Part shown: positions 1 to 64,000 of the stretch, piece after piece | Position numbering within the stretch: position 1 is the stretch's first letter | Layout: every line of letters starts with the position of its first letter | Assembly: GCA_963841435.1 (NCBI GenBank) | Contig: CAWJCS010000003.1 | Location: 800,001 to 864,000, forward strand | DNA: 64,000 nucleotides | Direction: 5' to 3' | Origin: an uncultured delta proteobacterium | Lineage (GTDB): Bacteria; Myxococcota_A; Polyangia; Polyangiales; Polyangiaceae | The notes under the pieces: model-generated | The model's database searches: none | Seen by the model: only the letters and a program-made list of their open reading frames with translations | What the model was told of the DNA's origin: nothing | Made by a program: the position numbers and the translations under genes

Positions 1-261
1 CCTCGAAGCCTGTTCGTCCGGGAGCTCCCGCCCGAGCCACCCTACCCGCTCACGGGGCCCGGTCGGCGTCTCGCCGACGGCTCGCTCCTCGTCCCCAGCC
101 GCTCGAACGTTCGCCTGACGCGCGAGCTCGTCGCCTCGAACCGAGACGGGCAGGTGCTGCTCCGACCGCCCGTGCGCTGGCCGCTCGTGATGGCGGGCGC
201 GCTCGGCGTGCTAAGCGCAATTTTCCTGCTGACGACCGGTCGCGCGCGCAGGCTCGCCTGA
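1..261 (+). CDS. 3' end of an unknown protein with a C-terminal transmembrane helix (truncated by window edge)
   Basis: Frame 1 is open from base 1 to TGA 259-261 with GC-rich codon third positions; ends WPLVMAGALGVLSAIFLLTTGRARRLA. Confidence 0.6.
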   Translation, partial: PRSLFVRELPPEPPYPLTGPGRRLADGSLLVPSRSNVRLTRELVASNRDGQVLLRPPVRWPLVMAGALGVLSAIFLLTTGRARRLA

Positions 262-324
262 ATCGGCGGCTCGTGGCGCCGGCGTTGGGCGCCAATCCGC
301 ACCCGAGCGGCCCCTGGACGGGTT

Positions 325-2448
325 ATGCTGGCCACCGCCCGCCCGGATCTCATGGACGCCGTCGAGCTCCTCGCGAACGCCGCACGTGCGCTCTCACGGT
401 CTGAACCGAACGACGCCGTGGGCTCCGTTCGCCGAGCGCTCGCGGCGGGCGGCCTCGAGATCGCCGCGACGCCCGCACAGACCGTCTGGCCCCCCGAGGC
501 GTCACCCACGCTGCGGGACGGCGTGCAAGCGCTCTTCGCGCTCGCCCAAAGTCGAGCGACCGAGCACGAGTCCGGCCTGCGCGCCAAGGAGCGCGCCGAC
601 ATGCTCTCTGAAGCCTCTTTCGAGGGCATCATGATCCACGTCGACGGCGTCATCGTCGACGCGAACGAGCGCCTGGCCGACATGCTCGGCTACTCCCACG
701 ACGAGATCCTCGGGTCCGACACGTTGCCCCGCTGCGTCGCGCCGGAGGACCTGCCCCAGGTCGCCGAACGCATGCGCGCGCGCACCGAGGGCGAGTACGT
801 CATCACGGGCGTCCGGAAGGACGGCAGCCGGTTTCGCGCAGAGATACTGTCGAAGCAAGGCAAGCTCGGGGCGACGCCCGTTCGCGTGGCGGCCGTACGC
901 GACATCACGGAACGGGAGCGTACGGATGCGATGCTGCTCGAGAGCGAGACGCGCCTTCGCGAGCTCGCCGAAACCACGTTCGACGTGCTCGTCTACAGCC
1001 GCGACGCCGTCGTCGTCGAGGCCGGCGGGCGCTTGAAGGCGTTGTTCGGCTATTCGCACGAAGAGGTGGTGGGTCGTTCGATTCTGGACTTCGTTTCGTC
1101 CGAATACGTCAACGTGACGCGGGAGCGCATCGAAACCCAAAAGGTGGGCGCCGATCGCTCGGCGATCGTGGCGGTGACCGGGGAGGTGATTCCCGTCGAG
1201 GTGGTGGCGGTGCGCACGACGCTCGATGGCGTTCCAACGCGCCTTTCGGCCATCCGAGACATGCGCGAGGCGGTGCGTGCCGAACGCGAGCGCCGCGAGC
1301 TCGAGCTGCACGTACAACAAGCGCAGCGCCTCGAGAGCCTCGGCGTGCTCGCGGGGGGCATCGCGCACGACTTCAACAACCTGCTGGTGGGCATCGTCGG
1401 CGGTGCGGAGCTACTCTCGCTCGCCGACCTCGCGCCCGCCGATCGCGAGACGGCGCGTTCGATCCTCGAGGCTGGGCAACGCGCCGCGTCGCTCACGGCG
1501 CAGCTGCTCGCCTACGCCGGCCGGCGGGACCTCGGGCAACGCGAGCCCATCGACCTCGGCGTGCTCGTCGGCGAGCTCACGCGCCTGCTCACGTCCAAGC
1601 TGTCGAAGACGGCCCAGGTACAAACCGCGATTTTGCCGGACGCGATCGTGCTCGGTAACCACGCGACGCTGCTACAGGTCGTCATGAACCTGCTCACCAA
1701 CGCCTCGGACGCGCTCGGTGCCGGGCCCGGTACCATTCGAATCAGCGCCGAACGCGTCAAAGAGCCGGGTGAGCGCTTCAAGCACTCGCTCGGCGCCCCG
1801 GTTCGGGGAGCGGGCGCGTGGGTGCTCGTCGAGGTCAGCGACTCGGGCACCGGCATGGATGAGCTGACCAAACAGCGTATCTTCGAGCCGTTTTTCTCTA
1901 CCAAGCCCAAGGGGCATGGCCTCGGGCTCGCGGCGTGCCTCGGTATCGTCGCCGCCCACGGCGGAGCCATCCACGTCACGAGTGAGCCGGGTCGGGGGAG
2001 CACGTTCTCGGTGCTGCTCCCCGCGGCGGAGGCGAGCCTCGTCGGGTTCACGCCTGCATCACCGAGCGTCGCGTCGCGACAGGCCCGGATCCTCCTCGTC
2101 GACGACGAAAAGATCGTCCGCACCCAGGTGCGGCGCATGCTCGAGGTCCACGGCTATCGGGTGACGGAGGCAGCCACGGGTGCCGACGCGCTCGACCTCC
2201 TCGCCCATGGGGCGCACGACTTGATGCTGCTCGACGTGACGATGCCGGGGCTCGACGGCATCGAAGTGGCGCGCGAGGCGCGCGCGCGGGGCCACGCTCT
2301 GCCCATCGTGATGATCTCGGGGTATGCCGATTTCCCGGTCGAGGAGCGGCTCGAGGCCGGGACGTACAGCGCCTTCCTCGCAAAGCCGTTCAAGCTCGAC
2401 GAGCTCGCGGCGACGGTGCGCCGGGCGCTCCAGGGGACTCGCCGCTGA
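325..2448 (+). CDS. Hybrid sensor histidine kinase (PAS-PAS-HisKA-HATPase-REC)
   Basis: Two PAS/PAC segments (RKDGSRF, AVRDITER), H-box AGGIAHDFNNLL, N-box NLLTNASDA, DSGTGM, GHGLGLA, receiver ILLVDDE..LLDVTMP..AKPF. Confidence 0.95.
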   Translation: MLATARPDLMDAVELLANAARALSRSEPNDAVGSVRRALAAGGLEIAATPAQTVWPPEASPTLRDGVQALFALAQSRATEHESGLRAKERADMLSEASFEGIMIHVDGVIVDANERLADMLGYSHDEILGSDTLPRCVAPEDLPQVAERMRARTEGEYVITGVRKDGSRFRAEILSKQGKLGATPVRVAAVRDITERERTDAMLLESETRLRELAETTFDVLVYSRDAVVVEAGGRLKALFGYSHEEVVGRSILDFVSSEYVNVTRERIETQKVGADRSAIVAVTGEVIPVEVVAVRTTLDGVPTRLSAIRDMREAVRAERERRELELHVQQAQRLESLGVLAGGIAHDFNNLLVGIVGGAELLSLADLAPADRETARSILEAGQRAASLTAQLLAYAGRRDLGQREPIDLGVLVGELTRLLTSKLSKTAQVQTAILPDAIVLGNHATLLQVVMNLLTNASDALGAGPGTIRISAERVKEPGERFKHSLGAPVRGAGAWVLVEVSDSGTGMDELTKQRIFEPFFSTKPKGHGLGLAACLGIVAAHGGAIHVTSEPGRGSTFSVLLPAAEASLVGFTPASPSVASRQARILLVDDEKIVRTQVRRMLEVHGYRVTEAATGADALDLLAHGAHDLMLLDVTMPGLDGIEVAREARARGHALPIVMISGYADFPVEERLEAGTYSAFLAKPFKLDELAATVRRALQGTRR

Positions 2449-2493
2449 CGGGGCGCCTCGGGCGGCACGCCACGCCCCGAGCCGCCCGCGGCG

Positions 2494-3090
2494 TCAGGCG
2501 ATGCCGTAGCTTTCTGCGAGCGCGCGCAGGCGCGCTTCCACGGCGGCCTCGTCGGTCGACGCTGCGTGCTCGGCATCGAAGCGCTCGAACTCCAAGAGCA
2601 GGCGGTCGCGCACGGCAAGGGGCAGCCGCGCGAGCGCGGGCCCGAAAACCTCGCGGTTCTCGAATTCCACGTGCGCTCGCATGAAGTCCAAGAGCTCGCG
2701 CCCGACGCTCCGAATGCGGCGAACGTCCTCGTTGGACCAAGGGGCCCGTTGCCGGGCGAGCTCGCTCAGCGCGCGGAGGAGATAGCGCTCCTGTCGGTGC
2801 TCGCGCCGCATCCTCGCGACGGGTCCGTCGTACCAATCGAAGCCGTGCTCGACGAGCGCGGGCGTGAGCAGGCTCTCTTCCTTGTCCTGATGTCCGAGAT
2901 CGGCAAACACCGCCAGGTAGTCGATGATCGTTTCGAAGTCGGCGCGTGACGCCGCCTGCGCTTCGGCCGACCCGGAAAGCCAGCGCTCGAACACCGCGAG
3001 GGCTTTCTCGAGACCGGCGTGCTCGAGCCCGAGGTGCTCGAATGGCCCTTTCGAGTGCGGGCGGGAGGTCGTCTCGAGACTGTCGCTCAT
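2494..3090 (-). CDS. Hemerythrin/HHE cation-binding domain protein
   Basis: Helical protein with the motifs EH, HxxKEE, EH, HxxxEN. Confidence 0.85.
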   Translation of the reverse strand: MSDSLETTSRPHSKGPFEHLGLEHAGLEKALAVFERWLSGSAEAQAASRADFETIIDYLAVFADLGHQDKEESLLTPALVEHGFDWYDGPVARMRREHRQERYLLRALSELARQRAPWSNEDVRRIRSVGRELLDFMRAHVEFENREVFGPALARLPLAVRDRLLLEFERFDAEHAASTDEAAVEARLRALAESYGIA

Positions 3091-3102
3091 GGTCTCTCGG
3101 GT

Positions 3103-3118
3103 TGCAATTCATGCGCCA
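3103..3118 (-). promoter_or_regulatory. sigma54 (-24/-12) promoter of the hemerythrin gene
   Basis: Minus strand TGGCGCATGAATTGCA = GG-N10-GC with TTGC at -12, 12 nt before the ATG. Confidence 0.7.
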
Positions 3119-3301
3119 TCCACTGACCCGCCGACAAAATGGTGGCGATGTGGCCTGCCGTGCTCGGTTCCGCCCGCGGCGCCCGCGCAGGTTCTTCGCG
3201 GCACCCAATGCCGGCGCGCAATTTTCGCGTTTCGCGGCGACGCCGCTCTGAACCGCAGCTGAAACGTGGCGCGAACACGCGTGTGGTGACATCGGGGGAC
3301 G

Positions 3302-6300
3302 ATGGATGGCGCCGCGCAGGACTCGGGCCCGAGACCGCACGATCTCGAGCTCGTCCGATATCTCAACCTGAAGCTGGTCGCGCTCGGTCAACCCCACAAC
3401 CGCGCCGTTCCCGACCCGGGCTTTCTGGAGCTCGCAACCCCGCTCTTGCGCAACCACCTGCGCAAGGACGAGCTACTGGGCTGGCCGCTCTGCCCGGTCG
3501 ATCAGAGGATCCAGGCGTTTCTCGACGCCTACTTGCTCGACGTGCGGCCGAAGGGGGCGGCACGGCTGCCGGCTCGGACGCTGGTGCTCGATCGCGCCGG
3601 GCTCGGTCGCGCGCTCTCGCTGCCGACGACGAGCGATCGATTCGCGTCGCCGTACGTCACCTCGTATCGACTCGCTCAGGGCGTGCTCCACAATCCGAAG
3701 AGCGATCGGAGGACGACGCAGGGAGTGTTCCACGTCGCCGAAGGCGGCTTGCCGGTGCCGCTCGACAAGTGCGCCGTGCCGAAGTTTACCTTCGCGGCGC
3801 TGCTCGACCAAGCCCTGCGTCCGCCCGACGACGCACTCGTTTTGCCGTTCACCCAAGGACAGGCCGACCCGGCTCGCGTCTTCGTTTCGCTCCTGCTCAG
3901 ACCGCTCGTGTGCCCGAGGACCGATCGGACGCCCGAAAAGAGCATGGAAGTGCGCTTTTTCGCGCCGGGAAGCCTCGTCAGCAACCTCGACTTCGTCGAG
4001 GCCATCTTCGGCAACGGCGGCGACCCCTTCCTGCCCGAGAACGACGCCGTGCACGACCTCAGCGGTTTCAGCGGGCACACGGGCTGCGTGATCCTCGCGC
4101 CCCATCTCGTCGGCATGAAGAAGGTGGACCTCGGGCTCCCACCTTACGAGCAGGCGACCGAGCGCCAGCGCCGCGACGGCATGTGCTACCGCTCGAACGA
4201 CGAACCGTACAACGACGGTCGCGCCTTCAAGATCACCTGTCGCGACGCGCGCGGCGTCATCGTGACGATCATCGCCGACAACTATTACGGGTACTGCAAA
4301 AAGGAGGTAAAGACCCAGATTAGCTACGCCACGAACTTGTTCGGCGGCTGCGAGGAGGAGCACTCCGGCGGCGCGCTCGCCTTCGCGAGCTACGTGCTCG
4401 GCCAGGAATTCGCGGCGGCGTACAGCCAATTCTTGGAGCCCAAGCCCTTCGAGACCGCCATGGCGCTGCTCGGTGATCGCGTCGTGAAAAAGCCGGAGCG
4501 TTTCGCCGTCGACAGGGTCTATCCCGACGTCTTCTACGTGCCCGAGGACGCCGAGTTCAAGGCGCGCGAAGGATACGTGCGCTGGACGGAAAACGGCTCG
4601 GAGCGTCGCTTGACCTTGCGAGCGGAGGCCATCTACGTGCTACCGAACGGCTACCGCATCCGCCTCGAGAAGCAGCTCGGCGGGATGACCTGGCGCATGG
4701 TCGGCACGCGTCCCGACGGCGTGCTCTGTCACAAGCCGTGCACGGTCTCGGGTGGCGGGAAATCGGAGATCTCGAAGTCGTTGCGTCCCATGATTCTCTC
4801 CGGCCCGCTCTACGTGCGCGATTTCAAGAGCGACATGGAGCAAGCCGCCGCCGTCATCGAGCGCGACTACGCGAACATCCACCGGCAACCCGAGTCCCGT
4901 TCGGCACGCCCGTTCCTCAGCCGCGAGCGAACGCTCGGCTCGGTCATCAAGCTGCTCACTCCCTCCGAGGAGTACACCGACGAGCACAACGCGTGGGTGC
5001 GCGCGCTCCCGCAGACCATTCGCCAGCTCGTTTTCGTCATCAAGCGGCACTATCGCGCCGACTGGGGCACGGATTTTCGCTCGCATTTCAGCGTCGACCG
5101 CGTCAACGGCTATCCAGGGCACGAGCTGCGCTTCGACGGCCAGCGCCTGATGACGAACTACCTCCGCGTGGGCTTCGAAGACGACGAGGGAACCTACCGG
5201 GTCTTCAAGCTGCGCCCCGACTTTCGCCCGAGCGACAAGGTCCAAGTGGAAGACGACATCACGGCATCGACCGTGGTGCCGCGCGAGCGCGTGCCGGGCT
5301 TGTCGCCCGAGTACCCGAATCCGAGCGTCAAGCTCGTGGCGAACTGCGAGTTCGAGCTTTTCCAGCGCCCCGACGACGCCATCCTCCGCGGCTTCGATCA
5401 CCAAGCGGAGGCTGACATCGCGACGCCCGGCACCTTCATCACGAACTTCGAGCCCCTGACGCGCGAACAGGCGCGCGCACTCGAGGACAGGGTCATCGAG
5501 TTCGACCGTTACACCGAGCCGATGAAGCGGCTGCTGTCGGACTTCGTGCGCGATCCGGCAGCGGGCTACGTCGTATCGTCGGCGCACCCCCGGCTCGTCA
5601 ACGGCAAGCCGTCGAAGAACCCACGCTACCTGCAGCGCCGCCCCGATCGAGTCGCGCACCGCGAGACGCACGTCGCCGAGATTGGCATGCGCCTTTCGGG
5701 AGACATCGCCGCGGACCAACCGTTCTTGCCGGCGGTGCACGCCGTGCTCGCGGGTCGCCGCGCCAACCGCGAAAATCCGGCGATCGGCCTGCCTCCGCTC
5801 GCCGTCTACGGTCCCATTCACTATCAGGAGCTGCCCGAGCTCTTCATGGATTTCTTGACGAGCCTCACGGGCAAGAGCCCGTCGACGACCGGCTTCGGTA
5901 GCGAGGGCGCCCTCACCAAGGGGCCCTTCAACGCGCTCTGGCCCGTCGTCGACATGAACAATGCGCTCGTGTCGGCGATCGTGACCGGCTACGGCGGCTT
6001 CACGACGGTGGCGGGCTACCTCGGACCGCGCTGCCGTATCGATCACGACATCAGCATGCTGGTGCCGGAGATCTGGTGCCGCATGTCGGTACGCGAGCGC
6101 ACGCCGAGCTACCTCGTCGAGAACGGCTATCTGGCGAAGATCGAGGACTACGCTCACGGCGGCACGCGTATCCTCGCGAGCCGGCTCGGCTACCGCATCA
6201 CGCCGCGTTTCGTGGACCACTTCCTCGGCAGGATCTTCGAGACGCCGAGCGCCGTTTTCCCGCGCGACCTGCTCGAGCCCGAGCTCCAGGATCCGGACGC

Positions 6301-6727
6301 GTTCGCAGCGGGCGTGCAAGCCATCTCCGAGGCTCAGGCCCGCGCGGCGCAGGAGTACCTCGATTCCGGCAGCGTCGCGGCGGCGTGCCCGCCACTCCGC
6401 GCGCTGATCCACGTGATGGCGACCGGTGCGTTCGAGGGCAGGACCATCGAGGATCCGGCGATTCGCAGGCTCTTCTCGCGCGAATCGATGGTCGCGAGCG
6501 ACTGGTACCGCGAGCGTCTCCACACCAAACAGGCGCGGGATCGCGCTCTGCTCGTGCGCCATCGCGAGACCCTCGCGCGCCGCTCGGGCCACGGCGCGTC
6601 GGCGGATGTCGCCGTCTTGAAGCACCAAATCGAAGCGGAGCTCGAGCGGGTAAGCTCGCCGGCTTACATCGACGAGCTCGTCGGCACGCTGGGTGCCGAC
6701 CCGTTCCACGGGCAGCTGCCGGGCTGA
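3302..6727 (+). CDS. PPi-type phosphoenolpyruvate carboxykinase (PEP carboxytransphosphorylase)
   Basis: 1141 aa; family motifs HNPKSDRRTTQGVFH, DNYYGYCKKEVKTQISY, EEEHSGGA, CHKPCTVSGGGKSEISKS, GKSPSTTGFGSEGALTKGPFNAL. Confidence 0.85.
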   Translation: MDGAAQDSGPRPHDLELVRYLNLKLVALGQPHNRAVPDPGFLELATPLLRNHLRKDELLGWPLCPVDQRIQAFLDAYLLDVRPKGAARLPARTLVLDRAGLGRALSLPTTSDRFASPYVTSYRLAQGVLHNPKSDRRTTQGVFHVAEGGLPVPLDKCAVPKFTFAALLDQALRPPDDALVLPFTQGQADPARVFVSLLLRPLVCPRTDRTPEKSMEVRFFAPGSLVSNLDFVEAIFGNGGDPFLPENDAVHDLSGFSGHTGCVILAPHLVGMKKVDLGLPPYEQATERQRRDGMCYRSNDEPYNDGRAFKITCRDARGVIVTIIADNYYGYCKKEVKTQISYATNLFGGCEEEHSGGALAFASYVLGQEFAAAYSQFLEPKPFETAMALLGDRVVKKPERFAVDRVYPDVFYVPEDAEFKAREGYVRWTENGSERRLTLRAEAIYVLPNGYRIRLEKQLGGMTWRMVGTRPDGVLCHKPCTVSGGGKSEISKSLRPMILSGPLYVRDFKSDMEQAAAVIERDYANIHRQPESRSARPFLSRERTLGSVIKLLTPSEEYTDEHNAWVRALPQTIRQLVFVIKRHYRADWGTDFRSHFSVDRVNGYPGHELRFDGQRLMTNYLRVGFEDDEGTYRVFKLRPDFRPSDKVQVEDDITASTVVPRERVPGLSPEYPNPSVKLVANCEFELFQRPDDAILRGFDHQAEADIATPGTFITNFEPLTREQARALEDRVIEFDRYTEPMKRLLSDFVRDPAAGYVVSSAHPRLVNGKPSKNPRYLQRRPDRVAHRETHVAEIGMRLSGDIAADQPFLPAVHAVLAGRRANRENPAIGLPPLAVYGPIHYQELPELFMDFLTSLTGKSPSTTGFGSEGALTKGPFNALWPVVDMNNALVSAIVTGYGGFTTVAGYLGPRCRIDHDISMLVPEIWCRMSVRERTPSYLVENGYLAKIEDYAHGGTRILASRLGYRITPRFVDHFLGRIFETPSAVFPRDLLEPELQDPDAFAAGVQAISEAQARAAQEYLDSGSVAAACPPLRALIHVMATGAFEGRTIEDPAIRRLFSRESMVASDWYRERLHTKQARDRALLVRHRETLARRSGHGASADVAVLKHQIEAELERVSSPAYIDELVGTLGADPFHGQLPG

Positions 6728-6751
6728 TCCGGGCGCAACCACGGTCCTCGT

Positions 6752-8369
6752 ATGCTTGCGCTCCTCCGCGATCGCCCGCTACTGGTGTTGTTCCTCGTGG
6801 CCGCGCTCGGCTATCTCGTCGGGCGCGTGCGCGTCGCGGGCTTCTCGCTCGGCGTGGCGGCGGTGCTCTTCGTGGGCCTCGGTCTCGGCTGGGCGCTGCC
6901 GGGCGTGGTGCTGCCCGATTTCGCGGGTCAGCTCGGGCTGGTCCTCTTCGTGTACACGGTCGGCATCGCGAGCGGCCCGACGTTCTTCTCGGCGTTGCGC
7001 CTGAGAGGCCTGCGCGACAACGCGCTCGCGCTCGGCGTCGTCATCTCCGGCGCCTTTTCGACGTGGGTGCTCGGACGCGCCGCCGGTCTCGGGAGCCCCA
7101 TGCTCGCGGGCCTGCTCGCCGGCGCCACGACGAACACCCCGGCGCTCGCCAGCGTGGTCGACGTGCTGCGCCGCAGCGGCGCGAGCGACCAGCTTCGCGC
7201 CATTCCCGTGATCGCCTATTCGATCGCGTACCCCGCGGGCGTTTTGATCCCACTCCTCGCCGTGTGGGCGACCGACCGCTTCGCGCGGCGCCCGACGGCC
7301 GGCGACGCCTCGGGCTACGGTGTGCCGAGCATCCGGCCCATCGTGAGCGCGACGCTGGCGATCGACGCCGATCACCGACGAACCGGCCGACCAGCTCAGG
7401 CACGGAGCGGGCTACGGTGTCGTTTTCGGCAGGGTGCGGCGCGGCGCGGTCTCGAACGTCGTGCACGGCGACACGCGCTTCGCACCGGGCGATCTCGTCA
7501 CCGTCGTCGGCACGGAGCGCGACCTCGGCGCGGCCGTCGCGGCGCTCGGCCATCTGTCAGCCGAGCACATCGAGCACGATCGTTCCGAAATCGACTACCG
7601 GCGCATGTTCGTGTCGAACCCGCTCGTCGAAGGCGTCGAGCTCGGCGCGCTCGATCTCGGCCGGCGCTTCGACGCCGCGGTCACACGCGTCCGGCGCGGG
7701 GACGTTGACATCGTTCCAGAGGCCGACTTCCGCATCGAGCCGGGCGACCGGGTGCGCGTCGTTGCGCCGAAACGCCACATGGCCGAGCTCGAGCAGCTCT
7801 TCGGCGACTCGCAGCGGCGCGTGGCGGAAATCGACGTGCTCACCTTCGGGCTCGGGATTGCCCTTGGGCTCCTGCTCGGCGCCGTGCCGTTCCCACTGCC
7901 GGGCGGCAAGTCGTTCGAGCTCGGTCTCGCGGGCGGTCCGCTCATTGCGGGGCTCGTGCTCGGGCAGCTCGGACGCACGGGGCCGCTCGTCTGGACGCTA
8001 CCGTTCGGTGCGAACCTGACGCTCCGGCAACTCGGCATCGTGCTCTTTTTGGCTGGCGTCGGCGTGCGCGCGGGCGGCTCGCTCGGCGGCGCCCTCGATG
8101 GGGACGCGGCCGTCGCGACCGTCTGGGTGGGGGTCGTCGTGACGGCGCTCGCGTCACTTCTCACGCTCGGCATCGCACGGCTCGTGCTCGGCGTTCCGGC
8201 AGCGGTCGCCTTCGGCCTGCTCGCCGGCATCCAGACGCAGCCGGCCGTGCTCGCGTTCGCGGTCGAGAAGACGGGCAAGGACGCGCCGAACCTCGGCTAC
8301 ACGAGCGTCTATCCCATCGCGACGGTCGGGAAGATCCTGCTCGCGCAGGTGCTGCTCGGCTTGCGCTGA
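6752..8369 (+). pseudogene. AspT/YidE/YbjL-family exchanger with TrkA-C domains, split by a frameshift near 7370 (possibly a sequencing error)
   Basis: N-half (GLVLFVYTVG..GP, GATTNTPAL, AYSIAYPAG) from 6752; C-half (GGPLIAGLVLG, GIQTQPAVLAFA, YTSVYP) in the +1 frame, which reads TDEPADQLRHGAGYGVVFGRVRRG from about 7371. Confidence 0.85.
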
Positions 8370-8456
8370 CCCCGTCCACAGGCAGCCCGGCGCTCGCTAC
8401 TCGGGGACCAACGACAGAGCGCGCGCGCCAACGCAAATCCTCGCTCCACGGACATG

Positions 8457-8476
8457 GCGCAACGCAGTTCTTGCGC
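8457..8476. promoter_or_regulatory. Palindromic operator / candidate upstream activator site GCGCAA-N8-TTGCGC
   Basis: GCGCAACGCAGTTCTTGCGC about 65 bp upstream of a sigma54-like promoter; the same palindrome recurs at 47048-47067. Confidence 0.45.
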
Positions 8477-8540
8477 GTTGCAACGCGGTTTCGTCGCGAT
8501 TTTTGCGGCAGATCGGGCGGCTCGCGCAAATCGATCGGAG

Positions 8541-8556
8541 TGGTCCGACCTTTGCA
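8541..8556 (+). promoter_or_regulatory. sigma54 promoter of the CBS/ATP-grasp/alpha-E operon
   Basis: TGGTCCGACCTTTGCA = GG-N10-GC with TTGC. Confidence 0.6.
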
Positions 8557-8589
8557 CACAAGGTCATATCCCACGGCATGGAGGGCACC

Positions 8590-9099
8590 ATGAACACGAG
8601 TGAACGTTTGGTCGGAGACATCATGTCGGACCTCTTGGTGTGCGTCGACGCCACCACGCTGGTCGGCAGAATCCACGAGCTTTCCCGCGAGCGCGGCATC
8701 CACCACTTTCCGGTGCTCGGCTACGGATCGGTGGTCGGCTTCGTCTGCACGTGCGACCTCGAGGAAGCACCACCGAGTCAGTCCGTCGGCGAGCTGATGC
8801 GGAGTCAGGTGATCACCGTGCAGAAGGCCGCCACGGCCGCCGACGCCGCCCGCATGATGCTCCTGCACGACGTGGGCTCGGCCGTCGTCCTCGAACGCGA
8901 CGTGCCCTGCGGCATCGTGACCCGCGCCGATCTCATCCGGCTCGGCGAGGACATCGCGGAGATCATGGGAGAGTGCCACTGCGCGAGCTGCGGCAGCTTC
9001 GAGCACCTGAAAATCGACCGCTCGGGGCAGAAGCTCTGCCAGGAGTGCCGTGACCGCGCGCACGAGCACGGCTCCATCGAGGTAGGAGGCAGCGGCTGA
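8590..9099 (+). CDS. CBS-pair protein with C-terminal Cys4 zinc-ribbon-like motif
   Basis: HHFPV..VGFV and GSAVV..GIVTRADL CBS motifs; tail CHCASCG-x14-CQEC; ATG 8590 after GGAGGG; stop overlaps next ATG. Confidence 0.85.
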   Translation: MNTSERLVGDIMSDLLVCVDATTLVGRIHELSRERGIHHFPVLGYGSVVGFVCTCDLEEAPPSQSVGELMRSQVITVQKAATAADAARMMLLHDVGSAVVLERDVPCGIVTRADLIRLGEDIAEIMGECHCASCGSFEHLKIDRSGQKLCQECRDRAHEHGSIEVGGSG

Positions 9100-10550
9100 T
9101 GTCGAGCACGACGAGCTCTCCGTTCGAGGGGTACGCGTCACCGAGCTACGACGAGCTGATCGTCCAGGGTGACTCGGCTCGGGGCCCCGCGCGGCGGCTC
9201 GCCGACCTTTTGCGCACGCTCGGTCCCGAACGCCTGCGCGCGCGGCAGGCTGCCGCCGTGGCGGATATTCGCCGGCTCGGCATCACGTTCACCGTCTACG
9301 ACTTCTCGGGCAACATCGATCGCGAGTGGCCGTTCGACATCATCCCGCGCGTCCTCGGCGCCGACGAGTGGCTGCGCATCGAGCGCGGCCTCATGCAGCG
9401 GCTCCGGGCGCTGAACGCGTTCATCAGCGACGTTTACAACGAGCAGCGCGTCGTCAAGGCGGGCGTGCTTCCGGCCGAGCTGCTGCGAACCTCGCGCTAT
9501 TTTCTGGAGAGCTGCCGCGGCATTCGCCCGAAGTACGGGGTGTGGGCGCACATTTCGGGCAGTGATCTGGTCCGCGACAAGGACGGAGAGGTGTACGTCC
9601 TCGAGGATAACCTGCGCATCCCCTCGGGCGTGTCGTACATGCTCGAAAACCGCGCCGTCACCAAGCGCGTGTTCCCCGAGCTGTTCAGCGATCAGAGCAT
9701 CCACCCCGTCAACGGCTACGTGAGCCGCCTGCACGACCTACTCTGCTCGCTCGCACCCGACGGCGTCGACGACCCGACCATCGTACTGCTCACGCCCGGC
9801 GTGCACAACTCCGCGTACTTCGAGCATTGCTACCTCGCGCAGGAGATGGGCGTCGAGCTCGTCGAGGGGCGCGACTTGTTCGTCGAGAACGACCGCCTGT
9901 ACGCGCGCACCATCGCCGGGCCGGAGCGCGTGCACGTCGTCTACCGGCGCGTCGACGACGCTTTCCTCGACCCCGCGGCGTTCCGCTCCGATTCGACGCT
10001 CGGCGTGCGCGGCCTGCTCGGCGCGTTCCGCGCCGGGAACGTCGCGCTCGTCAACGCGCCCGGCGCCGGCGTCGCCGACGACAAGGTCGTCTACTCGTAC
10101 GTGCCCGACCTCGTGCGCTACTACCTCGGCGAGGACCCCATCCTGCCCAACGTTCCGACGTTTCGCCTCGTCGACGAGCGCGAGCGCGCCCACGTGTTCT
10201 CGAAGCTCGAAGATTTCGTGGTCAAGCCAGCCAACGAATCGGGCGGCTACGGCGTCGTGATCGGCGATCAGGCCTCGCACGCGGACCTCGAGCGCTGCCG
10301 CGAGGCCGTGCTCGCCGACCCGAGAAACTTCATCGCGCAGCCCATCGTGAGGCTCTCGACGGCGCCCACCTTGTGCGGTGACTCGCTGCGCCCGCGGCAC
10401 CTCGATTTGCGTCCGTTCGTTCTGAGCGGCCTCGAGCAGTACGTGACGCGAGGCGGCCTCACACGCGTGGCACTGCGCGAAGGCTCGCTCGTCGTGAACT
10501 CGTCCCAGGGCGGGGGCAGCAAGGACACCTGGATCGTCGCCTCCAACTGA
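9099..10550 (+). CDS. Circularly permuted type 2 ATP-grasp protein
   Basis: LEDNLRIPSGVSYMLENR, LLTPGVHNSAYFEH, YRRVDD, NAPGAGVADDK, VVKPANESGGYG, VVNSSQGGGSKDTW. Confidence 0.95.
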   Translation: MSSTTSSPFEGYASPSYDELIVQGDSARGPARRLADLLRTLGPERLRARQAAAVADIRRLGITFTVYDFSGNIDREWPFDIIPRVLGADEWLRIERGLMQRLRALNAFISDVYNEQRVVKAGVLPAELLRTSRYFLESCRGIRPKYGVWAHISGSDLVRDKDGEVYVLEDNLRIPSGVSYMLENRAVTKRVFPELFSDQSIHPVNGYVSRLHDLLCSLAPDGVDDPTIVLLTPGVHNSAYFEHCYLAQEMGVELVEGRDLFVENDRLYARTIAGPERVHVVYRRVDDAFLDPAAFRSDSTLGVRGLLGAFRAGNVALVNAPGAGVADDKVVYSYVPDLVRYYLGEDPILPNVPTFRLVDERERAHVFSKLEDFVVKPANESGGYGVVIGDQASHADLERCREAVLADPRNFIAQPIVRLSTAPTLCGDSLRPRHLDLRPFVLSGLEQYVTRGGLTRVALREGSLVVNSSQGGGSKDTWIVASN

Positions 10551-10570
10551 ATCTCCTTACGGTCATCGCC

Positions 10571-11476
10571 ATGTTGCTTTCACGAACCGCCGAGTCCATG
10601 TACTGGCTGGGTCGCTACCTCGAACGGGCGCACTCCCTCGCACAAGCTCTGAAGGCCTACGAGGCGCTGACGCTCGACATGCCGCGCCCGAGCTCGAGTG
10701 TGGACTATGCGCCCATGGGCGCGCTCTCGGGCTTCGACCCAAAAATGCACACCGGTCGGCTCGGCCTCGCGTCGCTCCTACTCGACGAAACGAACCCGTC
10801 AACGGTGCTCGGCGCACTGCAGGCCGCGCGCGAAAACCTGCGACAGAGTCGTCCCTCCGTGCCGATCGAGGCGTGGGAAACGCTGAACGGTCTCTACCTC
10901 GACCTCGGTTCCCTGCCGGATCGAGAGCCCGGCACGCTGTCCTTGGCACTTGCCGACGCCGTGGCCGGTTCGCGCGAGCTCCAGGGAACGATCAGCGTCG
11001 AGATGCTGCGCGATTCGACGCTCGGCTTCCTGTCGATGGGCATTCATCTCGAGCGAGCGGACATGGTGCTGCGCACGCTCGTCGTGCTTTCCAACGCGCT
11101 CGGACTCTGGGGAAATCAGCACGCCTTCGACGATGTCCGGCTTTCGGGCCTGCTCCGGGCCGTGGCGGCGCACACCATGTACCGGCGGCGGCATCGCATG
11201 AAGACGAACCTCGAGACCGTGCTCGACTTCGTTCTGCTCGACCGCGAGTTCCCCCGCAGCATCGACTACTGCCTCTCCCGCCTCGATGCCCGGCTTCGCG
11301 TGCTGCCCGATCCGAACGGCCCGCTGAAATGCGTCGCCGAGGCGCGACCGGACCCGTCGGCGGTGCGCGCGGCCACCACCTCGGCGGGGCTCACGGCCTT
11401 CGCCGAGGGGCAGCTCGAGCGCCTGGCACGCGTCAACGGCGCGCTCGGCGCGAAGTACTTCGCGAGCGCTGCCTGA
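10571..11476 (+). CDS. Alpha-E domain protein (DUF403)
   Basis: MLLSRTAESMYWLGRYLERA, ARENLR, LERADM, FPRSI; usual partner of CP-ATP-grasp. Confidence 0.92.
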   Translation: MLLSRTAESMYWLGRYLERAHSLAQALKAYEALTLDMPRPSSSVDYAPMGALSGFDPKMHTGRLGLASLLLDETNPSTVLGALQAARENLRQSRPSVPIEAWETLNGLYLDLGSLPDREPGTLSLALADAVAGSRELQGTISVEMLRDSTLGFLSMGIHLERADMVLRTLVVLSNALGLWGNQHAFDDVRLSGLLRAVAAHTMYRRRHRMKTNLETVLDFVLLDREFPRSIDYCLSRLDARLRVLPDPNGPLKCVAEARPDPSAVRAATTSAGLTAFAEGQLERLARVNGALGAKYFASAA

Positions 11477-11650
11477 GCATCGGCTTTCGAGTCTCGGGCA
11501 CGACCCCGCGCGTCACCGGCCGCCGATCCCGAGGAGCTTCTGGCGGTTTCGGCCCGCGTCAACCGGCTTGCCGAGAGCTTCGAGCTCTGGCGGCTGCGCT
11601 TCGAGGCGGATCAGCTCGACTGGCAGCGCCTCGCCGCCGACGAGGCGCGC

Positions 11651-12283
11651 GTGCGCGAGGCCCGGATCCTCGACCAGCTTTCGCGCGCAGGCGCGCGGTT
11701 TTCGAGCGATCCGTTCGACGCGCGCGCAAGCTTGCGCCCCCCGCGCGTGCCCTCCGAGCTCAAGTCGCGGCCGACGGCGGCGCCGAGCCCGGTCATCGAT
11801 TCGAGTCGCGCTCCACCTCCGGGCCCCGCCGTGAGCGGCGCGCTCGAAGACGTGAGCCTCGCCACCCTGCTCGGGATCTTCGAGCTCGAGCGGCGCGACG
11901 GCGTCTTCCGGCTCGCGGCGCCCGAAGGCACCGTGGAGCTCGAGCTCCGGCGCGGCGCCATCGTGCGCGCGCGGAGCGACGGGCAAGATAGCGACGTCGT
12001 GACGGTTCTCGCACGGGCGTTCGACTTTCGTGCGGCAGAGTTCGAGTTCACGCGCGTACCGGTCACGGCGGATTCGGATGCACCGTTGTCGCTGAACGGC
12101 CTCTTACTCGATGTCTTCTACCGGCACGACGAGGCCCGCCGCGCGATGGGAGCGCGGACGGTGCAAAAAATCGCGCTAGCTACTGCTTTTCGACGCCGGC
12201 GCAGGCCGCGGCCTTGTCAGCGTAGGGTGAGCGCTCGCCCTGCTTCGCCCGCTGCTGATACTTCGAAGGGCACTTCGCCATGA
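11651..12283 (+). CDS. DUF4388 (PATAN-like) domain protein; both ends uncertain
   Basis: SGALEDVSLATLLGIFELERRDGVFRL..G.I..A..FEF..LLLD..DEARR pattern; frame open back to 11477; 3' end overlaps ccmE. Confidence 0.7.
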   Translation: MREARILDQLSRAGARFSSDPFDARASLRPPRVPSELKSRPTAAPSPVIDSSRAPPPGPAVSGALEDVSLATLLGIFELERRDGVFRLAAPEGTVELELRRGAIVRARSDGQDSDVVTVLARAFDFRAAEFEFTRVPVTADSDAPLSLNGLLLDVFYRHDEARRAMGARTVQKIALATAFRRRRRPRPCQRRVSARPASPAADTSKGTSP

Positions 12284-12743
12284 TGCCCGTGGCCTGCAGA
12301 AACCCTGCAGGGTCGAGCGTGCCATCGACGGTCATGTCGACGCGCATGCCCGGCAGATCCTGCACCGTGTCCGGCAACGTGCACGCCGCATAACGAACCG
12401 GAAGCTTGCGCGAGCCCGCCGCCATGGTGAAACGAAACTCGCACGGTTGGTCACGGCGCACGAGCGTGCAATGCTCGAGCACGCCTTCCACTTTCAGGCT
12501 CCGCCCCAAGAGCTCGTTTTTATGCTCGACGACCTCGGCGACCGTCTTCGAAAAGCGACCCTCGAAAGTCGTGAACACCAGCGTGATGAGCGCGCCACCG
12601 ACCACCAACAGGCCGACCAGGAGCCCGCGACTTCCCTTCCGAGGTCGAGACTCGACGGGCATCGCCACGGCGAGGTCCTCGGTCGGAGCGGCCTGTTCGG
12701 ACTCGCGCAGCGCCTCCGCGAGCTCCTCGTCAACCTTCGCCAT
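12180..12743 (-). CDS. ccmE: Cytochrome c maturation heme chaperone CcmE, CxxxY variant
   Basis: N-terminal TM, OB-fold segments (LKVEG, FRFTM, LPVRY..LPD, VDG), AKCPSKY motif. Confidence 0.85.
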   Translation of the reverse strand: MAKVDEELAEALRESEQAAPTEDLAVAMPVESRPRKGSRGLLVGLLVVGGALITLVFTTFEGRFSKTVAEVVEHKNELLGRSLKVEGVLEHCTLVRRDQPCEFRFTMAAGSRKLPVRYAACTLPDTVQDLPGMRVDMTVDGTLDPAGFLQATGIMAKCPSKYQQRAKQGERSPYADKAAACAGVEKQ

Positions 12744-12829
12744 CGCTCTTCAAGCCTAGCTCCAGCACGGGGTCCGGTCGAGCAGCCCCCTTCGCCCGAG
12801 AACCGCCACGCCGCGCCGAGACCCGCCCC

Positions 12830-14632
12830 GTGAAAGCGTCAGTACCCACTGAAGGCCGCCGAGAGCCACTGCGAGAGAGCCTCGCAGCGCTCACGACCGC
12901 CGTGACGCGCGCCACCTCGGCGTACCGGGCCCGCATCGACGCCGCACTGCCCCGCCATCGCGAGAGCGCAGAGAACCTCGCGCACTACCTCGGTCTCCGA
13001 CAGCAAGACGTGCGCGAGCTGCAGCTCGAGCTCGCAGCGATCGGCCTGTCGTCGCTCGGCCGCTCGGAGGGGCACGTGCTCGACATCCTCGAGCGCCTCG
13101 GCGCATGGCTCGCGAACGATGCCGATCGCGCCGCGTCGGACCCCGAGGACCGCCTCGACTGGGCCCGTGCCCGGGCCATCTTGCACGAGAACACGCACGC
13201 CCTGTTCGGCGAGCGCCCCACCGAGCGGCACGTCTACATCATGGTGACGGCGCCCGACGCCGCGGAGGTCACGCCCGACTGGGCCGATCGGATCCTCGAC
13301 GCTGGCGCCGACATCCTGCGCATCAACGCAGCTCACGGCGATGCCGACGGCTGGCGTGCGACGGCCGCTTGCTTCACGGCGCGCGCCACGCTGCGCGGAC
13401 GGCCGGGTCGCGTCATCGTCGATCTGCCGGGCCCGAAGTTTCGCGCCGAGCTCAGGCAGCGCGAGCGCGCCGTGCTCCACTTCGCGCGCAAAAAGGACCG
13501 GCTCGGCAAGACGACCGAGCCGACGCTCGTCACGCTCGTCGCCGAGCACGGCGGCGAGCGCGAGGTGCCGATCCCGCCCAGCTGGCTGCCCGCGCTAGAG
13601 CGAGGCGACGTGCTCGAGCTCACCGACGCCGCGGGCCGCAAGCGGCAGCTCGTCGTCGAGCGCAGCGAGCCTACGCGCGTCATCGCGTCGTCGGAGCAGT
13701 CGCTGTACGTCGTCGCATCACTGCCGCTCACCTGGCGGCGCGGCGACGCCACGCTCGGCGAGGGCAGCGTGGGCTCGCTCCCGTTCGTGCCCACGACGCT
13801 CCGCCTGAGCCCCGGCGACGCGTTCGTGCTGAGCGCGCGAGACGATACGGAAGCGGGCGACCTCCCCGAGCTCACCATGCCGGAGCCCGGGCTGCTCGCG
13901 CAGGTGCGCCCCGGTGAGCGGGTGATCCTCGACGACGGAAAAATCGCCGCCGTCGTCGAAGAACGCCGCGGCGAGGGGCTGGTCTGCCGCGTGCACAAGG
14001 CGCTCCGCGCGCCCACGCGGCTCCGCTCCGGCAAGGGCATCGCCTTTCCCGACAGCACGCTCGAGGTCCCCGGACTCGGCGAGCGCGACGCCCTCGCGCT
14101 CCGGGTGGCGCTCGAGGTGGCGCACGGCGTCGGCGTGTCGTTCGTGAGCTCGGCCGCCGACGTCGCCGACGTGGGCGAGCGCATCCGCGCCGCCGAGAAG
14201 CCCGGCTTCGGCATGATCCTCAAGCTCGAAACGCGCGGCGCCATGGATCACCTGCCCGACATCCTCTTCGAGGCGATGAAGTACCACCCCGTCGGCCTCA
14301 TGATCGCGCGCGGCGACCTCGCCGTGGAGCTCACCTTCGAGCGCCTCGCCGAGATGCAAGAGGAGCTTCTCTGGTTCGGCGAGGCCTGCCACTTGCCCGT
14401 GGTCTGGGCGACCGAAGTGCTCGACACCGTGGCGCACTCGGGCGTCCCCACGCGCGCCGAGGTGACGGACGCCGCGATGTCGATGCGCGCCGAGTGCGTC
14501 ATGCTCAACAAGGGCCCCTTCATCGCCGACGCCACGCGCATGCTCGCCGACATCATCCACAAGATGGAAAAGCATCAGTACAAGAAGCGCTCGCTCTTCC
14601 GGAAGCTCGGGCTCGCAAAGGAACGGTCGTGA
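12830..14632 (+). CDS. pyk: Pyruvate kinase, long atypical form
   Basis: LRINAAHG, VDLPGPKFR, LDDGKI, LKLET, MIARGDLAVE, WATEVL, PTRAEVTDAA, ECVMLNKG; N-terminal extension and enlarged B domain. Confidence 0.9.
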   Translation: MKASVPTEGRREPLRESLAALTTAVTRATSAYRARIDAALPRHRESAENLAHYLGLRQQDVRELQLELAAIGLSSLGRSEGHVLDILERLGAWLANDADRAASDPEDRLDWARARAILHENTHALFGERPTERHVYIMVTAPDAAEVTPDWADRILDAGADILRINAAHGDADGWRATAACFTARATLRGRPGRVIVDLPGPKFRAELRQRERAVLHFARKKDRLGKTTEPTLVTLVAEHGGEREVPIPPSWLPALERGDVLELTDAAGRKRQLVVERSEPTRVIASSEQSLYVVASLPLTWRRGDATLGEGSVGSLPFVPTTLRLSPGDAFVLSARDDTEAGDLPELTMPEPGLLAQVRPGERVILDDGKIAAVVEERRGEGLVCRVHKALRAPTRLRSGKGIAFPDSTLEVPGLGERDALALRVALEVAHGVGVSFVSSAADVADVGERIRAAEKPGFGMILKLETRGAMDHLPDILFEAMKYHPVGLMIARGDLAVELTFERLAEMQEELLWFGEACHLPVVWATEVLDTVAHSGVPTRAEVTDAAMSMRAECVMLNKGPFIADATRMLADIIHKMEKHQYKKRSLFRKLGLAKERS

Positions 14633-14849
14633 GCGCGCTCCTTCCGGCGGGAGGGGTTGGGATGGGTGGAGGCGACCCCATTCCCTCCCCGAAATGAAGT
14701 CGCGGCGCGCCGTTCCACTCAGGGACCGGAAACGTTCGGCACCCGGCGCCGGCGGGCGTTTCCACGGAGCACGAGCCTCGCTCGCCCTCGCCGGCCACAC
14801 GGGCTTCAGCGCCGTTTCGAGCCCCGTTCCGTCATCGTTTTCGCCGTCC

Positions 14850-14865
14850 CGGCCACGGTTCTGCT
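14850..14865 (+). promoter_or_regulatory. Possible sigma54 promoter of the carF-like gene
   Basis: CGGCCACGGTTCTGCT = GG-N10-GC, 12 nt before ATG 14878. Confidence 0.4.
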
Positions 14866-14877
14866 ACGTCAGGGGCC

Positions 14878-15540
14878 ATGGCCCTGGGCTACAGCAAGGC
14901 GTTCACCTACACGATGGTCGCGGCCATGGCGTGGTCCGCGTGGGCCCTCGTGCGGTCGCCCCCGTCGCTCGTCGTCGGCCTGTTCCTGTTCGCTTTCTGC
15001 ATGGTCATCACCGACCTGATCAGCGGCCTTTTGCACGTCGTCCTCGACAACCCGCGCTCGCTCGACCTCGCACCCATCCGCGGCCTCGCGCAGGGCTTCC
15101 AGCGCCACCATCAGAACCCCGCCAACATCTACGAGATGCCGCTCTACCAGCACCTGTACGTGATGCACATGCCGCTCACGCTACTCTTCTTCGTGGTGCT
15201 GCCCTTCCACGAGCCGGGAATGTACGTCGTGTTCCTGAGTATGATCGTCGGGCTCCACGTGATGCAGATGGCCCATCTGTGGGCCCACCTCCCGCTTTCA
15301 CGGGTGCCGAGGGTCGTTCGCTGGCTACAGAACGGGCGGGTGCTGCTCAGCAAGCGGCAGCACGACCTTCACCACACGCCCCCCTACGACAAGGACTTTT
15401 GCATCATGACGGGCGCCTGCAATCGCCCGCTCAATGCTGCAGTGCGCCTCCTCGGGCCGACCACGCACTGGTGGCTTTTCATCTTCCTGCTTTCGACGCT
15501 CTCGCCGCTCGCCGTCGCCTTCGTGACGGCGCGCCTCTAG
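14878..15540 (+). CDS. CarF/TMEM189(PEDS1)/FAD4-family membrane lipid desaturase
   Basis: His boxes DLISGLLH..LD, FQRHH.NP, QMAHLWAH, QHDLHH and FCIMTGACN in a 4-5 TM protein. Confidence 0.85.
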   Translation: MALGYSKAFTYTMVAAMAWSAWALVRSPPSLVVGLFLFAFCMVITDLISGLLHVVLDNPRSLDLAPIRGLAQGFQRHHQNPANIYEMPLYQHLYVMHMPLTLLFFVVLPFHEPGMYVVFLSMIVGLHVMQMAHLWAHLPLSRVPRVVRWLQNGRVLLSKRQHDLHHTPPYDKDFCIMTGACNRPLNAAVRLLGPTTHWWLFIFLLSTLSPLAVAFVTARL

Positions 15541-15604
15541 TGCGCTCGGCTCTGCCCCGCGGAACCCTGGGCGGGGATCGTTCGGGGACGGCGGGCAAAA
15601 AGCC

Positions 15605-16900
15605 TCAGCCGGACCTGGTGGCCGCTTGCCGGAGCTTGCGGCGCACCGTCGAGCGATCGAGCTCGAGCACGCGCGCGGCCACGGCGTAGCTTTGCGCCGA
15701 GCGCTCGAAGACGCGCGTCACGTACCAGCCCTCGACGTCCGCGAGCGACGTGCGCCCGTCGCGCACGCGCGCCGGCACGTCGTCGGCCGTGGGCTCGCGC
15801 ACCGGGACCGTGGGCTCGGGCAGCAGGCCAGGGTCGAGGCCGAGCAACACGTTGCGCAAGCAATTCTGCAGCTCGCGCACGTTACCCGGCCAGGCATGCG
15901 CACGCGCCTCGCGGCTTTCGAGGAAGCTTCGCACTTGGCGCCACTCGGGAGCGCGCGGCTCGAGGTAGCGCTCGGCGAAACGCAAACCGATGGGCAGAAC
16001 GTCCTCGATGCGCTCGCGCAGCGCGGGCAACCGGATGACGTTGCCGGCAAGCCGCTCGTAGAGGTCCTCGCGGAATGCGCCACTCGCGACCATGGCGCGC
16101 AGGTCCTTGTGCGTGGCGGCGATGTAGCGCACGTCGGCGTCGTAGGTCGTGTCGGAGCCGAGCGGCGTCACGCGGTCCGTCTCCATGACGCGCAGGAGCT
16201 TGCTCTGCGCCGTCGGCGGCAAATCGCCCACTTCGTCCAGGAAAAGGCAGCCGGACGCCACGGAACGGATGTGCCCGACTCGCGCGGTGCTCGCCCCCGT
16301 GAAAGCGCCCCGCGCGTGGCCGAAGAGCTCGCTCTCGACGAGCGTCTCGGGAAAGGCCGCGATGTTGAGCGCGGCGAACGGCGCCTCGCCGCCGTCGGGC
16401 CCGCCGAGCGTGCCGAGCGCGATGGCGTGGGCGATCGCGTCCTTGCCCGCGCCCGTCTCGCCCGTGACGAGCACGTCGTGCTCGCGGATGACGCGTTCGA
16501 GCCGCCCCGTGACGAGCAGCGAAGCGCCAAAGCTGGCGCTCCAGGCCGCCGCGCGCGCCGCGCGTAGCGAGCTCGACACCCCAGCCAGAGCGCCGAGCGC
16601 CCGCTGCGCCCGCGCCGCCGCCGCGACGAGGCGCACGAGCTCGCGCCGCGGGCGTCCGAGCCGCGCGAGCAGGCGCTCCGGGACACGGGCTGGCGAGAGC
16701 GCGGTCGCCGGAGACTCACCCCGGACGACGGTGAGCGCGAGAGCGCGCGCGAGCGTCGAGCGCAGCAAGCTCGCGTCGTCGGCGCGGGCCCCCACCACCC
16801 CCTGGGACGCGAGCAGGCGCTCGGCGCTCTGCTGCCAGGCCCCGGGATCACCGACGAACGGATTCTCGAGCACGCGCGCGGCGGCGTCGGCCCTGGCCAT
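15605..16900 (-). CDS. sigma54-dependent enhancer-binding protein lacking a receiver domain
   Basis: GETGAGKD, ESELFGHARGAFTGA, LFLDEVGDL, FREDLYERL, WPGNVRELQN, C-terminal Fis-type HTH. Confidence 0.93.
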   Translation of the reverse strand: MARADAAARVLENPFVGDPGAWQQSAERLLASQGVVGARADDASLLRSTLARALALTVVRGESPATALSPARVPERLLARLGRPRRELVRLVAAAARAQRALGALAGVSSSLRAARAAAWSASFGASLLVTGRLERVIREHDVLVTGETGAGKDAIAHAIALGTLGGPDGGEAPFAALNIAAFPETLVESELFGHARGAFTGASTARVGHIRSVASGCLFLDEVGDLPPTAQSKLLRVMETDRVTPLGSDTTYDADVRYIAATHKDLRAMVASGAFREDLYERLAGNVIRLPALRERIEDVLPIGLRFAERYLEPRAPEWRQVRSFLESREARAHAWPGNVRELQNCLRNVLLGLDPGLLPEPTVPVREPTADDVPARVRDGRTSLADVEGWYVTRVFERSAQSYAVAARVLELDRSTVRRKLRQAATRSG

Positions 16901-16934
16901 GCTGTATTATACACCATCTGGTGTAATTTACAGC
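16901..16934. promoter_or_regulatory. Double-palindrome operator / upstream activator sequence (2 x TGTA-N3-TACA), overlapping a minus-strand TATAAT
   Basis: GCTGTATTATACACCATCTGGTGTAATTTACAGC; AT-rich, dyad symmetric, abuts the activator start codon. Confidence 0.75.
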
Positions 16935-16997
16935 ACTAAGATACTCGAGAAAGGCCGAGCAGACAGCGTTCGCGCGATTCTCGGCCCGATCCGTGTG

Positions 16998-17013
16998 GGG
17001 CACGGAAGTTGAA
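16998..17013 (+). promoter_or_regulatory. sigma54-like promoter of the yqiJ/yqiK-like operon
   Basis: GGGCACGGAAGTTGAA: canonical GGCACG at -24, TTGA instead of TTGC at -12. Confidence 0.5.
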
Positions 17014-17025
17014 AGGGGGAGTCGC

Positions 17026-17742
17026 ATGGCCACGCTCCCCCTCGCCTACTGGCTGTTTCTGACCGCCCTCGGGCTGGGCTGCACGCTGGGCCTGGGCGCG
17101 CTGTTCGAAGGAGGCGGCACCGCTACGGACGCCGACTTGGACGGAGATGCCGATGTCGAGCTCGACGCGGACGCTCCGGACGCCGAGCTCGACGCGGATG
17201 CGGACGCGGACGGCGACGCGCACGGCACGGATGCGGACGGCTCGGTGCCCGTCGAGACGTTCTGGTCGGCGCTCGGCATCGGGCGGGTGCCAGTCGGCCT
17301 TTTGCTCTCGCTCGATCTCATGCTGTTCGGCGGGATCGGTCTCGTCGTGTCGGAGCTCGGCGGCGTGCTCTTGCCGGTGCCGGTCGCTTCGTGGCTCGCA
17401 TTCGGCGTCGCCGCCGTCGCGGGGCCGCTCTTCGGTGGGCGGCTCGCGCGCGCCATCGCGCGCCGGCTGCCCGGTGTGGAGTCGCACGGTGTCTCGCGCC
17501 TCGGGCTCGTCGGTCGCCTCGGGCACGCCGAGCTCGACATCGACGCGCGCTTCGGCCGGGCGAGGGTCATCGACGCGGGAGGCGCCGTGCACCTCGTGCG
17601 TTGCACCTCGAGCACCGGCGTCATCCCGCGCGGCCGCGAGCTCGTGATCACGGATTGCGACCCGAAGACGGGGATTTTCGAGGTCGTCTCGGCCGATCTC
17701 GAGCTCGGTCCGCCGCCGCAAAGGGCCAGCCGGGTCTCGTAG
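17026..17742 (+). CDS. YqiJ/NfeD-like membrane protein with acidic loop and C-terminal OB fold
   Basis: TM, DADLD-type acidic repeats, LGIGRVPV, TMs, LVGRLG..GRARVIDAGG.VHLV; immediately upstream of flotillin; SD GGGGAG. Confidence 0.8.
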   Translation: MATLPLAYWLFLTALGLGCTLGLGALFEGGGTATDADLDGDADVELDADAPDAELDADADADGDAHGTDADGSVPVETFWSALGIGRVPVGLLLSLDLMLFGGIGLVVSELGGVLLPVPVASWLAFGVAAVAGPLFGGRLARAIARRLPGVESHGVSRLGLVGRLGHAELDIDARFGRARVIDAGGAVHLVRCTSSTGVIPRGRELVITDCDPKTGIFEVVSADLELGPPPQRASRVS

Positions 17743-17810
17743 CGGCCCGGCCCTGCGCGTCCGCGTTGGACGCCCCAAAGCACTCTCGAACGAAAGAAGG
17801 AGAAGCAGTC

Positions 17811-19676
17811 ATGAAACTCACGGTCATGGTTCTATTCGGCATCCTGCTCACTCTGAGCCCCCAGGTCGCGCGCATGCTGGGCCACGATCCGGGCCTCGGC
17901 CCGAGTCTCGGCGCCACCATCGCGGGCGTCGTGCTGCTCTGCCTCTCGAGCGTGCTCGCGCTCTTCGCGCGGCTGTACCGGCGCACGCGGTCTTCCCAGG
18001 CCCTCGTGCGCACGGGCGCCGGCGGTGCACGCGTCGTGCGCGACGGCGGTGCACTCGTGATCCCCATCTTGCACGAGCTCGTGCCGGTGAGCTTGCAAAC
18101 CATCAAGCTCGAGGTCGAGCGCCGCGACGAGGACGCCCTCATCACGCTCGACAAACTCCGCGCCGACATCTCGGCGGAGTTCTTCGTGCGCGTGCAACCG
18201 GACGACGAAAGCATCCTGCAGGCCTCGCGCTCGCTCGGCGAGCGCATGGGCAACGCCGCCGCCGTCAAGGAGCTCATCGAGGACAAGCTCGTGAGCGCCC
18301 TTCGCACGGCCGCGGCGGGAAAGTCGCTCGAGCAGCTCAATTCCGAGCGCGACGCCTTCCTCGCCGAGGTCATCAAACTCGTCGCCGACGACCTTCAGTC
18401 GAACGGCCTCGTGCTCGAGACGGCCACGATCTCGCGTCTCGACCAGACGGACGAAAAGTTCCTGAAGGCCGAGAACATCTTCGACGCGCAGGGTCGCCGC
18501 AAGATCGCGGAGATCACGCAGCTGAATCTCACGGAGCGCAATCGCCTCGTGCGAGAAGGCGAGGAGGCGAGGAAGCGCCAGGACGTGAACGCGAAGAAGC
18601 TCGTGCTCGATCACGAGCTCTTCGAGCAGCGGGCGCACGCCGAGCAGCGGGCGCACGTCGCCGAGGTCGAGGCCGAGGCGCGGCGCGTGAGCGAGGAGCG
18701 GCGCATCGTCGCCGAGCGGCAGATCGAGCTGGCGAACCTCGAGAAGGCCGGCTCCGTGGAGCTCGCGCTCCGCGCGCAGCAGAAGAACGTCGAGGTCGCG
18801 GAGCGCCAGAAGCTCGAGGCCATCGCCGAGGCGGAGCAGCGCCACGCGCTCGCCGAGGCGGAGCTCGAGCTACGCCGCGCCGAGCTCGAGCGCGCTCACC
18901 AGCAGGTGGAGACGGTACGCGTTACGGAAGCCGCCGAACGCGACAAGCGGAAGCTGGTGATCGACGCGGAGGCGGCTGCCGAGCAAAAGTACGTCGCCGA
19001 CCAGCGCCGTGCGGATGCCGACGCCTACACCCGCGAGAGGCAAGCCCAAGCGCAGCATGCGGCCGCGAGCGCGGAAGCGTCGGCTTTGCGCACCAAGGCC
19101 GAGGCCGAAGCAGAAGCCGAGGCACGCCGGGCCGAGGGCGAGCGAGCACGGGCCATGGTGCCCGTCGAGGTCGAGCGGGCGAAGGTTGCCGTCGAGCGCG
19201 AGCGCGTCGACAACGTCGTCAAGGCGGAGCTCGAAGCGCGCGAGAGACACGGCAAGGTGGCGCAGGAGTTCGAGATCGCCAAGCTCCGTGTCGAGGCCGA
19301 GCGCGAGGTTCGTATCGCCATCGCGCACGCCTCGGCGACGCTCTTCACGAAGGTCCAGGCAAACCTCTACGGCACGCCCGAGGACGTTGCGAAGATCGGC
19401 CAGGCGTTCTTGCGCGGTCAGAGCGCGGCGCTCACGGCGAACGGCTTCTTCGAAGCCGCGTCGAGCGCAACGGACGGCGCGCTCGACAAGCTCGGACAGA
19501 GTGCCGACGGCCTGCTCACGGCGCTCGCCACGCGGCTTGCCGCACCCGGCGACCAACCGTCGTCGTCCGAGACCAAGACGGACGCCACGAGCGAGGCGCC
19601 CGCCGACGCCGAGGGCGCGCCGCTGCCGCCCAGCGCGGCAAACGGAGCGTCGGCAGAGGCGCCCGAGCACGGCTGA
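17811..19676 (+). CDS. Flotillin/SPFH-domain protein (YqiK-like)
   Basis: ALVRTGAGG..V..GG..V.P.LH, LITLDKLRADISAEFFVRV, long Glu/Ala/Arg coiled coil; ATG 17811 after AAGGAG. Confidence 0.92.
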   Translation: MKLTVMVLFGILLTLSPQVARMLGHDPGLGPSLGATIAGVVLLCLSSVLALFARLYRRTRSSQALVRTGAGGARVVRDGGALVIPILHELVPVSLQTIKLEVERRDEDALITLDKLRADISAEFFVRVQPDDESILQASRSLGERMGNAAAVKELIEDKLVSALRTAAAGKSLEQLNSERDAFLAEVIKLVADDLQSNGLVLETATISRLDQTDEKFLKAENIFDAQGRRKIAEITQLNLTERNRLVREGEEARKRQDVNAKKLVLDHELFEQRAHAEQRAHVAEVEAEARRVSEERRIVAERQIELANLEKAGSVELALRAQQKNVEVAERQKLEAIAEAEQRHALAEAELELRRAELERAHQQVETVRVTEAAERDKRKLVIDAEAAAEQKYVADQRRADADAYTRERQAQAQHAAASAEASALRTKAEAEAEAEARRAEGERARAMVPVEVERAKVAVERERVDNVVKAELEARERHGKVAQEFEIAKLRVEAEREVRIAIAHASATLFTKVQANLYGTPEDVAKIGQAFLRGQSAALTANGFFEAASSATDGALDKLGQSADGLLTALATRLAAPGDQPSSSETKTDATSEAPADAEGAPLPPSAANGASAEAPEHG

Positions 19677-19701
19677 CCGGGCGAGAGTCAGCGTTCGCAT
19701 G

Positions 19702-19737
19702 GCCGGGAAAGCGGGACATCGTGCCCGCTTTCCCGGC
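19702..19737. terminator. Perfect 14-bp stem-loop between convergent genes
   Basis: GCCGGGAAAGCGGG-ACATCGTG-CCCGCTTTCCCGGC; no strong U-tract. Confidence 0.55.
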
Positions 19738-19790
19738 GTCGATCGCCCTCCTTTCCCGGAAGCGCGGGACAACGGCAACGAAGGCGCTCC

Positions 19791-20270
19791 TCAGCCCGGC
19801 GAGGGCCAAGTCACCGGGGATCGAAGCTCGGCAGCGACCGCCATGAGCGTGTTCATGCCCCAGTGCTCGACGTACCGTCCGCCCCGCACGCGCACGATGT
19901 CGATCACTTCGATACGCACGGGGCGCCCGGTCGGGGGAAGGTCGAAGAGCGGTCCGGCGTGCGTGCCCACGAGCGATTTTCGCGTCGTCACGAGGTCGCC
20001 CTCGGCGATCTGCTCGTGGATCTCGACCCGAAGGTCCGGGAACGCCGGGCGCAGCACGCCGCTCAGCATCGACCACATGCCCTCGGGTCCCTTCGGAACA
20101 CCGGGAGGGGCCGTGTGATTGACGAAGTCGGGCGCCATGAGCTCGCGAAAGGCGGTCTCGTCCCCGCGCTCGATGACGGCGCGATTGAACCTTAACACCA
20201 CGGCCCTGTTCGACTCGAGGTCCGGCGCGTCCACGGCCTCGACGTTACCACCGGCGCTCCGTCGAATCAT
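19791..20270 (-). CDS. SnoaL-like ester cyclase (start uncertain)
   Basis: NRAVVLRF..APDFVNH..AFPDL.VEIHEQIAEGDLV..GTH.G..PPTGRPV..DIVRV..EHWG. Confidence 0.88.
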   Translation of the reverse strand: MIRRSAGGNVEAVDAPDLESNRAVVLRFNRAVIERGDETAFRELMAPDFVNHTAPPGVPKGPEGMWSMLSGVLRPAFPDLRVEIHEQIAEGDLVTTRKSLVGTHAGPLFDLPPTGRPVRIEVIDIVRVRGGRYVEHWGMNTLMAVAAELRSPVTWPSPG

Positions 20271-20657
20271 CGGGTCACACGCGTCACGACGCACGATGGT
20301 CACGCGACTGTCTTCGACGCCGCAACTCCCGTCGTCGAACAAGCGTGCCTCGCACCATCCCGTCGGCGCGCGAAGGGCCCCGAGCGCTCGGGCGCTCGAG
20401 AACGCACCGTCTTTCGCAGCGCTACGGAGGACGAGCCCGGCCTGGTCGATTTTTTTTCGAGACGAAGCACACCGCCGAATCTTCAGTTCGCGAACCCGAC
20501 CGAGGTCAGCGAGATCAACACTGACCTTCACGAAATCCCAAGCTTCGTGTCCGAGGACGGCTGCCGGCTCTATTTCGATCGCGTGGAGATAGCCGAGTTC
20601 GGGTGGGGTCTCGGCCCCGAAAACGCGTTCGTCGCGGAGCGCACGCCCGGCGGGTGA
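20240..20657 (+). pseudogene. Start-less C-terminal relic of a PD40/TolB-like beta-propeller gene
   Basis: Frame open 20196-20657 with no start codon until an internal GTG near the 3' end; reads FANPTEVSEINTDLHEIPSFVSEDGCRLYFDR..FVAERTPGG*. Confidence 0.5.
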
Positions 20658-20847
20658 GCGGGCGCGTGGGCGGGGCGCGCCTTGTGTGCCCGGGCCGGCC
20701 CGCGAGCTGATCCGGCGCAGGCGCGCGCTGACACCCCCGTCATTCCGCGTATTTCCCCGGCTTGCTTGCCAACCTCCCGGGATCGATGGCTAGACTGACG
20801 CCCGTGTCACCCACCCCCCTCGAGGGCGCGCTGAGAGGACCCGAGCG

Positions 20848-24489
<3,642 letters not shown>

Positions 24490-24532
24490 ATTCGATGCTT
24501 TCCTCCGCTCGTCCTTGCCCCGGTCGTCGCTC

Positions 24533-24751
24533 GATCGAGATCCGTTCTTCCAAGACCGCAAGGTCGTGTTGGGCGGGGCATTCGCGACGTCTCGTCTCGT
24601 TTCAGTCGTTCTTTGCGCCGTCGCGCGACCGTGTCGTTCGTCAACGAGAGTGCGCCCGTTCCGCCGGTTCTCGTGTTTGGGAAGCTCCCTCTCACGCGGA
24701 TCGAGATCTGTTCTTCCAAGACCGCAAGGTCGTGTTGGGCGGGGCATTCGC
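24533..24751 (+). repeat. Two 53-bp direct repeats (24533-24585 and 24699-24751, one mismatch) with internal GCAA tetraloop hairpin
   Basis: GATCGAGATC[C/T]GTTCTTCCAAGACCGCAAGGTCGTGTTGGGCGGGGCATTCGC twice, period 166 bp, intergenic. Confidence 0.95.
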
Positions 24752-24766
24752 CCCGCCGTTCTTTCC
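24738..24766 (+). terminator. Terminator-like hairpin overlapping repeat copy 2
   Basis: GGCGGGGC-ATTC-GCCCCGCC followed by GTTCTTTCC, about 30 nt before ATG 24798. Confidence 0.5.
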
Positions 24767-24797
24767 CAAGTTTCTCTGAAGTCTAAGGAGACCTCCG

Positions 24798-26708
24798 ATG
24801 ACCCAGCAGATGATTCCCAACGGCCCCACGAAGAAAAGCCTTCCCATCGTCGGTAAGACGCAGTCGCTCGATGTCGATGCGGAGCTTGCCGCGTTCGAAG
24901 CCGAAGAACGTGCGCGCCTCGGGCTCGCCGTCGAGGAGCAGTGGCTCGAGCAGATGGCAAACCTCTCCTTCACGAAGAAGGAAAAGGGGAAGATCACGCT
25001 GCTCATCGGCGGCCTGACCATGGCGCACGACTACCTGATCTCCGGCGCGTTCCGGAGTCTCGGCTACAACGTCGTGCCCCTCGACGCGCCGGACTACGAC
25101 GCGCTTCGCGTCGGCAAGGAGTTCGGAAACCGTGGGCAGTGCAACCCCACCTACTTCACCGTGGGAAACCTCGTGAAGTTCTTGCTTCACGTGCAGCAAA
25201 AGGAAGGGCTCACCGCCAAGCAGGTGATCGACCAGTACGTGTTCTTGACGGCCGGCGCCTGCGGCCCCTGCCGCTTCGGCATGTACGTCACCGAGTACCG
25301 AAAGGCGCTGCGTGACGCCGGCTTCGACGGCTTCCGCGTGATGCTGTTCCAGCAGCAGGGCGGCCTGAGCCAGGCGACGGGCGAGGAGAGCGGCCTCGAG
25401 CTCAACCCGAAGTTTTTCATCGGACTGCTCAAGGGTCTGGTCGCCGGCGATGTCATCAACGGCATCGCGTACCGCCTGCGCCCCTACGAGGTCGTCCCCG
25501 GTGCCACGGACAAGGCCATCGCCGAGGCGAAGAAGATTTGTTACGACGCGCTCTTCGAGCGGCGCAGCATCTTGCGTGCCCTCTACCAGTCGCGAAAAAT
25601 CTTCGAAAAGGTCGAAGTCGATCGCACGATCCCCAAGCCCAAGGTTGCCATCATCGGCGAGTTCTGGGCCATGACGACCGAGGGCGACGGCAACTACCAG
25701 CTCCAGCGCTTCCTCGAGCAGGAAGGCGCCGAGTGCGACATCCAGTTCGTCACGGCGTGGCTGCTCTACAACGTGTGGGAGGTGCGCTTCGACACGAAGA
25801 GCCGTGCGCTGCTCCGCCAGCACGACACGGGCAAGAACGGCCTCAACGGCATGGGCGAGTTCGGCGTCCTCAGCCGTCAGCTCGCGCTCTGGGCCGCCGA
25901 CAAGGCGATCCGCGTCGGGTTCCAGACCTTCGCCAACGTCGCAGGGTTTTACAACTACCACCTGGCCGACATGGACGAGGTGGCCGACGTGGCTGCGCCC
26001 TTCTACAACAACGATCTCCGCGGCGGCGAAGGCCACATGGAGGTCGGCAAGCTCATTTTGAACGTGGTCAAGAGCAAGGCCACGATGACACTCAGCGTGA
26101 AGCCGTTCGGTTGCATGCCGAGCTCGAGCGTGTCGGACGGCGTGCAGTCGCTCATCACCGAGCGCTACCCGGGCACCATCTACTGCGCGGTCGAGACCAG
26201 CGGCGACGGCGCCGTGAACTTCCAGAGCCGCGTGCAGATGTACCTCTTCAAGGCGCGCCAGGCGGCGACCGAAGACTTCGAGAGCGCTCTCGAGAAGACG
26301 GGCCTCACGGTCGAGAAGCTCCGCGCGTTCCTCGAGGCGAACCCGAAGTACGCGGCGGGCCTACACAAGTCCCCGCACTTCGCCGCGAGCACGCCGGCCG
26401 ACCTCGTGTACGAGGTCGCCGAGATCGTCAACACGACGCGCGCGCAGCGGCTCGCCAAGAAGGCCGAGAAGACGGCCCGCGCTGCCTACGCTTTCGCGAC
26501 GCGCGCCGCCAAGGACGCGCCGTCGAACGCCAAGTCCGCCGCCTCGCTCATCGCGGCGGGCGCCGTCGAGCTCGCCGAGATCGCCAAGGAAAAGGGCCCC
26601 GGCTTCGCCGAAAGCGCTGCCCAGAAGGCGCGCGCGAAGCTCGCCGAGGTGCTTCCTTTCGTGAAGAAGGAAGAGCCGCGCGAGCCGGTCGTCGCCGCGG
26701 CAGAGTAG
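24798..26708 (+). CDS. 2-hydroxyacyl-CoA dehydratase/reductase-like Fe-S protein (PlsR-like) with Ala/Lys-rich tail
   Basis: QCNPTYFTVG, GACGPCRFGMY, PKVAIIGEF, GEG, KPFGCMP; SD AAGGAG. Confidence 0.85.
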   Translation: MTQQMIPNGPTKKSLPIVGKTQSLDVDAELAAFEAEERARLGLAVEEQWLEQMANLSFTKKEKGKITLLIGGLTMAHDYLISGAFRSLGYNVVPLDAPDYDALRVGKEFGNRGQCNPTYFTVGNLVKFLLHVQQKEGLTAKQVIDQYVFLTAGACGPCRFGMYVTEYRKALRDAGFDGFRVMLFQQQGGLSQATGEESGLELNPKFFIGLLKGLVAGDVINGIAYRLRPYEVVPGATDKAIAEAKKICYDALFERRSILRALYQSRKIFEKVEVDRTIPKPKVAIIGEFWAMTTEGDGNYQLQRFLEQEGAECDIQFVTAWLLYNVWEVRFDTKSRALLRQHDTGKNGLNGMGEFGVLSRQLALWAADKAIRVGFQTFANVAGFYNYHLADMDEVADVAAPFYNNDLRGGEGHMEVGKLILNVVKSKATMTLSVKPFGCMPSSSVSDGVQSLITERYPGTIYCAVETSGDGAVNFQSRVQMYLFKARQAATEDFESALEKTGLTVEKLRAFLEANPKYAAGLHKSPHFAASTPADLVYEVAEIVNTTRAQRLAKKAEKTARAAYAFATRAAKDAPSNAKSAASLIAAGAVELAEIAKEKGPGFAESAAQKARAKLAEVLPFVKKEEPREPVVAAAE

Positions 26709-26775
26709 CTCGAAGCCCGGCGGATCCCGCAGGCGCCGCGCGCTGATCGTCTCGGCGATCACGCGCGGCGTGCGC

Positions 26776-27684
26776 TCACGCCTGGGCGCTGTGCACGGAA
26801 AGCTGCTGCTCGCGCTCGCTCGAGCGGGCGCGGAGCTGGCGGGAGGCGCGCACCGCGTAGACGATGCCGACGATGACGAAGACGGGCGTCAAGACGAGCA
26901 GCACGCCGTTCGGCGCGTCGAGCAGCTTCAACGCGGAGAGCAGGAGGACGACGATCAGCGCGGGTCGGATCACATGGTCGGGAGCCCGCGACGAGAAATG
27001 CGCCCCGAGCAGCACGGCGGGGATGCTACCGACGAGGATCGACCCCGTGAGGCCGAGCGCGAAGTTGCCGAACAGGAGGTGCCCGATGGCGGCGCTCGTG
27101 ACGAGCGGTACCGCCTGAACGAGGTCGGTACCGACGAGCTCCGAGAGCCTGAGACGCGGGTACAGCATCAGGAGCAGGATGATCATCAGCGAGCCGGAGC
27201 CGACCGACGTGAGCCCGACGATCAGCCCTCCCGTGATGCCAATGAGCAGCGTGGGCAGCGGCTTGACCACGAACGGCAGCTGGCTCTCGCCCGGCAGCTT
27301 GCGCGCCGCGAGCAGTGGACGCACCACGAGACCGATCGAGACGATGAGGAGCACGGCACCGAGCGCGGTCTTCACGTGCGCCTGCAGGTTCGGTCCCACG
27401 CCGAGCTGCCTGAGCAGAAGGACCCCGAGAAACGCGGATGGAACCGATCCCAGGACCAGCCATTTGACGAGCCCCATGTTGACGGTCCCGCGACGCCAGT
27501 GAACGCCGCCACCGATGGGGCGCATGATCATCGATGCGACGATGTCACTGGAAACGGCGGTGAGAGGCTCGACGCCGAACAGGAGCACCAAAACCGGCGT
27601 CATCAGCGCACCGCCGCCCATGCCCGTCAGGCCGACGACGAAGCCAACGCAGGCCCCTGCGATGATCACCAGCGGATCGAGCAT
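26776..27684 (-). CDS. Sulfite exporter TauE/SafE family protein
   Basis: VGFVVGLTGMGGGALMTP, VGLTSVGSGSL, LVGTDLVQAVPL. Confidence 0.92.
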   Translation of the reverse strand: MLDPLVIIAGACVGFVVGLTGMGGGALMTPVLVLLFGVEPLTAVSSDIVASMIMRPIGGGVHWRRGTVNMGLVKWLVLGSVPSAFLGVLLLRQLGVGPNLQAHVKTALGAVLLIVSIGLVVRPLLAARKLPGESQLPFVVKPLPTLLIGITGGLIVGLTSVGSGSLMIILLLMLYPRLRLSELVGTDLVQAVPLVTSAAIGHLLFGNFALGLTGSILVGSIPAVLLGAHFSSRAPDHVIRPALIVVLLLSALKLLDAPNGVLLVLTPVFVIVGIVYAVRASRQLRARSSEREQQLSVHSAQA

Positions 27685-27823
27685 GCCAGAATGGTACCTC
27701 GACCCCGGCGACTTCCTGCTATCTCGATGGGATTAGCCGGGAAAAAATTCATCATCGCTGCTCGAATTGACCTGCAGGCCGAACGATGGGTTTGCGTCAA
27801 TCCAACCATGCTTCGACTTTCGA

Positions 27824-28744
27824 CTATTGCTGTCCGGCGGGAGCCGGAAGTGCGGGGTCCACGGCGGCGCCAAGGGCAAGGGCAAGGGCGCGATCGCGGC
27901 GACTTGAGCGCAGCGCGTGAGCGACTCCGATAGCCGCCGTGACGGGGACAAAAACGGCCATGACCGCGTTGCCGACGCCGAGCAGCTTGAGGGCAGAAGC
28001 GGCGAGCACGACGATCAGCGCGGGACGGATGACGTAGTCGGGCGCGCGCGACGAGAAGCGCGCGCCGAGGAACACGCCGGGGACGCTCCCGATGAGAATG
28101 GAGGCGGTGAGCGCGAGCTGGAAGTCGCCGAACAGCAGGTGACCGATCGCAGCGCTCGTCACGAGCGGCACGGCCTGCACGAGATCGGTGCCCACGAGCT
28201 CCGACAGCTTGAGCCTGGGATAGAGCATCAGGAGTAGGATGATCATCAGGGAGCCAGATCCGACGGACGTGAGGCCGACGACGAGGCCGCCTGCCACGCC
28301 AACGAGCAGCGTCGCGAGCGGCCTCACGACGAACGGCGTCTGACTCTCGCGGGCGATCTTTCGGGAGGCGAGCAGCGGGCGCAAAACCAGCCCCACCGCG
28401 ACGACGAGCAACGCCACGCCGAGCGCTGTCTTGACGTGGAGCTGCAAGTCCGCGCCGACGCCGAGCTCCTTCAAGATGAGCACACCGAGGAACGCGGACG
28501 GGACCGAGCCGAGCGCGAGCCACTTGACGATGCCGAGATTGACCGTGCCGCGCCGCCAATGAACCCCGCCGCCGATCGGTTTCATCACCATCGACGCGAC
28601 GATGTCGCTCGAGACGGCGGCGAGCGGCGGGATCCCGAACAGCAGCACGAGGACCGGCGTCATGAGCGCGCCGCCGCCCATACCCGTTAGGCCGACGACG
28701 AAGCCGACGAACAAACCGGCGAGCGTGACGAGTGGATCGAGCAT
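27824..28744 (-). CDS. Sulfite exporter TauE/SafE family protein (tandem paralog)
   Basis: Same motifs, collinear with and closely similar to the downstream copy; both start MLDPLV. Confidence 0.92.
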   Translation of the reverse strand: MLDPLVTLAGLFVGFVVGLTGMGGGALMTPVLVLLFGIPPLAAVSSDIVASMVMKPIGGGVHWRRGTVNLGIVKWLALGSVPSAFLGVLILKELGVGADLQLHVKTALGVALLVVAVGLVLRPLLASRKIARESQTPFVVRPLATLLVGVAGGLVVGLTSVGSGSLMIILLLMLYPRLKLSELVGTDLVQAVPLVTSAAIGHLLFGDFQLALTASILIGSVPGVFLGARFSSRAPDYVIRPALIVVLAASALKLLGVGNAVMAVFVPVTAAIGVAHALRSSRRDRALALALGAAVDPALPAPAGQQ

Positions 28745-28842
28745 GCACATCAGCCTAGCGACCGATCATCTAATTGTCGATAGGTTTTATAGACTAAACT
28801 GGAAAACGCAAATCTTTCAATGATTTCATCAAATTGCAGGCA

Positions 28843-30213
28843 TCAGGCCGCGGGCGCGGGCGGGGCGATGCTGGTGCGCGGGATCTCGGCCTCTTCCTTT
28901 CGTGTCTCACCGGCGCGGTCGAGCGCGACCTTGAAGAGGATCGGACCGACGACCTCGTTGATGGCGACACCGGCGATGACGAGATCACCGAGGCCACTGC
29001 CGAGCCCGGGGAACGCGCGCTGGATCACGACGGCGAGCCCCAGCGAGAACCCGGCCTGCGAGATCAGCGATGACCAACCCCAGCGCCGGAGTGACGGCTC
29101 GTCGTTCGCGAGGCGGCTTGCAATGCGCGCCGCGGCCCACGTCGAGACGGCACGGGCCGCGCACAGCGAGAGCGCGAACGGCCAGAGCTGCTCGAGCAGC
29201 GGCAGATTGAGGTGTGCGCCCGCCGTCGCAAAGAAGACGACGAACACCACGCCCCCCGTTTGCTCGATGGCGTGCACGAGCTTGCCACCCTGCGCCGTGA
29301 GGTTTTGGACGACGAATCCCGCAACGAGGAACGCCAGCGTGGGGTTGACGTGAACGTAGCGCAAGAAATCCGTGAGCCCGAAGCCGATGGCGAGCAAGAC
29401 GAGCAGGAGCTGCCGGCCCACGAGGCGCAGGTACGCCGCCAGACCCAGACCGAGCGTCGTGCCGAACGCCACGCTGCCGAGTAGCTCGTGGCCCAGCTCC
29501 TGCACGTCTTTCAGGGAAAAACCGCCACCGCCGCCGATCAACGGCCGCGCGAACATCATCACGATAGCGAGCATCACGACGACGACAACGTCCGAGGCCA
29601 TGATGAACGCCAGCGAGAAGGTCGCGACGGGCCCCTTGGCCCGGGTTTGCGCGAGGATGCCCATGCACGCCGACGGGCTGCGACTGATCGAGAGCACGCC
29701 CCAGAGCAAAGAGACGCCGATGATCGGGGCGAGCCCGAGGTTTGCCATGAAGGGCAAGAAGGAAGCGACCCCGCCGAAGACGACGGCCATCGTCAAGAGC
29801 ACGAACAGGGACTGAACGAGCATGGCGTAGCGCAGGCTCTTCGCGACCTGGCGCAGGGTGCTGACGCGTAGCTCGGCACCGCCCGCCAGCGCGATCAGCG
29901 ACAGCGCCAGGGTGTTCACGGGTGAGAGCCGCTCCACCGTGTGGACATCCACGAGCTTTAGAACGTAAGGGCCGCCGACGATCCCCGCGAGCAAGTAGCC
30001 CGAGAGGTGCGGCAGACCCACCGTTTCGAGGAGCTCGCTCAGCAGCGTGCCGACGAGCAGCAGGTACCCGACGGCAGCGACCGTCCCGAGGTGGCCCTCG
30101 AGCTCGGGTGCGAGACGCGTCGCGGCGAACAGCACGCCGAATACGACGCCCAGCGAGACCAGCTGGACGATGCGGGTCACGAAGCCCTTCGGAGCGCTCG
30201 CCGCCGTGCTCAC
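28843..30213 (-). CDS. Cation:proton antiporter (CPA family)
   Basis: LPHLSGYLLAGIVGGP, GGAEL, FVVFFATAGAHL, SQAG.SLGLA, INEVVGP; about 12 TM. Confidence 0.88.
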   Translation of the reverse strand: MSTAASAPKGFVTRIVQLVSLGVVFGVLFAATRLAPELEGHLGTVAAVGYLLLVGTLLSELLETVGLPHLSGYLLAGIVGGPYVLKLVDVHTVERLSPVNTLALSLIALAGGAELRVSTLRQVAKSLRYAMLVQSLFVLLTMAVVFGGVASFLPFMANLGLAPIIGVSLLWGVLSISRSPSACMGILAQTRAKGPVATFSLAFIMASDVVVVVMLAIVMMFARPLIGGGGGFSLKDVQELGHELLGSVAFGTTLGLGLAAYLRLVGRQLLLVLLAIGFGLTDFLRYVHVNPTLAFLVAGFVVQNLTAQGGKLVHAIEQTGGVVFVVFFATAGAHLNLPLLEQLWPFALSLCAARAVSTWAAARIASRLANDEPSLRRWGWSSLISQAGFSLGLAVVIQRAFPGLGSGLGDLVIAGVAINEVVGPILFKVALDRAGETRKEEAEIPRTSIAPPAPAA

Positions 30214-31505
30214 GACGACCTCGGCGGCGGCTCGGACAGCGTGTCGGACTCGGGGTAGTCGGACGCCGACGGCCGGCTCGCGTCGGACATCGACAGCGGC
30301 GCGGGCTCGGTGGCCTCCTCGGCGTGGATCTCACCCGCGCGATCGAGCGAGCGCTGCAGCATGGCCGGGCCCACGAGCTCGCCGAACAGCACGCCGGCCG
30401 CCGCGAGCGCGAGCACCGTGGAGGCAGCGTGGCCGGGCGCACGCACGACCAAGGTAAAGGCAAGCGCCAGGGACATGGCGCCCGTCGACGTCATGGAAAG
30501 CCCGATGCTGGGCCCCACGGCGCGCGCCTCGGGCAAGATGGCGACGAGCAGCACCCCGCGCACGAGCTCGGCGGCGAGCCGGGCCCCGAGCGCCACCGTG
30601 ACCAGGAGCCACAGCTTGGGCACGGAAGCAAAATCGACGCACGCGCCCGCGACGAGCACCACGGGCAGGAGCACGGGCTTTTCGGTGGGCTGAACCATCA
30701 GCTTGAGGTCGAGACGATGCGGCGACACGACGGCGAGCGTCAGGCCCATCACGAACAGCGTCGCCACGGCGGCGAGCCCCAGGCGGGTCGCGACGCCGGC
30801 CGCGAGCAACGACGTACCGAGCAAGATGCCCCAGCTCTCGTCCCGCCGAAACTCGCGCCCGAGCAGCACGGCTGCCACGAGCCCCACGACGACGCCGACG
30901 CCGAGCCCGCCGCCGAAACGAGCGAGCGGCGTGAAGGCCATGAGCGGCGCATCGGGCGCCAGCGCAAACAGGCCGCCGAGGCCGAGGATGGGCACGAGCG
31001 CGCTCGCTCGAGCCATGTCGGCGAGCCAGTCCGAAACGCGGCCGCGCGCGCCGTGCCGCTCGGCGACCCAGCGCACCGTGTGGCGCGTCGTTTCGGAGCC
31101 CACGAGGCCCGCACCGAGCGCGACCTCGACCCGGTCGGCGGGCTCGAACAGACCGAGCGCTCGAAGCGCGAGAAAGAGCGCCCCCGCGACCGAGGCCGCG
31201 ACGATGCTGGCGCTCACGACGCCGGCGACCGCCCGCCCGATCTTGACCCTGCGCCGCCCGACGAGCAGGTAGCCGAGCCCGAGCACGAACGCGAGCCAAG
31301 CCGCCGCGCACACGAAGATGGGCTCGAAGGCGTGCACCATCGAGCGCGGCAAGAGGCCGAGGCCGTGCGGTCCGACGGCGACGCCGAGCACGAGGTACTC
31401 CGCACCCGACGGCAGACCGAAGCCGCGAATGGTGCGCCCCCCGACGAGCATGCTGCCGATGTAGGCGACGACCAGCAAACCGAGCAGAACGGCGACGCCG
31501 CTCAC
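30210..31505 (-). CDS. Divergent cation:proton antiporter-fold membrane protein
   Basis: SGAEYLVLGVAVGPHGLG, EKPV, multi-TM; GTG 31505 overlaps upstream stop and own stop overlaps next start. Confidence 0.7.
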   Translation of the reverse strand: MSGVAVLLGLLVVAYIGSMLVGGRTIRGFGLPSGAEYLVLGVAVGPHGLGLLPRSMVHAFEPIFVCAAAWLAFVLGLGYLLVGRRRVKIGRAVAGVVSASIVAASVAGALFLALRALGLFEPADRVEVALGAGLVGSETTRHTVRWVAERHGARGRVSDWLADMARASALVPILGLGGLFALAPDAPLMAFTPLARFGGGLGVGVVVGLVAAVLLGREFRRDESWGILLGTSLLAAGVATRLGLAAVATLFVMGLTLAVVSPHRLDLKLMVQPTEKPVLLPVVLVAGACVDFASVPKLWLLVTVALGARLAAELVRGVLLVAILPEARAVGPSIGLSMTSTGAMSLALAFTLVVRAPGHAASTVLALAAAGVLFGELVGPAMLQRSLDRAGEIHAEEATEPAPLSMSDASRPSASDYPESDTLSEPPPRSS

Positions 31506-33371
31506 GACCCACCCTCGCCCAGGCGACCGAGAGCGATGTTGCCGCGCTCGAGCGCCACGCACAGCGCGAGGGTGAGCGCCGAACGAGCATCGCGCGCCTC
31601 CGAGTGGAGGCGCACTCGGAAGGCGGCGCCGTCGCGATCGACGCGCAAGAGCTCCACGGCGGCGTCGTGGCCCTGCTCGCGCGCCACGCGAAGCAACAGG
31701 TCGCGCACGTCGCTGAGCCGCGCCCCGGGTGCGACGGCCAGCTCGGTCGTGACGACGCCGCGCAAGCCGACGACGCGCATGGGCTGGTAGAGCGCGTACA
31801 GGTGCGGCACGCGGATCTCGGCGCCGTCAGCGGTCTCGAGCCGCAGGTCGAGCAAGCCGATGCGCGCGATGCGACCCGCGTAGGGTCCGACCTCGACGTG
31901 TTGGCCCGGCCGGAGTCGGCGGCCGAACAGCACGATCGACCCGAGCACGGCGGTCGCGAAGGCGGGTGTCGCGGCGAGCCCGAGCGAGACCAGGATGATC
32001 GCGCCGACGCGGGACAGCGCGCCTTCCTGGCTTCCAGTCACGAGCGGCGCGAGGAACACGAGCGCTGCAAGCACCACGCCGACGCGGACGAGCGCGCTCG
32101 TCGGCGCCGCCAGGTCGGCCGACAGCCAAGTCACCGTCGTCTCGCGGCGTTCGACGCTGCCGAGAAACAGCCCGATGAAGCGCACGAGCACGAACACCGC
32201 GAACCCCGCGACGATGAGCACGACGAGCACGGGGAGCCCCGTGGCAAGCCGTGTCATGAGCTGCGACAGCGGCGTGAGCACGAACCCGGTGAGGCGTTCG
32301 GTGTAGCCGCGCGTCGCGTCGAACAGCGACATCACGACGACGAGCCAGGCGTAGATGGTGCCGAGCTGCGCCAGCCACTTCGCAACGCTCAGGCCGACGA
32401 GCGCCGTGCTCTTCACCGTGGCGGGGCTCACGACCTCAATCTCGCGCACGCGCACCGCAAGCACGCGCTCCCCATGGGCATCGAGGAACACGCGGGCTCG
32501 CTCGGCGAACTCGCCAATCTTTCTCACGAGGTAAAAGACGATGAGCGCGAGGAAGACGAGCAGCGAGATCGAGAACACCGTCTTCGCGAGCGCCTCACGC
32601 CGGCGCTCGGAGTCGATGGCCTCGCGCACCGCCGCGGCGGCGGACGCCGCGTGCAGGTCGAGCGAGGCGTCACCGGCTGCCTGGGCGTCGTCGGCGTCGA
32701 GCTGCACGATGGGCGCCACTCCGACGAAGAGGATGGCAAGCTCCCCCTTGCGCTCGACGTGCACGTCGCCGCCCTTGGCCTCGCGGGCGGCGGCCGTGAG
32801 CGCGCGGGTCGCGTCCTGAGCGCGCTGCAGAGCCGTCTTGCCACCACGCGCGACACGGATCGAGAAGACCTCGTCGTCGCCGAGCAGAACGGGAGACCCG
32901 GCGACCGCGGCGGTCGCCGACGCGACGGGCGCCACGGCGCCGCCCGGTGACCCTTCGGGAAGGGTGGCCGAGACCGACGCCGACGGCGGGGGCTGGGCGC
33001 TCGCCGCGGCCTCGCCGCTCGGTGCCGGCTCCGTGCTCGCGGCGGGCTCGGCGCTCGCCACGGCTTCGCCGCTGTCCGTCGGCCGCTCGGCGCTCGCCGC
33101 AGCCTCGGCGCTCGGCCGGGGTCCGGCATCCGGTGCGCCGCCGAGCGTCGTCGGTGCCGCGCGAGCCGGGACTGCACGCGCGGACGACGCCGTGACGCTC
33201 GCCGTGGGCGCGCGCTTCACGGAAGCTGGCGTGCTGGTCGCGGTGGCGCTCGGAGCGCTGGAGGGCCCTGGGCTCGTCGGGGGCGCCTGGGCGCGTGCGA
33301 CCGTCACCCACGCCGACGAAGCCAGCACGGCGAGGACGGCTGCCGCGCGAAGCCAGCGGAAATGGGCTCAC
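31502..33371 (-). CDS. MscS-family mechanosensitive channel with long Ala/Pro/Ser-rich periplasmic N-terminus; probable 1-bp indel just after the start
   Basis: LRPGQHVEVG.YAGRI..IGL..IRVP MscS beta domain; signal-like HFRWLRAAAVLAVLASSAWVTVARA is in frame with the body but one base out of frame with GTG 33371. Confidence 0.8.
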
Positions 33372-33465
33372 GACGAGGACTCTAGAGGTCCTCCGAGGCG
33401 TCGCGCCACAGGGAACTCCGCACCCGTCGAAACCAGCCCCGCGGGCGAGCGTCCCACGCCCGGAC

Positions 33466-34668
33466 TCAGTCGGGCTCGATGCGGACGACCGTCCCGGCCC
33501 CCACGTCGCTAAAGTAGAGCTTGTCGTCCGGGCCCCAGCTGAGCGCCGTCAGGCGATCGGGGCCGGTGCCGGTGTCGAGGGTTCGGAGCAGGCTCCGGGT
33601 CTCGAGATCGTAGGCGGCGATGCGGCCGTCCGCGCGGTCGGCGACGAACAGCACGGTGCCCTGCAACGCAAGGCCGCTCGGCTCCGTGACGACACCCGGC
33701 GGAACGGCATCGAACGTCCGCGCACCCGTCATCAGGGAGTGCGTGACGATCGGGTCGTAGGCGATGACCTCACCGCCGGGCGCCCCCGTGCTCGTGTCGA
33801 GCGCGAGCACGCGGCCGTGGCCCGGATCGGCCGCGTAGAGGAGGCGCGACAGAGCGTCGTAAACGAGATGGCTCGGCACCTCGGGCACACGCAGAAGCAG
33901 CCCGTCGGCGTAGCGCCAGAGCTCGCCGTCGGAATGGTCCTCCCCGCCCGGTTCGTGCGGCGCGTGAAAATCGTAGCGATCGAGCGAGCCAGCATCACCA
34001 TTGAACACCCAAAAGACGTTGTCGACCTCGTGCGCGATGCCCATGCAGTAGGGCGAGTCGTGCAGCATGTCGATGTGCGTGCCGTTGGCTCCGGGCGGCG
34101 GTGGTTGGGCGAAAATCGTGGGGTCCGAGGTCCACAGCACGGGGCCGTTGTACGGAACGGCCTCGTCCTCGTAGTTCCCGGTGCGGGCCTCGCCGCACGT
34201 CGCGAACAGCTCCTCCGCGCCCCAGGCGATCGACGTGGGGCGACGCATGAAGTGCCATGCGTTCGCGTCCTTCTCGATGACGACGGCGGGGTCGCCTCCG
34301 GTCGCGCCATCGACGATGGCGACGCGCCCCTCGAGCCAGGCGCAGGGCCCCTGCCCCGTGTTGCAGGTCCGATCGACGTACCCCTCGCGCAACGTGACCC
34401 AGAGCTCGTCCGCCGTGGCACCGCTCCACGCTAGGCCCGTCGTCTCGAGCCGGATGCCCTGGAAGTCGGCGGGCTCGTAGACCGTGACGAAACCAACGGA
34501 CTCCGCGGAGCCGTCGCCATGGCCGATGGCCGCCGCCGTGGCCAGCGCCTGCGTGGAGGGACCGGGCGAGTCGCCAGCGCTCCCGCTCTTGACGGGGTCG
34601 GAGCCGCAGGCGACGAGAGCCCAGACGAGCGCCGCGAAAGCCACGCGGACGAGCGGTGAGGGCGCCAT
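33466..34668 (-). CDS. Lipoprotein, NHL/beta-propeller-like, function unknown
   Basis: Lipobox LVAC; blades PTSIAWG, PSHLVYD..LYAAD, PSGLAL..LFVAD, LSWGPD.KLYFSD. Confidence 0.75.
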   Translation of the reverse strand: MAPSPLVRVAFAALVWALVACGSDPVKSGSAGDSPGPSTQALATAAAIGHGDGSAESVGFVTVYEPADFQGIRLETTGLAWSGATADELWVTLREGYVDRTCNTGQGPCAWLEGRVAIVDGATGGDPAVVIEKDANAWHFMRRPTSIAWGAEELFATCGEARTGNYEDEAVPYNGPVLWTSDPTIFAQPPPPGANGTHIDMLHDSPYCMGIAHEVDNVFWVFNGDAGSLDRYDFHAPHEPGGEDHSDGELWRYADGLLLRVPEVPSHLVYDALSRLLYAADPGHGRVLALDTSTGAPGGEVIAYDPIVTHSLMTGARTFDAVPPGVVTEPSGLALQGTVLFVADRADGRIAAYDLETRSLLRTLDTGTGPDRLTALSWGPDDKLYFSDVGAGTVVRIEPD

Positions 34669-34773
34669 CACCCCGGTTTTCCCACGAAGTCGCGCGTCTC
34701 TCAAATCGACCGCGGGCGACCCCCACGCGCGGGCGCCGATTTCATCGCCCAAGTGGTGCTAATAAGGCGAGCC

Positions 34774-36018
34774 GTGACGAAGACCGACTACCCCGATCGC
34801 ATCGTGATTCACGTCGCCGGAGCGGATCGCCCCGGTGTCACGGCGCGCCTGACGGAAGTGATGGCCGAGGAGAACGCGGATCTGATCGACATCGGTCAGT
34901 CCGTGCTCCACGGCTACTTGATGCTGTCCGCGATCCTCGACGTGCCGACAACGTCGAGCGCTTTCCGGAAAATTCTGTTCGCTGCGGCAGACCTCGGGCT
35001 GCGCTTCGAGGTCAGCCCCTACCGCGGCGTGGCGGGCGACCCCCTCCAATCCGCGGCGTCGCTCGCCATCACCGTGCTCGGACCGCTGAACGACGGCACG
35101 GCCACCGCGCGCATCACGCGCTTCATGGCGGATCGCAACATGAACATCCGCGAGATCCGCTCGCTCAGCGAGACCGAGCTCACGGGGCTCGAGCTCATCG
35201 TCGATCTGCCGCCCGGCGCGCGCGCGACGGGGGCGGAGCTCGCGCTCTTGCGCGGCGGGCTGCTCGGGCTCGGCATGGAGCTCGGCGTCAACCTCGCCGT
35301 GCAGAAGGACGACATCTTCCGCCGCAACAAGCGTCTCGTGTGCATGGACGTCGACTCGACCTTCGTGAAGGGCGAGCTCATCGACGAGCTGGCGTCGCTC
35401 GTCGGCGTCAAGGAGCAGGTGGCGGGCATCACGGCGCGGGCCATGCGCGGCGAGATCGATTTCCGGCAGGCGCTCGCCGAGCGCGTGAAGTTGCTCGCGG
35501 GGCTGCCGTTCGAGCGCGCCAAGGCCCTCGCCGATCGCTCGGAGCTCACGCCCGGCGCCGACCGCTTCGTCCGCATCTTGAAGGCGCTCGGCTACCGCGT
35601 GGGGCTCGTGAGCGGTGGCTTCAGCTTCTTCGTCGACGACCTCAAGGAGCGCTTTGGTCTCGATTTCGCGATTTCGAACGAGCTCGAAGTGCAGGATGAA
35701 AAGCTCACGGGCCGCGTGCAAGGCACGGTGGTCGACAGCGAGCGCAAGGCTCAAGTGCTCCGCGACATGGCGCAGGCCTACCATATGAAGCTCGGCCACA
35801 CGGTGGCCGTCGGCGACGGCGCCAACGACGTGCTCATGCTGCAGACGGCGGGACTGGGCATCGCGTTCCGCGCCAAACCCAAGCTCCAGGAGGTGGCGCA
35901 CATGAGCCTCAACCATCACGACCGGCTCGACACGCTACTTTACCTCATGGGCTACAACGCCCGCGATCTGCGCGAGGTCGAGACCGAGGCGCAGGGAGCC
36001 GCGTCCGCGAAAGCGTAG
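34774..36018 (+). CDS. serB: Phosphoserine phosphatase SerB with two ACT domains
   Basis: GADRPGV ACT, HAD motif MDVDST, AMRGEIDF..L.ERV, VSGGF, AVGDGAND..AGLGIAF.AKP. Confidence 0.95.
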   Translation: MTKTDYPDRIVIHVAGADRPGVTARLTEVMAEENADLIDIGQSVLHGYLMLSAILDVPTTSSAFRKILFAAADLGLRFEVSPYRGVAGDPLQSAASLAITVLGPLNDGTATARITRFMADRNMNIREIRSLSETELTGLELIVDLPPGARATGAELALLRGGLLGLGMELGVNLAVQKDDIFRRNKRLVCMDVDSTFVKGELIDELASLVGVKEQVAGITARAMRGEIDFRQALAERVKLLAGLPFERAKALADRSELTPGADRFVRILKALGYRVGLVSGGFSFFVDDLKERFGLDFAISNELEVQDEKLTGRVQGTVVDSERKAQVLRDMAQAYHMKLGHTVAVGDGANDVLMLQTAGLGIAFRAKPKLQEVAHMSLNHHDRLDTLLYLMGYNARDLREVETEAQGAASAKA

Positions 36019-36043
36019 CTCCGAGCCGGCGCCGGGCGCGCGC

Positions 36044-36703
36044 TCAACGCTTGCGGGCGAGCAAGAGCCCGTCGCCGATCGGGACGAGCGTCGCCGAAAC
36101 GCGGGGGTCAGTGCTGACGCGCTCGTTCAGCGCGCGAATCGCTAGCGTCAACGGCGAGGTTTCGGCGGGGTTTGCCACGCGGCCGCCCCAGAGCGTGTTG
36201 TCGAAAGCCAGGACGCCGCCCTGCCGCACGAGGGCAAGTCCCCGCTCGTAGTACTCGAGGATGGCCTCTTTGTCGGCGTCGAAAAAGGCTAGGTCGAAGG
36301 CGGGCTCGCGCGCGGCCAGCAACGCGTCGAGCGTCGCGACGCCCGGACCGAGCCTGAGGCTCACCTTGTCGAGCACACCCGCTTCCTCCCAGTAGCGCCG
36401 GGCGATCAACGTCCACTGCTCGCTCCTGTCACAGGCGACGACGCGGCCGTCCGCGGGCATCGCCATCGCGACCGATAGCGAGCTGTAGCCCGTGAACACC
36501 CCGACCTCGAGGTAGCGCCGGACGCCCATGAGCTCGACGAGGAAGGCCATGAAGCGGCCCTGCTCCGGCGAAATCTGCATGCCGCCCTCGGGCAGCGCCG
36601 CCGTCTCCTCGCGCAGTCGCGAGAACATCGGCGGCTCGCGCACCGTCACGTCGAGCAGGTAGCGCCAGAGGTCCTCACTCAGCCCTATCGTGCGCGCAGA
36701 CAT
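36044..36703 (-). CDS. SAM-dependent O-methyltransferase (caffeoyl-CoA OMT-like)
   Basis: MQISPEQG, LEVGVFTGYSSL, FFDADK, DNTLWGG, PIGDGL. Confidence 0.93.
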   Translation of the reverse strand: MSARTIGLSEDLWRYLLDVTVREPPMFSRLREETAALPEGGMQISPEQGRFMAFLVELMGVRRYLEVGVFTGYSSLSVAMAMPADGRVVACDRSEQWTLIARRYWEEAGVLDKVSLRLGPGVATLDALLAAREPAFDLAFFDADKEAILEYYERGLALVRQGGVLAFDNTLWGGRVANPAETSPLTLAIRALNERVSTDPRVSATLVPIGDGLLLARKR

Positions 36704-36721
36704 GCGGGTTCGGGGTGGGCT

Positions 36722-36994
36722 TTAGTGGTCGTGGGGAACGAACTCGGGGGGCGCGGCGGAGCCCTCACCGAAGAAGTACTTCTCGCACTCGCCCATCCAC
36801 AGGCGCTGACCGCTCTCGCTCGTGAGATCCAGGCGGTACTCGTTGATGAGCATCTTGGAGTGCTCGAGCCATTGCCGCCACGCTTCGGCAGACACCTGGG
36901 CGAAGATCCTTTCGCCGAGATCACCCTTGAAGGGTGCACGCTCGAGCCCCTCGGCTTGACGACCCAGCTTCACGCAATCGACGAGTTTTGCCAT
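36722..36994 (-). CDS. yggX: Oxidative damage protection / Fe(II)-trafficking protein YggX
   Basis: VDCVKLG..AEGL..G.RIF..VS.EAW..W..MLINEYRL. Confidence 0.93.
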   Translation of the reverse strand: MAKLVDCVKLGRQAEGLERAPFKGDLGERIFAQVSAEAWRQWLEHSKMLINEYRLDLTSESGQRLWMGECEKYFFGEGSAAPPEFVPHDH

Positions 36995-37067
36995 CGATGG
37001 CGACTTCTTTCAGCGGCGCACGCCCGCGTCAAGCGGGGGCGCCTCGAGGTGAACGACCGGAACCACC

Positions 37068-37259
37068 TCAGGCGGGGTTCGCGGGCTTCTTCTCGTCCTT
37101 CTTGTCCTTGTTCTCCGTCTTGCTCTTGTCGCTCTGCTTCGCGTCCTTGTCGCCCTTGGAGTGGCCGTCGCAAAGCGGCACCACGGAGGCGAACGAGGGC
37201 GCCGCGAAGGCGAGACCGGCGGCCAGGAGAGACAGACGAACCAGCTTCGGAGTGGTCAT
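37068..37259 (-). CDS. Small secreted Lys/Asp-rich protein
   Basis: Signal peptide MTTPKLVRLSLLAAGLAFAAPSFA then CDGHSKGDKDAKQSDKSKTENKDKKDEKK. Confidence 0.6.
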   Translation of the reverse strand: MTTPKLVRLSLLAAGLAFAAPSFASVVPLCDGHSKGDKDAKQSDKSKTENKDKKDEKKPANPA

Positions 37260-37312
37260 GGCCGAGAGCTTTGGACCGACACCCGGCCGAGTCAAGGCCG
37301 GGGGGCAAACCC

Positions 37313-37960
37313 TCAGCGACTGGCGACCCGAGCCCCCGCGGCGGCGGCCTCGGGACCGTTCATGGCGGCCGGCGCCTCGAGGTAGGGCTGTTCGACGCGC
37401 AGGACCCAGCGTTCCCTCCCCCGGTAGAACTCGCCCGAAAGGACCTTCTCGCGCCGCGCGCGCGCGAGCAGCACCGCGCGCACGATCTGAGCACGCGAGA
37501 GCGCAGGCTGGCCGAGCGCCCGCGTCAGCACGTCCCCGTCTCGAAGACCGACGCCCAGCGCCGAAACACCATGGAGCTCGAGCCCCGGAGGCCGCGCTCC
37601 GTCTTGCCCCACGGGGACGCCGCGCAGCCGCTGGCGCGTGCTGGCGATGCGCAGCACGGCGTCGGCCGAAACGAACACGGCGGGTGTGACCTTGCGCGCC
37701 TTGCCCTTGCGAGCGGGCTCGGCCGGGGGAGGCGCCGCATCGACGGTGCCGAGCACCGGGGACGCGACGGGAAGGGCGTCGAGCTCGGCACCGGCGTCCG
37801 CGTCCGGCGGGTCCTGAGCGAGCAGCGACGCGACGCCCGACAGCAGGCTCCCGAGCGCGCCGCCGAGATGGTCAGCCAGGCGAGCCGAGCCGAATGCTCC
37901 GAGCGCGAGCACGAGCGGCAGGGGAAGGAGCGGCATCAGGCGGCGCACGTTCCCAAACAT
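37313..37960 (-). CDS. Membrane-anchored protein with C-terminal PDZ-like (GspC-like) domain
   Basis: N-terminal hydrophobic segment, Pro/Ala linker, GLELHGV..GLRDGDVLT..G..YRG. Confidence 0.55.
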   Translation of the reverse strand: MFGNVRRLMPLLPLPLVLALGAFGSARLADHLGGALGSLLSGVASLLAQDPPDADAGAELDALPVASPVLGTVDAAPPPAEPARKGKARKVTPAVFVSADAVLRIASTRQRLRGVPVGQDGARPPGLELHGVSALGVGLRDGDVLTRALGQPALSRAQIVRAVLLARARREKVLSGEFYRGRERWVLRVEQPYLEAPAAMNGPEAAAAGARVASR

Positions 37961-37981
37961 TATCACGACCTTGACCCGGGG

Positions 37982-38446
37982 TCAGCGGACGCGCCAATTG
38001 CCCTGGTAGGAGCGACCGATGTCGTCGAGCGTGATGTCGGTGACGATGAGCTCGGGACGCGCAGCCTGACAGAACACGATGGAATTTTGCCGGAAAACGC
38101 GACCAAACCCCACGGCCTCGTCGCGCGGAATGCCCTGCACGAACCACGCGGGCTCGCGGAACGGCCCATCGGGCTCTTCGTCGTAGCCGACGCACTGTTC
38201 GACGCGATAGCAGCCGAGCACCAAGAGATCGCGCAACACTTGTTGCCGCCCCTCGTTCACGCGCCGCGGCAGCGGCATGCTGCGCGGATTGTACGCGGTG
38301 ATGATCGCGAAATCCTGGCGCAGGATCGCGGGCAGCTTCTCGATGTCGTGCACGACCTCACCGTCGATCGAGACACGCACGACGCCGGACTCGAAGGGCA
38401 GCTCGTAGATGGTACCGAAGTAGGAGCGAAGCAGGTTCTGGTCCAC
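37982..38446 (-). CDS. DUF3293 domain protein
   Basis: AIITAYNP.S..N..EP..GRVFRQNSIV pattern. Confidence 0.75.
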   Translation of the reverse strand: MDQNLLRSYFGTIYELPFESGVVRVSIDGEVVHDIEKLPAILRQDFAIITAYNPRSMPLPRRVNEGRQQVLRDLLVLGCYRVEQCVGYDEEPDGPFREPAWFVQGIPRDEAVGFGRVFRQNSIVFCQAARPELIVTDITLDDIGRSYQGNWRVR

Positions 38447-38495
38447 GAGCCCGCCTTTTTAGCATGCTTTTTCGCAATGCAAGCAAGCTCGCGTG

Positions 38496-41402
<2,907 letters not shown>

Positions 41403-41427
41403 GGGGCCGCCCACGTAGCACCGAAGC

Positions 41428-41449
41428 ATACTGAACACAAGTTCAGTAT
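41428..41449. promoter_or_regulatory. LexA (SOS) box, Myxococcus type
   Basis: Perfect dyad ATACTGAAC-ACAA-GTTCAGTAT 25 bp upstream of uvrA; core CTGAAC-N4-GTTCAG. Confidence 0.8.
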
Positions 41450-41830
41450 CTAGCGGCGAGGCTCGCCGCGGAAACGGCGGGCCACGGGGTGAAAGGCGGG
41501 CTGCACGCGGCGGGCCCGGCTGAGCGAGAACGAGCCCTGCCCGACGCTCGAGTCGGTCCCCTACCCGCACGATACGGACGCGACGTGGATCTTGATGACG
41601 CTCTCCCGAGGACTGGCACTCGCTCTACGTCGTGCGGCTCGTGGCGGGGACGCCGAGCGGCTCGACGCAGCCGACGCTCGAGGTGGTGACGCGCCGAACG
41701 CGATCGGCCGATGAAGAAGACGGGTGCCTGGCGCCTGGCCTTTGCCTTGCGTCCTTTCGCCGAAAGCGAGCAGACTACCTGGTAGAGGCGGGTCGATGTC
41801 GCAGGGGCCGACCTCCGGAGCAAGGTAGCC

Positions 41831-44800
41831 ATGGCGTCAACCGACGAGGAGCACGAATCCGCAACAGAACCCGTCACGGGCGTCAGTGAGTCTGGGGCCG
41901 CCAGCGACGCAACCCTGGGCGCCTTCCCGGTCGTGGGCATCGGCGCCTCGGCCGGCGGATTGGCTGCGTTCGAGGCGTTCTTCTCGGGCATGCCCGCCGA
42001 CGCGGAGAGCGGCATGGCGTTCGTCTTGGTGCAGCACCTGTCACCGGACCACAAGAGCATCCTCTCGGAGTTGGTGAAGCGCTACACGAGCATGGAGGTG
42101 TTCGAGGTCCAGGACGGGATGAGGGTTAGGCCCAACTGCGCCTACATCATTCCACCCAACCGCGACATGGCTTTCCTGCACGGCACGCTCCGCCTTCTGG
42201 AGCCTGCCGAGGCGCGCGGCCAACGCCTGCCCATTGACTTCTTTTTCCGCTCGCTGGCCCAAGACCAAGGGGAGCAAGCCGTCTGCATCGTGCTCTCGGG
42301 AACGGGCAGCGACGGCACGCTGGGAGTGCGGGCAATCAAGGGCGAGGGCGGCATGGTGATGATTCAGGACCCCGACACCGCGGAGTACGACGGCATGCCG
42401 CGGAGCGCATTGGCCACGGGCCTGGTGGACTACGTCCTGCCCGCGGACGAGATGGCCGCGCGGCTGATCGCCTACGCCGCCCGTGCCGGGAGAGGCGCGA
42501 GCGGGACAGCCGCGCCTCCGACCGGCAGGACCCATGACGAGCTCGAGAAGATCTTCGTCCTCATTCGCGCGCAGACCGGCCACGACTTTTCCCAGTACAA
42601 GCAGACGACGGTCAGCCGTCGCGTGGAGCGGCGCATGGCAGTCCAGCAGATCGAGCGTTTGGACAGTTATGTGCGCTATCTGCAGCAAACGCCGAGCGAG
42701 GTCAACGCGCTCTTTCGCGATCTGTTGATCGGCGTCACCCAGTTTTTCCGCGACCCCGTCGCATTCGCCGCCTTGGACGCCGAGGGCATTGCCCCGCTGT
42801 TCCTCGCCGCGCCGACCGGAGCGGTAATCCGTGTGTGGGTCGCGGGCTGTTCGACCGGTGAAGAGGCTTATTCCGTCGCGATCCTCATGCGTGAGCGACT
42901 CGAAGCCACGAACAAGAGCTTTCAGCTGCAGGTTTTCGCGACCGACATCGACGCGCGAGCGATTCAGGTCGCCCGCGCCGGGACCTATCCCGCCAGTATC
43001 GTCAGCGACATCAGCCCCGAGCGGCTGTCGCGCGAGTTCTCGGAGCTCGACGACGGCAGCTATCGCGTACGGCAGGCCATTCGTGATCTCGTGATCTTCT
43101 CCGAGCAAGACATGCTCAAGGATCCCCCATTTTCGCGGCTCGACCTCGTTTGCTGTCGCAACGTGATGATCTACATGAGCGCGGACCTGCAGAAGAAGCT
43201 GGTCCCCGTGTTTCACTATGCGCTCAACCGTGGCGGCACGCTGTTTCTGGGCAGCTCCGAAACCGTGGGCGAGTTCGCGGAGCTTTTTTCGCCGTTGAAC
43301 CGCAAGGAGAAGATCTATCGGCGCAGAGACGATGTATTCGGAGCGGCCCATCCGTTCATCGGTCGCGCCTACGCCCCGCCGGAAGCTCGAGGCCGTGGCC
43401 TGCGCCCCCGGCGGCCTTCGGGCGAAAGCAAGCTGCCCATGCGCGAGCTCACGGAGCGTGCGCTTTTGGAAGAAACGCCGGTCGCCGCTCTCGTCAACGA
43501 GCGCGGCGAGCTGCTCTACGTTCACGGACACACGGGGGAGTACCTGGAGCCTGCGCCGGGCGAAGCCGGGGTGAACATCCTGAGGATGGCCCGCCCAGGG
43601 CTGCAGCATGCGTTGACCGGCGCTTTGCGCCAGGCCTCGGCGCAGAGCGAGCCGGGCGAGCCGGTGTTCTTGCCGGGTTTGCGGGTCAAGACCAACGGCG
43701 CCTACACCGAGCTCGACCTGACGGTGCGGCCGGTAGCTACCGGCGAGCACGCAGCCGGCGGTCAGCACCTATTTCTGGTGGTTTTCCAACGGGCGCGCCT
43801 CGCGGGGAGTCAAGCGGCCGTCGCATCCGAAGCCGGGGAGGTTCCCGCCGAGCCTCCGGCAGAAAAGGACGCGCGCATCGCGGCGCTTTCGCAGGAGCTT
43901 CGAGCGAGGGACGAATACCTCCGCGCGACTCAGGAGGAAATGCAGACGTCAACCGAGGAGCTGCGCTCCGCGAACGAGGAGCTGCAGTCGACGAACGAAG
44001 AATTGCAGTCGACGAACGAAGAGCTCGAAACCTCCAAGGAGGAGCTGCAGTCGGTGAACGAGGAGCTAGCGACCGTCAACACCGAGCTCCAAAGCAAGGT
44101 GCTCGACCTGTCTCAGGCCAACAACGACATGAACAACCTGTTGGCCGGCACGGGCATCGGCACCGTCTTCGTCGATCACCAGCTGCGCATTCGGCGTTTT
44201 ACTCCTGCCGTCACTCAATTCATCAACCTGATCCAGACGGACGTCGGGCGTCCGCTCGGCCACATCGTATCCAATCTCGTGAGCTACGATGGTCTGGTCG
44301 CCGACGTGCAAGCCGTGTTGGACACGCTTGCGCCCAGGGAGATCGAAGTCGAGACGCGCGCGGGCGCTGCCTATCGCCTGCGCATCCGGCCGTATCGGAC
44401 GTTGGAAAACGTCGTCGAGGGCGCGGTCATCACCTTCACGGAAGTCACCGCGCTCAAGGACGCTCAAATCGCGCTGCGCGAGGCGGATGCTCTGCGCAAG
44501 TTGGCGGGAGCGTTGCGTGACGCAGAGGACGCGATCGTGGTGCAGGATTTCCAGGGTCGCATCTTGGCTTTCAATCCAAGCGCCGTGAGGCTGTACGGCT
44601 GGAGCGAGGCCGAGGCACTGACGATGAACGCCAGCGCGCTCGTGCCAGAGAGTCAGCGCGAGCAGGCTCTGCCCGTCGTCCACCGACTCGCTGATGCTCG
44701 AGTGCTCGAGCCACTCTGCACTCAGCGCCTCACAAAGGGTGGCGATATCGTGGAGATAGCACTGACTGCCACGACGCTGGTGAGCGCGTCGGGAGGCACC

Positions 44801-44836
44801 TATGGTATTCTGACCGTCGAAAGGGGAAGAGATTGA
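41831..44836 (+). CDS. CheB/CheR fusion with coiled coil and PAS domains
   Basis: [20 protein letters not shown] (CheB); [24 protein letters not shown] (CheR); NEELQST heptads; PAS. Confidence 0.95.
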
Positions 44837-46992
44837 TCGAGCCAACCGACCCGCGCGAAGAGCACCGCGCCGAGGGGGACGTCGGGACCGGCGGTGCGGC
44901 CTTGTCGCCCGAGGCGACCCGCCAGGTGCTTCACGACCTCAGGGTGCATCAGATCGAGCTCGAGCTGCAAAACGAGGAGCTGCGCAGAACGCACCTCGCG
45001 CTGGAGGCGTCGCGCTCGCGCTACTTCGACCTCTACGATCTGGCACCGGTGGGCTACGTGTCCTTGCGCCAGTCCGGCACCATTCAGGAGGCAAACCTCA
45101 CCGTCGCGACGTTGCTTGGCGTGGCCCCCGGAGCTCTCGTCGATCAACCGCTCACTCGCTTCATTTTACCGGCGGATCAGGACATCTTTTACCAGCACCA
45201 GAAGCAGCTCTTCAACACGGGCGCCCGACAGGTGTGCGAGCTCAGGATCGCGCGGAGCGACGGCGCGACTTGCTGGGTGCGGTTGGAGGCGACCACCGCA
45301 GAAAAAGTCGAAGGTGTTCGCGTGCATCGCACCGTCGTCAGCGATATTTCCGCGCGCAAGCGGGCCGAGGAAACGCTGCGGGCCAGTGAAGCCCGCCACC
45401 GAATCTTGTTCGAGCAGTCGCACGACGCCCTCATGACGTTGGCGCCCCCTGATTGGCGCTTCACTTCGGGCAATGCGACCACGCTCGCGATGTTCGGTGT
45501 ACCGGACGCCGAGCATCTTCTGGCGCGCGCCCCGAGGGCGTTCTGGCCCGAGCGCCAGTCGGATGGAAGCGTCTCCGTCGAGCGGGCAGAGCTGCTGCTC
45601 GAGACGGCGATGCGCGAAGGCTCTGTCTTCTACGAATGGACGTTCTTGCGCGCTTCCGGCGAACAATTCCCGGCCACGGTGCTCTTGACGCGCCTCGAGA
45701 TCGACGGCCAGCCACTCATCCAGGCCACCGTGCGAGACGAGACCGAGGCGAAGAAATTGCAGGCGATGCTGGCCCAGGCGGACCGATTGGCCAGCATGGG
45801 CATGCTCGCAGGCAGCGTGGCGCACGAGATCAACAATCCGCTCGCGTACGCCATTCACAGGGCCGAAACGCTCGCCGATGAGCTTCCAAAGCTCGCGGTC
45901 AACGCGGAGCGTAGCCTGACTCTGCTGCGAGCGAACGTCGGAGACGAAGTGTTCGAACAGATCGTCGGCGGCGGCCAAACCATGCTGGCCCCGTCCGTAC
46001 TGAACGAGATGGTGGAGCACGTGCGCGAGGCACTCGCGGGCATGCAACGGATCAAGCACATCACCCGGAGCATCGGTGCGTTCTCGCGCGTGGAGAGCGG
46101 CGAGCCGGCGCACGCGGACTTGAACTACGCGATCGAGTGCGCCGCCAAGATGACCGTGAGCGACATCAAGTTTCGAGCCGAGTTGGTCCTCGACCTCGGT
46201 CGGTTGCCCGCGGTGTCGGCGGCGGAGGGCAAGCTTTCGCAAGTCTTCTTGAATTTGCTGATGAATGCAGCCCAAGCCATCGAGGTCGGGCACGTGCGCG
46301 AAAACCGGATCGCGGTCCGCACCTGGGCGAGCGACGGTCAGGTGTTCGCGGAAGTTCGCGACACCGGCAAGGGCATCGCTCCGGCCAATCTGGCGCGCAT
46401 TTTCGATCCCTTCTTTACGACCAAAGCGGTGGGCGTCGGCTCCGGGCTCGGCCTTTCGATCTGCCGGAACATCCTCGCCGAGTTCGGAGGCGATATTCGC
46501 GTCAACAGCGTGCCGGGCCAGGGGACGCGCTTTCTCGTCTGCCTGCCGAGCGACGAACATGCAACGGCCGCGCTCGCTCCGGAGGCTACCGTGAACGCGA
46601 CCCCGCCGACGACGCGCGGGCGGATCCTCGTCGTCGATGACGAGCCGGCGATAACAGCCATGGTCTTGCGGGTGCTGGGGCCCACACACGAGTTCGTCAC
46701 CGCCACTTCGGGCGAGGCTGCGCGGGCCGTCCTGAAGCACGACCAAGCGTTCGATGTGATCCTGTGCGACCTCATGATGCCCGACATCACGGGCGCAGAG
46801 CTTCATGCCTGGCTCGCCGTGCAGTTTCCTCTGCTCGCGGAGCGGGTGGTGTTCGCGAGCGGCGGCGCGTTCGAGCCGAAGACCCGGGACTACCTGAGTC
46901 GCATCGCGAACACGGTGCTCGAGAAGCCGTACCCGCCGTCCGAGCTGAGGGCCATCGTATCGAGAATGATTGCGGCGAAACGCGGCGCCTGA
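44833..46992 (+). CDS. PAS-PAS hybrid histidine kinase
   Basis: HQIELELQNEELR leader, VAHEINNPL, NLLMNAAQA, GSGLGL, C-terminal receiver; start overlaps cheBR stop. Confidence 0.93.
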   Translation: MIEPTDPREEHRAEGDVGTGGAALSPEATRQVLHDLRVHQIELELQNEELRRTHLALEASRSRYFDLYDLAPVGYVSLRQSGTIQEANLTVATLLGVAPGALVDQPLTRFILPADQDIFYQHQKQLFNTGARQVCELRIARSDGATCWVRLEATTAEKVEGVRVHRTVVSDISARKRAEETLRASEARHRILFEQSHDALMTLAPPDWRFTSGNATTLAMFGVPDAEHLLARAPRAFWPERQSDGSVSVERAELLLETAMREGSVFYEWTFLRASGEQFPATVLLTRLEIDGQPLIQATVRDETEAKKLQAMLAQADRLASMGMLAGSVAHEINNPLAYAIHRAETLADELPKLAVNAERSLTLLRANVGDEVFEQIVGGGQTMLAPSVLNEMVEHVREALAGMQRIKHITRSIGAFSRVESGEPAHADLNYAIECAAKMTVSDIKFRAELVLDLGRLPAVSAAEGKLSQVFLNLLMNAAQAIEVGHVRENRIAVRTWASDGQVFAEVRDTGKGIAPANLARIFDPFFTTKAVGVGSGLGLSICRNILAEFGGDIRVNSVPGQGTRFLVCLPSDEHATAALAPEATVNATPPTTRGRILVVDDEPAITAMVLRVLGPTHEFVTATSGEAARAVLKHDQAFDVILCDLMMPDITGAELHAWLAVQFPLLAERVVFASGGAFEPKTRDYLSRIANTVLEKPYPPSELRAIVSRMIAAKRGA

Positions 46993-47047
46993 CTGGGCTC
47001 CGCCGGTCCAGCGTCACCCGCATGGGTCCCCTGAGCCCCCTCAGCCC

Positions 47048-47067
47048 GCGCAACCCATGAGTTGCGC
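47048..47067. promoter_or_regulatory. Palindrome GCGCAAC-N6-GTTGCGC, candidate operator
   Basis: Intergenic dyad matching the one at 8457-8476. Confidence 0.35.
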
Positions 47068-47388
47068 AAGTTGCGCGCGCCTCGCCCACGCTGGCCTGCT
47101 GCTGACCCCTCACGCGTGCTACCCTCGCTAGGTTCACCTGAGGGCCGCGCCGGGGCGACGCTTGGTACCCGTCACCGATGACTCGGGGCAGGTGTGGTGC
47201 GTGCCGGTGGCGTGTGTCCACGAACGGCCAGTGAAAGAGAGACAAGCCACGGCAGACTCGCTAGCCCGCACTGCGGCGCGCGGCGCTCACTACTCGTCGG
47301 CGCACTGCGCGGCCAGGGGTACGACGTCATCGAAGCGCGGCGAGCCCGGGCCGCCCGTGGGGGAAACGTGATCATCGACCGAAGGGGT

Positions 47389-48549
47389 ATGCGGGCGCTC
47401 GTGGTGGACGACGACGAGGAGCTCCTCCTCGTCGAGGCGCAGGCCCTGGCCAAAGCCGGCTACGACGTGAGCACGGCTGCGTGCGGGGACGCGGCGGTCC
47501 AGGCCCTGCGTGTCAAAGCTTTCGACGTGATCGTGAGCGACATCGACATGCCGGGGATCAGCGGGCTTGCGCTCCTCGAGCAGGTCCGAATGCAAGATCC
47601 CGACGTCCCGGTGGTGCTGATCACCGGGGCGCCCTCGGTCGAGACGGCGGTGAAGGCCCTCGAGCACGGCGCGCTGCGCTACCTCGTCAAGCCAGTGGAG
47701 CTCGCAACGCTCGTCAAGGTGGCCGACAACGCCGTGCGCTTGCACAGACTGGCCAAGGCGAAGCGCCAAGCGCTCGAGCTGGCGGGCGGCGCCGGACGCT
47801 GGGCTGGCGATCAAGCGGGGCTCATCGCCTCGTTCAACCGAACCATGGCGTCCGCGTACGTCGCCTTTCAGCCCATCGTGGCGTGGCGCAGCCGAGATTT
47901 GTTCGCGTACGAGGTGCTCTTGCGCAGCAACGAGGCGAGCCTGCCGCACCCGGGGGCAGTCATCGACGCCGCCGAGCGGCTCGGGCGGGTGCACGAGCTC
48001 GGGCGCTGGATCCGCCACAAGGCACTCGAACCGCTCGTGGCCCTGCCCGGGCAGGCGCTCCTTTTCATCAATCTTCATCCGCAAGACCTGCTCGATGAAG
48101 AGCTCTTCGACCCACGCAGCCCGCTCACGCGCGTCGCGGGGCGAATCGTCCTGGAGATTACCGAGCGCTTGACGTTGGAAGGGATCCCCGAAGTGCCGAC
48201 GCGCGCAGCCCGGTTGCGCGAGCTCGGTTTTCGGATCGCCATCGACGACCTCGGCTCCGGGTACGCCGGCCTCACCAGCTTTGCCTTGCTCGAGCCCGAG
48301 GTGGTCAAGCTCGACATGCCACTCATCCGCGGACTCGATGACGACCCCACGAAGCGCGCCGTGGTGCGCAGCATGGTCGAGCTGTGCAAGGAGCTTGGCA
48401 TGATCGTCACGGGAGAGGGCGTCGAAACGGAGTTGGAGCGTGACGCGCTCGCCGCGACGGGCTGTGACCTCATGCAAGGCTACCTCTTCGCCAGGCCGGG
48501 CGTCCCGTTCCCGATCCCGAGCTTCGCGCCTGCGTCACTCCGCGGGTAG
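47389..48549 (+). CDS. Response regulator with EAL c-di-GMP phosphodiesterase domain
   Basis: REC (LVVDDD, SDIDMP, KP); FQPIV, YEVLLR, FINL, LEITE, IDDLGSGY, VKLD, EGVET, QGY. Confidence 0.92.
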   Translation: MRALVVDDDEELLLVEAQALAKAGYDVSTAACGDAAVQALRVKAFDVIVSDIDMPGISGLALLEQVRMQDPDVPVVLITGAPSVETAVKALEHGALRYLVKPVELATLVKVADNAVRLHRLAKAKRQALELAGGAGRWAGDQAGLIASFNRTMASAYVAFQPIVAWRSRDLFAYEVLLRSNEASLPHPGAVIDAAERLGRVHELGRWIRHKALEPLVALPGQALLFINLHPQDLLDEELFDPRSPLTRVAGRIVLEITERLTLEGIPEVPTRAARLRELGFRIAIDDLGSGYAGLTSFALLEPEVVKLDMPLIRGLDDDPTKRAVVRSMVELCKELGMIVTGEGVETELERDALAATGCDLMQGYLFARPGVPFPIPSFAPASLRG

Positions 48550-51500
48550 CGGCTCGCCGAAGGGTGCGCCGTCGGACCCGTCGGGGGCGGCCGGCTCGGG
48601 CCCGCGCGACCGCTCGCCCTGATGGTCGGCGGCAATCAGCATGTACAGGCTCGGCACGGCGAACAGTGTGAACAGCGTGCCGATCGACATGCCGCCCACG
48701 AGCACGACGCCGATCGAATTACGCGCGACGGCACCGGGGCCGGTCACGAGCGTCAGCGGGAAGTGGCCGCACACGGTGGCCACCGTCGTCATCAAGATCG
48801 GCCGGAGCCGCGTCACGGCGGCGGCTTGAACGGCGTCGAGCTTCGAGCGCCCCGCGCGCTGCTCCTGATTCGCGAACTCCACGATCAGGATGCCGTTCTT
48901 GGCAATCAGGCCGACGAGCGTGACGAGGCCGACCTGGGAATAGATGTTGAGCGTCGTCGTCCAGCCTTCGGTCAGTCCGAAGCGCATGCCGGGCGGGCCC
49001 GCGAACTTCAGGAAGGTGAAGATGAGCGCGCCGAACATCGCGAGCGGCACGGAGCCGGCGAGCACGACGAACGGATCGCGGAACGAGTTGAACTGCGCCG
49101 CGAGCGCGAGAAAGATGAGCACGACGGCGAGGCCGAACGCCGGCAAAAATTTGCCGGCTTCCTCGCGGAGCTGCCGCGATGCACCCGTGTAGTCGATGCG
49201 GGAGCCGGGCGGCAGGAGCCGCTTGGCCGTGGATTCCAGCACCTTGAGCCCGTTGTCGAGCGAGCGAGGGGCGACGCCCGAGATTTTCACGGCGTTGAGC
49301 TGCTGGAAGCGGTTCAGCGTGCGCGGCTCGATGCCCGTCTTCACGTGCGCGATGGCGCTCAGGGGGATGAGGGTGCCGTTGGGGCCCGAGATGTGGATGT
49401 CGTCGAGCTGATGGGGCGCGAGCCTGCCGGCGCGCTCGACCTCGGGAATGACCTTGTAGCTTCGGCCGTCGATGGTGAAGCGGTTCACGAAATTGCCGCT
49501 CAGCATCGAGCTCAGATCCGAGGCGACCGACTGCATGGTGAGGCCGATCGACGCGATCTTGTCGCGGTCGAGGACGAGCTCGGCCTTCTCCTGATCGATG
49601 CGTACGTCGGTGACGGGCGGGAATGCGAACTCGCCGCTCTTGGCCGCCTCCGCCACCATCTCGTTGGCGATGGCGACGAGCTTTTCGTGATCGGCCGTCG
49701 AGGCAATCACGAGCTCGACGGGGAAAAATCCAGGGCTCGGCAGCGCGGGCGGCAGGAACACCGGCGCGCGGATGCCCGTGATGGTACTCGTCTTCTTGGC
49801 GAGCTCGGCCTGGATCTCGAAGATGCTCCGCGTGCGCTCGTCCCACGGCTTCATGAGCGCGCCGCCGAAGCCGCCGGTCGGAAACGTGATCTGGAAGCTG
49901 TGATCGAACTCGGGAACGGACGAAAACTTCTCGTTGACCTGGGCGGTGTACGGCGTGAGCTGCTCGAGCGTGGCGTTCGCCGGCACGTCGATGGCACCGA
50001 ACACCACGCCCTGATCTTCGCTCGGCGCAAGCTCGGCCGGCGAGAACAGGTAGAGCGGGACGACGGCGAGCGTCAGCACGATCCACACGGTGTAGACCGC
50101 GGGACGCATCGACAGCGTCCCCGAAAGCGCGCGCGCGTACCATGCCTTGATGCGCTCGAACCCGCCGTCGATCAGCCGCGTGAAGCGGCCCTCGGATTGC
50201 CGCGCATGCAAGAGGCGCGACGACATCATCGGCGAGAGCGTGAGCGCGACGACGCCCGAAATGAGCACGGCGCCCGCGAGCGTGAACGCGAACTCGCGGA
50301 ACAGCGCCCCCGTGAGCCCCGCCTGGAAGCCGATCGGCGCGTACACGGCGGCGAGCGTGATGGTCATCGCGATGATCGGTCCGAAAAGCTCGCGGGCGCT
50401 CACGAGCGCCGCCTCGAGCGGCGACTTTCCCTCGTGCACGTTGCGCGCCACGTTCTCGACGACGACGATCGCGTCGTCGACGACGAGCCCGACACTCAGC
50501 ACGATGGCGAGCAGCGTGAGCAGGTTCAGCGTGAAGCCGAACACCTGCATCAAGAACACCGCGCCAATCAGCGACACGGGGATGGCGACGACCGGCACGA
50601 GCACGCTTCTTAGCGAGCCGAGGAACAGGAAGATGACGACCATCACGATGAGGATCGTCTCGATGAGCGTTTGGGTGACCTCGCGAATGGCGTGGTTGAT
50701 GTAGTTCGTCGAGTCGAAGGCGACCTGGGCGCGCATGCCCGTCGGTAGCTCCTCCTGGATCGTCTTCATCTCGTCGCGCACGCGGGCAATCACGTCGAGG
50801 GAGTTCGCGTTGGGCAGCACCCAGACGCCCATGAACACCTGCTTTTGCCCCGTAAAACGCACGTCTTGGTCGTAGCTGTCGGCGCCGAGCGCGACCTCCG
50901 CCACGTCCTCGAGGCGCACGAGCGTGCCGTTCTCGGAGCGCACCACGAGCTTCTTGAAGGTCTCGAGGTCCTGCGCGTCGGTCGTCGCCGTGAGGTTGAC
51001 CTGCACGTACTGACCCTTGGTCTGACCGACGGCCGCGAGCGTGTTGTTGGCGGCGAGCGCGCGACGCACGTCACCGGGGCTCACGTTGAGCGCGGCCATG
51101 CGCCCGGGATTGAGCCACGCCCGGAGCGCGAACGTGCGGCCGCCGAGGATGTCGGCGCGCTGGATGCCCTCGATCGCCGAAAGGCGGGGCTGCACGATAC
51201 GGATGAGGTAGTCCGTCACCTGATTCTGCTCGAGGATGTTCGAGCCGAAGGTGAGGTACATCGCTGCGACGCGCGCGTCGGAAGGCTCGATGCTGATCGA
51301 CGGGATCTCCGCTTCGGGAGGCAGATCGGCGCGCACCTGGTTCACGCGCGCGCTGATGTCGGAGAGCGCGTCGGCCGCCGGGAAATTCAGCTTGAGCCGC
51401 ACGTTGATCGTCGAAATGCCCTGCGTGCTCTGCGATTCGATGTAGTCGATGCCGTCGGCGGCGGCGATGGCGCGCTCGAGCGGCGTCGTGATGAAGCCGC

Positions 51501-51678
51501 GCACGAGGTCGGCGCTCGCGCCCACGTAGACGGTCCGCACCGTGACGGAGGCGCTCTCGAGGCGCGGGTACTGCCGGACATTGAGCGTGCGCACCGCCTG
51601 GAGCCCCGCGATGATGATCACGAGGTTGACGACGATCGCGAGCACGGGCCGTCGAACGAAGACGTCGGTGAGCTTCAT
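48535..51678 (-). CDS. RND efflux permease (AcrB/MexW-like)
   Basis: FVRRPVLA, VGLVVDDAIVVVEN, GLIAKNGILIVEFA, RLRPILMT; 1047 aa. Confidence 0.96.
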   Translation of the reverse strand: MKLTDVFVRRPVLAIVVNLVIIIAGLQAVRTLNVRQYPRLESASVTVRTVYVGASADLVRGFITTPLERAIAAADGIDYIESQSTQGISTINVRLKLNFPAADALSDISARVNQVRADLPPEAEIPSISIEPSDARVAAMYLTFGSNILEQNQVTDYLIRIVQPRLSAIEGIQRADILGGRTFALRAWLNPGRMAALNVSPGDVRRALAANNTLAAVGQTKGQYVQVNLTATTDAQDLETFKKLVVRSENGTLVRLEDVAEVALGADSYDQDVRFTGQKQVFMGVWVLPNANSLDVIARVRDEMKTIQEELPTGMRAQVAFDSTNYINHAIREVTQTLIETILIVMVVIFLFLGSLRSVLVPVVAIPVSLIGAVFLMQVFGFTLNLLTLLAIVLSVGLVVDDAIVVVENVARNVHEGKSPLEAALVSARELFGPIIAMTITLAAVYAPIGFQAGLTGALFREFAFTLAGAVLISGVVALTLSPMMSSRLLHARQSEGRFTRLIDGGFERIKAWYARALSGTLSMRPAVYTVWIVLTLAVVPLYLFSPAELAPSEDQGVVFGAIDVPANATLEQLTPYTAQVNEKFSSVPEFDHSFQITFPTGGFGGALMKPWDERTRSIFEIQAELAKKTSTITGIRAPVFLPPALPSPGFFPVELVIASTADHEKLVAIANEMVAEAAKSGEFAFPPVTDVRIDQEKAELVLDRDKIASIGLTMQSVASDLSSMLSGNFVNRFTIDGRSYKVIPEVERAGRLAPHQLDDIHISGPNGTLIPLSAIAHVKTGIEPRTLNRFQQLNAVKISGVAPRSLDNGLKVLESTAKRLLPPGSRIDYTGASRQLREEAGKFLPAFGLAVVLIFLALAAQFNSFRDPFVVLAGSVPLAMFGALIFTFLKFAGPPGMRFGLTEGWTTTLNIYSQVGLVTLVGLIAKNGILIVEFANQEQRAGRSKLDAVQAAAVTRLRPILMTTVATVCGHFPLTLVTGPGAVARNSIGVVLVGGMSIGTLFTLFAVPSLYMLIAADHQGERSRGPEPAAPDGSDGAPFGEPLPAE

Positions 51679-51716
51679 CTTGGCATCCCTGGACGTGCCT
51701 TCGCGGGCTCCCCCGC

Positions 51717-53021
51717 TCAGCGATTCTCGGGCTTGGGGGAGAGCTCGGGGTGGAGCTTCACGCTCTCGTTGTCGACGACGATGGGGCTGCCGTTGCGGAG
51801 CTTGAAGGCGCCCGAGCTCACGACGTCCTCGCCGATCTTGACGCCGTCGAGCACGGCGACGAAGTCTCCGCGCGTGTCGCCGAGGCGCACGAACTTCTGC
51901 TCGGCAACCTTCTGGGGCTTGCCGTCGGGCCCCGGCTTCTCGCCGACCACGAAGAGGGAGTCACCGAAGGAGGCGTGCACGGGCGCCGTGACGGGCACGG
52001 CCGTGACCTCCTGACGCTCGGGCAAGACCACGGCGACCCGCAGGAACATGCCGGGATGCAGCGGATTTTGCGCGGGCGGGAACTTGGCGCGCACCCTCAC
52101 GCTGCGCGTCGCCGGATCGATCGTCGGATCGACGGCGCTGATCTCACCCGCGACGGGCTCGCCCGTGACGCCCTCTTGCGACGCGCGGACGACCTGGCCG
52201 ACCTGGAGCCTGCCGAGCGCCTCCTGCGGCAGCGTGAAGTCCACGAAGTCGGCGTCGGCCGATTCGAGCACCGCCACGGTCGTCCCCGGGGCGAGATATT
52301 GACCGAGGTTTATCTGACGGAGGCCGAGCCGGCCCGTGAACGGCGCGCGAATGAGCTTGCGCTCGATCTGCGCCTCGAGCTCCGCTTGCTGGGCGGTGAG
52401 GCTCTTGAAGGACGCATCGTTCGAGTCAACCTCGGCCTGCGCAATGACACCCGAGCTGGCGAGTGCCTGGGCACGCGTGAGCTGCGTCTTCGCGAGCTCG
52501 CGGCGCGCGCGGGTCGAGCCGAGCTGCGCGCGCTCGACGCTTGCATCGAGCTGGACCAGGATCTGCCCCTGCCGGACAGCCTGACCGGAATCGAAGTAGA
52601 GCTTCGACACGACGCCGGGTGCGTCGTTCGCGAGGGCGACACCCTTCGCCGAAACGACGCTCGCGACCGCGTTGATTGTCTTCTCCCAGGTCTGCCGTTC
52701 GGCCTTGCGCGTGGCGACCGCCTCGGGGGGCGGGCCTTGCTTCTGCATGGCCTTGCCCGCATTGATGAGCATCGAGATCTGCGAAAACTTGAGGAAACCG
52801 AGCCCGCCGAGCACGACCAAGAGCCCGAGCACGACGGCGAGATAGCGGACGACACGCTTCCCCCGACTGGCGCGCGGACGAGCCGCCGCGACTGGTGACT
52901 CGGGCGGAAGGGACGGCGCCGGCGCCGGCGCTTCGAGGACGAGGGTGCCCGCGGGAACACGCTCGCTGGTCGGGCGCGACTGCCGAGGAACCGAAGGATG
53001 CTCGCGACTGGGAGCGCTCAT
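51717..53021 (-). CDS. RND periplasmic adaptor (membrane fusion protein)
   Basis: GQAVRQGQILVQLD, IRAPFTGRLG, IDPATRSVRVRA, PGMF, V.LG. Confidence 0.93.
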   Translation of the reverse strand: MSAPSREHPSVPRQSRPTSERVPAGTLVLEAPAPAPSLPPESPVAAARPRASRGKRVVRYLAVVLGLLVVLGGLGFLKFSQISMLINAGKAMQKQGPPPEAVATRKAERQTWEKTINAVASVVSAKGVALANDAPGVVSKLYFDSGQAVRQGQILVQLDASVERAQLGSTRARRELAKTQLTRAQALASSGVIAQAEVDSNDASFKSLTAQQAELEAQIERKLIRAPFTGRLGLRQINLGQYLAPGTTVAVLESADADFVDFTLPQEALGRLQVGQVVRASQEGVTGEPVAGEISAVDPTIDPATRSVRVRAKFPPAQNPLHPGMFLRVAVVLPERQEVTAVPVTAPVHASFGDSLFVVGEKPGPDGKPQKVAEQKFVRLGDTRGDFVAVLDGVKIGEDVVSSGAFKLRNGSPIVVDNESVKLHPELSPKPENR

Positions 53022-53131
53022 TGAATGACCCGCAGGTTGACTAGGGCCGGACCCGAGAAAACGCCACTCCCCGTGGACGAAAAAGTCGCGCGACGACACG
53101 CCCGGACAAGAACACCACGCCCCCGGTAGCG

Positions 53132-53146
53132 TTTTGGAAACCAAAA
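53132..53146. promoter_or_regulatory. Candidate operator upstream of the RND operon
   Basis: AT-rich dyad TTTTGG-AAA-CCAAAA about 110 bp upstream of the adaptor start. Confidence 0.4.
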
Positions 53147-53318
53147 GCGACCGGCTCGCCGCCCGGCGGCGGCAGGTTTCTTGCTTCACCCCCCGGCTCG
53201 ACTCAAAGGGATGGCGGCCGGTCACGGGCAATTCCGAGACGACTAAGACCCGCGCGTGACGCACGGTCGGATCCAGCGGGACCGATGGGCACGCCTCGCT
53301 CCGAGCGTGGGGTCGATC

Positions 53319-53966
53319 TCAGCTCGGACGCGGCCGCGCGGCCGCTGCGAGGTCGCGGCGCGCCTCTTCTGCGGTGCGGCGCGGCCCGTACGAGGGCGTG
53401 CTCGGTTGGATGCGCCAGCTCTCCGCGAGAGGACCGAAGTCGACGGTGTCGAAACCGAACTGATCGATGAGGGCGGCGACGGTCCGCTTGGCGTCTACGT
53501 CATCGCCGCCGATGATGAAGGCGCGCCGGTTGGGGGTACCGGGTGGCGTGCCATCCGTCGTGAGCTGCGCGGCGTAGACGTGGTTGAACGCCTTGACGAC
53601 TTTCGAGGTGGGAAGGTGACGTTGGAGAAGCTCCGACGAAGTCGCTTCCTCACGGTCGAGCTCGGAAATGTGGCCGTCGCGATTCGGGTAGTAGTTGTTG
53701 GTATCGATGACGATCTTACCGGCGAGCGGGTCGACCGGCACGGTCCGAATGGCCTGGAGGGGGATGGTGACGACGACGATGTCGCCGAGACGCGCCGCTT
53801 CGACGGGTGTGGCCGCGCGAGCCTTGGGCCCGAGCTCCGCGACGAGCGCGGCGAGCGTTTCCGGGCCCCGCGAGTTGCTGAGCACGACATCGTAGCCCTG
53901 CGCGACGGCGAGGCGCGCGAGCTGGCTGCCGATGCGACCCGCGCCGATGAGTCCCAGAGTTTTCAT
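53319..53966 (-). CDS. NADP oxidoreductase, F420-dependent family (FNO-like)
   Basis: GLIGAGRIG, SNSRGPETL, IDTNNYYP, VVKAFN, GFDTVDFGPLAES. Confidence 0.9.
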   Translation of the reverse strand: MKTLGLIGAGRIGSQLARLAVAQGYDVVLSNSRGPETLAALVAELGPKARAATPVEAARLGDIVVVTIPLQAIRTVPVDPLAGKIVIDTNNYYPNRDGHISELDREEATSSELLQRHLPTSKVVKAFNHVYAAQLTTDGTPPGTPNRRAFIIGGDDVDAKRTVAALIDQFGFDTVDFGPLAESWRIQPSTPSYGPRRTAEEARRDLAAAARPRPS

Positions 53967-54262
53967 GGGAGATACGTGGGGGCGTGGCACTCCCGGCGCA
54001 AGTCGGGCCAATGAACGAGCGCCCCGTTCGATGACGATGGAAACGCGGGGTGCGGCCCGCACCGCGGAGTGGATGTAGGGAATGTGTACGACGCGCGGGC
54101 GCTCGCTGCGGTGATCGCCCGGCCTCACTCGTTGCCGCGTTCGCTGGACGCGTTGCCGCGCTCGGCGTGCATGTCGTTCGGCATCTCACAGAGGCACACA
54201 GACGACGACGACGGCGAACTGAAGGTGTGACCCGGAGGGGAAGCTGCTATGTTTGGGGTTTG

Positions 54263-56104
54263 ATGAAGACCGTCGATGAGACCGACGCGGGTGGGCGTCG
54301 GGTGGGCAGGTACGCTATCTACGGCGAGCTTGCGTCCGGCGGCATGGGAACTGTTTACCTTGGCTGTCTGCTCGGAGCGGCGGGGTTCACGAAGACCGTC
54401 GCGATCAAACGCCCACACGATCACCTGGCGAGCGAGCCCGAGTTCATCAGCATGCTGATCGACGAGGCCAAGCTCGTCTCGTCGATTCACCACCCGAACG
54501 TCGTCGGGGCGGTCAACGTGGTCTACGAGGCCGACGAGTTTTTGATCGTGATGGACTACATCGAGGGCGAAACGCTCGGCAGGCTGCTTTCGAACCTGCG
54601 CTCGAACCCCTCGGGGTCGCCGCCCGGCCCGGCCGTGTTCTCGCGGATGTTGTTCGACGCGCTTTCGGGGCTCCACGCGGCCCACACCGCCAAAACGCAC
54701 ACGGGCGCGGCTCTCAACATCGTGCATCGCAACGTCTCGCCCGAGAACATCATGGTCGGCGTCAACGGCATCTCGCGCGTCCTCGACTTCGGAATCGCCA
54801 AGGCCGAGCAAAGCCGAAACAGCACACGGCCGGGGCGCGTCAGGGGGAAGTTCGCGTACATGTCGCCGGAGCAGGTACGCGGCAAACCGGTGGACGCTCG
54901 CGCCGACGTATTCGCGGCGGGCGTCGTGCTCTGGGAGTGCCTGACGATGCGCCGCCTGTTCGCGAGCGACGAAGCGCAGTCCTCGTTCGAGAAGGTGCTC
55001 TCCCTGCCGATCCAGCCACCGAGCGCCTTCGACCCGACGCTCGCGCCCGAGGTCAATCGCGTCGTGATGCGGGCGCTCGCGCGCAATCGGGACGAGCGCT
55101 ACCGCTCTGCAGCGGAGTTCGCCGAGGCCTTGCAGACGACCATCGAGCCCGCGAGCCCCTTCGCCGTGGGACGTTGGGTCGCGGAGAGAGCCAGAGGCAC
55201 GCTCGCCAGGCGCGGCCACCTGCTTCGTGAGGTGGAGGCGACCACCATGAACGACTCGCCCGCCCTCTATACGGAGCGCGGCGGGGCCACCGTCACCGCA
55301 CCCGTTCGGCCACCGGTCGAGCCTGCCTCGCTGTCATCGGACCCCCAGTTCGGCGGCGTTCCAACGGTTTCAATCGGGCCGATCCCGGACATCGGCCCGA
55401 CCCCGGACAGCGGGCCACCCCCGGATATCGGACCCCTCCCAGGTATCGGACCCCTCCCAGGTATCGGACCCCTCCCAGGTATCGGACCCCTCCCAGGTAT
55501 CGGACCCCTCCCAGGTGTCGGGCCCATCGCACAACGACGAGCAAAGTCCCGCTCGCGCACGGTTTTGCTCCTGGCTGCGGCCGCGACGCTCGCCGGATGC
55601 TTGCTCGCGGGCTTCAGGTCCTGGTCGTCCCCGTCGAGCGTCCCGCCCGAAAGCATGGCCCAAACGCGGGTGCTCGGTGCCGTGAACGACCTGCGATTGG
55701 GAAAATCGACGCTGACCGACCCGAGCAGCGATTCGGTGCTCGCTGCCGATGCCGTTTCGTTCGACGCGCTGAAAACCGCTGCGTCCACGCCGAGCGATCG
55801 CCGCGAAACCGACACCGAGGCCGCGCCCGTCTTCACGCCATCGGAGCTCGGGCCAGCGACGAACGAGCCCGCGACTCCGTCGCGACCGAAAGGCGCCACC
55901 GAGGTCGATCGCCAGCGATCGCCGACGCGTGCCGAACCGGCTTCGACGACCGTTGTGTCCCTGGAGGAGACGGGCAGCGCGCAATCTCCAGCGCTTTCCG
56001 GCGTCGTGGCGGCCCCTGCACCGGCGCCCGCTGCGTCGTGCGACCCCCCCTATTGGATCGACGACCGCGGGATCCGTCGCGTTCGGCGAGAGTGTCTCCG
56101 ATGA
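54263..56104 (+). CDS. Membrane Ser/Thr protein kinase, probable pseudokinase (HRD to HRN)
   Basis: GGMGTVY, VAIKR, HPNVV, HRNVSPEN, LDFGIAK, YMSPEQ, DVFAAG; TM; C-terminal CDPPYWID.RG. Confidence 0.9.
   Translation: MKTVDETDAGGRRVGRYAIYGELASGGMGTVYLGCLLGAAGFTKTVAIKRPHDHLASEPEFISMLIDEAKLVSSIHHPNVVGAVNVVYEADEFLIVMDYIEGETLGRLLSNLRSNPSGSPPGPAVFSRMLFDALSGLHAAHTAKTHTGAALNIVHRNVSPENIMVGVNGISRVLDFGIAKAEQSRNSTRPGRVRGKFAYMSPEQVRGKPVDARADVFAAGVVLWECLTMRRLFASDEAQSSFEKVLSLPIQPPSAFDPTLAPEVNRVVMRALARNRDERYRSAAEFAEALQTTIEPASPFAVGRWVAERARGTLARRGHLLREVEATTMNDSPALYTERGGATVTAPVRPPVEPASLSSDPQFGGVPTVSIGPIPDIGPTPDSGPPPDIGPLPGIGPLPGIGPLPGIGPLPGIGPLPGVGPIAQRRAKSRSRTVLLLAAAATLAGCLLAGFRSWSSPSSVPPESMAQTRVLGAVNDLRLGKSTLTDPSSDSVLAADAVSFDALKTAASTPSDRRETDTEAAPVFTPSELGPATNEPATPSRPKGATEVDRQRSPTRAEPASTTVVSLEETGSAQSPALSGVVAAPAPAPAASCDPPYWIDDRGIRRVRRECLR
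55427..55516 (+). repeat. 18-bp tandem repeat, 5 exact copies (IGPLPG)
   Basis: ATCGGACCCCTCCCAGGT x5, preceded by three degenerate units from about 55373. Confidence 0.95.
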
Positions 56105-57045
56105 GCAAGCCCGTCTTCACGAAAGCCACCCTGTCGGCGTGGATCCGGCCTCGGCGAGGCGGAGCCCACACGAAAGGTTTGGCCGCGATGGCCGCGCTGC
56201 TCGGCGTGGTCGGTCAGCCGCGGGAGGCAGCCGCCGAAACGACGACCGCAACGCCGACGGCCCGTGCGTCCGACCCCGTCACGCGGTGCATCGACGCCTA
56301 CGAAGGGGGCCAGGAGGCGCGCGTCAGTGGCGCCCTGCTCGACGCACGCGAGCGCTTCTCGGAATGTACTTCGCCCGCCTGCCCTGCCTTCGTCCGCAGT
56401 GACTGCACTCGGTTTCTCGGCGAGGTCGAAGCGGAGATTCCGAGCGTATCGTTCGACGTGATGAGCGAAGGCCACCACCTCGAAGTCGTTCGCATTTCGA
56501 GCGGCTCACGAGTGATCGCGGAGCGCACGGACACGAGCCCCCTGGAGCTCGATCCCGGCAGCTATCGACTGCGCTTCGAGGCGGCCGGGACGCGATCGAT
56601 CACGAAGCCGTTCGTCCTCGTGCGTGGGGAAAAGGAGCGTCGTATTCGCGTCGAGCTTTCGCCCCCGCCCCGCCCGGTACCGGTCGTTGCGGAACGTAGG
56701 GCCCCGGACAAGGCGGCGACAGCCGGTCCCGCGCCCTACATCGTTCTCGGCGTGGGAGCGCTCGGGCTCACGAGCTTCGTGGCACTCGGCGTCGTCGGGC
56801 GCGCCGAGGAGTCCCGACTCGCGCGTACGTGCGCCCCGAGCTGCAGCGAGGCGTCGCTCCGGTCGCTCAAGACCAAGTATCTGCTCGCCGACGGGTCGCT
56901 CGCCGTGGGTGTCACTGGCATCCTGTTCGGGGGGTACCTACTCTTTACGTCCGGCAACCGGCCGAGCACGACCGCCCGAGCCTTCCCGGTGCGGCTCGCG
57001 GTGAGCACGAGCGGGGCCTCGGCGAGCGTGAGGAGGGACTTTTGA
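56101..57045 (+). CDS. Exported PEGA-like protein typical of myxobacterial kinase cassettes
   Basis: CIDAYE.GQ..C.S..CP..VRSDC, LELDPGSY.LRFEA.G, hydrophobic helices flanking CAP.C; start overlaps kinase stop. Confidence 0.7.
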   Translation: MSKPVFTKATLSAWIRPRRGGAHTKGLAAMAALLGVVGQPREAAAETTTATPTARASDPVTRCIDAYEGGQEARVSGALLDARERFSECTSPACPAFVRSDCTRFLGEVEAEIPSVSFDVMSEGHHLEVVRISSGSRVIAERTDTSPLELDPGSYRLRFEAAGTRSITKPFVLVRGEKERRIRVELSPPPRPVPVVAERRAPDKAATAGPAPYIVLGVGALGLTSFVALGVVGRAEESRLARTCAPSCSEASLRSLKTKYLLADGSLAVGVTGILFGGYLLFTSGNRPSTTARAFPVRLAVSTSGASASVRRDF

Positions 57046-58428
57046 GGAAGGTCGCCCATTTTCTCGTCGCCGCGGCCGCCTGCGCGAGCGGCTGCTCGCT
57101 GCGCTCGCTCGACTATCTGCAAGGCGACGGGACCGAGAACGTCAACGCCGTCCGCGGGCACGAGCGGAAGCGGCGCAGCCGGCGGCGGGGCCGGGACCGG
57201 CGGCAGCGATAGAGCGGGCGGCTCGGACGCAAGCGGTGGCAGCGATGCAGCAGGTGGCAGCGGTAGTGCGGGCGGATCCAATCCGACGGGTGGAACGGGC
57301 GGTATCCTCGGTGCGGGCGGCACGGACTCGGCGGGGGGGCGGGGCGCGACCGGCGGGTCCGATGCAACCGGGGGTGCCGGCGCTGCGGGCGGCGCAAGCG
57401 GCGCGGGCAGTGGAGCCGGTGCCGGTGGCTCGGCGGCCGGCGGAGCCGCCGGCTCGACGCAGGGTGGCACCGCGGGGATGCCCGCAGGTGCCGGCGGTAT
57501 CGGGACGGGAGGGTCGAGCAGTGGCGGCGCTGGCACCGGAGGGAGCTCGAGCGTCTGCGGGGGTCTCGACCCTTGCCCCCTTCAGAACGAGGTCCCCTAT
57601 CAGCTCATCCCTGGCCATGCCCCCTCGATGTGCGTCAACGTGCGCGCGTGGGGCACGGCCGCCGGAGCACGGGCGCAGCAATTTACCAACAAGGGTCAGC
57701 GCAACCAGGTATTTTGGGCCGAGGATCGCGGCTACAGGTATTTTTCTCTGCGTAGCGCGCTCAGCGCGAAGTGCCTGGGTGTCGCCGGTGCGAGCCTCGA
57801 CCCGGGGGCTTTCATCGAGCAAACGGCGTGCACCGGTGACGCGGCGCAGCTCTTTCGACCGGAGGCGGCAGGAGGTCTCGTGCGCCTGGTCGCCCGACAC
57901 TCCGGCCTCGATCTCAACGTCGCCGGCACGGCCTCGACCGCGGCGAGCGCGCTATTGGTTCAGAACCCGGACGACGGCTTGGCCGACTCGACGTGGGACA
58001 TCGTCCCGGCGACCGAGAGCGCGTTCCTCACGCTCAGCGCCGTCGAGCAGGCGGATCTACGCGCTCGCCACGTCGACGCTCGAGTCGTCGTCGAAGCGGC
58101 GACCGGGCCGGACTCCGAATGGAAGTTCGTGAGCGGCCTCGGCAACACTGCGTGCGTGTCGTTCGAATCGAAGGACGAGCCGGGCCACTTCATGCACCAC
58201 GTGGGGAACGACATTCTGAGTGAAAGCCCGACCGGAAACAGCGAATTTCCGCTCGATGCGACGTTCTGTTTCGTCGATCCGCTGCAGGACTTGGGCGCGG
58301 GCTATCGCTCCATCGAGCCCGCGAACGTGAGCGGAAAGTACCTGGCGCGCGTCAACGGTCGGGTCGTGCTCGCGGCTTTCGAGGATACGGACGCCTTCCG
58401 CGCCGCCGCGACCTGGTCGCTGCGCTGA
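57042..58428 (+). pseudogene. Gly-rich lipoprotein with ricin-B lectin and AbfB/CBM42-like domains; frameshift near 57140 (possibly a sequencing error)
   Basis: TTG 57042 gives MRKVAHFLVAAAACASGC lipobox; +1 frame gives Gly/Ser/Ala linker, SAKCLGV..Q..C.G..AQ.F and VSFES..PG.F.HH..DATFC..F...ATW. Confidence 0.75.
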
Positions 58429-58477
58429 CACACGCCGCGCTCGGCGCGAGCTCGAGATGCCATGGATCCCGGCGGCG

Positions 58478-58828
58478 TCACGACGTGAGCCACATGTGCC
58501 CAGCGACGACGACGAGGAAGACCGCGAAGGCGCGCTCGAGCTCGCGGCTCGGCAGCCGGACGCTGAGCTCGGCGCCGAAGTAGGCCCCCAAGAACAACCC
58601 TAGCGCGATGTAGAGGCCCGCCCGAATGTCGATGGCCCCGTGGACCCAGTAGCGATAGGCGCCGAGGGCCCCGACGGGGAGCAATAGCGCGGCGAGCGAC
58701 GTGCCCATCGCCTCCACCGGGCGCATGTGCGCGAGCACCACCAGCGCCGGAACGATGACGATGCCCCCTCCGATGCCGAACAGCCCGGAGAGGATGCCGG
58801 CCACGATACCGATAGCGACGTACTGCAT
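58478..58828 (-). CDS. Half-size TauE/SafE family membrane protein
   Basis: GIVAGILSGLFGIGGGIVIVPAL, GTSLA; 116 aa. Confidence 0.85.
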   Translation of the reverse strand: MQYVAIGIVAGILSGLFGIGGGIVIVPALVVLAHMRPVEAMGTSLAALLLPVGALGAYRYWVHGAIDIRAGLYIALGLFLGAYFGAELSVRLPSRELERAFAVFLVVVAGHMWLTS

Positions 58829-58901
58829 GAAAGGTTCCTTCCCGTGCAAAGCTTAACGCCTCACGCTTGACCGCTCTCGAGCAGGGTGCCACCGTCGGTT
58901 C

Positions 58902-59198
58902 GTGATCGTCGAAATCGCGATTCTGACGGCCAAAGTGGGTGCCACGGACGACCTCCGCGAGGGGCTGCGGGCGGCTCGCCCCGTCATCGCGCGGGCGCCA
59001 GGCTACCTCGGCAGCGCCTTTCACCAGGGCATCGAGGAACCGAATTCGTTCATTCTGCGCATCGAATGGGAATCGCTCGACGCGCACATGCAGGGCTTTC
59101 GCCAGAGCCCGCTGCTCGCCGAGTGGCGCAGCCACTTCTATCACCTGCTCGACGGAAATCCGAAGGTGACCCACTACGAGGTCATCGCCGGTCCTTGA
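58902..59198 (+). CDS. Antibiotic biosynthesis monooxygenase (ABM) family protein
   Basis: I.EIA..APGY..IEEP..F.L.IEWESLDAH.QGFRQS. Confidence 0.85.
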   Translation: MIVEIAILTAKVGATDDLREGLRAARPVIARAPGYLGSAFHQGIEEPNSFILRIEWESLDAHMQGFRQSPLLAEWRSHFYHLLDGNPKVTHYEVIAGP

Positions 59199-59267
59199 GC
59201 CCGGACGCTCCGGCGGGTTGCTCTTCCGAGAGCGCCGCTGCGCGTGCCAGCGGCCAGCGCGCCTGGG

Positions 59268-59966
59268 TCACGGCTTGAAGCGATAGCCCACGCCGCGCAC
59301 CGTCACGATGTGCCGAGGGTCGGCGGGATCGCTCTCGAGCTTCGAGCGAAGCTGGAGCACGAAGTTGTCGATGGTACGCAGCGTGACGTGGTGCCCCGGG
59401 CCCCAGACGGCCGTGAGCACTTCTTCGCGTGTGAGGGCGCGGTTCGAGGCTTCGATGAGGCACCAGAGCACGTCGAACTCGGTGGCCGTGAGCTCGACGA
59501 GCGCGCCGTCGCGCCGCACCTCGCGCGTACCGGGATCGACCTCGAGCGCGCCCGTGCGCACGATCTTCTGCCCGCGCTGCCGCACGATGCCGTCGCGTCG
59601 CAAGACGGCTTTCACTCGCGCGAGAAGCTCGGCGAGCCCGAAGGGCTTGGTGATGTAGTCCTCGGCGCCGAGCTCGAGGCCCATCACTTTGTCCATCTCC
59701 TCGCCTCGAGCGCTCAGCATGATGACGGGGATCGTCGTTCCCTCGGCGCGGAGGGCCCGCACCACCTCGAAGCCATTCTTCTTCGGCAGCATGACGTCGA
59801 GCACGACGAGGTCGAAGGGCTCGGAGCGAGCGCGCTCGAGGCCCTCCTCGCCGTCGTTCGCCACGGTGACGGAGTAGCCCTCCGCTTCGAGGTTCATTTG
59901 TAGGCCGAGCGTGATGCTCTCGTCGTCCTCGACGACCAAGATGCTGGGGTGGTGCTCGCCGGACAT
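59268..59966 (-). CDS. OmpR/PhoB-family response regulator
   Basis: LVVEDD, LDVMLP, GAEDYITKPF, LTATEF, TVRGVGYRF. Confidence 0.95.
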   Translation of the reverse strand: MSGEHHPSILVVEDDESITLGLQMNLEAEGYSVTVANDGEEGLERARSEPFDLVVLDVMLPKKNGFEVVRALRAEGTTIPVIMLSARGEEMDKVMGLELGAEDYITKPFGLAELLARVKAVLRRDGIVRQRGQKIVRTGALEVDPGTREVRRDGALVELTATEFDVLWCLIEASNRALTREEVLTAVWGPGHHVTLRTIDNFVLQLRSKLESDPADPRHIVTVRGVGYRFKP

Positions 59967-59975
59967 GTCCGCTGT

Positions 59976-60944
59976 TCAGGCGAGTGTCGACGGCGCGACG
60001 CTCTCGTGGGAGCGCAGAGGCTCGGACTTTGGCGCTGCGGCCGCGGGCAGTACCAGTGAAAACAGGCTGCCTTTGCCGGGATCGCTCACGAGCTCGACGC
60101 GTCCACGATGGGCCCGCATCACGTGTTTGACGATCGCCAAGCCGAGACCCGAGCCTTCGCGCTGGCGTGAAAGGCGATCGTCGAGGCGGTAGAATTTCTG
60201 GAAGATGCGCTTGTGCTCCGTGCTGGGAATGCCGGGGCCGTTGTCGCGCACGGAAACGCTCGCCTCGCGCCCGTCGGCGCCCCAGCCTACTTCGATCTCG
60301 GCGGGGTCGCCGCCGTACTTGTAGGCGTTGGTGAGCAGATTCAAGAGAGCGTCGGTCATGGCGCCGCGGTCGGCGTGCACGAGCAGCGATTCGGGAGGCA
60401 GCGCCACCTTGAGCGCGATCTGCCGGCGCTCGCGCACGGGCTCGAACGCCTCGAGCGCGGCGACGACGATCGAGCGAAGGTCGGTGTCTTTGAGCGTGAA
60501 CTCGCGCCCACCGCTCTCCATGCGACCCCAGTCGAGCAAACGATCGATGAGCTCCTGCAGGCGCGTGCTCTCGCGCGAAAGTCCCTGGATGCACTTCTCG
60601 TCAACCTTGGGGTCGCCACGGTGCATGGCGAGCGTCTCGGCGAACAGGCGAATCGACGTGAGCGGCGTGCGAAGCTCGTGCGAGACCTTGGAAACGAAGT
60701 CGCTCTGCAACCGAGATAGGTTCGCCTCGCGCCGCACGAACACCCACACGAGCACGACGCCCGTGACCGCGGCGCCGCTCAGCGCGAGCACGAGAATGCC
60801 CATGAGCACGTTCCAGGCGGCTTCGCCGATGAACAGGAGCACCACGCCCAGCGCGAGCAAGAGCGACGTGGGCACGACCACCAGCGTGAGCAGCAGGATC
60901 ACGATACGGCGGTAGCCGTGCGCGGAGAGGTCACGAGAGGGCAT
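59976..60944 (-). CDS. Two-TM sensor histidine kinase with almost no periplasmic loop
   Basis: VSHELRTPLTSI, NLLTNAYKY, DNGPGI, GSGLGL. Confidence 0.93.
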   Translation of the reverse strand: MPSRDLSAHGYRRIVILLLTLVVVPTSLLLALGVVLLFIGEAAWNVLMGILVLALSGAAVTGVVLVWVFVRREANLSRLQSDFVSKVSHELRTPLTSIRLFAETLAMHRGDPKVDEKCIQGLSRESTRLQELIDRLLDWGRMESGGREFTLKDTDLRSIVVAALEAFEPVRERRQIALKVALPPESLLVHADRGAMTDALLNLLTNAYKYGGDPAEIEVGWGADGREASVSVRDNGPGIPSTEHKRIFQKFYRLDDRLSRQREGSGLGLAIVKHVMRAHRGRVELVSDPGKGSLFSLVLPAAAAPKSEPLRSHESVAPSTLA

Positions 60945-60993
60945 CGACCGGCGACTCTTCGGCCCATTGTGCCAAAAAGCCGACCGGGTGCAC

Positions 60994-63007
60994 TCAGCCT
61001 CCGAGCTCGATGAGCGCCCGCAGGGCCTCGGCGACGGCCGTGGCCTGGGCCGGGCTGCCCCGGGGCCGAAACGGAGGGTCGCCGTCCGAGAGCTGGGGCA
61101 GGTGCCCGAGCAAGGGCGCCTGGTCCACCGCTTGCTCGAATCCGCCGCACGAGCTCCTCACGCCCCTCGGGCTCGTCACCCCAGTGCTGGCGAGCCGCGC
61201 GGGCGTACGAGCCGAGTAGGTGCGTCCAGCTCGTGCCCTGGTGATACGCGGTCTCGCGCTCCTCGGTGCTGCCCCCGAAGTGGCCGACGTAGCGCCGATC
61301 GTTCGGCGCGAGGCTGCGGACCCCCGCGGGCGTGAGCAGCTCGGCGCGCGCGCGCTGCAGGATGGTCTCCGCCTGCCAGGTTTCGAACAGCGTCGGATCG
61401 GTGGCGAGCGCAATCAGCGCGTTCGGGCGAATGCTCGCGTCGGCCCACGCGTCGGCGCGGTCGCGTGCCTCGCTCAGGCAATCGTAGGGATACTCGGTGT
61501 CGCTGCACCAGAAGCGCGCGCGGAAGGCGCTGCGTGCCTGCGCGGCCGACTGCGTCGCGCGGGCCGACAGCGCCAGGTGACCGTAGAAGCTCGCGAGCGT
61601 CGCGAGCGTGTCGCAAGCGCGGGTCCAGAGCGCCTGGTGCTCGATGGCGATACCGGCGCGCTGGGTCACGGGCTGCCCTGCGAACGCGGCGTCCATCCAC
61701 GTGAGCGCAAGGCCGGTGGCGTCGGTGACGAGCAAGCCGTCCGCTGCACGCCAGACCCAGCGCCGTCGCCGCGAGCCGAGACGCAGGAACGCACGCGCCA
61801 GCGCCGGGAAGAGCTTGCGTCGGATGAAGGGCTCCTGCGGGTCGCTGCGCGCGAGCAGAAGCCGCGCCGCCTCGAACAACCAGAGCGTGGCATCGGGGCA
61901 CGGTCGAGCCCGGGGGCTACCGCGCGGCGTGACGACGCCCGGCAGGAGGCCGAAGCGCTGGCGCTCGACGACGGTGCCGAGCACGCGCTCCGCGCGCCCG
62001 GTGTGCCCGCGAAGCAGCAAAAGGCCCGGCAACGCCACGAGCAGATCGCGCACGTGCAGGGCGTGCGCCGGGTAACCCGCCGCGATGACGGGCGGCGCCA
62101 CACCGTCGAGGCAAAACTGCTCCGCCGCGATCGAGAGCACGCGCACGGCCGACGAGCGCGTCGGCCCCGGATCCTGACGGCGCAAAAACTCGATGGTTTC
62201 GGCGACAACGTCGGCCGGAGCCCGGCCGAGCGGCGCGCCGACCGAGCAGGCAACATAGGCCGTCTTACCGGGCTCGAGCGCGAGCTCGAACGTGCCCGGC
62301 GTCCAGATGTCTTCCTGGAACTCGAGCCCCTCGGCGCGGTCCCCGAGGTACTCGAATTTGCGCCACCAGTCGGGCGATCCCATGAACACACCCTCGTGCG
62401 TGAAGTGGATCGAGGGCAAATGCACGATCGGACGAAGCTCCACCGACCCCGGGCGCAGCGTCACGACCTGCATCATGCCGCCGTGCTCTTTCACGAGGGC
62501 GTCGATGGGCCTGAGCGGCATCAGCGGCCGGAGGGCTAGCCGCGCCGGGGTGCGGCCGTACCAGGTGTAGGCCAGCACCGCAGCGTTCTTGCGGCGCTCG
62601 AGGCAGAACGTACGCTCGAGGGTGTGCTGGCCCAGCCGGAAGGTCCAGCGCGGGATGGGATCGAGCGCGAAGTACTCGATCAGCCGGTAGCCGAGCGTCG
62701 GGGCGACGTTCGGGAACTGGTGGGTAGCGAGCCGGTAGGTGCGGCGATCGTCCTCCACGGTGAGGCTCGTGTCGGCGTGCCCGATGATCGCGTAGCGGCC
62801 GAGCGGCGGCTCGAGCGCGGCGACGAACGCGGCGTGGTAGCGCCGCGTGTGGAGCAGCGGCACCGTGCTCATCGAGTAAGCGCCGGCGCCGTTGGTGTGC
62901 AGCCATTCGCGCTCCAACGGCGCGAGCTCGCCGAGCGTCGGCACCACGGGCCAAGGTCCGCCGCGCGACGCCCGCCACTCCGTCCGCTCCCGCTCGCGGC
63001 CCTTCAC
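60994..63007 (-). pseudogene. Amylo-alpha-1,6-glucosidase (glycogen debranching family); frameshift near 61140 (possibly a sequencing error)
   Basis: EWLHTNGAGAY..TRRYH, AGYP, DATLW, LTWMDA, IRPN, G.RSLAP, AYHQGT; correct C-terminus (G..P..DGD.P..PRG..AQA) lies in the frame ending at 60994. Confidence 0.85.
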
Positions 63008-63879
63008 ACTGCCCTCGCGGCGAGCGCTTGCACTGCGGCCTCTTGCATCGCGGCGCGGGGCGCGGGGCGCCCGAACCAAAGCTCGAACGCGAGCGCAGCC
63101 TGCCCGACGAGCATGCCGAGCCCGCCGCTCGCCGTGAGACCCGCCGCGCGAGCGCGGCTCAGAAACGGCGTTTGCGCGGGGTTGTAGACGAGATCGTAGA
63201 CCCGGACGCCTCGCCGCAAGCGTTCCCAGGGCACGATGCGCGCCACGTCTTCGCCCGCGCCGGCGCCGTGCATCCCCGCGCTCGTCGCCTGGATGAGCAC
63301 GCTGGCATGCGAGGCGAAGGCACCGAGCGCCCCCACGCCGTCCCCCCACGAGAGCAGCTCGGCGCCGAGCCGCACGAGCACTGTCGCATTCGGCCAGGCT
63401 GCCGGGACGAGCGCCGCGTCGAATCGCCGCGCCGAAACGCCGATGGCGGAGGCACCGAGCAATCGCGCCGCGGCGACGGCCGCGAGCGCGGCGCCGCCCG
63501 CTCCGAGCACGAGCGCATCACCTTCCGCGGGCGCGAGCGCCGCGAGCTCGGCGGCGAGCGCCGCGACGTCGGTATTGTGCGCGACGACACGTCCCGCCGC
63601 GTCGCGCACGAGCACGTTCGCCGCGCCGACGGCGGCAGCCGATTCGTGTTGCTCGTCGGCGAGCGAAAGCGCCGTTTGCTTCCAGGGCACGGTCACGTTC
63701 GCGCCGACGAAGCGTCCGTCTCGGACGGCCTGCACGGCCGCGCGCACGGCGGCCTCGTCCGGAGCGTCGACGAGCTCGTACTCGGCGGCGAGACCGACGT
63801 TCGCGTAGGCGGCGCGGTGGATCGCGGGCGAGATCGAGTGCGCAACGGGGTGCCCGATCAAGACGAAGCGCTGGCTCAC
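63004..63879 (-). CDS. aroE: Shikimate dehydrogenase
   Basis: GHPVAHSISPAIH, GANVTVPWK, NTD, GAGGAA, DLVYNP, GLGMLVGQA. Confidence 0.93.
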   Translation of the reverse strand: MSQRFVLIGHPVAHSISPAIHRAAYANVGLAAEYELVDAPDEAAVRAAVQAVRDGRFVGANVTVPWKQTALSLADEQHESAAAVGAANVLVRDAAGRVVAHNTDVAALAAELAALAPAEGDALVLGAGGAALAAVAAARLLGASAIGVSARRFDAALVPAAWPNATVLVRLGAELLSWGDGVGALGAFASHASVLIQATSAGMHGAGAGEDVARIVPWERLRRGVRVYDLVYNPAQTPFLSRARAAGLTASGGLGMLVGQAALAFELWFGRPAPRAAMQEAAVQALAARAV

Positions 63880-64000
63880 GATCCGCTTTCTCGCTCCCCG
63901 CCCGAAACCTCCGTCACGGCGGCGCCGAACGCACCGTCCGCGAGCCTGACCGACACCCTTTCGCCAGGCGCGACCTCCCGGACGCTGCGGAGCGCACGGC
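63876..64000 (-). CDS. xseA: Exodeoxyribonuclease VII large subunit, C-terminal fragment (truncated by window edge)
   Basis: Reads RALRSVREVAPGERVSVRLADGAFGAAV..*; stop overlaps aroE start. Confidence 0.7.
   Translation of the reverse strand, partial: RALRSVREVAPGERVSVRLADGAFGAAVTEVSGGERESGS

Follow-up and report, generated by a model that had tools for sequence, protein, structure and literature searches.

The 12-kb stretch considered here is part of a 64,000-nucleotide stretch of DNA that was analysed as a whole (the window), and its features are collected in Table 1. All of the genes named in a preliminary description of this DNA, namely the desaturase, the flotillin operon, the Act-Act-DUF2229 gene and its partner, were recovered at or near the positions first assigned to them, as judged from third-position GC and Pfam matches. 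A SnoaL-like gene was absent from that description; its SnoaL domain spans residues 111-235 of the longest ORF, whose true start is uncertain, and the gene occupies the divergent position held by a TetR gene in many relatives.

Table 1. Features of the 12-kb stretch, with positions in the window.
Feature	Position	Strand	Length	Evidence
PF10520 (Lipid_desat) membrane di-iron desaturase P0003	14878..15540	+	220 aa	Pfam 96.1 bits, cut-off 26.4
Sigma-54 enhancer-binding protein P0487	15605..16900	-	431 aa	Sigma54_activat 169 bits, AAA_lid_14
YqiJ_N/NfeD-like membrane protein	17026..17742	+	238 aa	YqiJ_N 31.1 bits, cut-off 23
Flotillin-type SPFH/Band 7 protein	17811..19676	+	621 aa	Band_7 69.4 bits
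SnoaL-like small protein	19791..20531	-		SnoaL 118 bits
Act1-Act2-(4-Cys linker)-Red1 protein P0002	20848..24489	+	1213 aa	BcrAD_BadFG 230.7 bits in 2 stretches, DUF2229 179.6 bits
Spacer between P0002 and P0001	24490..24797	+	308 nt	Direct repeats, GC hairpin
Red2 subunit P0001	24798..26708	+	636 aa	AF2 model, Foldseek; no Pfam, NCBIfam or PDB sequence match

The desaturase and the flotillin genes

The gene for P0003 stands alone and converges on that of the sigma-54 activator. P0003 shares the PF10520 domain with CarF/PEDS1 (TMEM189) and FAD4, and at this Pfam level the earlier label of a CarF-like desaturase holds. In alignment A1, H53, H77, H78, H133, H137, H162, H165, H166, D57 and F74 are invariant, and judged by spacing they include equivalents of all of the mouse PEDS1 residues H96, H121, H122, H187, H191, H215, H218, H219, D100 and F118 (numbering as given in PMC8960569). 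All eight universal histidines are kept, whereas the position HH+9, where CarF and PEDS1 have a ninth histidine (CarF H113, mouse H131), is taken by Met87. The ninth histidine is reported to be present in functional CarF/PEDS1 and missing from plant and alphaproteobacterial homologues that failed complementation (PMC9131029, PMC8960569). On the NCBIfam CarF model NF045946, which has 269 positions as opposed to the 220 residues of P0003, the protein scored 48.6 bits against a cut-off of 500, and its clade reached 43-63 bits, below the non-CarF relatives P0215-P0217 (150-204 bits). By Met87 and this score, P0003 is not of the CarF/PEDS1 type. It carries Met and not the Arg usual in plants, and is not assignable to FAD4 either.

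The close relatives of P0003 (n=96) form a small clade centred on Polyangia, and P0003 looks like a working di-iron lipid desaturase of this clade, for which plasmanylethanolamine is probably not the substrate. According to PMC9131029, true CarF is placed in Cystobacterineae and Leptospira only, and myxobacterial plasmalogens are probably limited to Cystobacterineae. The Pfam scan, which covered 46 proteins of the window, gave no ElbD, AGPS or FAR, whose genes would supply the plasmanyl precursor.

The translation of P0487 contains a GAFTGA loop and Walker A motifs, and its N-terminal ~130 residues gave no Pfam match. Its gene is divergent from the yqiJ-like and flotillin genes, and this adjacency is the basis for having called it the flotillin operon's own sigma-54 activator. 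That label is not confirmed: the best -24/-12-like site (16998-17012) is weak, with two mismatches that include the -12 GC, and such matches were not enriched (54 found vs 54 expected from shuffled sequence). The likely start of the yqiJ-like gene is the ATG at 17026, preceded by a purine-rich stretch, and not the GTG at 16993; the flotillin gene likely starts at the ATG at 17811, which lies shortly after a purine-rich ribosome-binding site, and ends at 19676. The flotillin has a hydrophobic anchor at its N terminus and a tail that is long, charged and rich in Ala and Glu; it scored 31.5 bits on NCBIfam FloT, far under the 700-bit cut-off. NfeD (PF01957) had no match at E<=0.001. We take E. 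coli YqiJ-YqiK to be the comparison pair for these NfeD-like/flotillin genes. As in that pair, the gene for a membrane protein with YqiJ_N precedes one for a Band_7/SPFH protein on one strand, here with a gap of 68 nt; unlike it, our locus has a divergent sigma-54 activator whose N-terminal domain lacks a Pfam match.

The P0002-P0001 gene pair and its relatives

The genes for P0002 and P0001 are a genuine two-gene unit. In 72 of the 80 related loci the BBD gene immediately precedes Red2 on one strand (six of the other eight have no upstream DNA), and elsewhere the two are fused in both orders, for example BBD then Red2 in P0223 (1579 aa) and Red2 then BBD in P0285, P0398 and P0400. Red2 is also fused to a GltD-like NAD(P)H/FAD module with Fe-S domains in 17 among the 120 long relatives listed. 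The spacer of the window's pair is unusually long, given a median of 21 nt and a maximum of 260 in related loci (n=69). It contains a 53-nt direct repeat twice (24533-24585 and 24699-24751) and, at 24738-24757, a terminator-like GC hairpin with a T-rich tail. Since this 308-nt spacer and its hairpin part the two genes, co-transcription is not assured here.

The relatives fall into two clades, A and B, split by one branch (SH-aLRT 100, the tree tool giving a long-branch warning on that branch). The window's pair belongs to clade A, apart from the anaerobe clade B; clade A includes the obligate aerobes Sorangium cellulosum and Polyangium, and also Bacillota such as Brevibacillus borstelensis. 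The window's Red2 is 35-89% identical to others of clade A vs 22-29% to those of clade B. HGD-D (PF06050) fragments were found in 0 of 10 clade-A fusions vs 6 of 14 clade-B fusions, where they are short, as described for Ger (PMC13159169).

P0002 consists of two archerase-type ATPase domains, a CxxCxxxC...C motif and a DUF2229 reductase domain, with a C-terminal tail that by eye is charged and helix-like. It scored 193.9 bits on TIGR00241, further NCBIfam matches being BzdQ, BcrA and BcrD. Ten of its cysteines (C135, C174, C477, C516, C646, C649, C653, C676, C818 and C868) are kept in 21/21 clade-A and 28/28 clade-B proteins, and C1063 in 21/21 and 27/28, respectively.

P0001 had been called a reductase-like partner, which its fold bears out and sequence searches do not: there was no Pfam match even at E<=10, and no NCBIfam or PDB sequence match. 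Its AlphaFold2 model (pLDDT 84.9, pTM 0.81) matches chains of DCCP, HadB/C and BzdNO/MbdON in Foldseek. The best matches (7yzm_A, 3o3m_B/D, 6eno and 8s02) had E 2e-5 to 3e-4 and probability 1.0, with modest TM-scores (0.26-0.35 query-normalised, 0.34-0.53 target-normalised). As modelled, P0001 is a HAD/BCR/DCCP-fold domain over about residues 50-545, and its tail is Ala/Lys-rich and helical. C115, C158 and C439 occur in every clade-A (58/58) and every clade-B (29/29) domain. Across both clades, three Cys per reductase domain and two per ATPase domain are kept. All cluster ligands and about 20 further Red2 residues are common to clade B, whereas a fourth cysteine, C155, occurs in 97% of clade A vs 0% of clade B.

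It had been proposed that ether-lipid genes cluster around the flotillin module. However, the desaturase, flotillin, YqiJ-like and SnoaL genes were each found in 0 of the 80 related loci. The DNA upstream of the Act-Act-DUF2229 gene reaches 3.1 kb or more in 49 of these loci and 6.0 kb or more in 43, and the linkage is missing also in 4/4 nearest relatives with enough upstream DNA. As it recurs in none of the 80 loci, the clustering appears to be not more than chance. The commonest neighbour of the pair is a TetR gene, found beside it in 26 of 52 relatives and not in the window. Three loci (L003, L004 and L010) share the window's downstream genes, their sequence ending at the Red2 start. No lipid-metabolism neighbour is recurrent in the 80 loci, the only one of lipid type being a PLD/cardiolipin-synthase-like gene in Paenibacillus macerans (L077), nor are catabolic pathway genes recurrent beside the pair in related loci.

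Relation to known enzymes and likely substrate

The pair has the same order of parts as C. perfringens PlsA/PlsR (CPE1194/1195), Act1-Act2-Red1 then Red2, likewise split in two genes; PlsA is reported as a single gene in E. faecalis, L. cremoris and B. longum subsp. suis, with plsA lengths of 4248 bp in E. faecalis and 4311 bp in L. cremoris (PMC12838417). The fused clade-B proteins match the lengths reported for these last two species (PMC12838417), and clade-B names come from taxa reported for PlsA/Ger (a Clostridia family, Brocadiia, Thermodesulfobacteriota and a deltaproteobacterium). Clade B looks like the published PlsA/Ger type, judged by lengths, Pfam fragments and taxon names.

The earlier PlsA/PlsR-like label is apt for the architecture and for full-length homology to fused BBD-Red2 proteins of anaerobes. 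P0002 aligned with 10/10 fused proteins of about 1400-1530 aa (~1070-1170 residues, 25-29% identity, E 1e-82 to 1e-125), and a profile from P0001 relatives covered nearly the whole C-terminal domain of these fused proteins (124-192 bits). The two Cys of each ATPase domain and the three of each reductase domain are also kept in the ~1400-aa fused proteins. Identity is just 25-29% for BBD and 22-29% for Red2, and the clades are separate. The window's proteins also have long extra C-terminal tails, a greater combined length (1213 + 636 aa vs about 1415-1640 aa), a fourth Cys in Red2 and obligate aerobes among their clade's hosts. A divergent TetR gene adjoins the pair in 16-18 of 52 loci; for the E. 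faecalis pls gene, too, one is reported upstream (PMC9702350).

Ger (glycerol ester reductase, a "modified PlsA" of Thermotoga maritima and Desulfatibacillum alkenivorans) has a BBD core as in P0002, and this core (two PF01869 plus PF09989) is described as the part kept in all alkyl-ether producers (PMC13159169). The same source sets E<=1e-50 and coverage of at least 30% for Ger homologues, describes Ger as active only anaerobically and its occurrence as tied to anaerobes, and reports short PF06050 fragments after the core, none of which was detected in P0001 or P0002. P0002 would probably pass that threshold if Ger resembles clade B, because of its E values of 1e-82 to 1e-125 against that clade.

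[quoted passage not shown] The three kept Cys per reductase domain match the three-Cys sites that hold [4Fe-4S] in HadBC and BCR, as described, and the 7-Cys motif given for DCCP is not in P0001, which has three invariant Cys and one more (PMC7317905). Unlike in classical dehydratases and reductases, there is no PF06050 match in the pair, and two copies of the activator are joined to Red1 in one protein, whereas in classical dehydratases and BCR it is a separate homodimer. The pair does not belong to the soluble acyl-CoA dehydratases of the three-gene, classical kind. The preliminary description had named three results that would speak against it: a pair that clusters with such dehydratases and gives no plasmalogen, a desaturase that groups with FAD4 or fails to complement, and no linkage in relatives. 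On two of these three points our results go against it, as the linkage is absent from relatives and the desaturase is not of the CarF/PEDS1 type. The evidence favours its own caveat that the clustering could be chance and that the substrate of either enzyme may be a different one.

Our tentative interpretation, which may well be correct as a whole, is that the 12 kb hold three functionally unrelated units that are neighbours in this genome only (the lone desaturase, the sigma-54 activator with the yqiJ-like/flotillin pair, and the two-gene unit 20848-26708), and that P0002 and P0001 would work as one enzyme, its most likely substrate being the sn-1 acyl ester of a membrane glycerolipid, converted to a vinyl or alkyl ether. 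Such an ester is favoured because PlsA/PlsR and Ger are the only characterised enzymes of this architecture. Speaking against this interpretation are the separate clade, the aerobes in clade A, the lack of a recurrent lipid gene and the spacer hairpin.

There is also a considerable chance that the pair belongs to the same superfamily of ATP-driven Fe-S reductases and dehydratases but uses a non-lipid substrate, such as a small molecule, a thioester of CoA or ACP, or a compound of aromatic or xenobiotic nature, and that it resembles PlsA/Ger in architecture only. TetR regulators often control catabolic or efflux genes, and a TetR gene is the commonest neighbour. The distinct clade with its 22-29% identity to the anaerobes, the clade-specific C155, the lack of HGD-D fragments in clade A, the aerobic hosts and the GltD-like fusions all fit this explanation, as does the presence among the best structural matches of DCCP, for which PMC7317905 describes no known physiological substrate. 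However, all characterised Act-Act-DUF2229-Red2 enzymes use glycerolipid esters, as far as PMC13159169, PMC12838417 and PMC9702350 describe them, the cluster ligands and about 20 further Red2 residues are common to clade B, and recurrent catabolic genes are lacking.

It is unlikely that a lineage-specific rearrangement replaced the TetR neighbour and left the pair co-regulated with an envelope-stress-like sigma-54/flotillin module, joining membrane remodelling to microdomain scaffolding without conserved synteny. The SnoaL gene and the flotillin module do stand where 26 of 52 relatives have TetR, and L003, L004 and L010 share the downstream genes but end at the Red2 start; yet no shared promoter or regulator site was found, the sigma-54-like site is weak, an oppositely oriented gene parts the flotillin genes from the pair, and the proposal rests on one genome. 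Most improbable is the ether-lipid island first proposed, with an O2-dependent CarF-type and an O2-independent PlsA/PlsR route supplying vinyl-ether lipids around a flotillin microdomain module: its components do lie inside 12 kb, the desaturase keeps its full eight-His, Asp and Phe site and the pair belongs to the PlsA/Ger superfamily, but the linkage is absent from all 80 loci (43-49 with enough upstream DNA), Met replaces the ninth His of the desaturase, whose clade scores below non-CarF relatives, no precursor gene turned up among the 46 scanned proteins, and the genes are spread over both strands and several transcription units, the SnoaL gene standing between them.

For the lipid-ester enzyme that we prefer, we infer the cluster types and electron path as follows. 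The ATPase domains of P0002 would hold a bridging [4Fe-4S] cluster (C135/C174 and C477/C516), and ATP hydrolysis would drive an electron of low potential, perhaps through the 4-Cys linker site, into a pseudo-heterodimer of Red1 (the DUF2229 domain of P0002, with C818, C868 and C1063) and Red2 (P0001, with C115, C158, C439 and the clade-specific C155), each of which would have a [4Fe-4S] cluster of its own, like the subunits of HadBC and BCR. The GltD-like fusions of Red2 may be a clue to the electron supply. A vinyl-ether product is a guess, since the pair's clade is distinct from the anaerobe clade that resembles PlsA/Ger; the pair may convert membrane glycerolipid esters to either vinyl or alkyl ethers.

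The BBD-Red2 gene pair in the window and its relatives

The G+C content of the window is about 68% and raw ORF lists from it are full of spurious frames; the real frames were chosen by third-position GC and then with Pfam and NCBIfam. By these measures the gene inventory of the preliminary description for the 14.8-26.7 kb region was right. Among the 46 window proteins, Pfam found no plasmanyl-precursor gene of the ElbD, AGPS or FAR type. No Rfam match was obtained in 14000-29000, the sigma-70 promoter scan found no site, and terminator-like sites were not enriched (6 versus 8.7 in shuffles).

Features of the window with their positions and the observations attached to them
Feature	Position	Strand	Remarks
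ORF, 1141 aa	3302-6727		supported by third-position GC; no Pfam match
Circularly permuted ATP-grasp protein, then Alpha-E domain protein	9099-11476		CP_ATPgrasp_2, 528 bits; conserved gene pair
Pyruvate-kinase-like protein, 600 aa	12830-14632		upstream of the desaturase; NF011314 562 bits, below the 642-bit cut-off; Pfam PK domain matched in its barrel part only
PF10520 desaturase (P0003), 220 aa	14878-15540	+	Pfam
Sigma-54 enhancer-binding protein	15605-16900	-	GAFTGA loop; convergent with the desaturase
AT-rich near-palindrome	16902-16935		arms ACACCA / TGGTGT, AT-rich flanks
Candidate sigma-54 promoter	16998-17012		the only candidate; two mismatches, one of them at the -12 C; 14 nt from the ATG
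YqiJ_N-type membrane protein	likely start ATG 17026		YqiJ_N 31.1 bits; divergent from the sigma-54 activator
Band_7 flotillin, 621 aa	likely start ATG 17811		Band_7 69.4 bits
SnoaL-like gene	19791-20531	-	orientation opposite to its neighbours
Two BcrAD_BadFG plus DUF2229 (P0002), 1213 aa	20848-24489	+	Pfam
BBD-Red2 spacer	24490-24797		308 nt
Red2 (P0001), 636 aa	24798-26708	+	after the spacer
Two full TauE/SafE-type exporter genes in tandem	26776-27684, 27824-28750	opposite to the pair	just downstream of the pair
ORF, 456 aa	28843-30213		supported by third-position GC; no Pfam match
ORF, 450 aa	30210-31562		supported by third-position GC; no Pfam match
ORF, 608 aa	31502-33328		only weak MscS/MscK similarity (NCBIfam)
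CheB-CheR fusion with PAS domains, 1001 aa, then hybrid histidine kinase	41831-46992		
Response regulator with EAL domain	47194-48549		after the hybrid histidine kinase
Third TauE-type ORF, 123 aa	58478-58849		TauE model matched over its C-terminal half only

P0002 matches PF01869 in two stretches (230.7 bits) and PF09989 over residues 765-997 (179.6 bits), an arrangement of two BcrAD_BadFG domains followed by DUF2229 (Red1) that is abbreviated here as BBD. A scan of species-representative genomes with its partner, Red2, gave 80 loci, and in 72 of them the P0001 homologue is immediately preceded, on the same strand, by a P0002 homologue; of the other eight, six have no upstream DNA, and L008 and L009 have 10 kb of it with no P0002 homologue. 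The spacer between the two genes has a median of 21 nt and a maximum of 260 in 69 related loci, that of the window being the longest. Moreover, the two parts can be found fused, either as BBD then Red2 (e.g. P0223, 1579 aa, and P0384, 1646 aa) or as Red2 then BBD (P0285, P0398 and P0400). Because of these fusions and of the adjacency of the genes, an association between Red1 and Red2 is likely. A database search with P0223 yielded only generic names, without taxa.

A 53-nt direct repeat occurs twice in the spacer of the window, at a distance of 166 nt and with 98% identity, and the second copy has a perfect 8-bp GC hairpin with a T-rich tail just before the Red2 ribosome-binding site. An attenuator is one possibility for this arrangement, a small duplicated element another.

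There is no Pfam or NCBIfam model for the Red2 of clade A, the clade to which the window belongs. P0001 itself had no Pfam match even at E≤10, no NCBIfam match and no phmmer match in the PDB, and by BLASTP it aligned with P0002 only weakly and locally, in the DUF2229 region (E 0.029), which is no more than a hint. A word-indexed search returned at least 8000 relatives, every scored candidate matching; among the 120 matches listed the identity is 68-100%, and the named ones are Polyangiaceae MAG proteins titled '2-hydroxyglutaryl-CoA dehydratase' or 'predicted nucleotide-binding protein'. Among 50%-identity representatives, searched exhaustively, 1973 relatives reach E≤0.001 and 310 of these E≤1e-30.

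The AlphaFold2 model of P0001, built on a 52-sequence alignment of its relatives, is confident (pLDDT 84.9, pTM 0.81). The top ten Foldseek hits are all DCCP, HadB/C or BzdN/O chains (probability 1.0, E 1.9e-5 to 3.1e-4). Catalytic subunits of ATP-dependent Fe-S enzymes make up all of the best PDB matches, with E of 2e-5 to 1e-3, probability of about 1.0 and modest TM-scores (0.3-0.5 by target): DCCP (7yzm, 7yyl, 6eno), the 2-hydroxyisocaproyl-CoA dehydratase HadB/C (3o3m, 3o3n) and two reductases, BzdNO for benzoyl-CoA and MbdON for 3-methylbenzoyl-CoA (8s02, 9gai). C115, C158 and C439 are invariant in the alignment and C155 nearly so, and P0001 fits the HAD and BCR subunits, whose [4Fe-4S] site is of the three-Cys type. 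According to the available passages of PMC7317905, DCCP is defined by a seven-Cys motif, six Cys of which ligate an [8Fe-9S] cluster; P0001 was ruled out as a DCCP, its relatives having only three invariant Cys and a nearly invariant fourth.

P0002 has a Cys pair in each ATPase domain (C135/C174 and C477/C516), a four-Cys linker motif (C646, C649, C653 and C676) and three Cys in DUF2229 (C818, C868 and C1063). These 11 Cys are conserved in 21 of 21 clade-A proteins and in 27 or 28 of the 28 from clade B, the anaerobe-type BBD-Red2 fusions of about 1400 aa, and three Cys of P0001 are also conserved across both clades. We infer that the conserved Cys of the Act and Red domains bind Fe-S clusters. 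Judging from the adjacency, the fusions, the fold and the conserved Cys, the two proteins would make up one enzyme, in which an intramolecular archerase pair in P0002 would deliver ATP-energised electrons to a Red1/Red2 pseudo-heterodimer.

Relation of the pair to PlsA/PlsR and Ger

The preliminary description had taken the pair as PlsA/PlsR-like. In the available passages of PMC12838417, PlsA/PlsR consists of Act1, Act2, Red1 and Red2, encoded by two genes in C. perfringens; E. faecalis, L. cremoris and B. longum subsp. suis have it in a single gene, 4248-4920 bp long. Ger appears in those of PMC13159169 and PMC8788747 as a 'modified PlsA' in which short D and HGD-D fragments come after a conserved BBD core; when expressed in E. 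coli it yields 1-O-alkylglycerols only anaerobically.

The relatives longer than P0001 number 229 at E≤0.001 among 7998 scored candidates, and the 120 listed divide into 18 BBD-Red2 fusions with 35-58% identity, 80 BBD fusions with only 22-29% and a length of about 1360-1560 aa, 17 GltD-type fusions (P0219 and P0368-P0383) and five partial matches. The names on the 22-29% fusions are those of a Gracilibacteraceae (Clostridia) MAG, Treponema, Nitrospirae, Thermodesulfobacteriota, Brocadiia, Chloroflexota, Planctomycetes and a deltaproteobacterium. A profile of P0001 relatives scored 581-687 bits on the C-terminal domain of the 35-58% fusions, as against 124-192 bits, across nearly the whole C-terminal domain, on the 22-29% ones. 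In a Red2 tree of 87 domains, a branch with SH-aLRT 100 parts 29 low-identity fusions from 58 rows that include the window; this is a quick, unrooted IQ-TREE analysis (LG+G4) with a long-branch warning at the split, and it holds no verified PlsA/PlsR/Ger sequence. With the BBD part of the 22-29% fusions P0002 shares 25-29% identity (10 of 10 proteins), and with the fusions of its own clade 44-64% (8 of 8); the values are 72% with Sorangium and 67% with three Bacillota proteins. HGD-D fragments (PF06050), a published feature of the Ger/PlsA type (BBDH...), were found at E≤0.05 in 6 of 14 clade-B fusions and in none of 10 from clade A; there is none in P0002, and none in P0001 even at E≤10.

The likeness to PlsA/PlsR stands as far as the BBD core, the adjacent Red2 and the conserved Cys are concerned, but the pair falls outside clade B and has no HGD-D fragments. 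We conclude from these comparisons that it is a true homologue of the PlsA/Ger architecture, but probably of a sister clade. The published PlsA and Ger would belong to clade B, to judge by their lengths, Pfam fragments and taxon names.

C155 of P0001, in a C-G-P-C motif, is present in 97% of clade A and in 0 of 29 anaerobe-type Red2 domains; this fourth Cys could complete the coordination of the Red2 cluster. In the GltD-type fusions, to which L063:10001-13858 also belongs, a GltD-like NAD(P)H/FAD module (Fer4_20 and Pyr_redox_2 plus a 4Fe-4S ferredoxin domain) lies C-terminal to Red2. They form a single group inside the Myxococcota part of the Red2 tree (SH-aLRT 100), and point to NAD(P)H as the ultimate electron source for clade A.

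Among the hosts of clade A are cultured organisms that are aerobes or facultative. These are the myxobacteria Sorangium cellulosum So0157-2 and So ce26, Polyangium jinanense and Polyangium sp. 6x1, and, among Bacillota, Brevibacillus borstelensis, Paenibacillus macerans and Bacillus chungangensis. The Bacillota homologues (L060, L061, L064, L074 and L077, from Brevibacillus, Paenibacillus, Bacillus and Anaerobacillus) are 67% identical to the Polyangiaceae ones in BBD and 56-60% in Red2, and nest among Myxococcota in the Red2 tree, which suggests inter-phylum transfer or very strong constraint.

The recurrent neighbour of the pair is a TetR-family gene, a family assignment checked with Pfam on one representative, with neighbour ORFs filtered by third-position GC. 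Of 52 loci, 26 have it upstream and 16, or 18 with overlapping ORF calls, have it directly divergent from the pair. A TetR gene also precedes the pls gene of E. faecalis according to the available passages of PMC9702350; in the window the TetR position is taken by the SnoaL gene. No other recurrent partner was found in the 80 loci, several apparent 'families' being antisense shadow ORFs inside both genes. No lipid gene recurs beside the pair in these loci, the sole such neighbour being a PLD/cardiolipin-synthase-like gene 1.7 kb downstream in Paenibacillus macerans. The genes downstream of the pair in the window recur only in L003, L004 and L010, whose contigs all end at the Red2 start, so that these most comparable loci cover only the downstream side; the repeated break in assembly might stem from a repeat or from a second BBD copy in these genomes.

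Since the architecture and the ligands of the pair are common to its only characterised relatives, our tentative preference is that it reduces a membrane glycerolipid ester as an ATP-dependent Fe-S enzyme. The main rival, that the same machinery works on a different substrate, is possible if somewhat doubtful: the clade separation, the aerobic hosts, the extra Cys in Red2 and the TetR context all speak for it, against the architecture and ligands that favour the glycerolipid ester. The most complete version of the ester reading makes clade A a large sister clade of PlsA/Ger with no characterised member, in which C155 completes the Red2 cluster, NAD(P)H supplies electrons via the GltD-like module and esters are reduced to ethers in aerobic soil bacteria; taken jointly, these elements are unlikely all to hold.

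The desaturase and the flotillin module

P0003 matches PF10520 (Lipid_desat) with 96.1 bits (cut-off 26.4), and the database search with it returned only Lipid_desat clusters. In an alignment of P0003 with nine relatives, H53, H77, H78, H133, H137, H162, H165, H166, D57 and F74 are invariant. With D57 at His+4 and F74 at HH-3, they are spaced as Asp100, Phe118 and the eight essential His are in mouse PEDS1 (numbering from the available part of PMC8960569), and P0003 retains the complete catalytic set of the PF10520 family. According to the passages available from PMC8960569 and PMC9131029, a ninth His (mouse H131, CarF H113) is present in the carF-complementing enzymes of metazoans, myxobacteria and Leptospira, and is missing from the non-complementing plant homologues (usually Arg) and alphaproteobacterial ones. 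P0003 does not have it: Met87 is at HH+9, a position that is Met or Leu in 7 of 7 aligned clade members, in an alignment made without verified CarF or FAD4 sequences. One of the clade members carries a single inserted residue here, and His92 and His97 are close by in P0003.

The CarF equivalog NF045946 gave P0003 48.6 bits, below its curated 500-bit cut-off, and 42.9-62.5 bits in 6 of 6 scanned members of the same clade; the more distant outliers P0215-P0217, likewise devoid of the ninth His, scored 150-204 bits. P0003 has a small close family, with 96 of 515 candidates reaching E≤0.001, and the organism names on it are only Sandaracinaceae and Myxococcota. CarF homologues among myxobacteria are confined to Cystobacterineae in the available text of PMC9131029. 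The desaturase can be called CarF-like for its PF10520 domain with the eight His, the Asp and the Phe, but not for the ninth His or the equivalog score. In our reading P0003 is a functional-looking di-iron lipid desaturase, and not a CarF orthologue.

The surroundings of the pair in its relatives bear on the proposed clustering. The YqiJ-like gene, the SnoaL gene and the upstream pyruvate-kinase-like gene are each found in 0 of 80 loci, and the sigma-54 activator has one generic, 35%-identical match. At the spacing of the window a flotillin would have room within 3.1 kb upstream of the BBD gene and a desaturase within 6.0 kb, and at least this much DNA is available in 49 and 43 loci, respectively. 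When a tree is built from the 38 closest Red2 sequences, the window belongs to a ten-row clade (SH-aLRT 95), in which L002, L005, L006 and L011 have at least 6 kb upstream; desaturase and flotillin are absent from all four. A regulatory link between the pair and the flotillin module that is specific to this lineage is improbable. Matches to -24 GG / -12 GC, the pattern of the candidate sigma-54 promoter, number 54 in the whole window, with 54 expected. The proposed ether-lipid island, in which an oxygen-dependent and an oxygen-independent plasmalogen route would be clustered around the flotillin module, is very improbable and did not survive: neither the desaturase (tblastn at E≤1e-5; profile of the ten-sequence alignment at E≤1 on six-frame ORFs) nor the flotillin (phmmer and tblastn) is found in any of the 80 loci.

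The near-palindrome lies within the 125-nt divergent region between the sigma-54 activator and the yqiJ-like gene and is conspicuous in a 70% G+C genome. It may be a binding site for an activator or a repressor.

Significance of clade A

The idea that two plasmalogen routes surround a flotillin module does not stand up to the tests, and as proposed the finding is unremarkable. What is of interest is a conserved pair, 57-67% identical between Myxococcota and Bacillota, with at least 8000 Red2 relatives and no family model, that is present in cultured aerobes. Literature searches (plsA/plsR/plasmalogen, glycerol ester reductase, DUF2229, plasmalogen synthase with HAD) returned no paper treating clade A, its Red2 subunit, or its occurrence in Polyangia or Brevibacillus. 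The available part of a 2026 preprint on sponge symbionts describes BBD-only 'ger homologs' without a second reduction domain, which might be clade-A proteins whose adjacent Red2 gene went unnoticed, and Sorangium, Paenibacillus and Brevibacillus are absent from the matching passages of the Sci Adv supplement.

As Sorangium, Polyangium and Brevibacillus are cultured, the question of what clade A does is directly testable there. If it acts on another substrate, it would represent a new substrate class for ATP-driven Fe-S reductases. If its products are ether lipids, the association of Ger/PlsA chemistry with anoxia in the literature would have to be reconsidered, and surveys of 'Ger homologues' based on the BBD core would have merged two enzyme clades. 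Were the sister-clade reading true, the reduction of ester to ether lipids, so far tied to anaerobes, would take place in Polyangia and in Bacillota of the Brevibacillus/Paenibacillus type; myxobacteria would have a second ether-lipid route, independent of ElbD, and clade A would be a candidate source of the ether-bound bacterial lipids in oxic soils.
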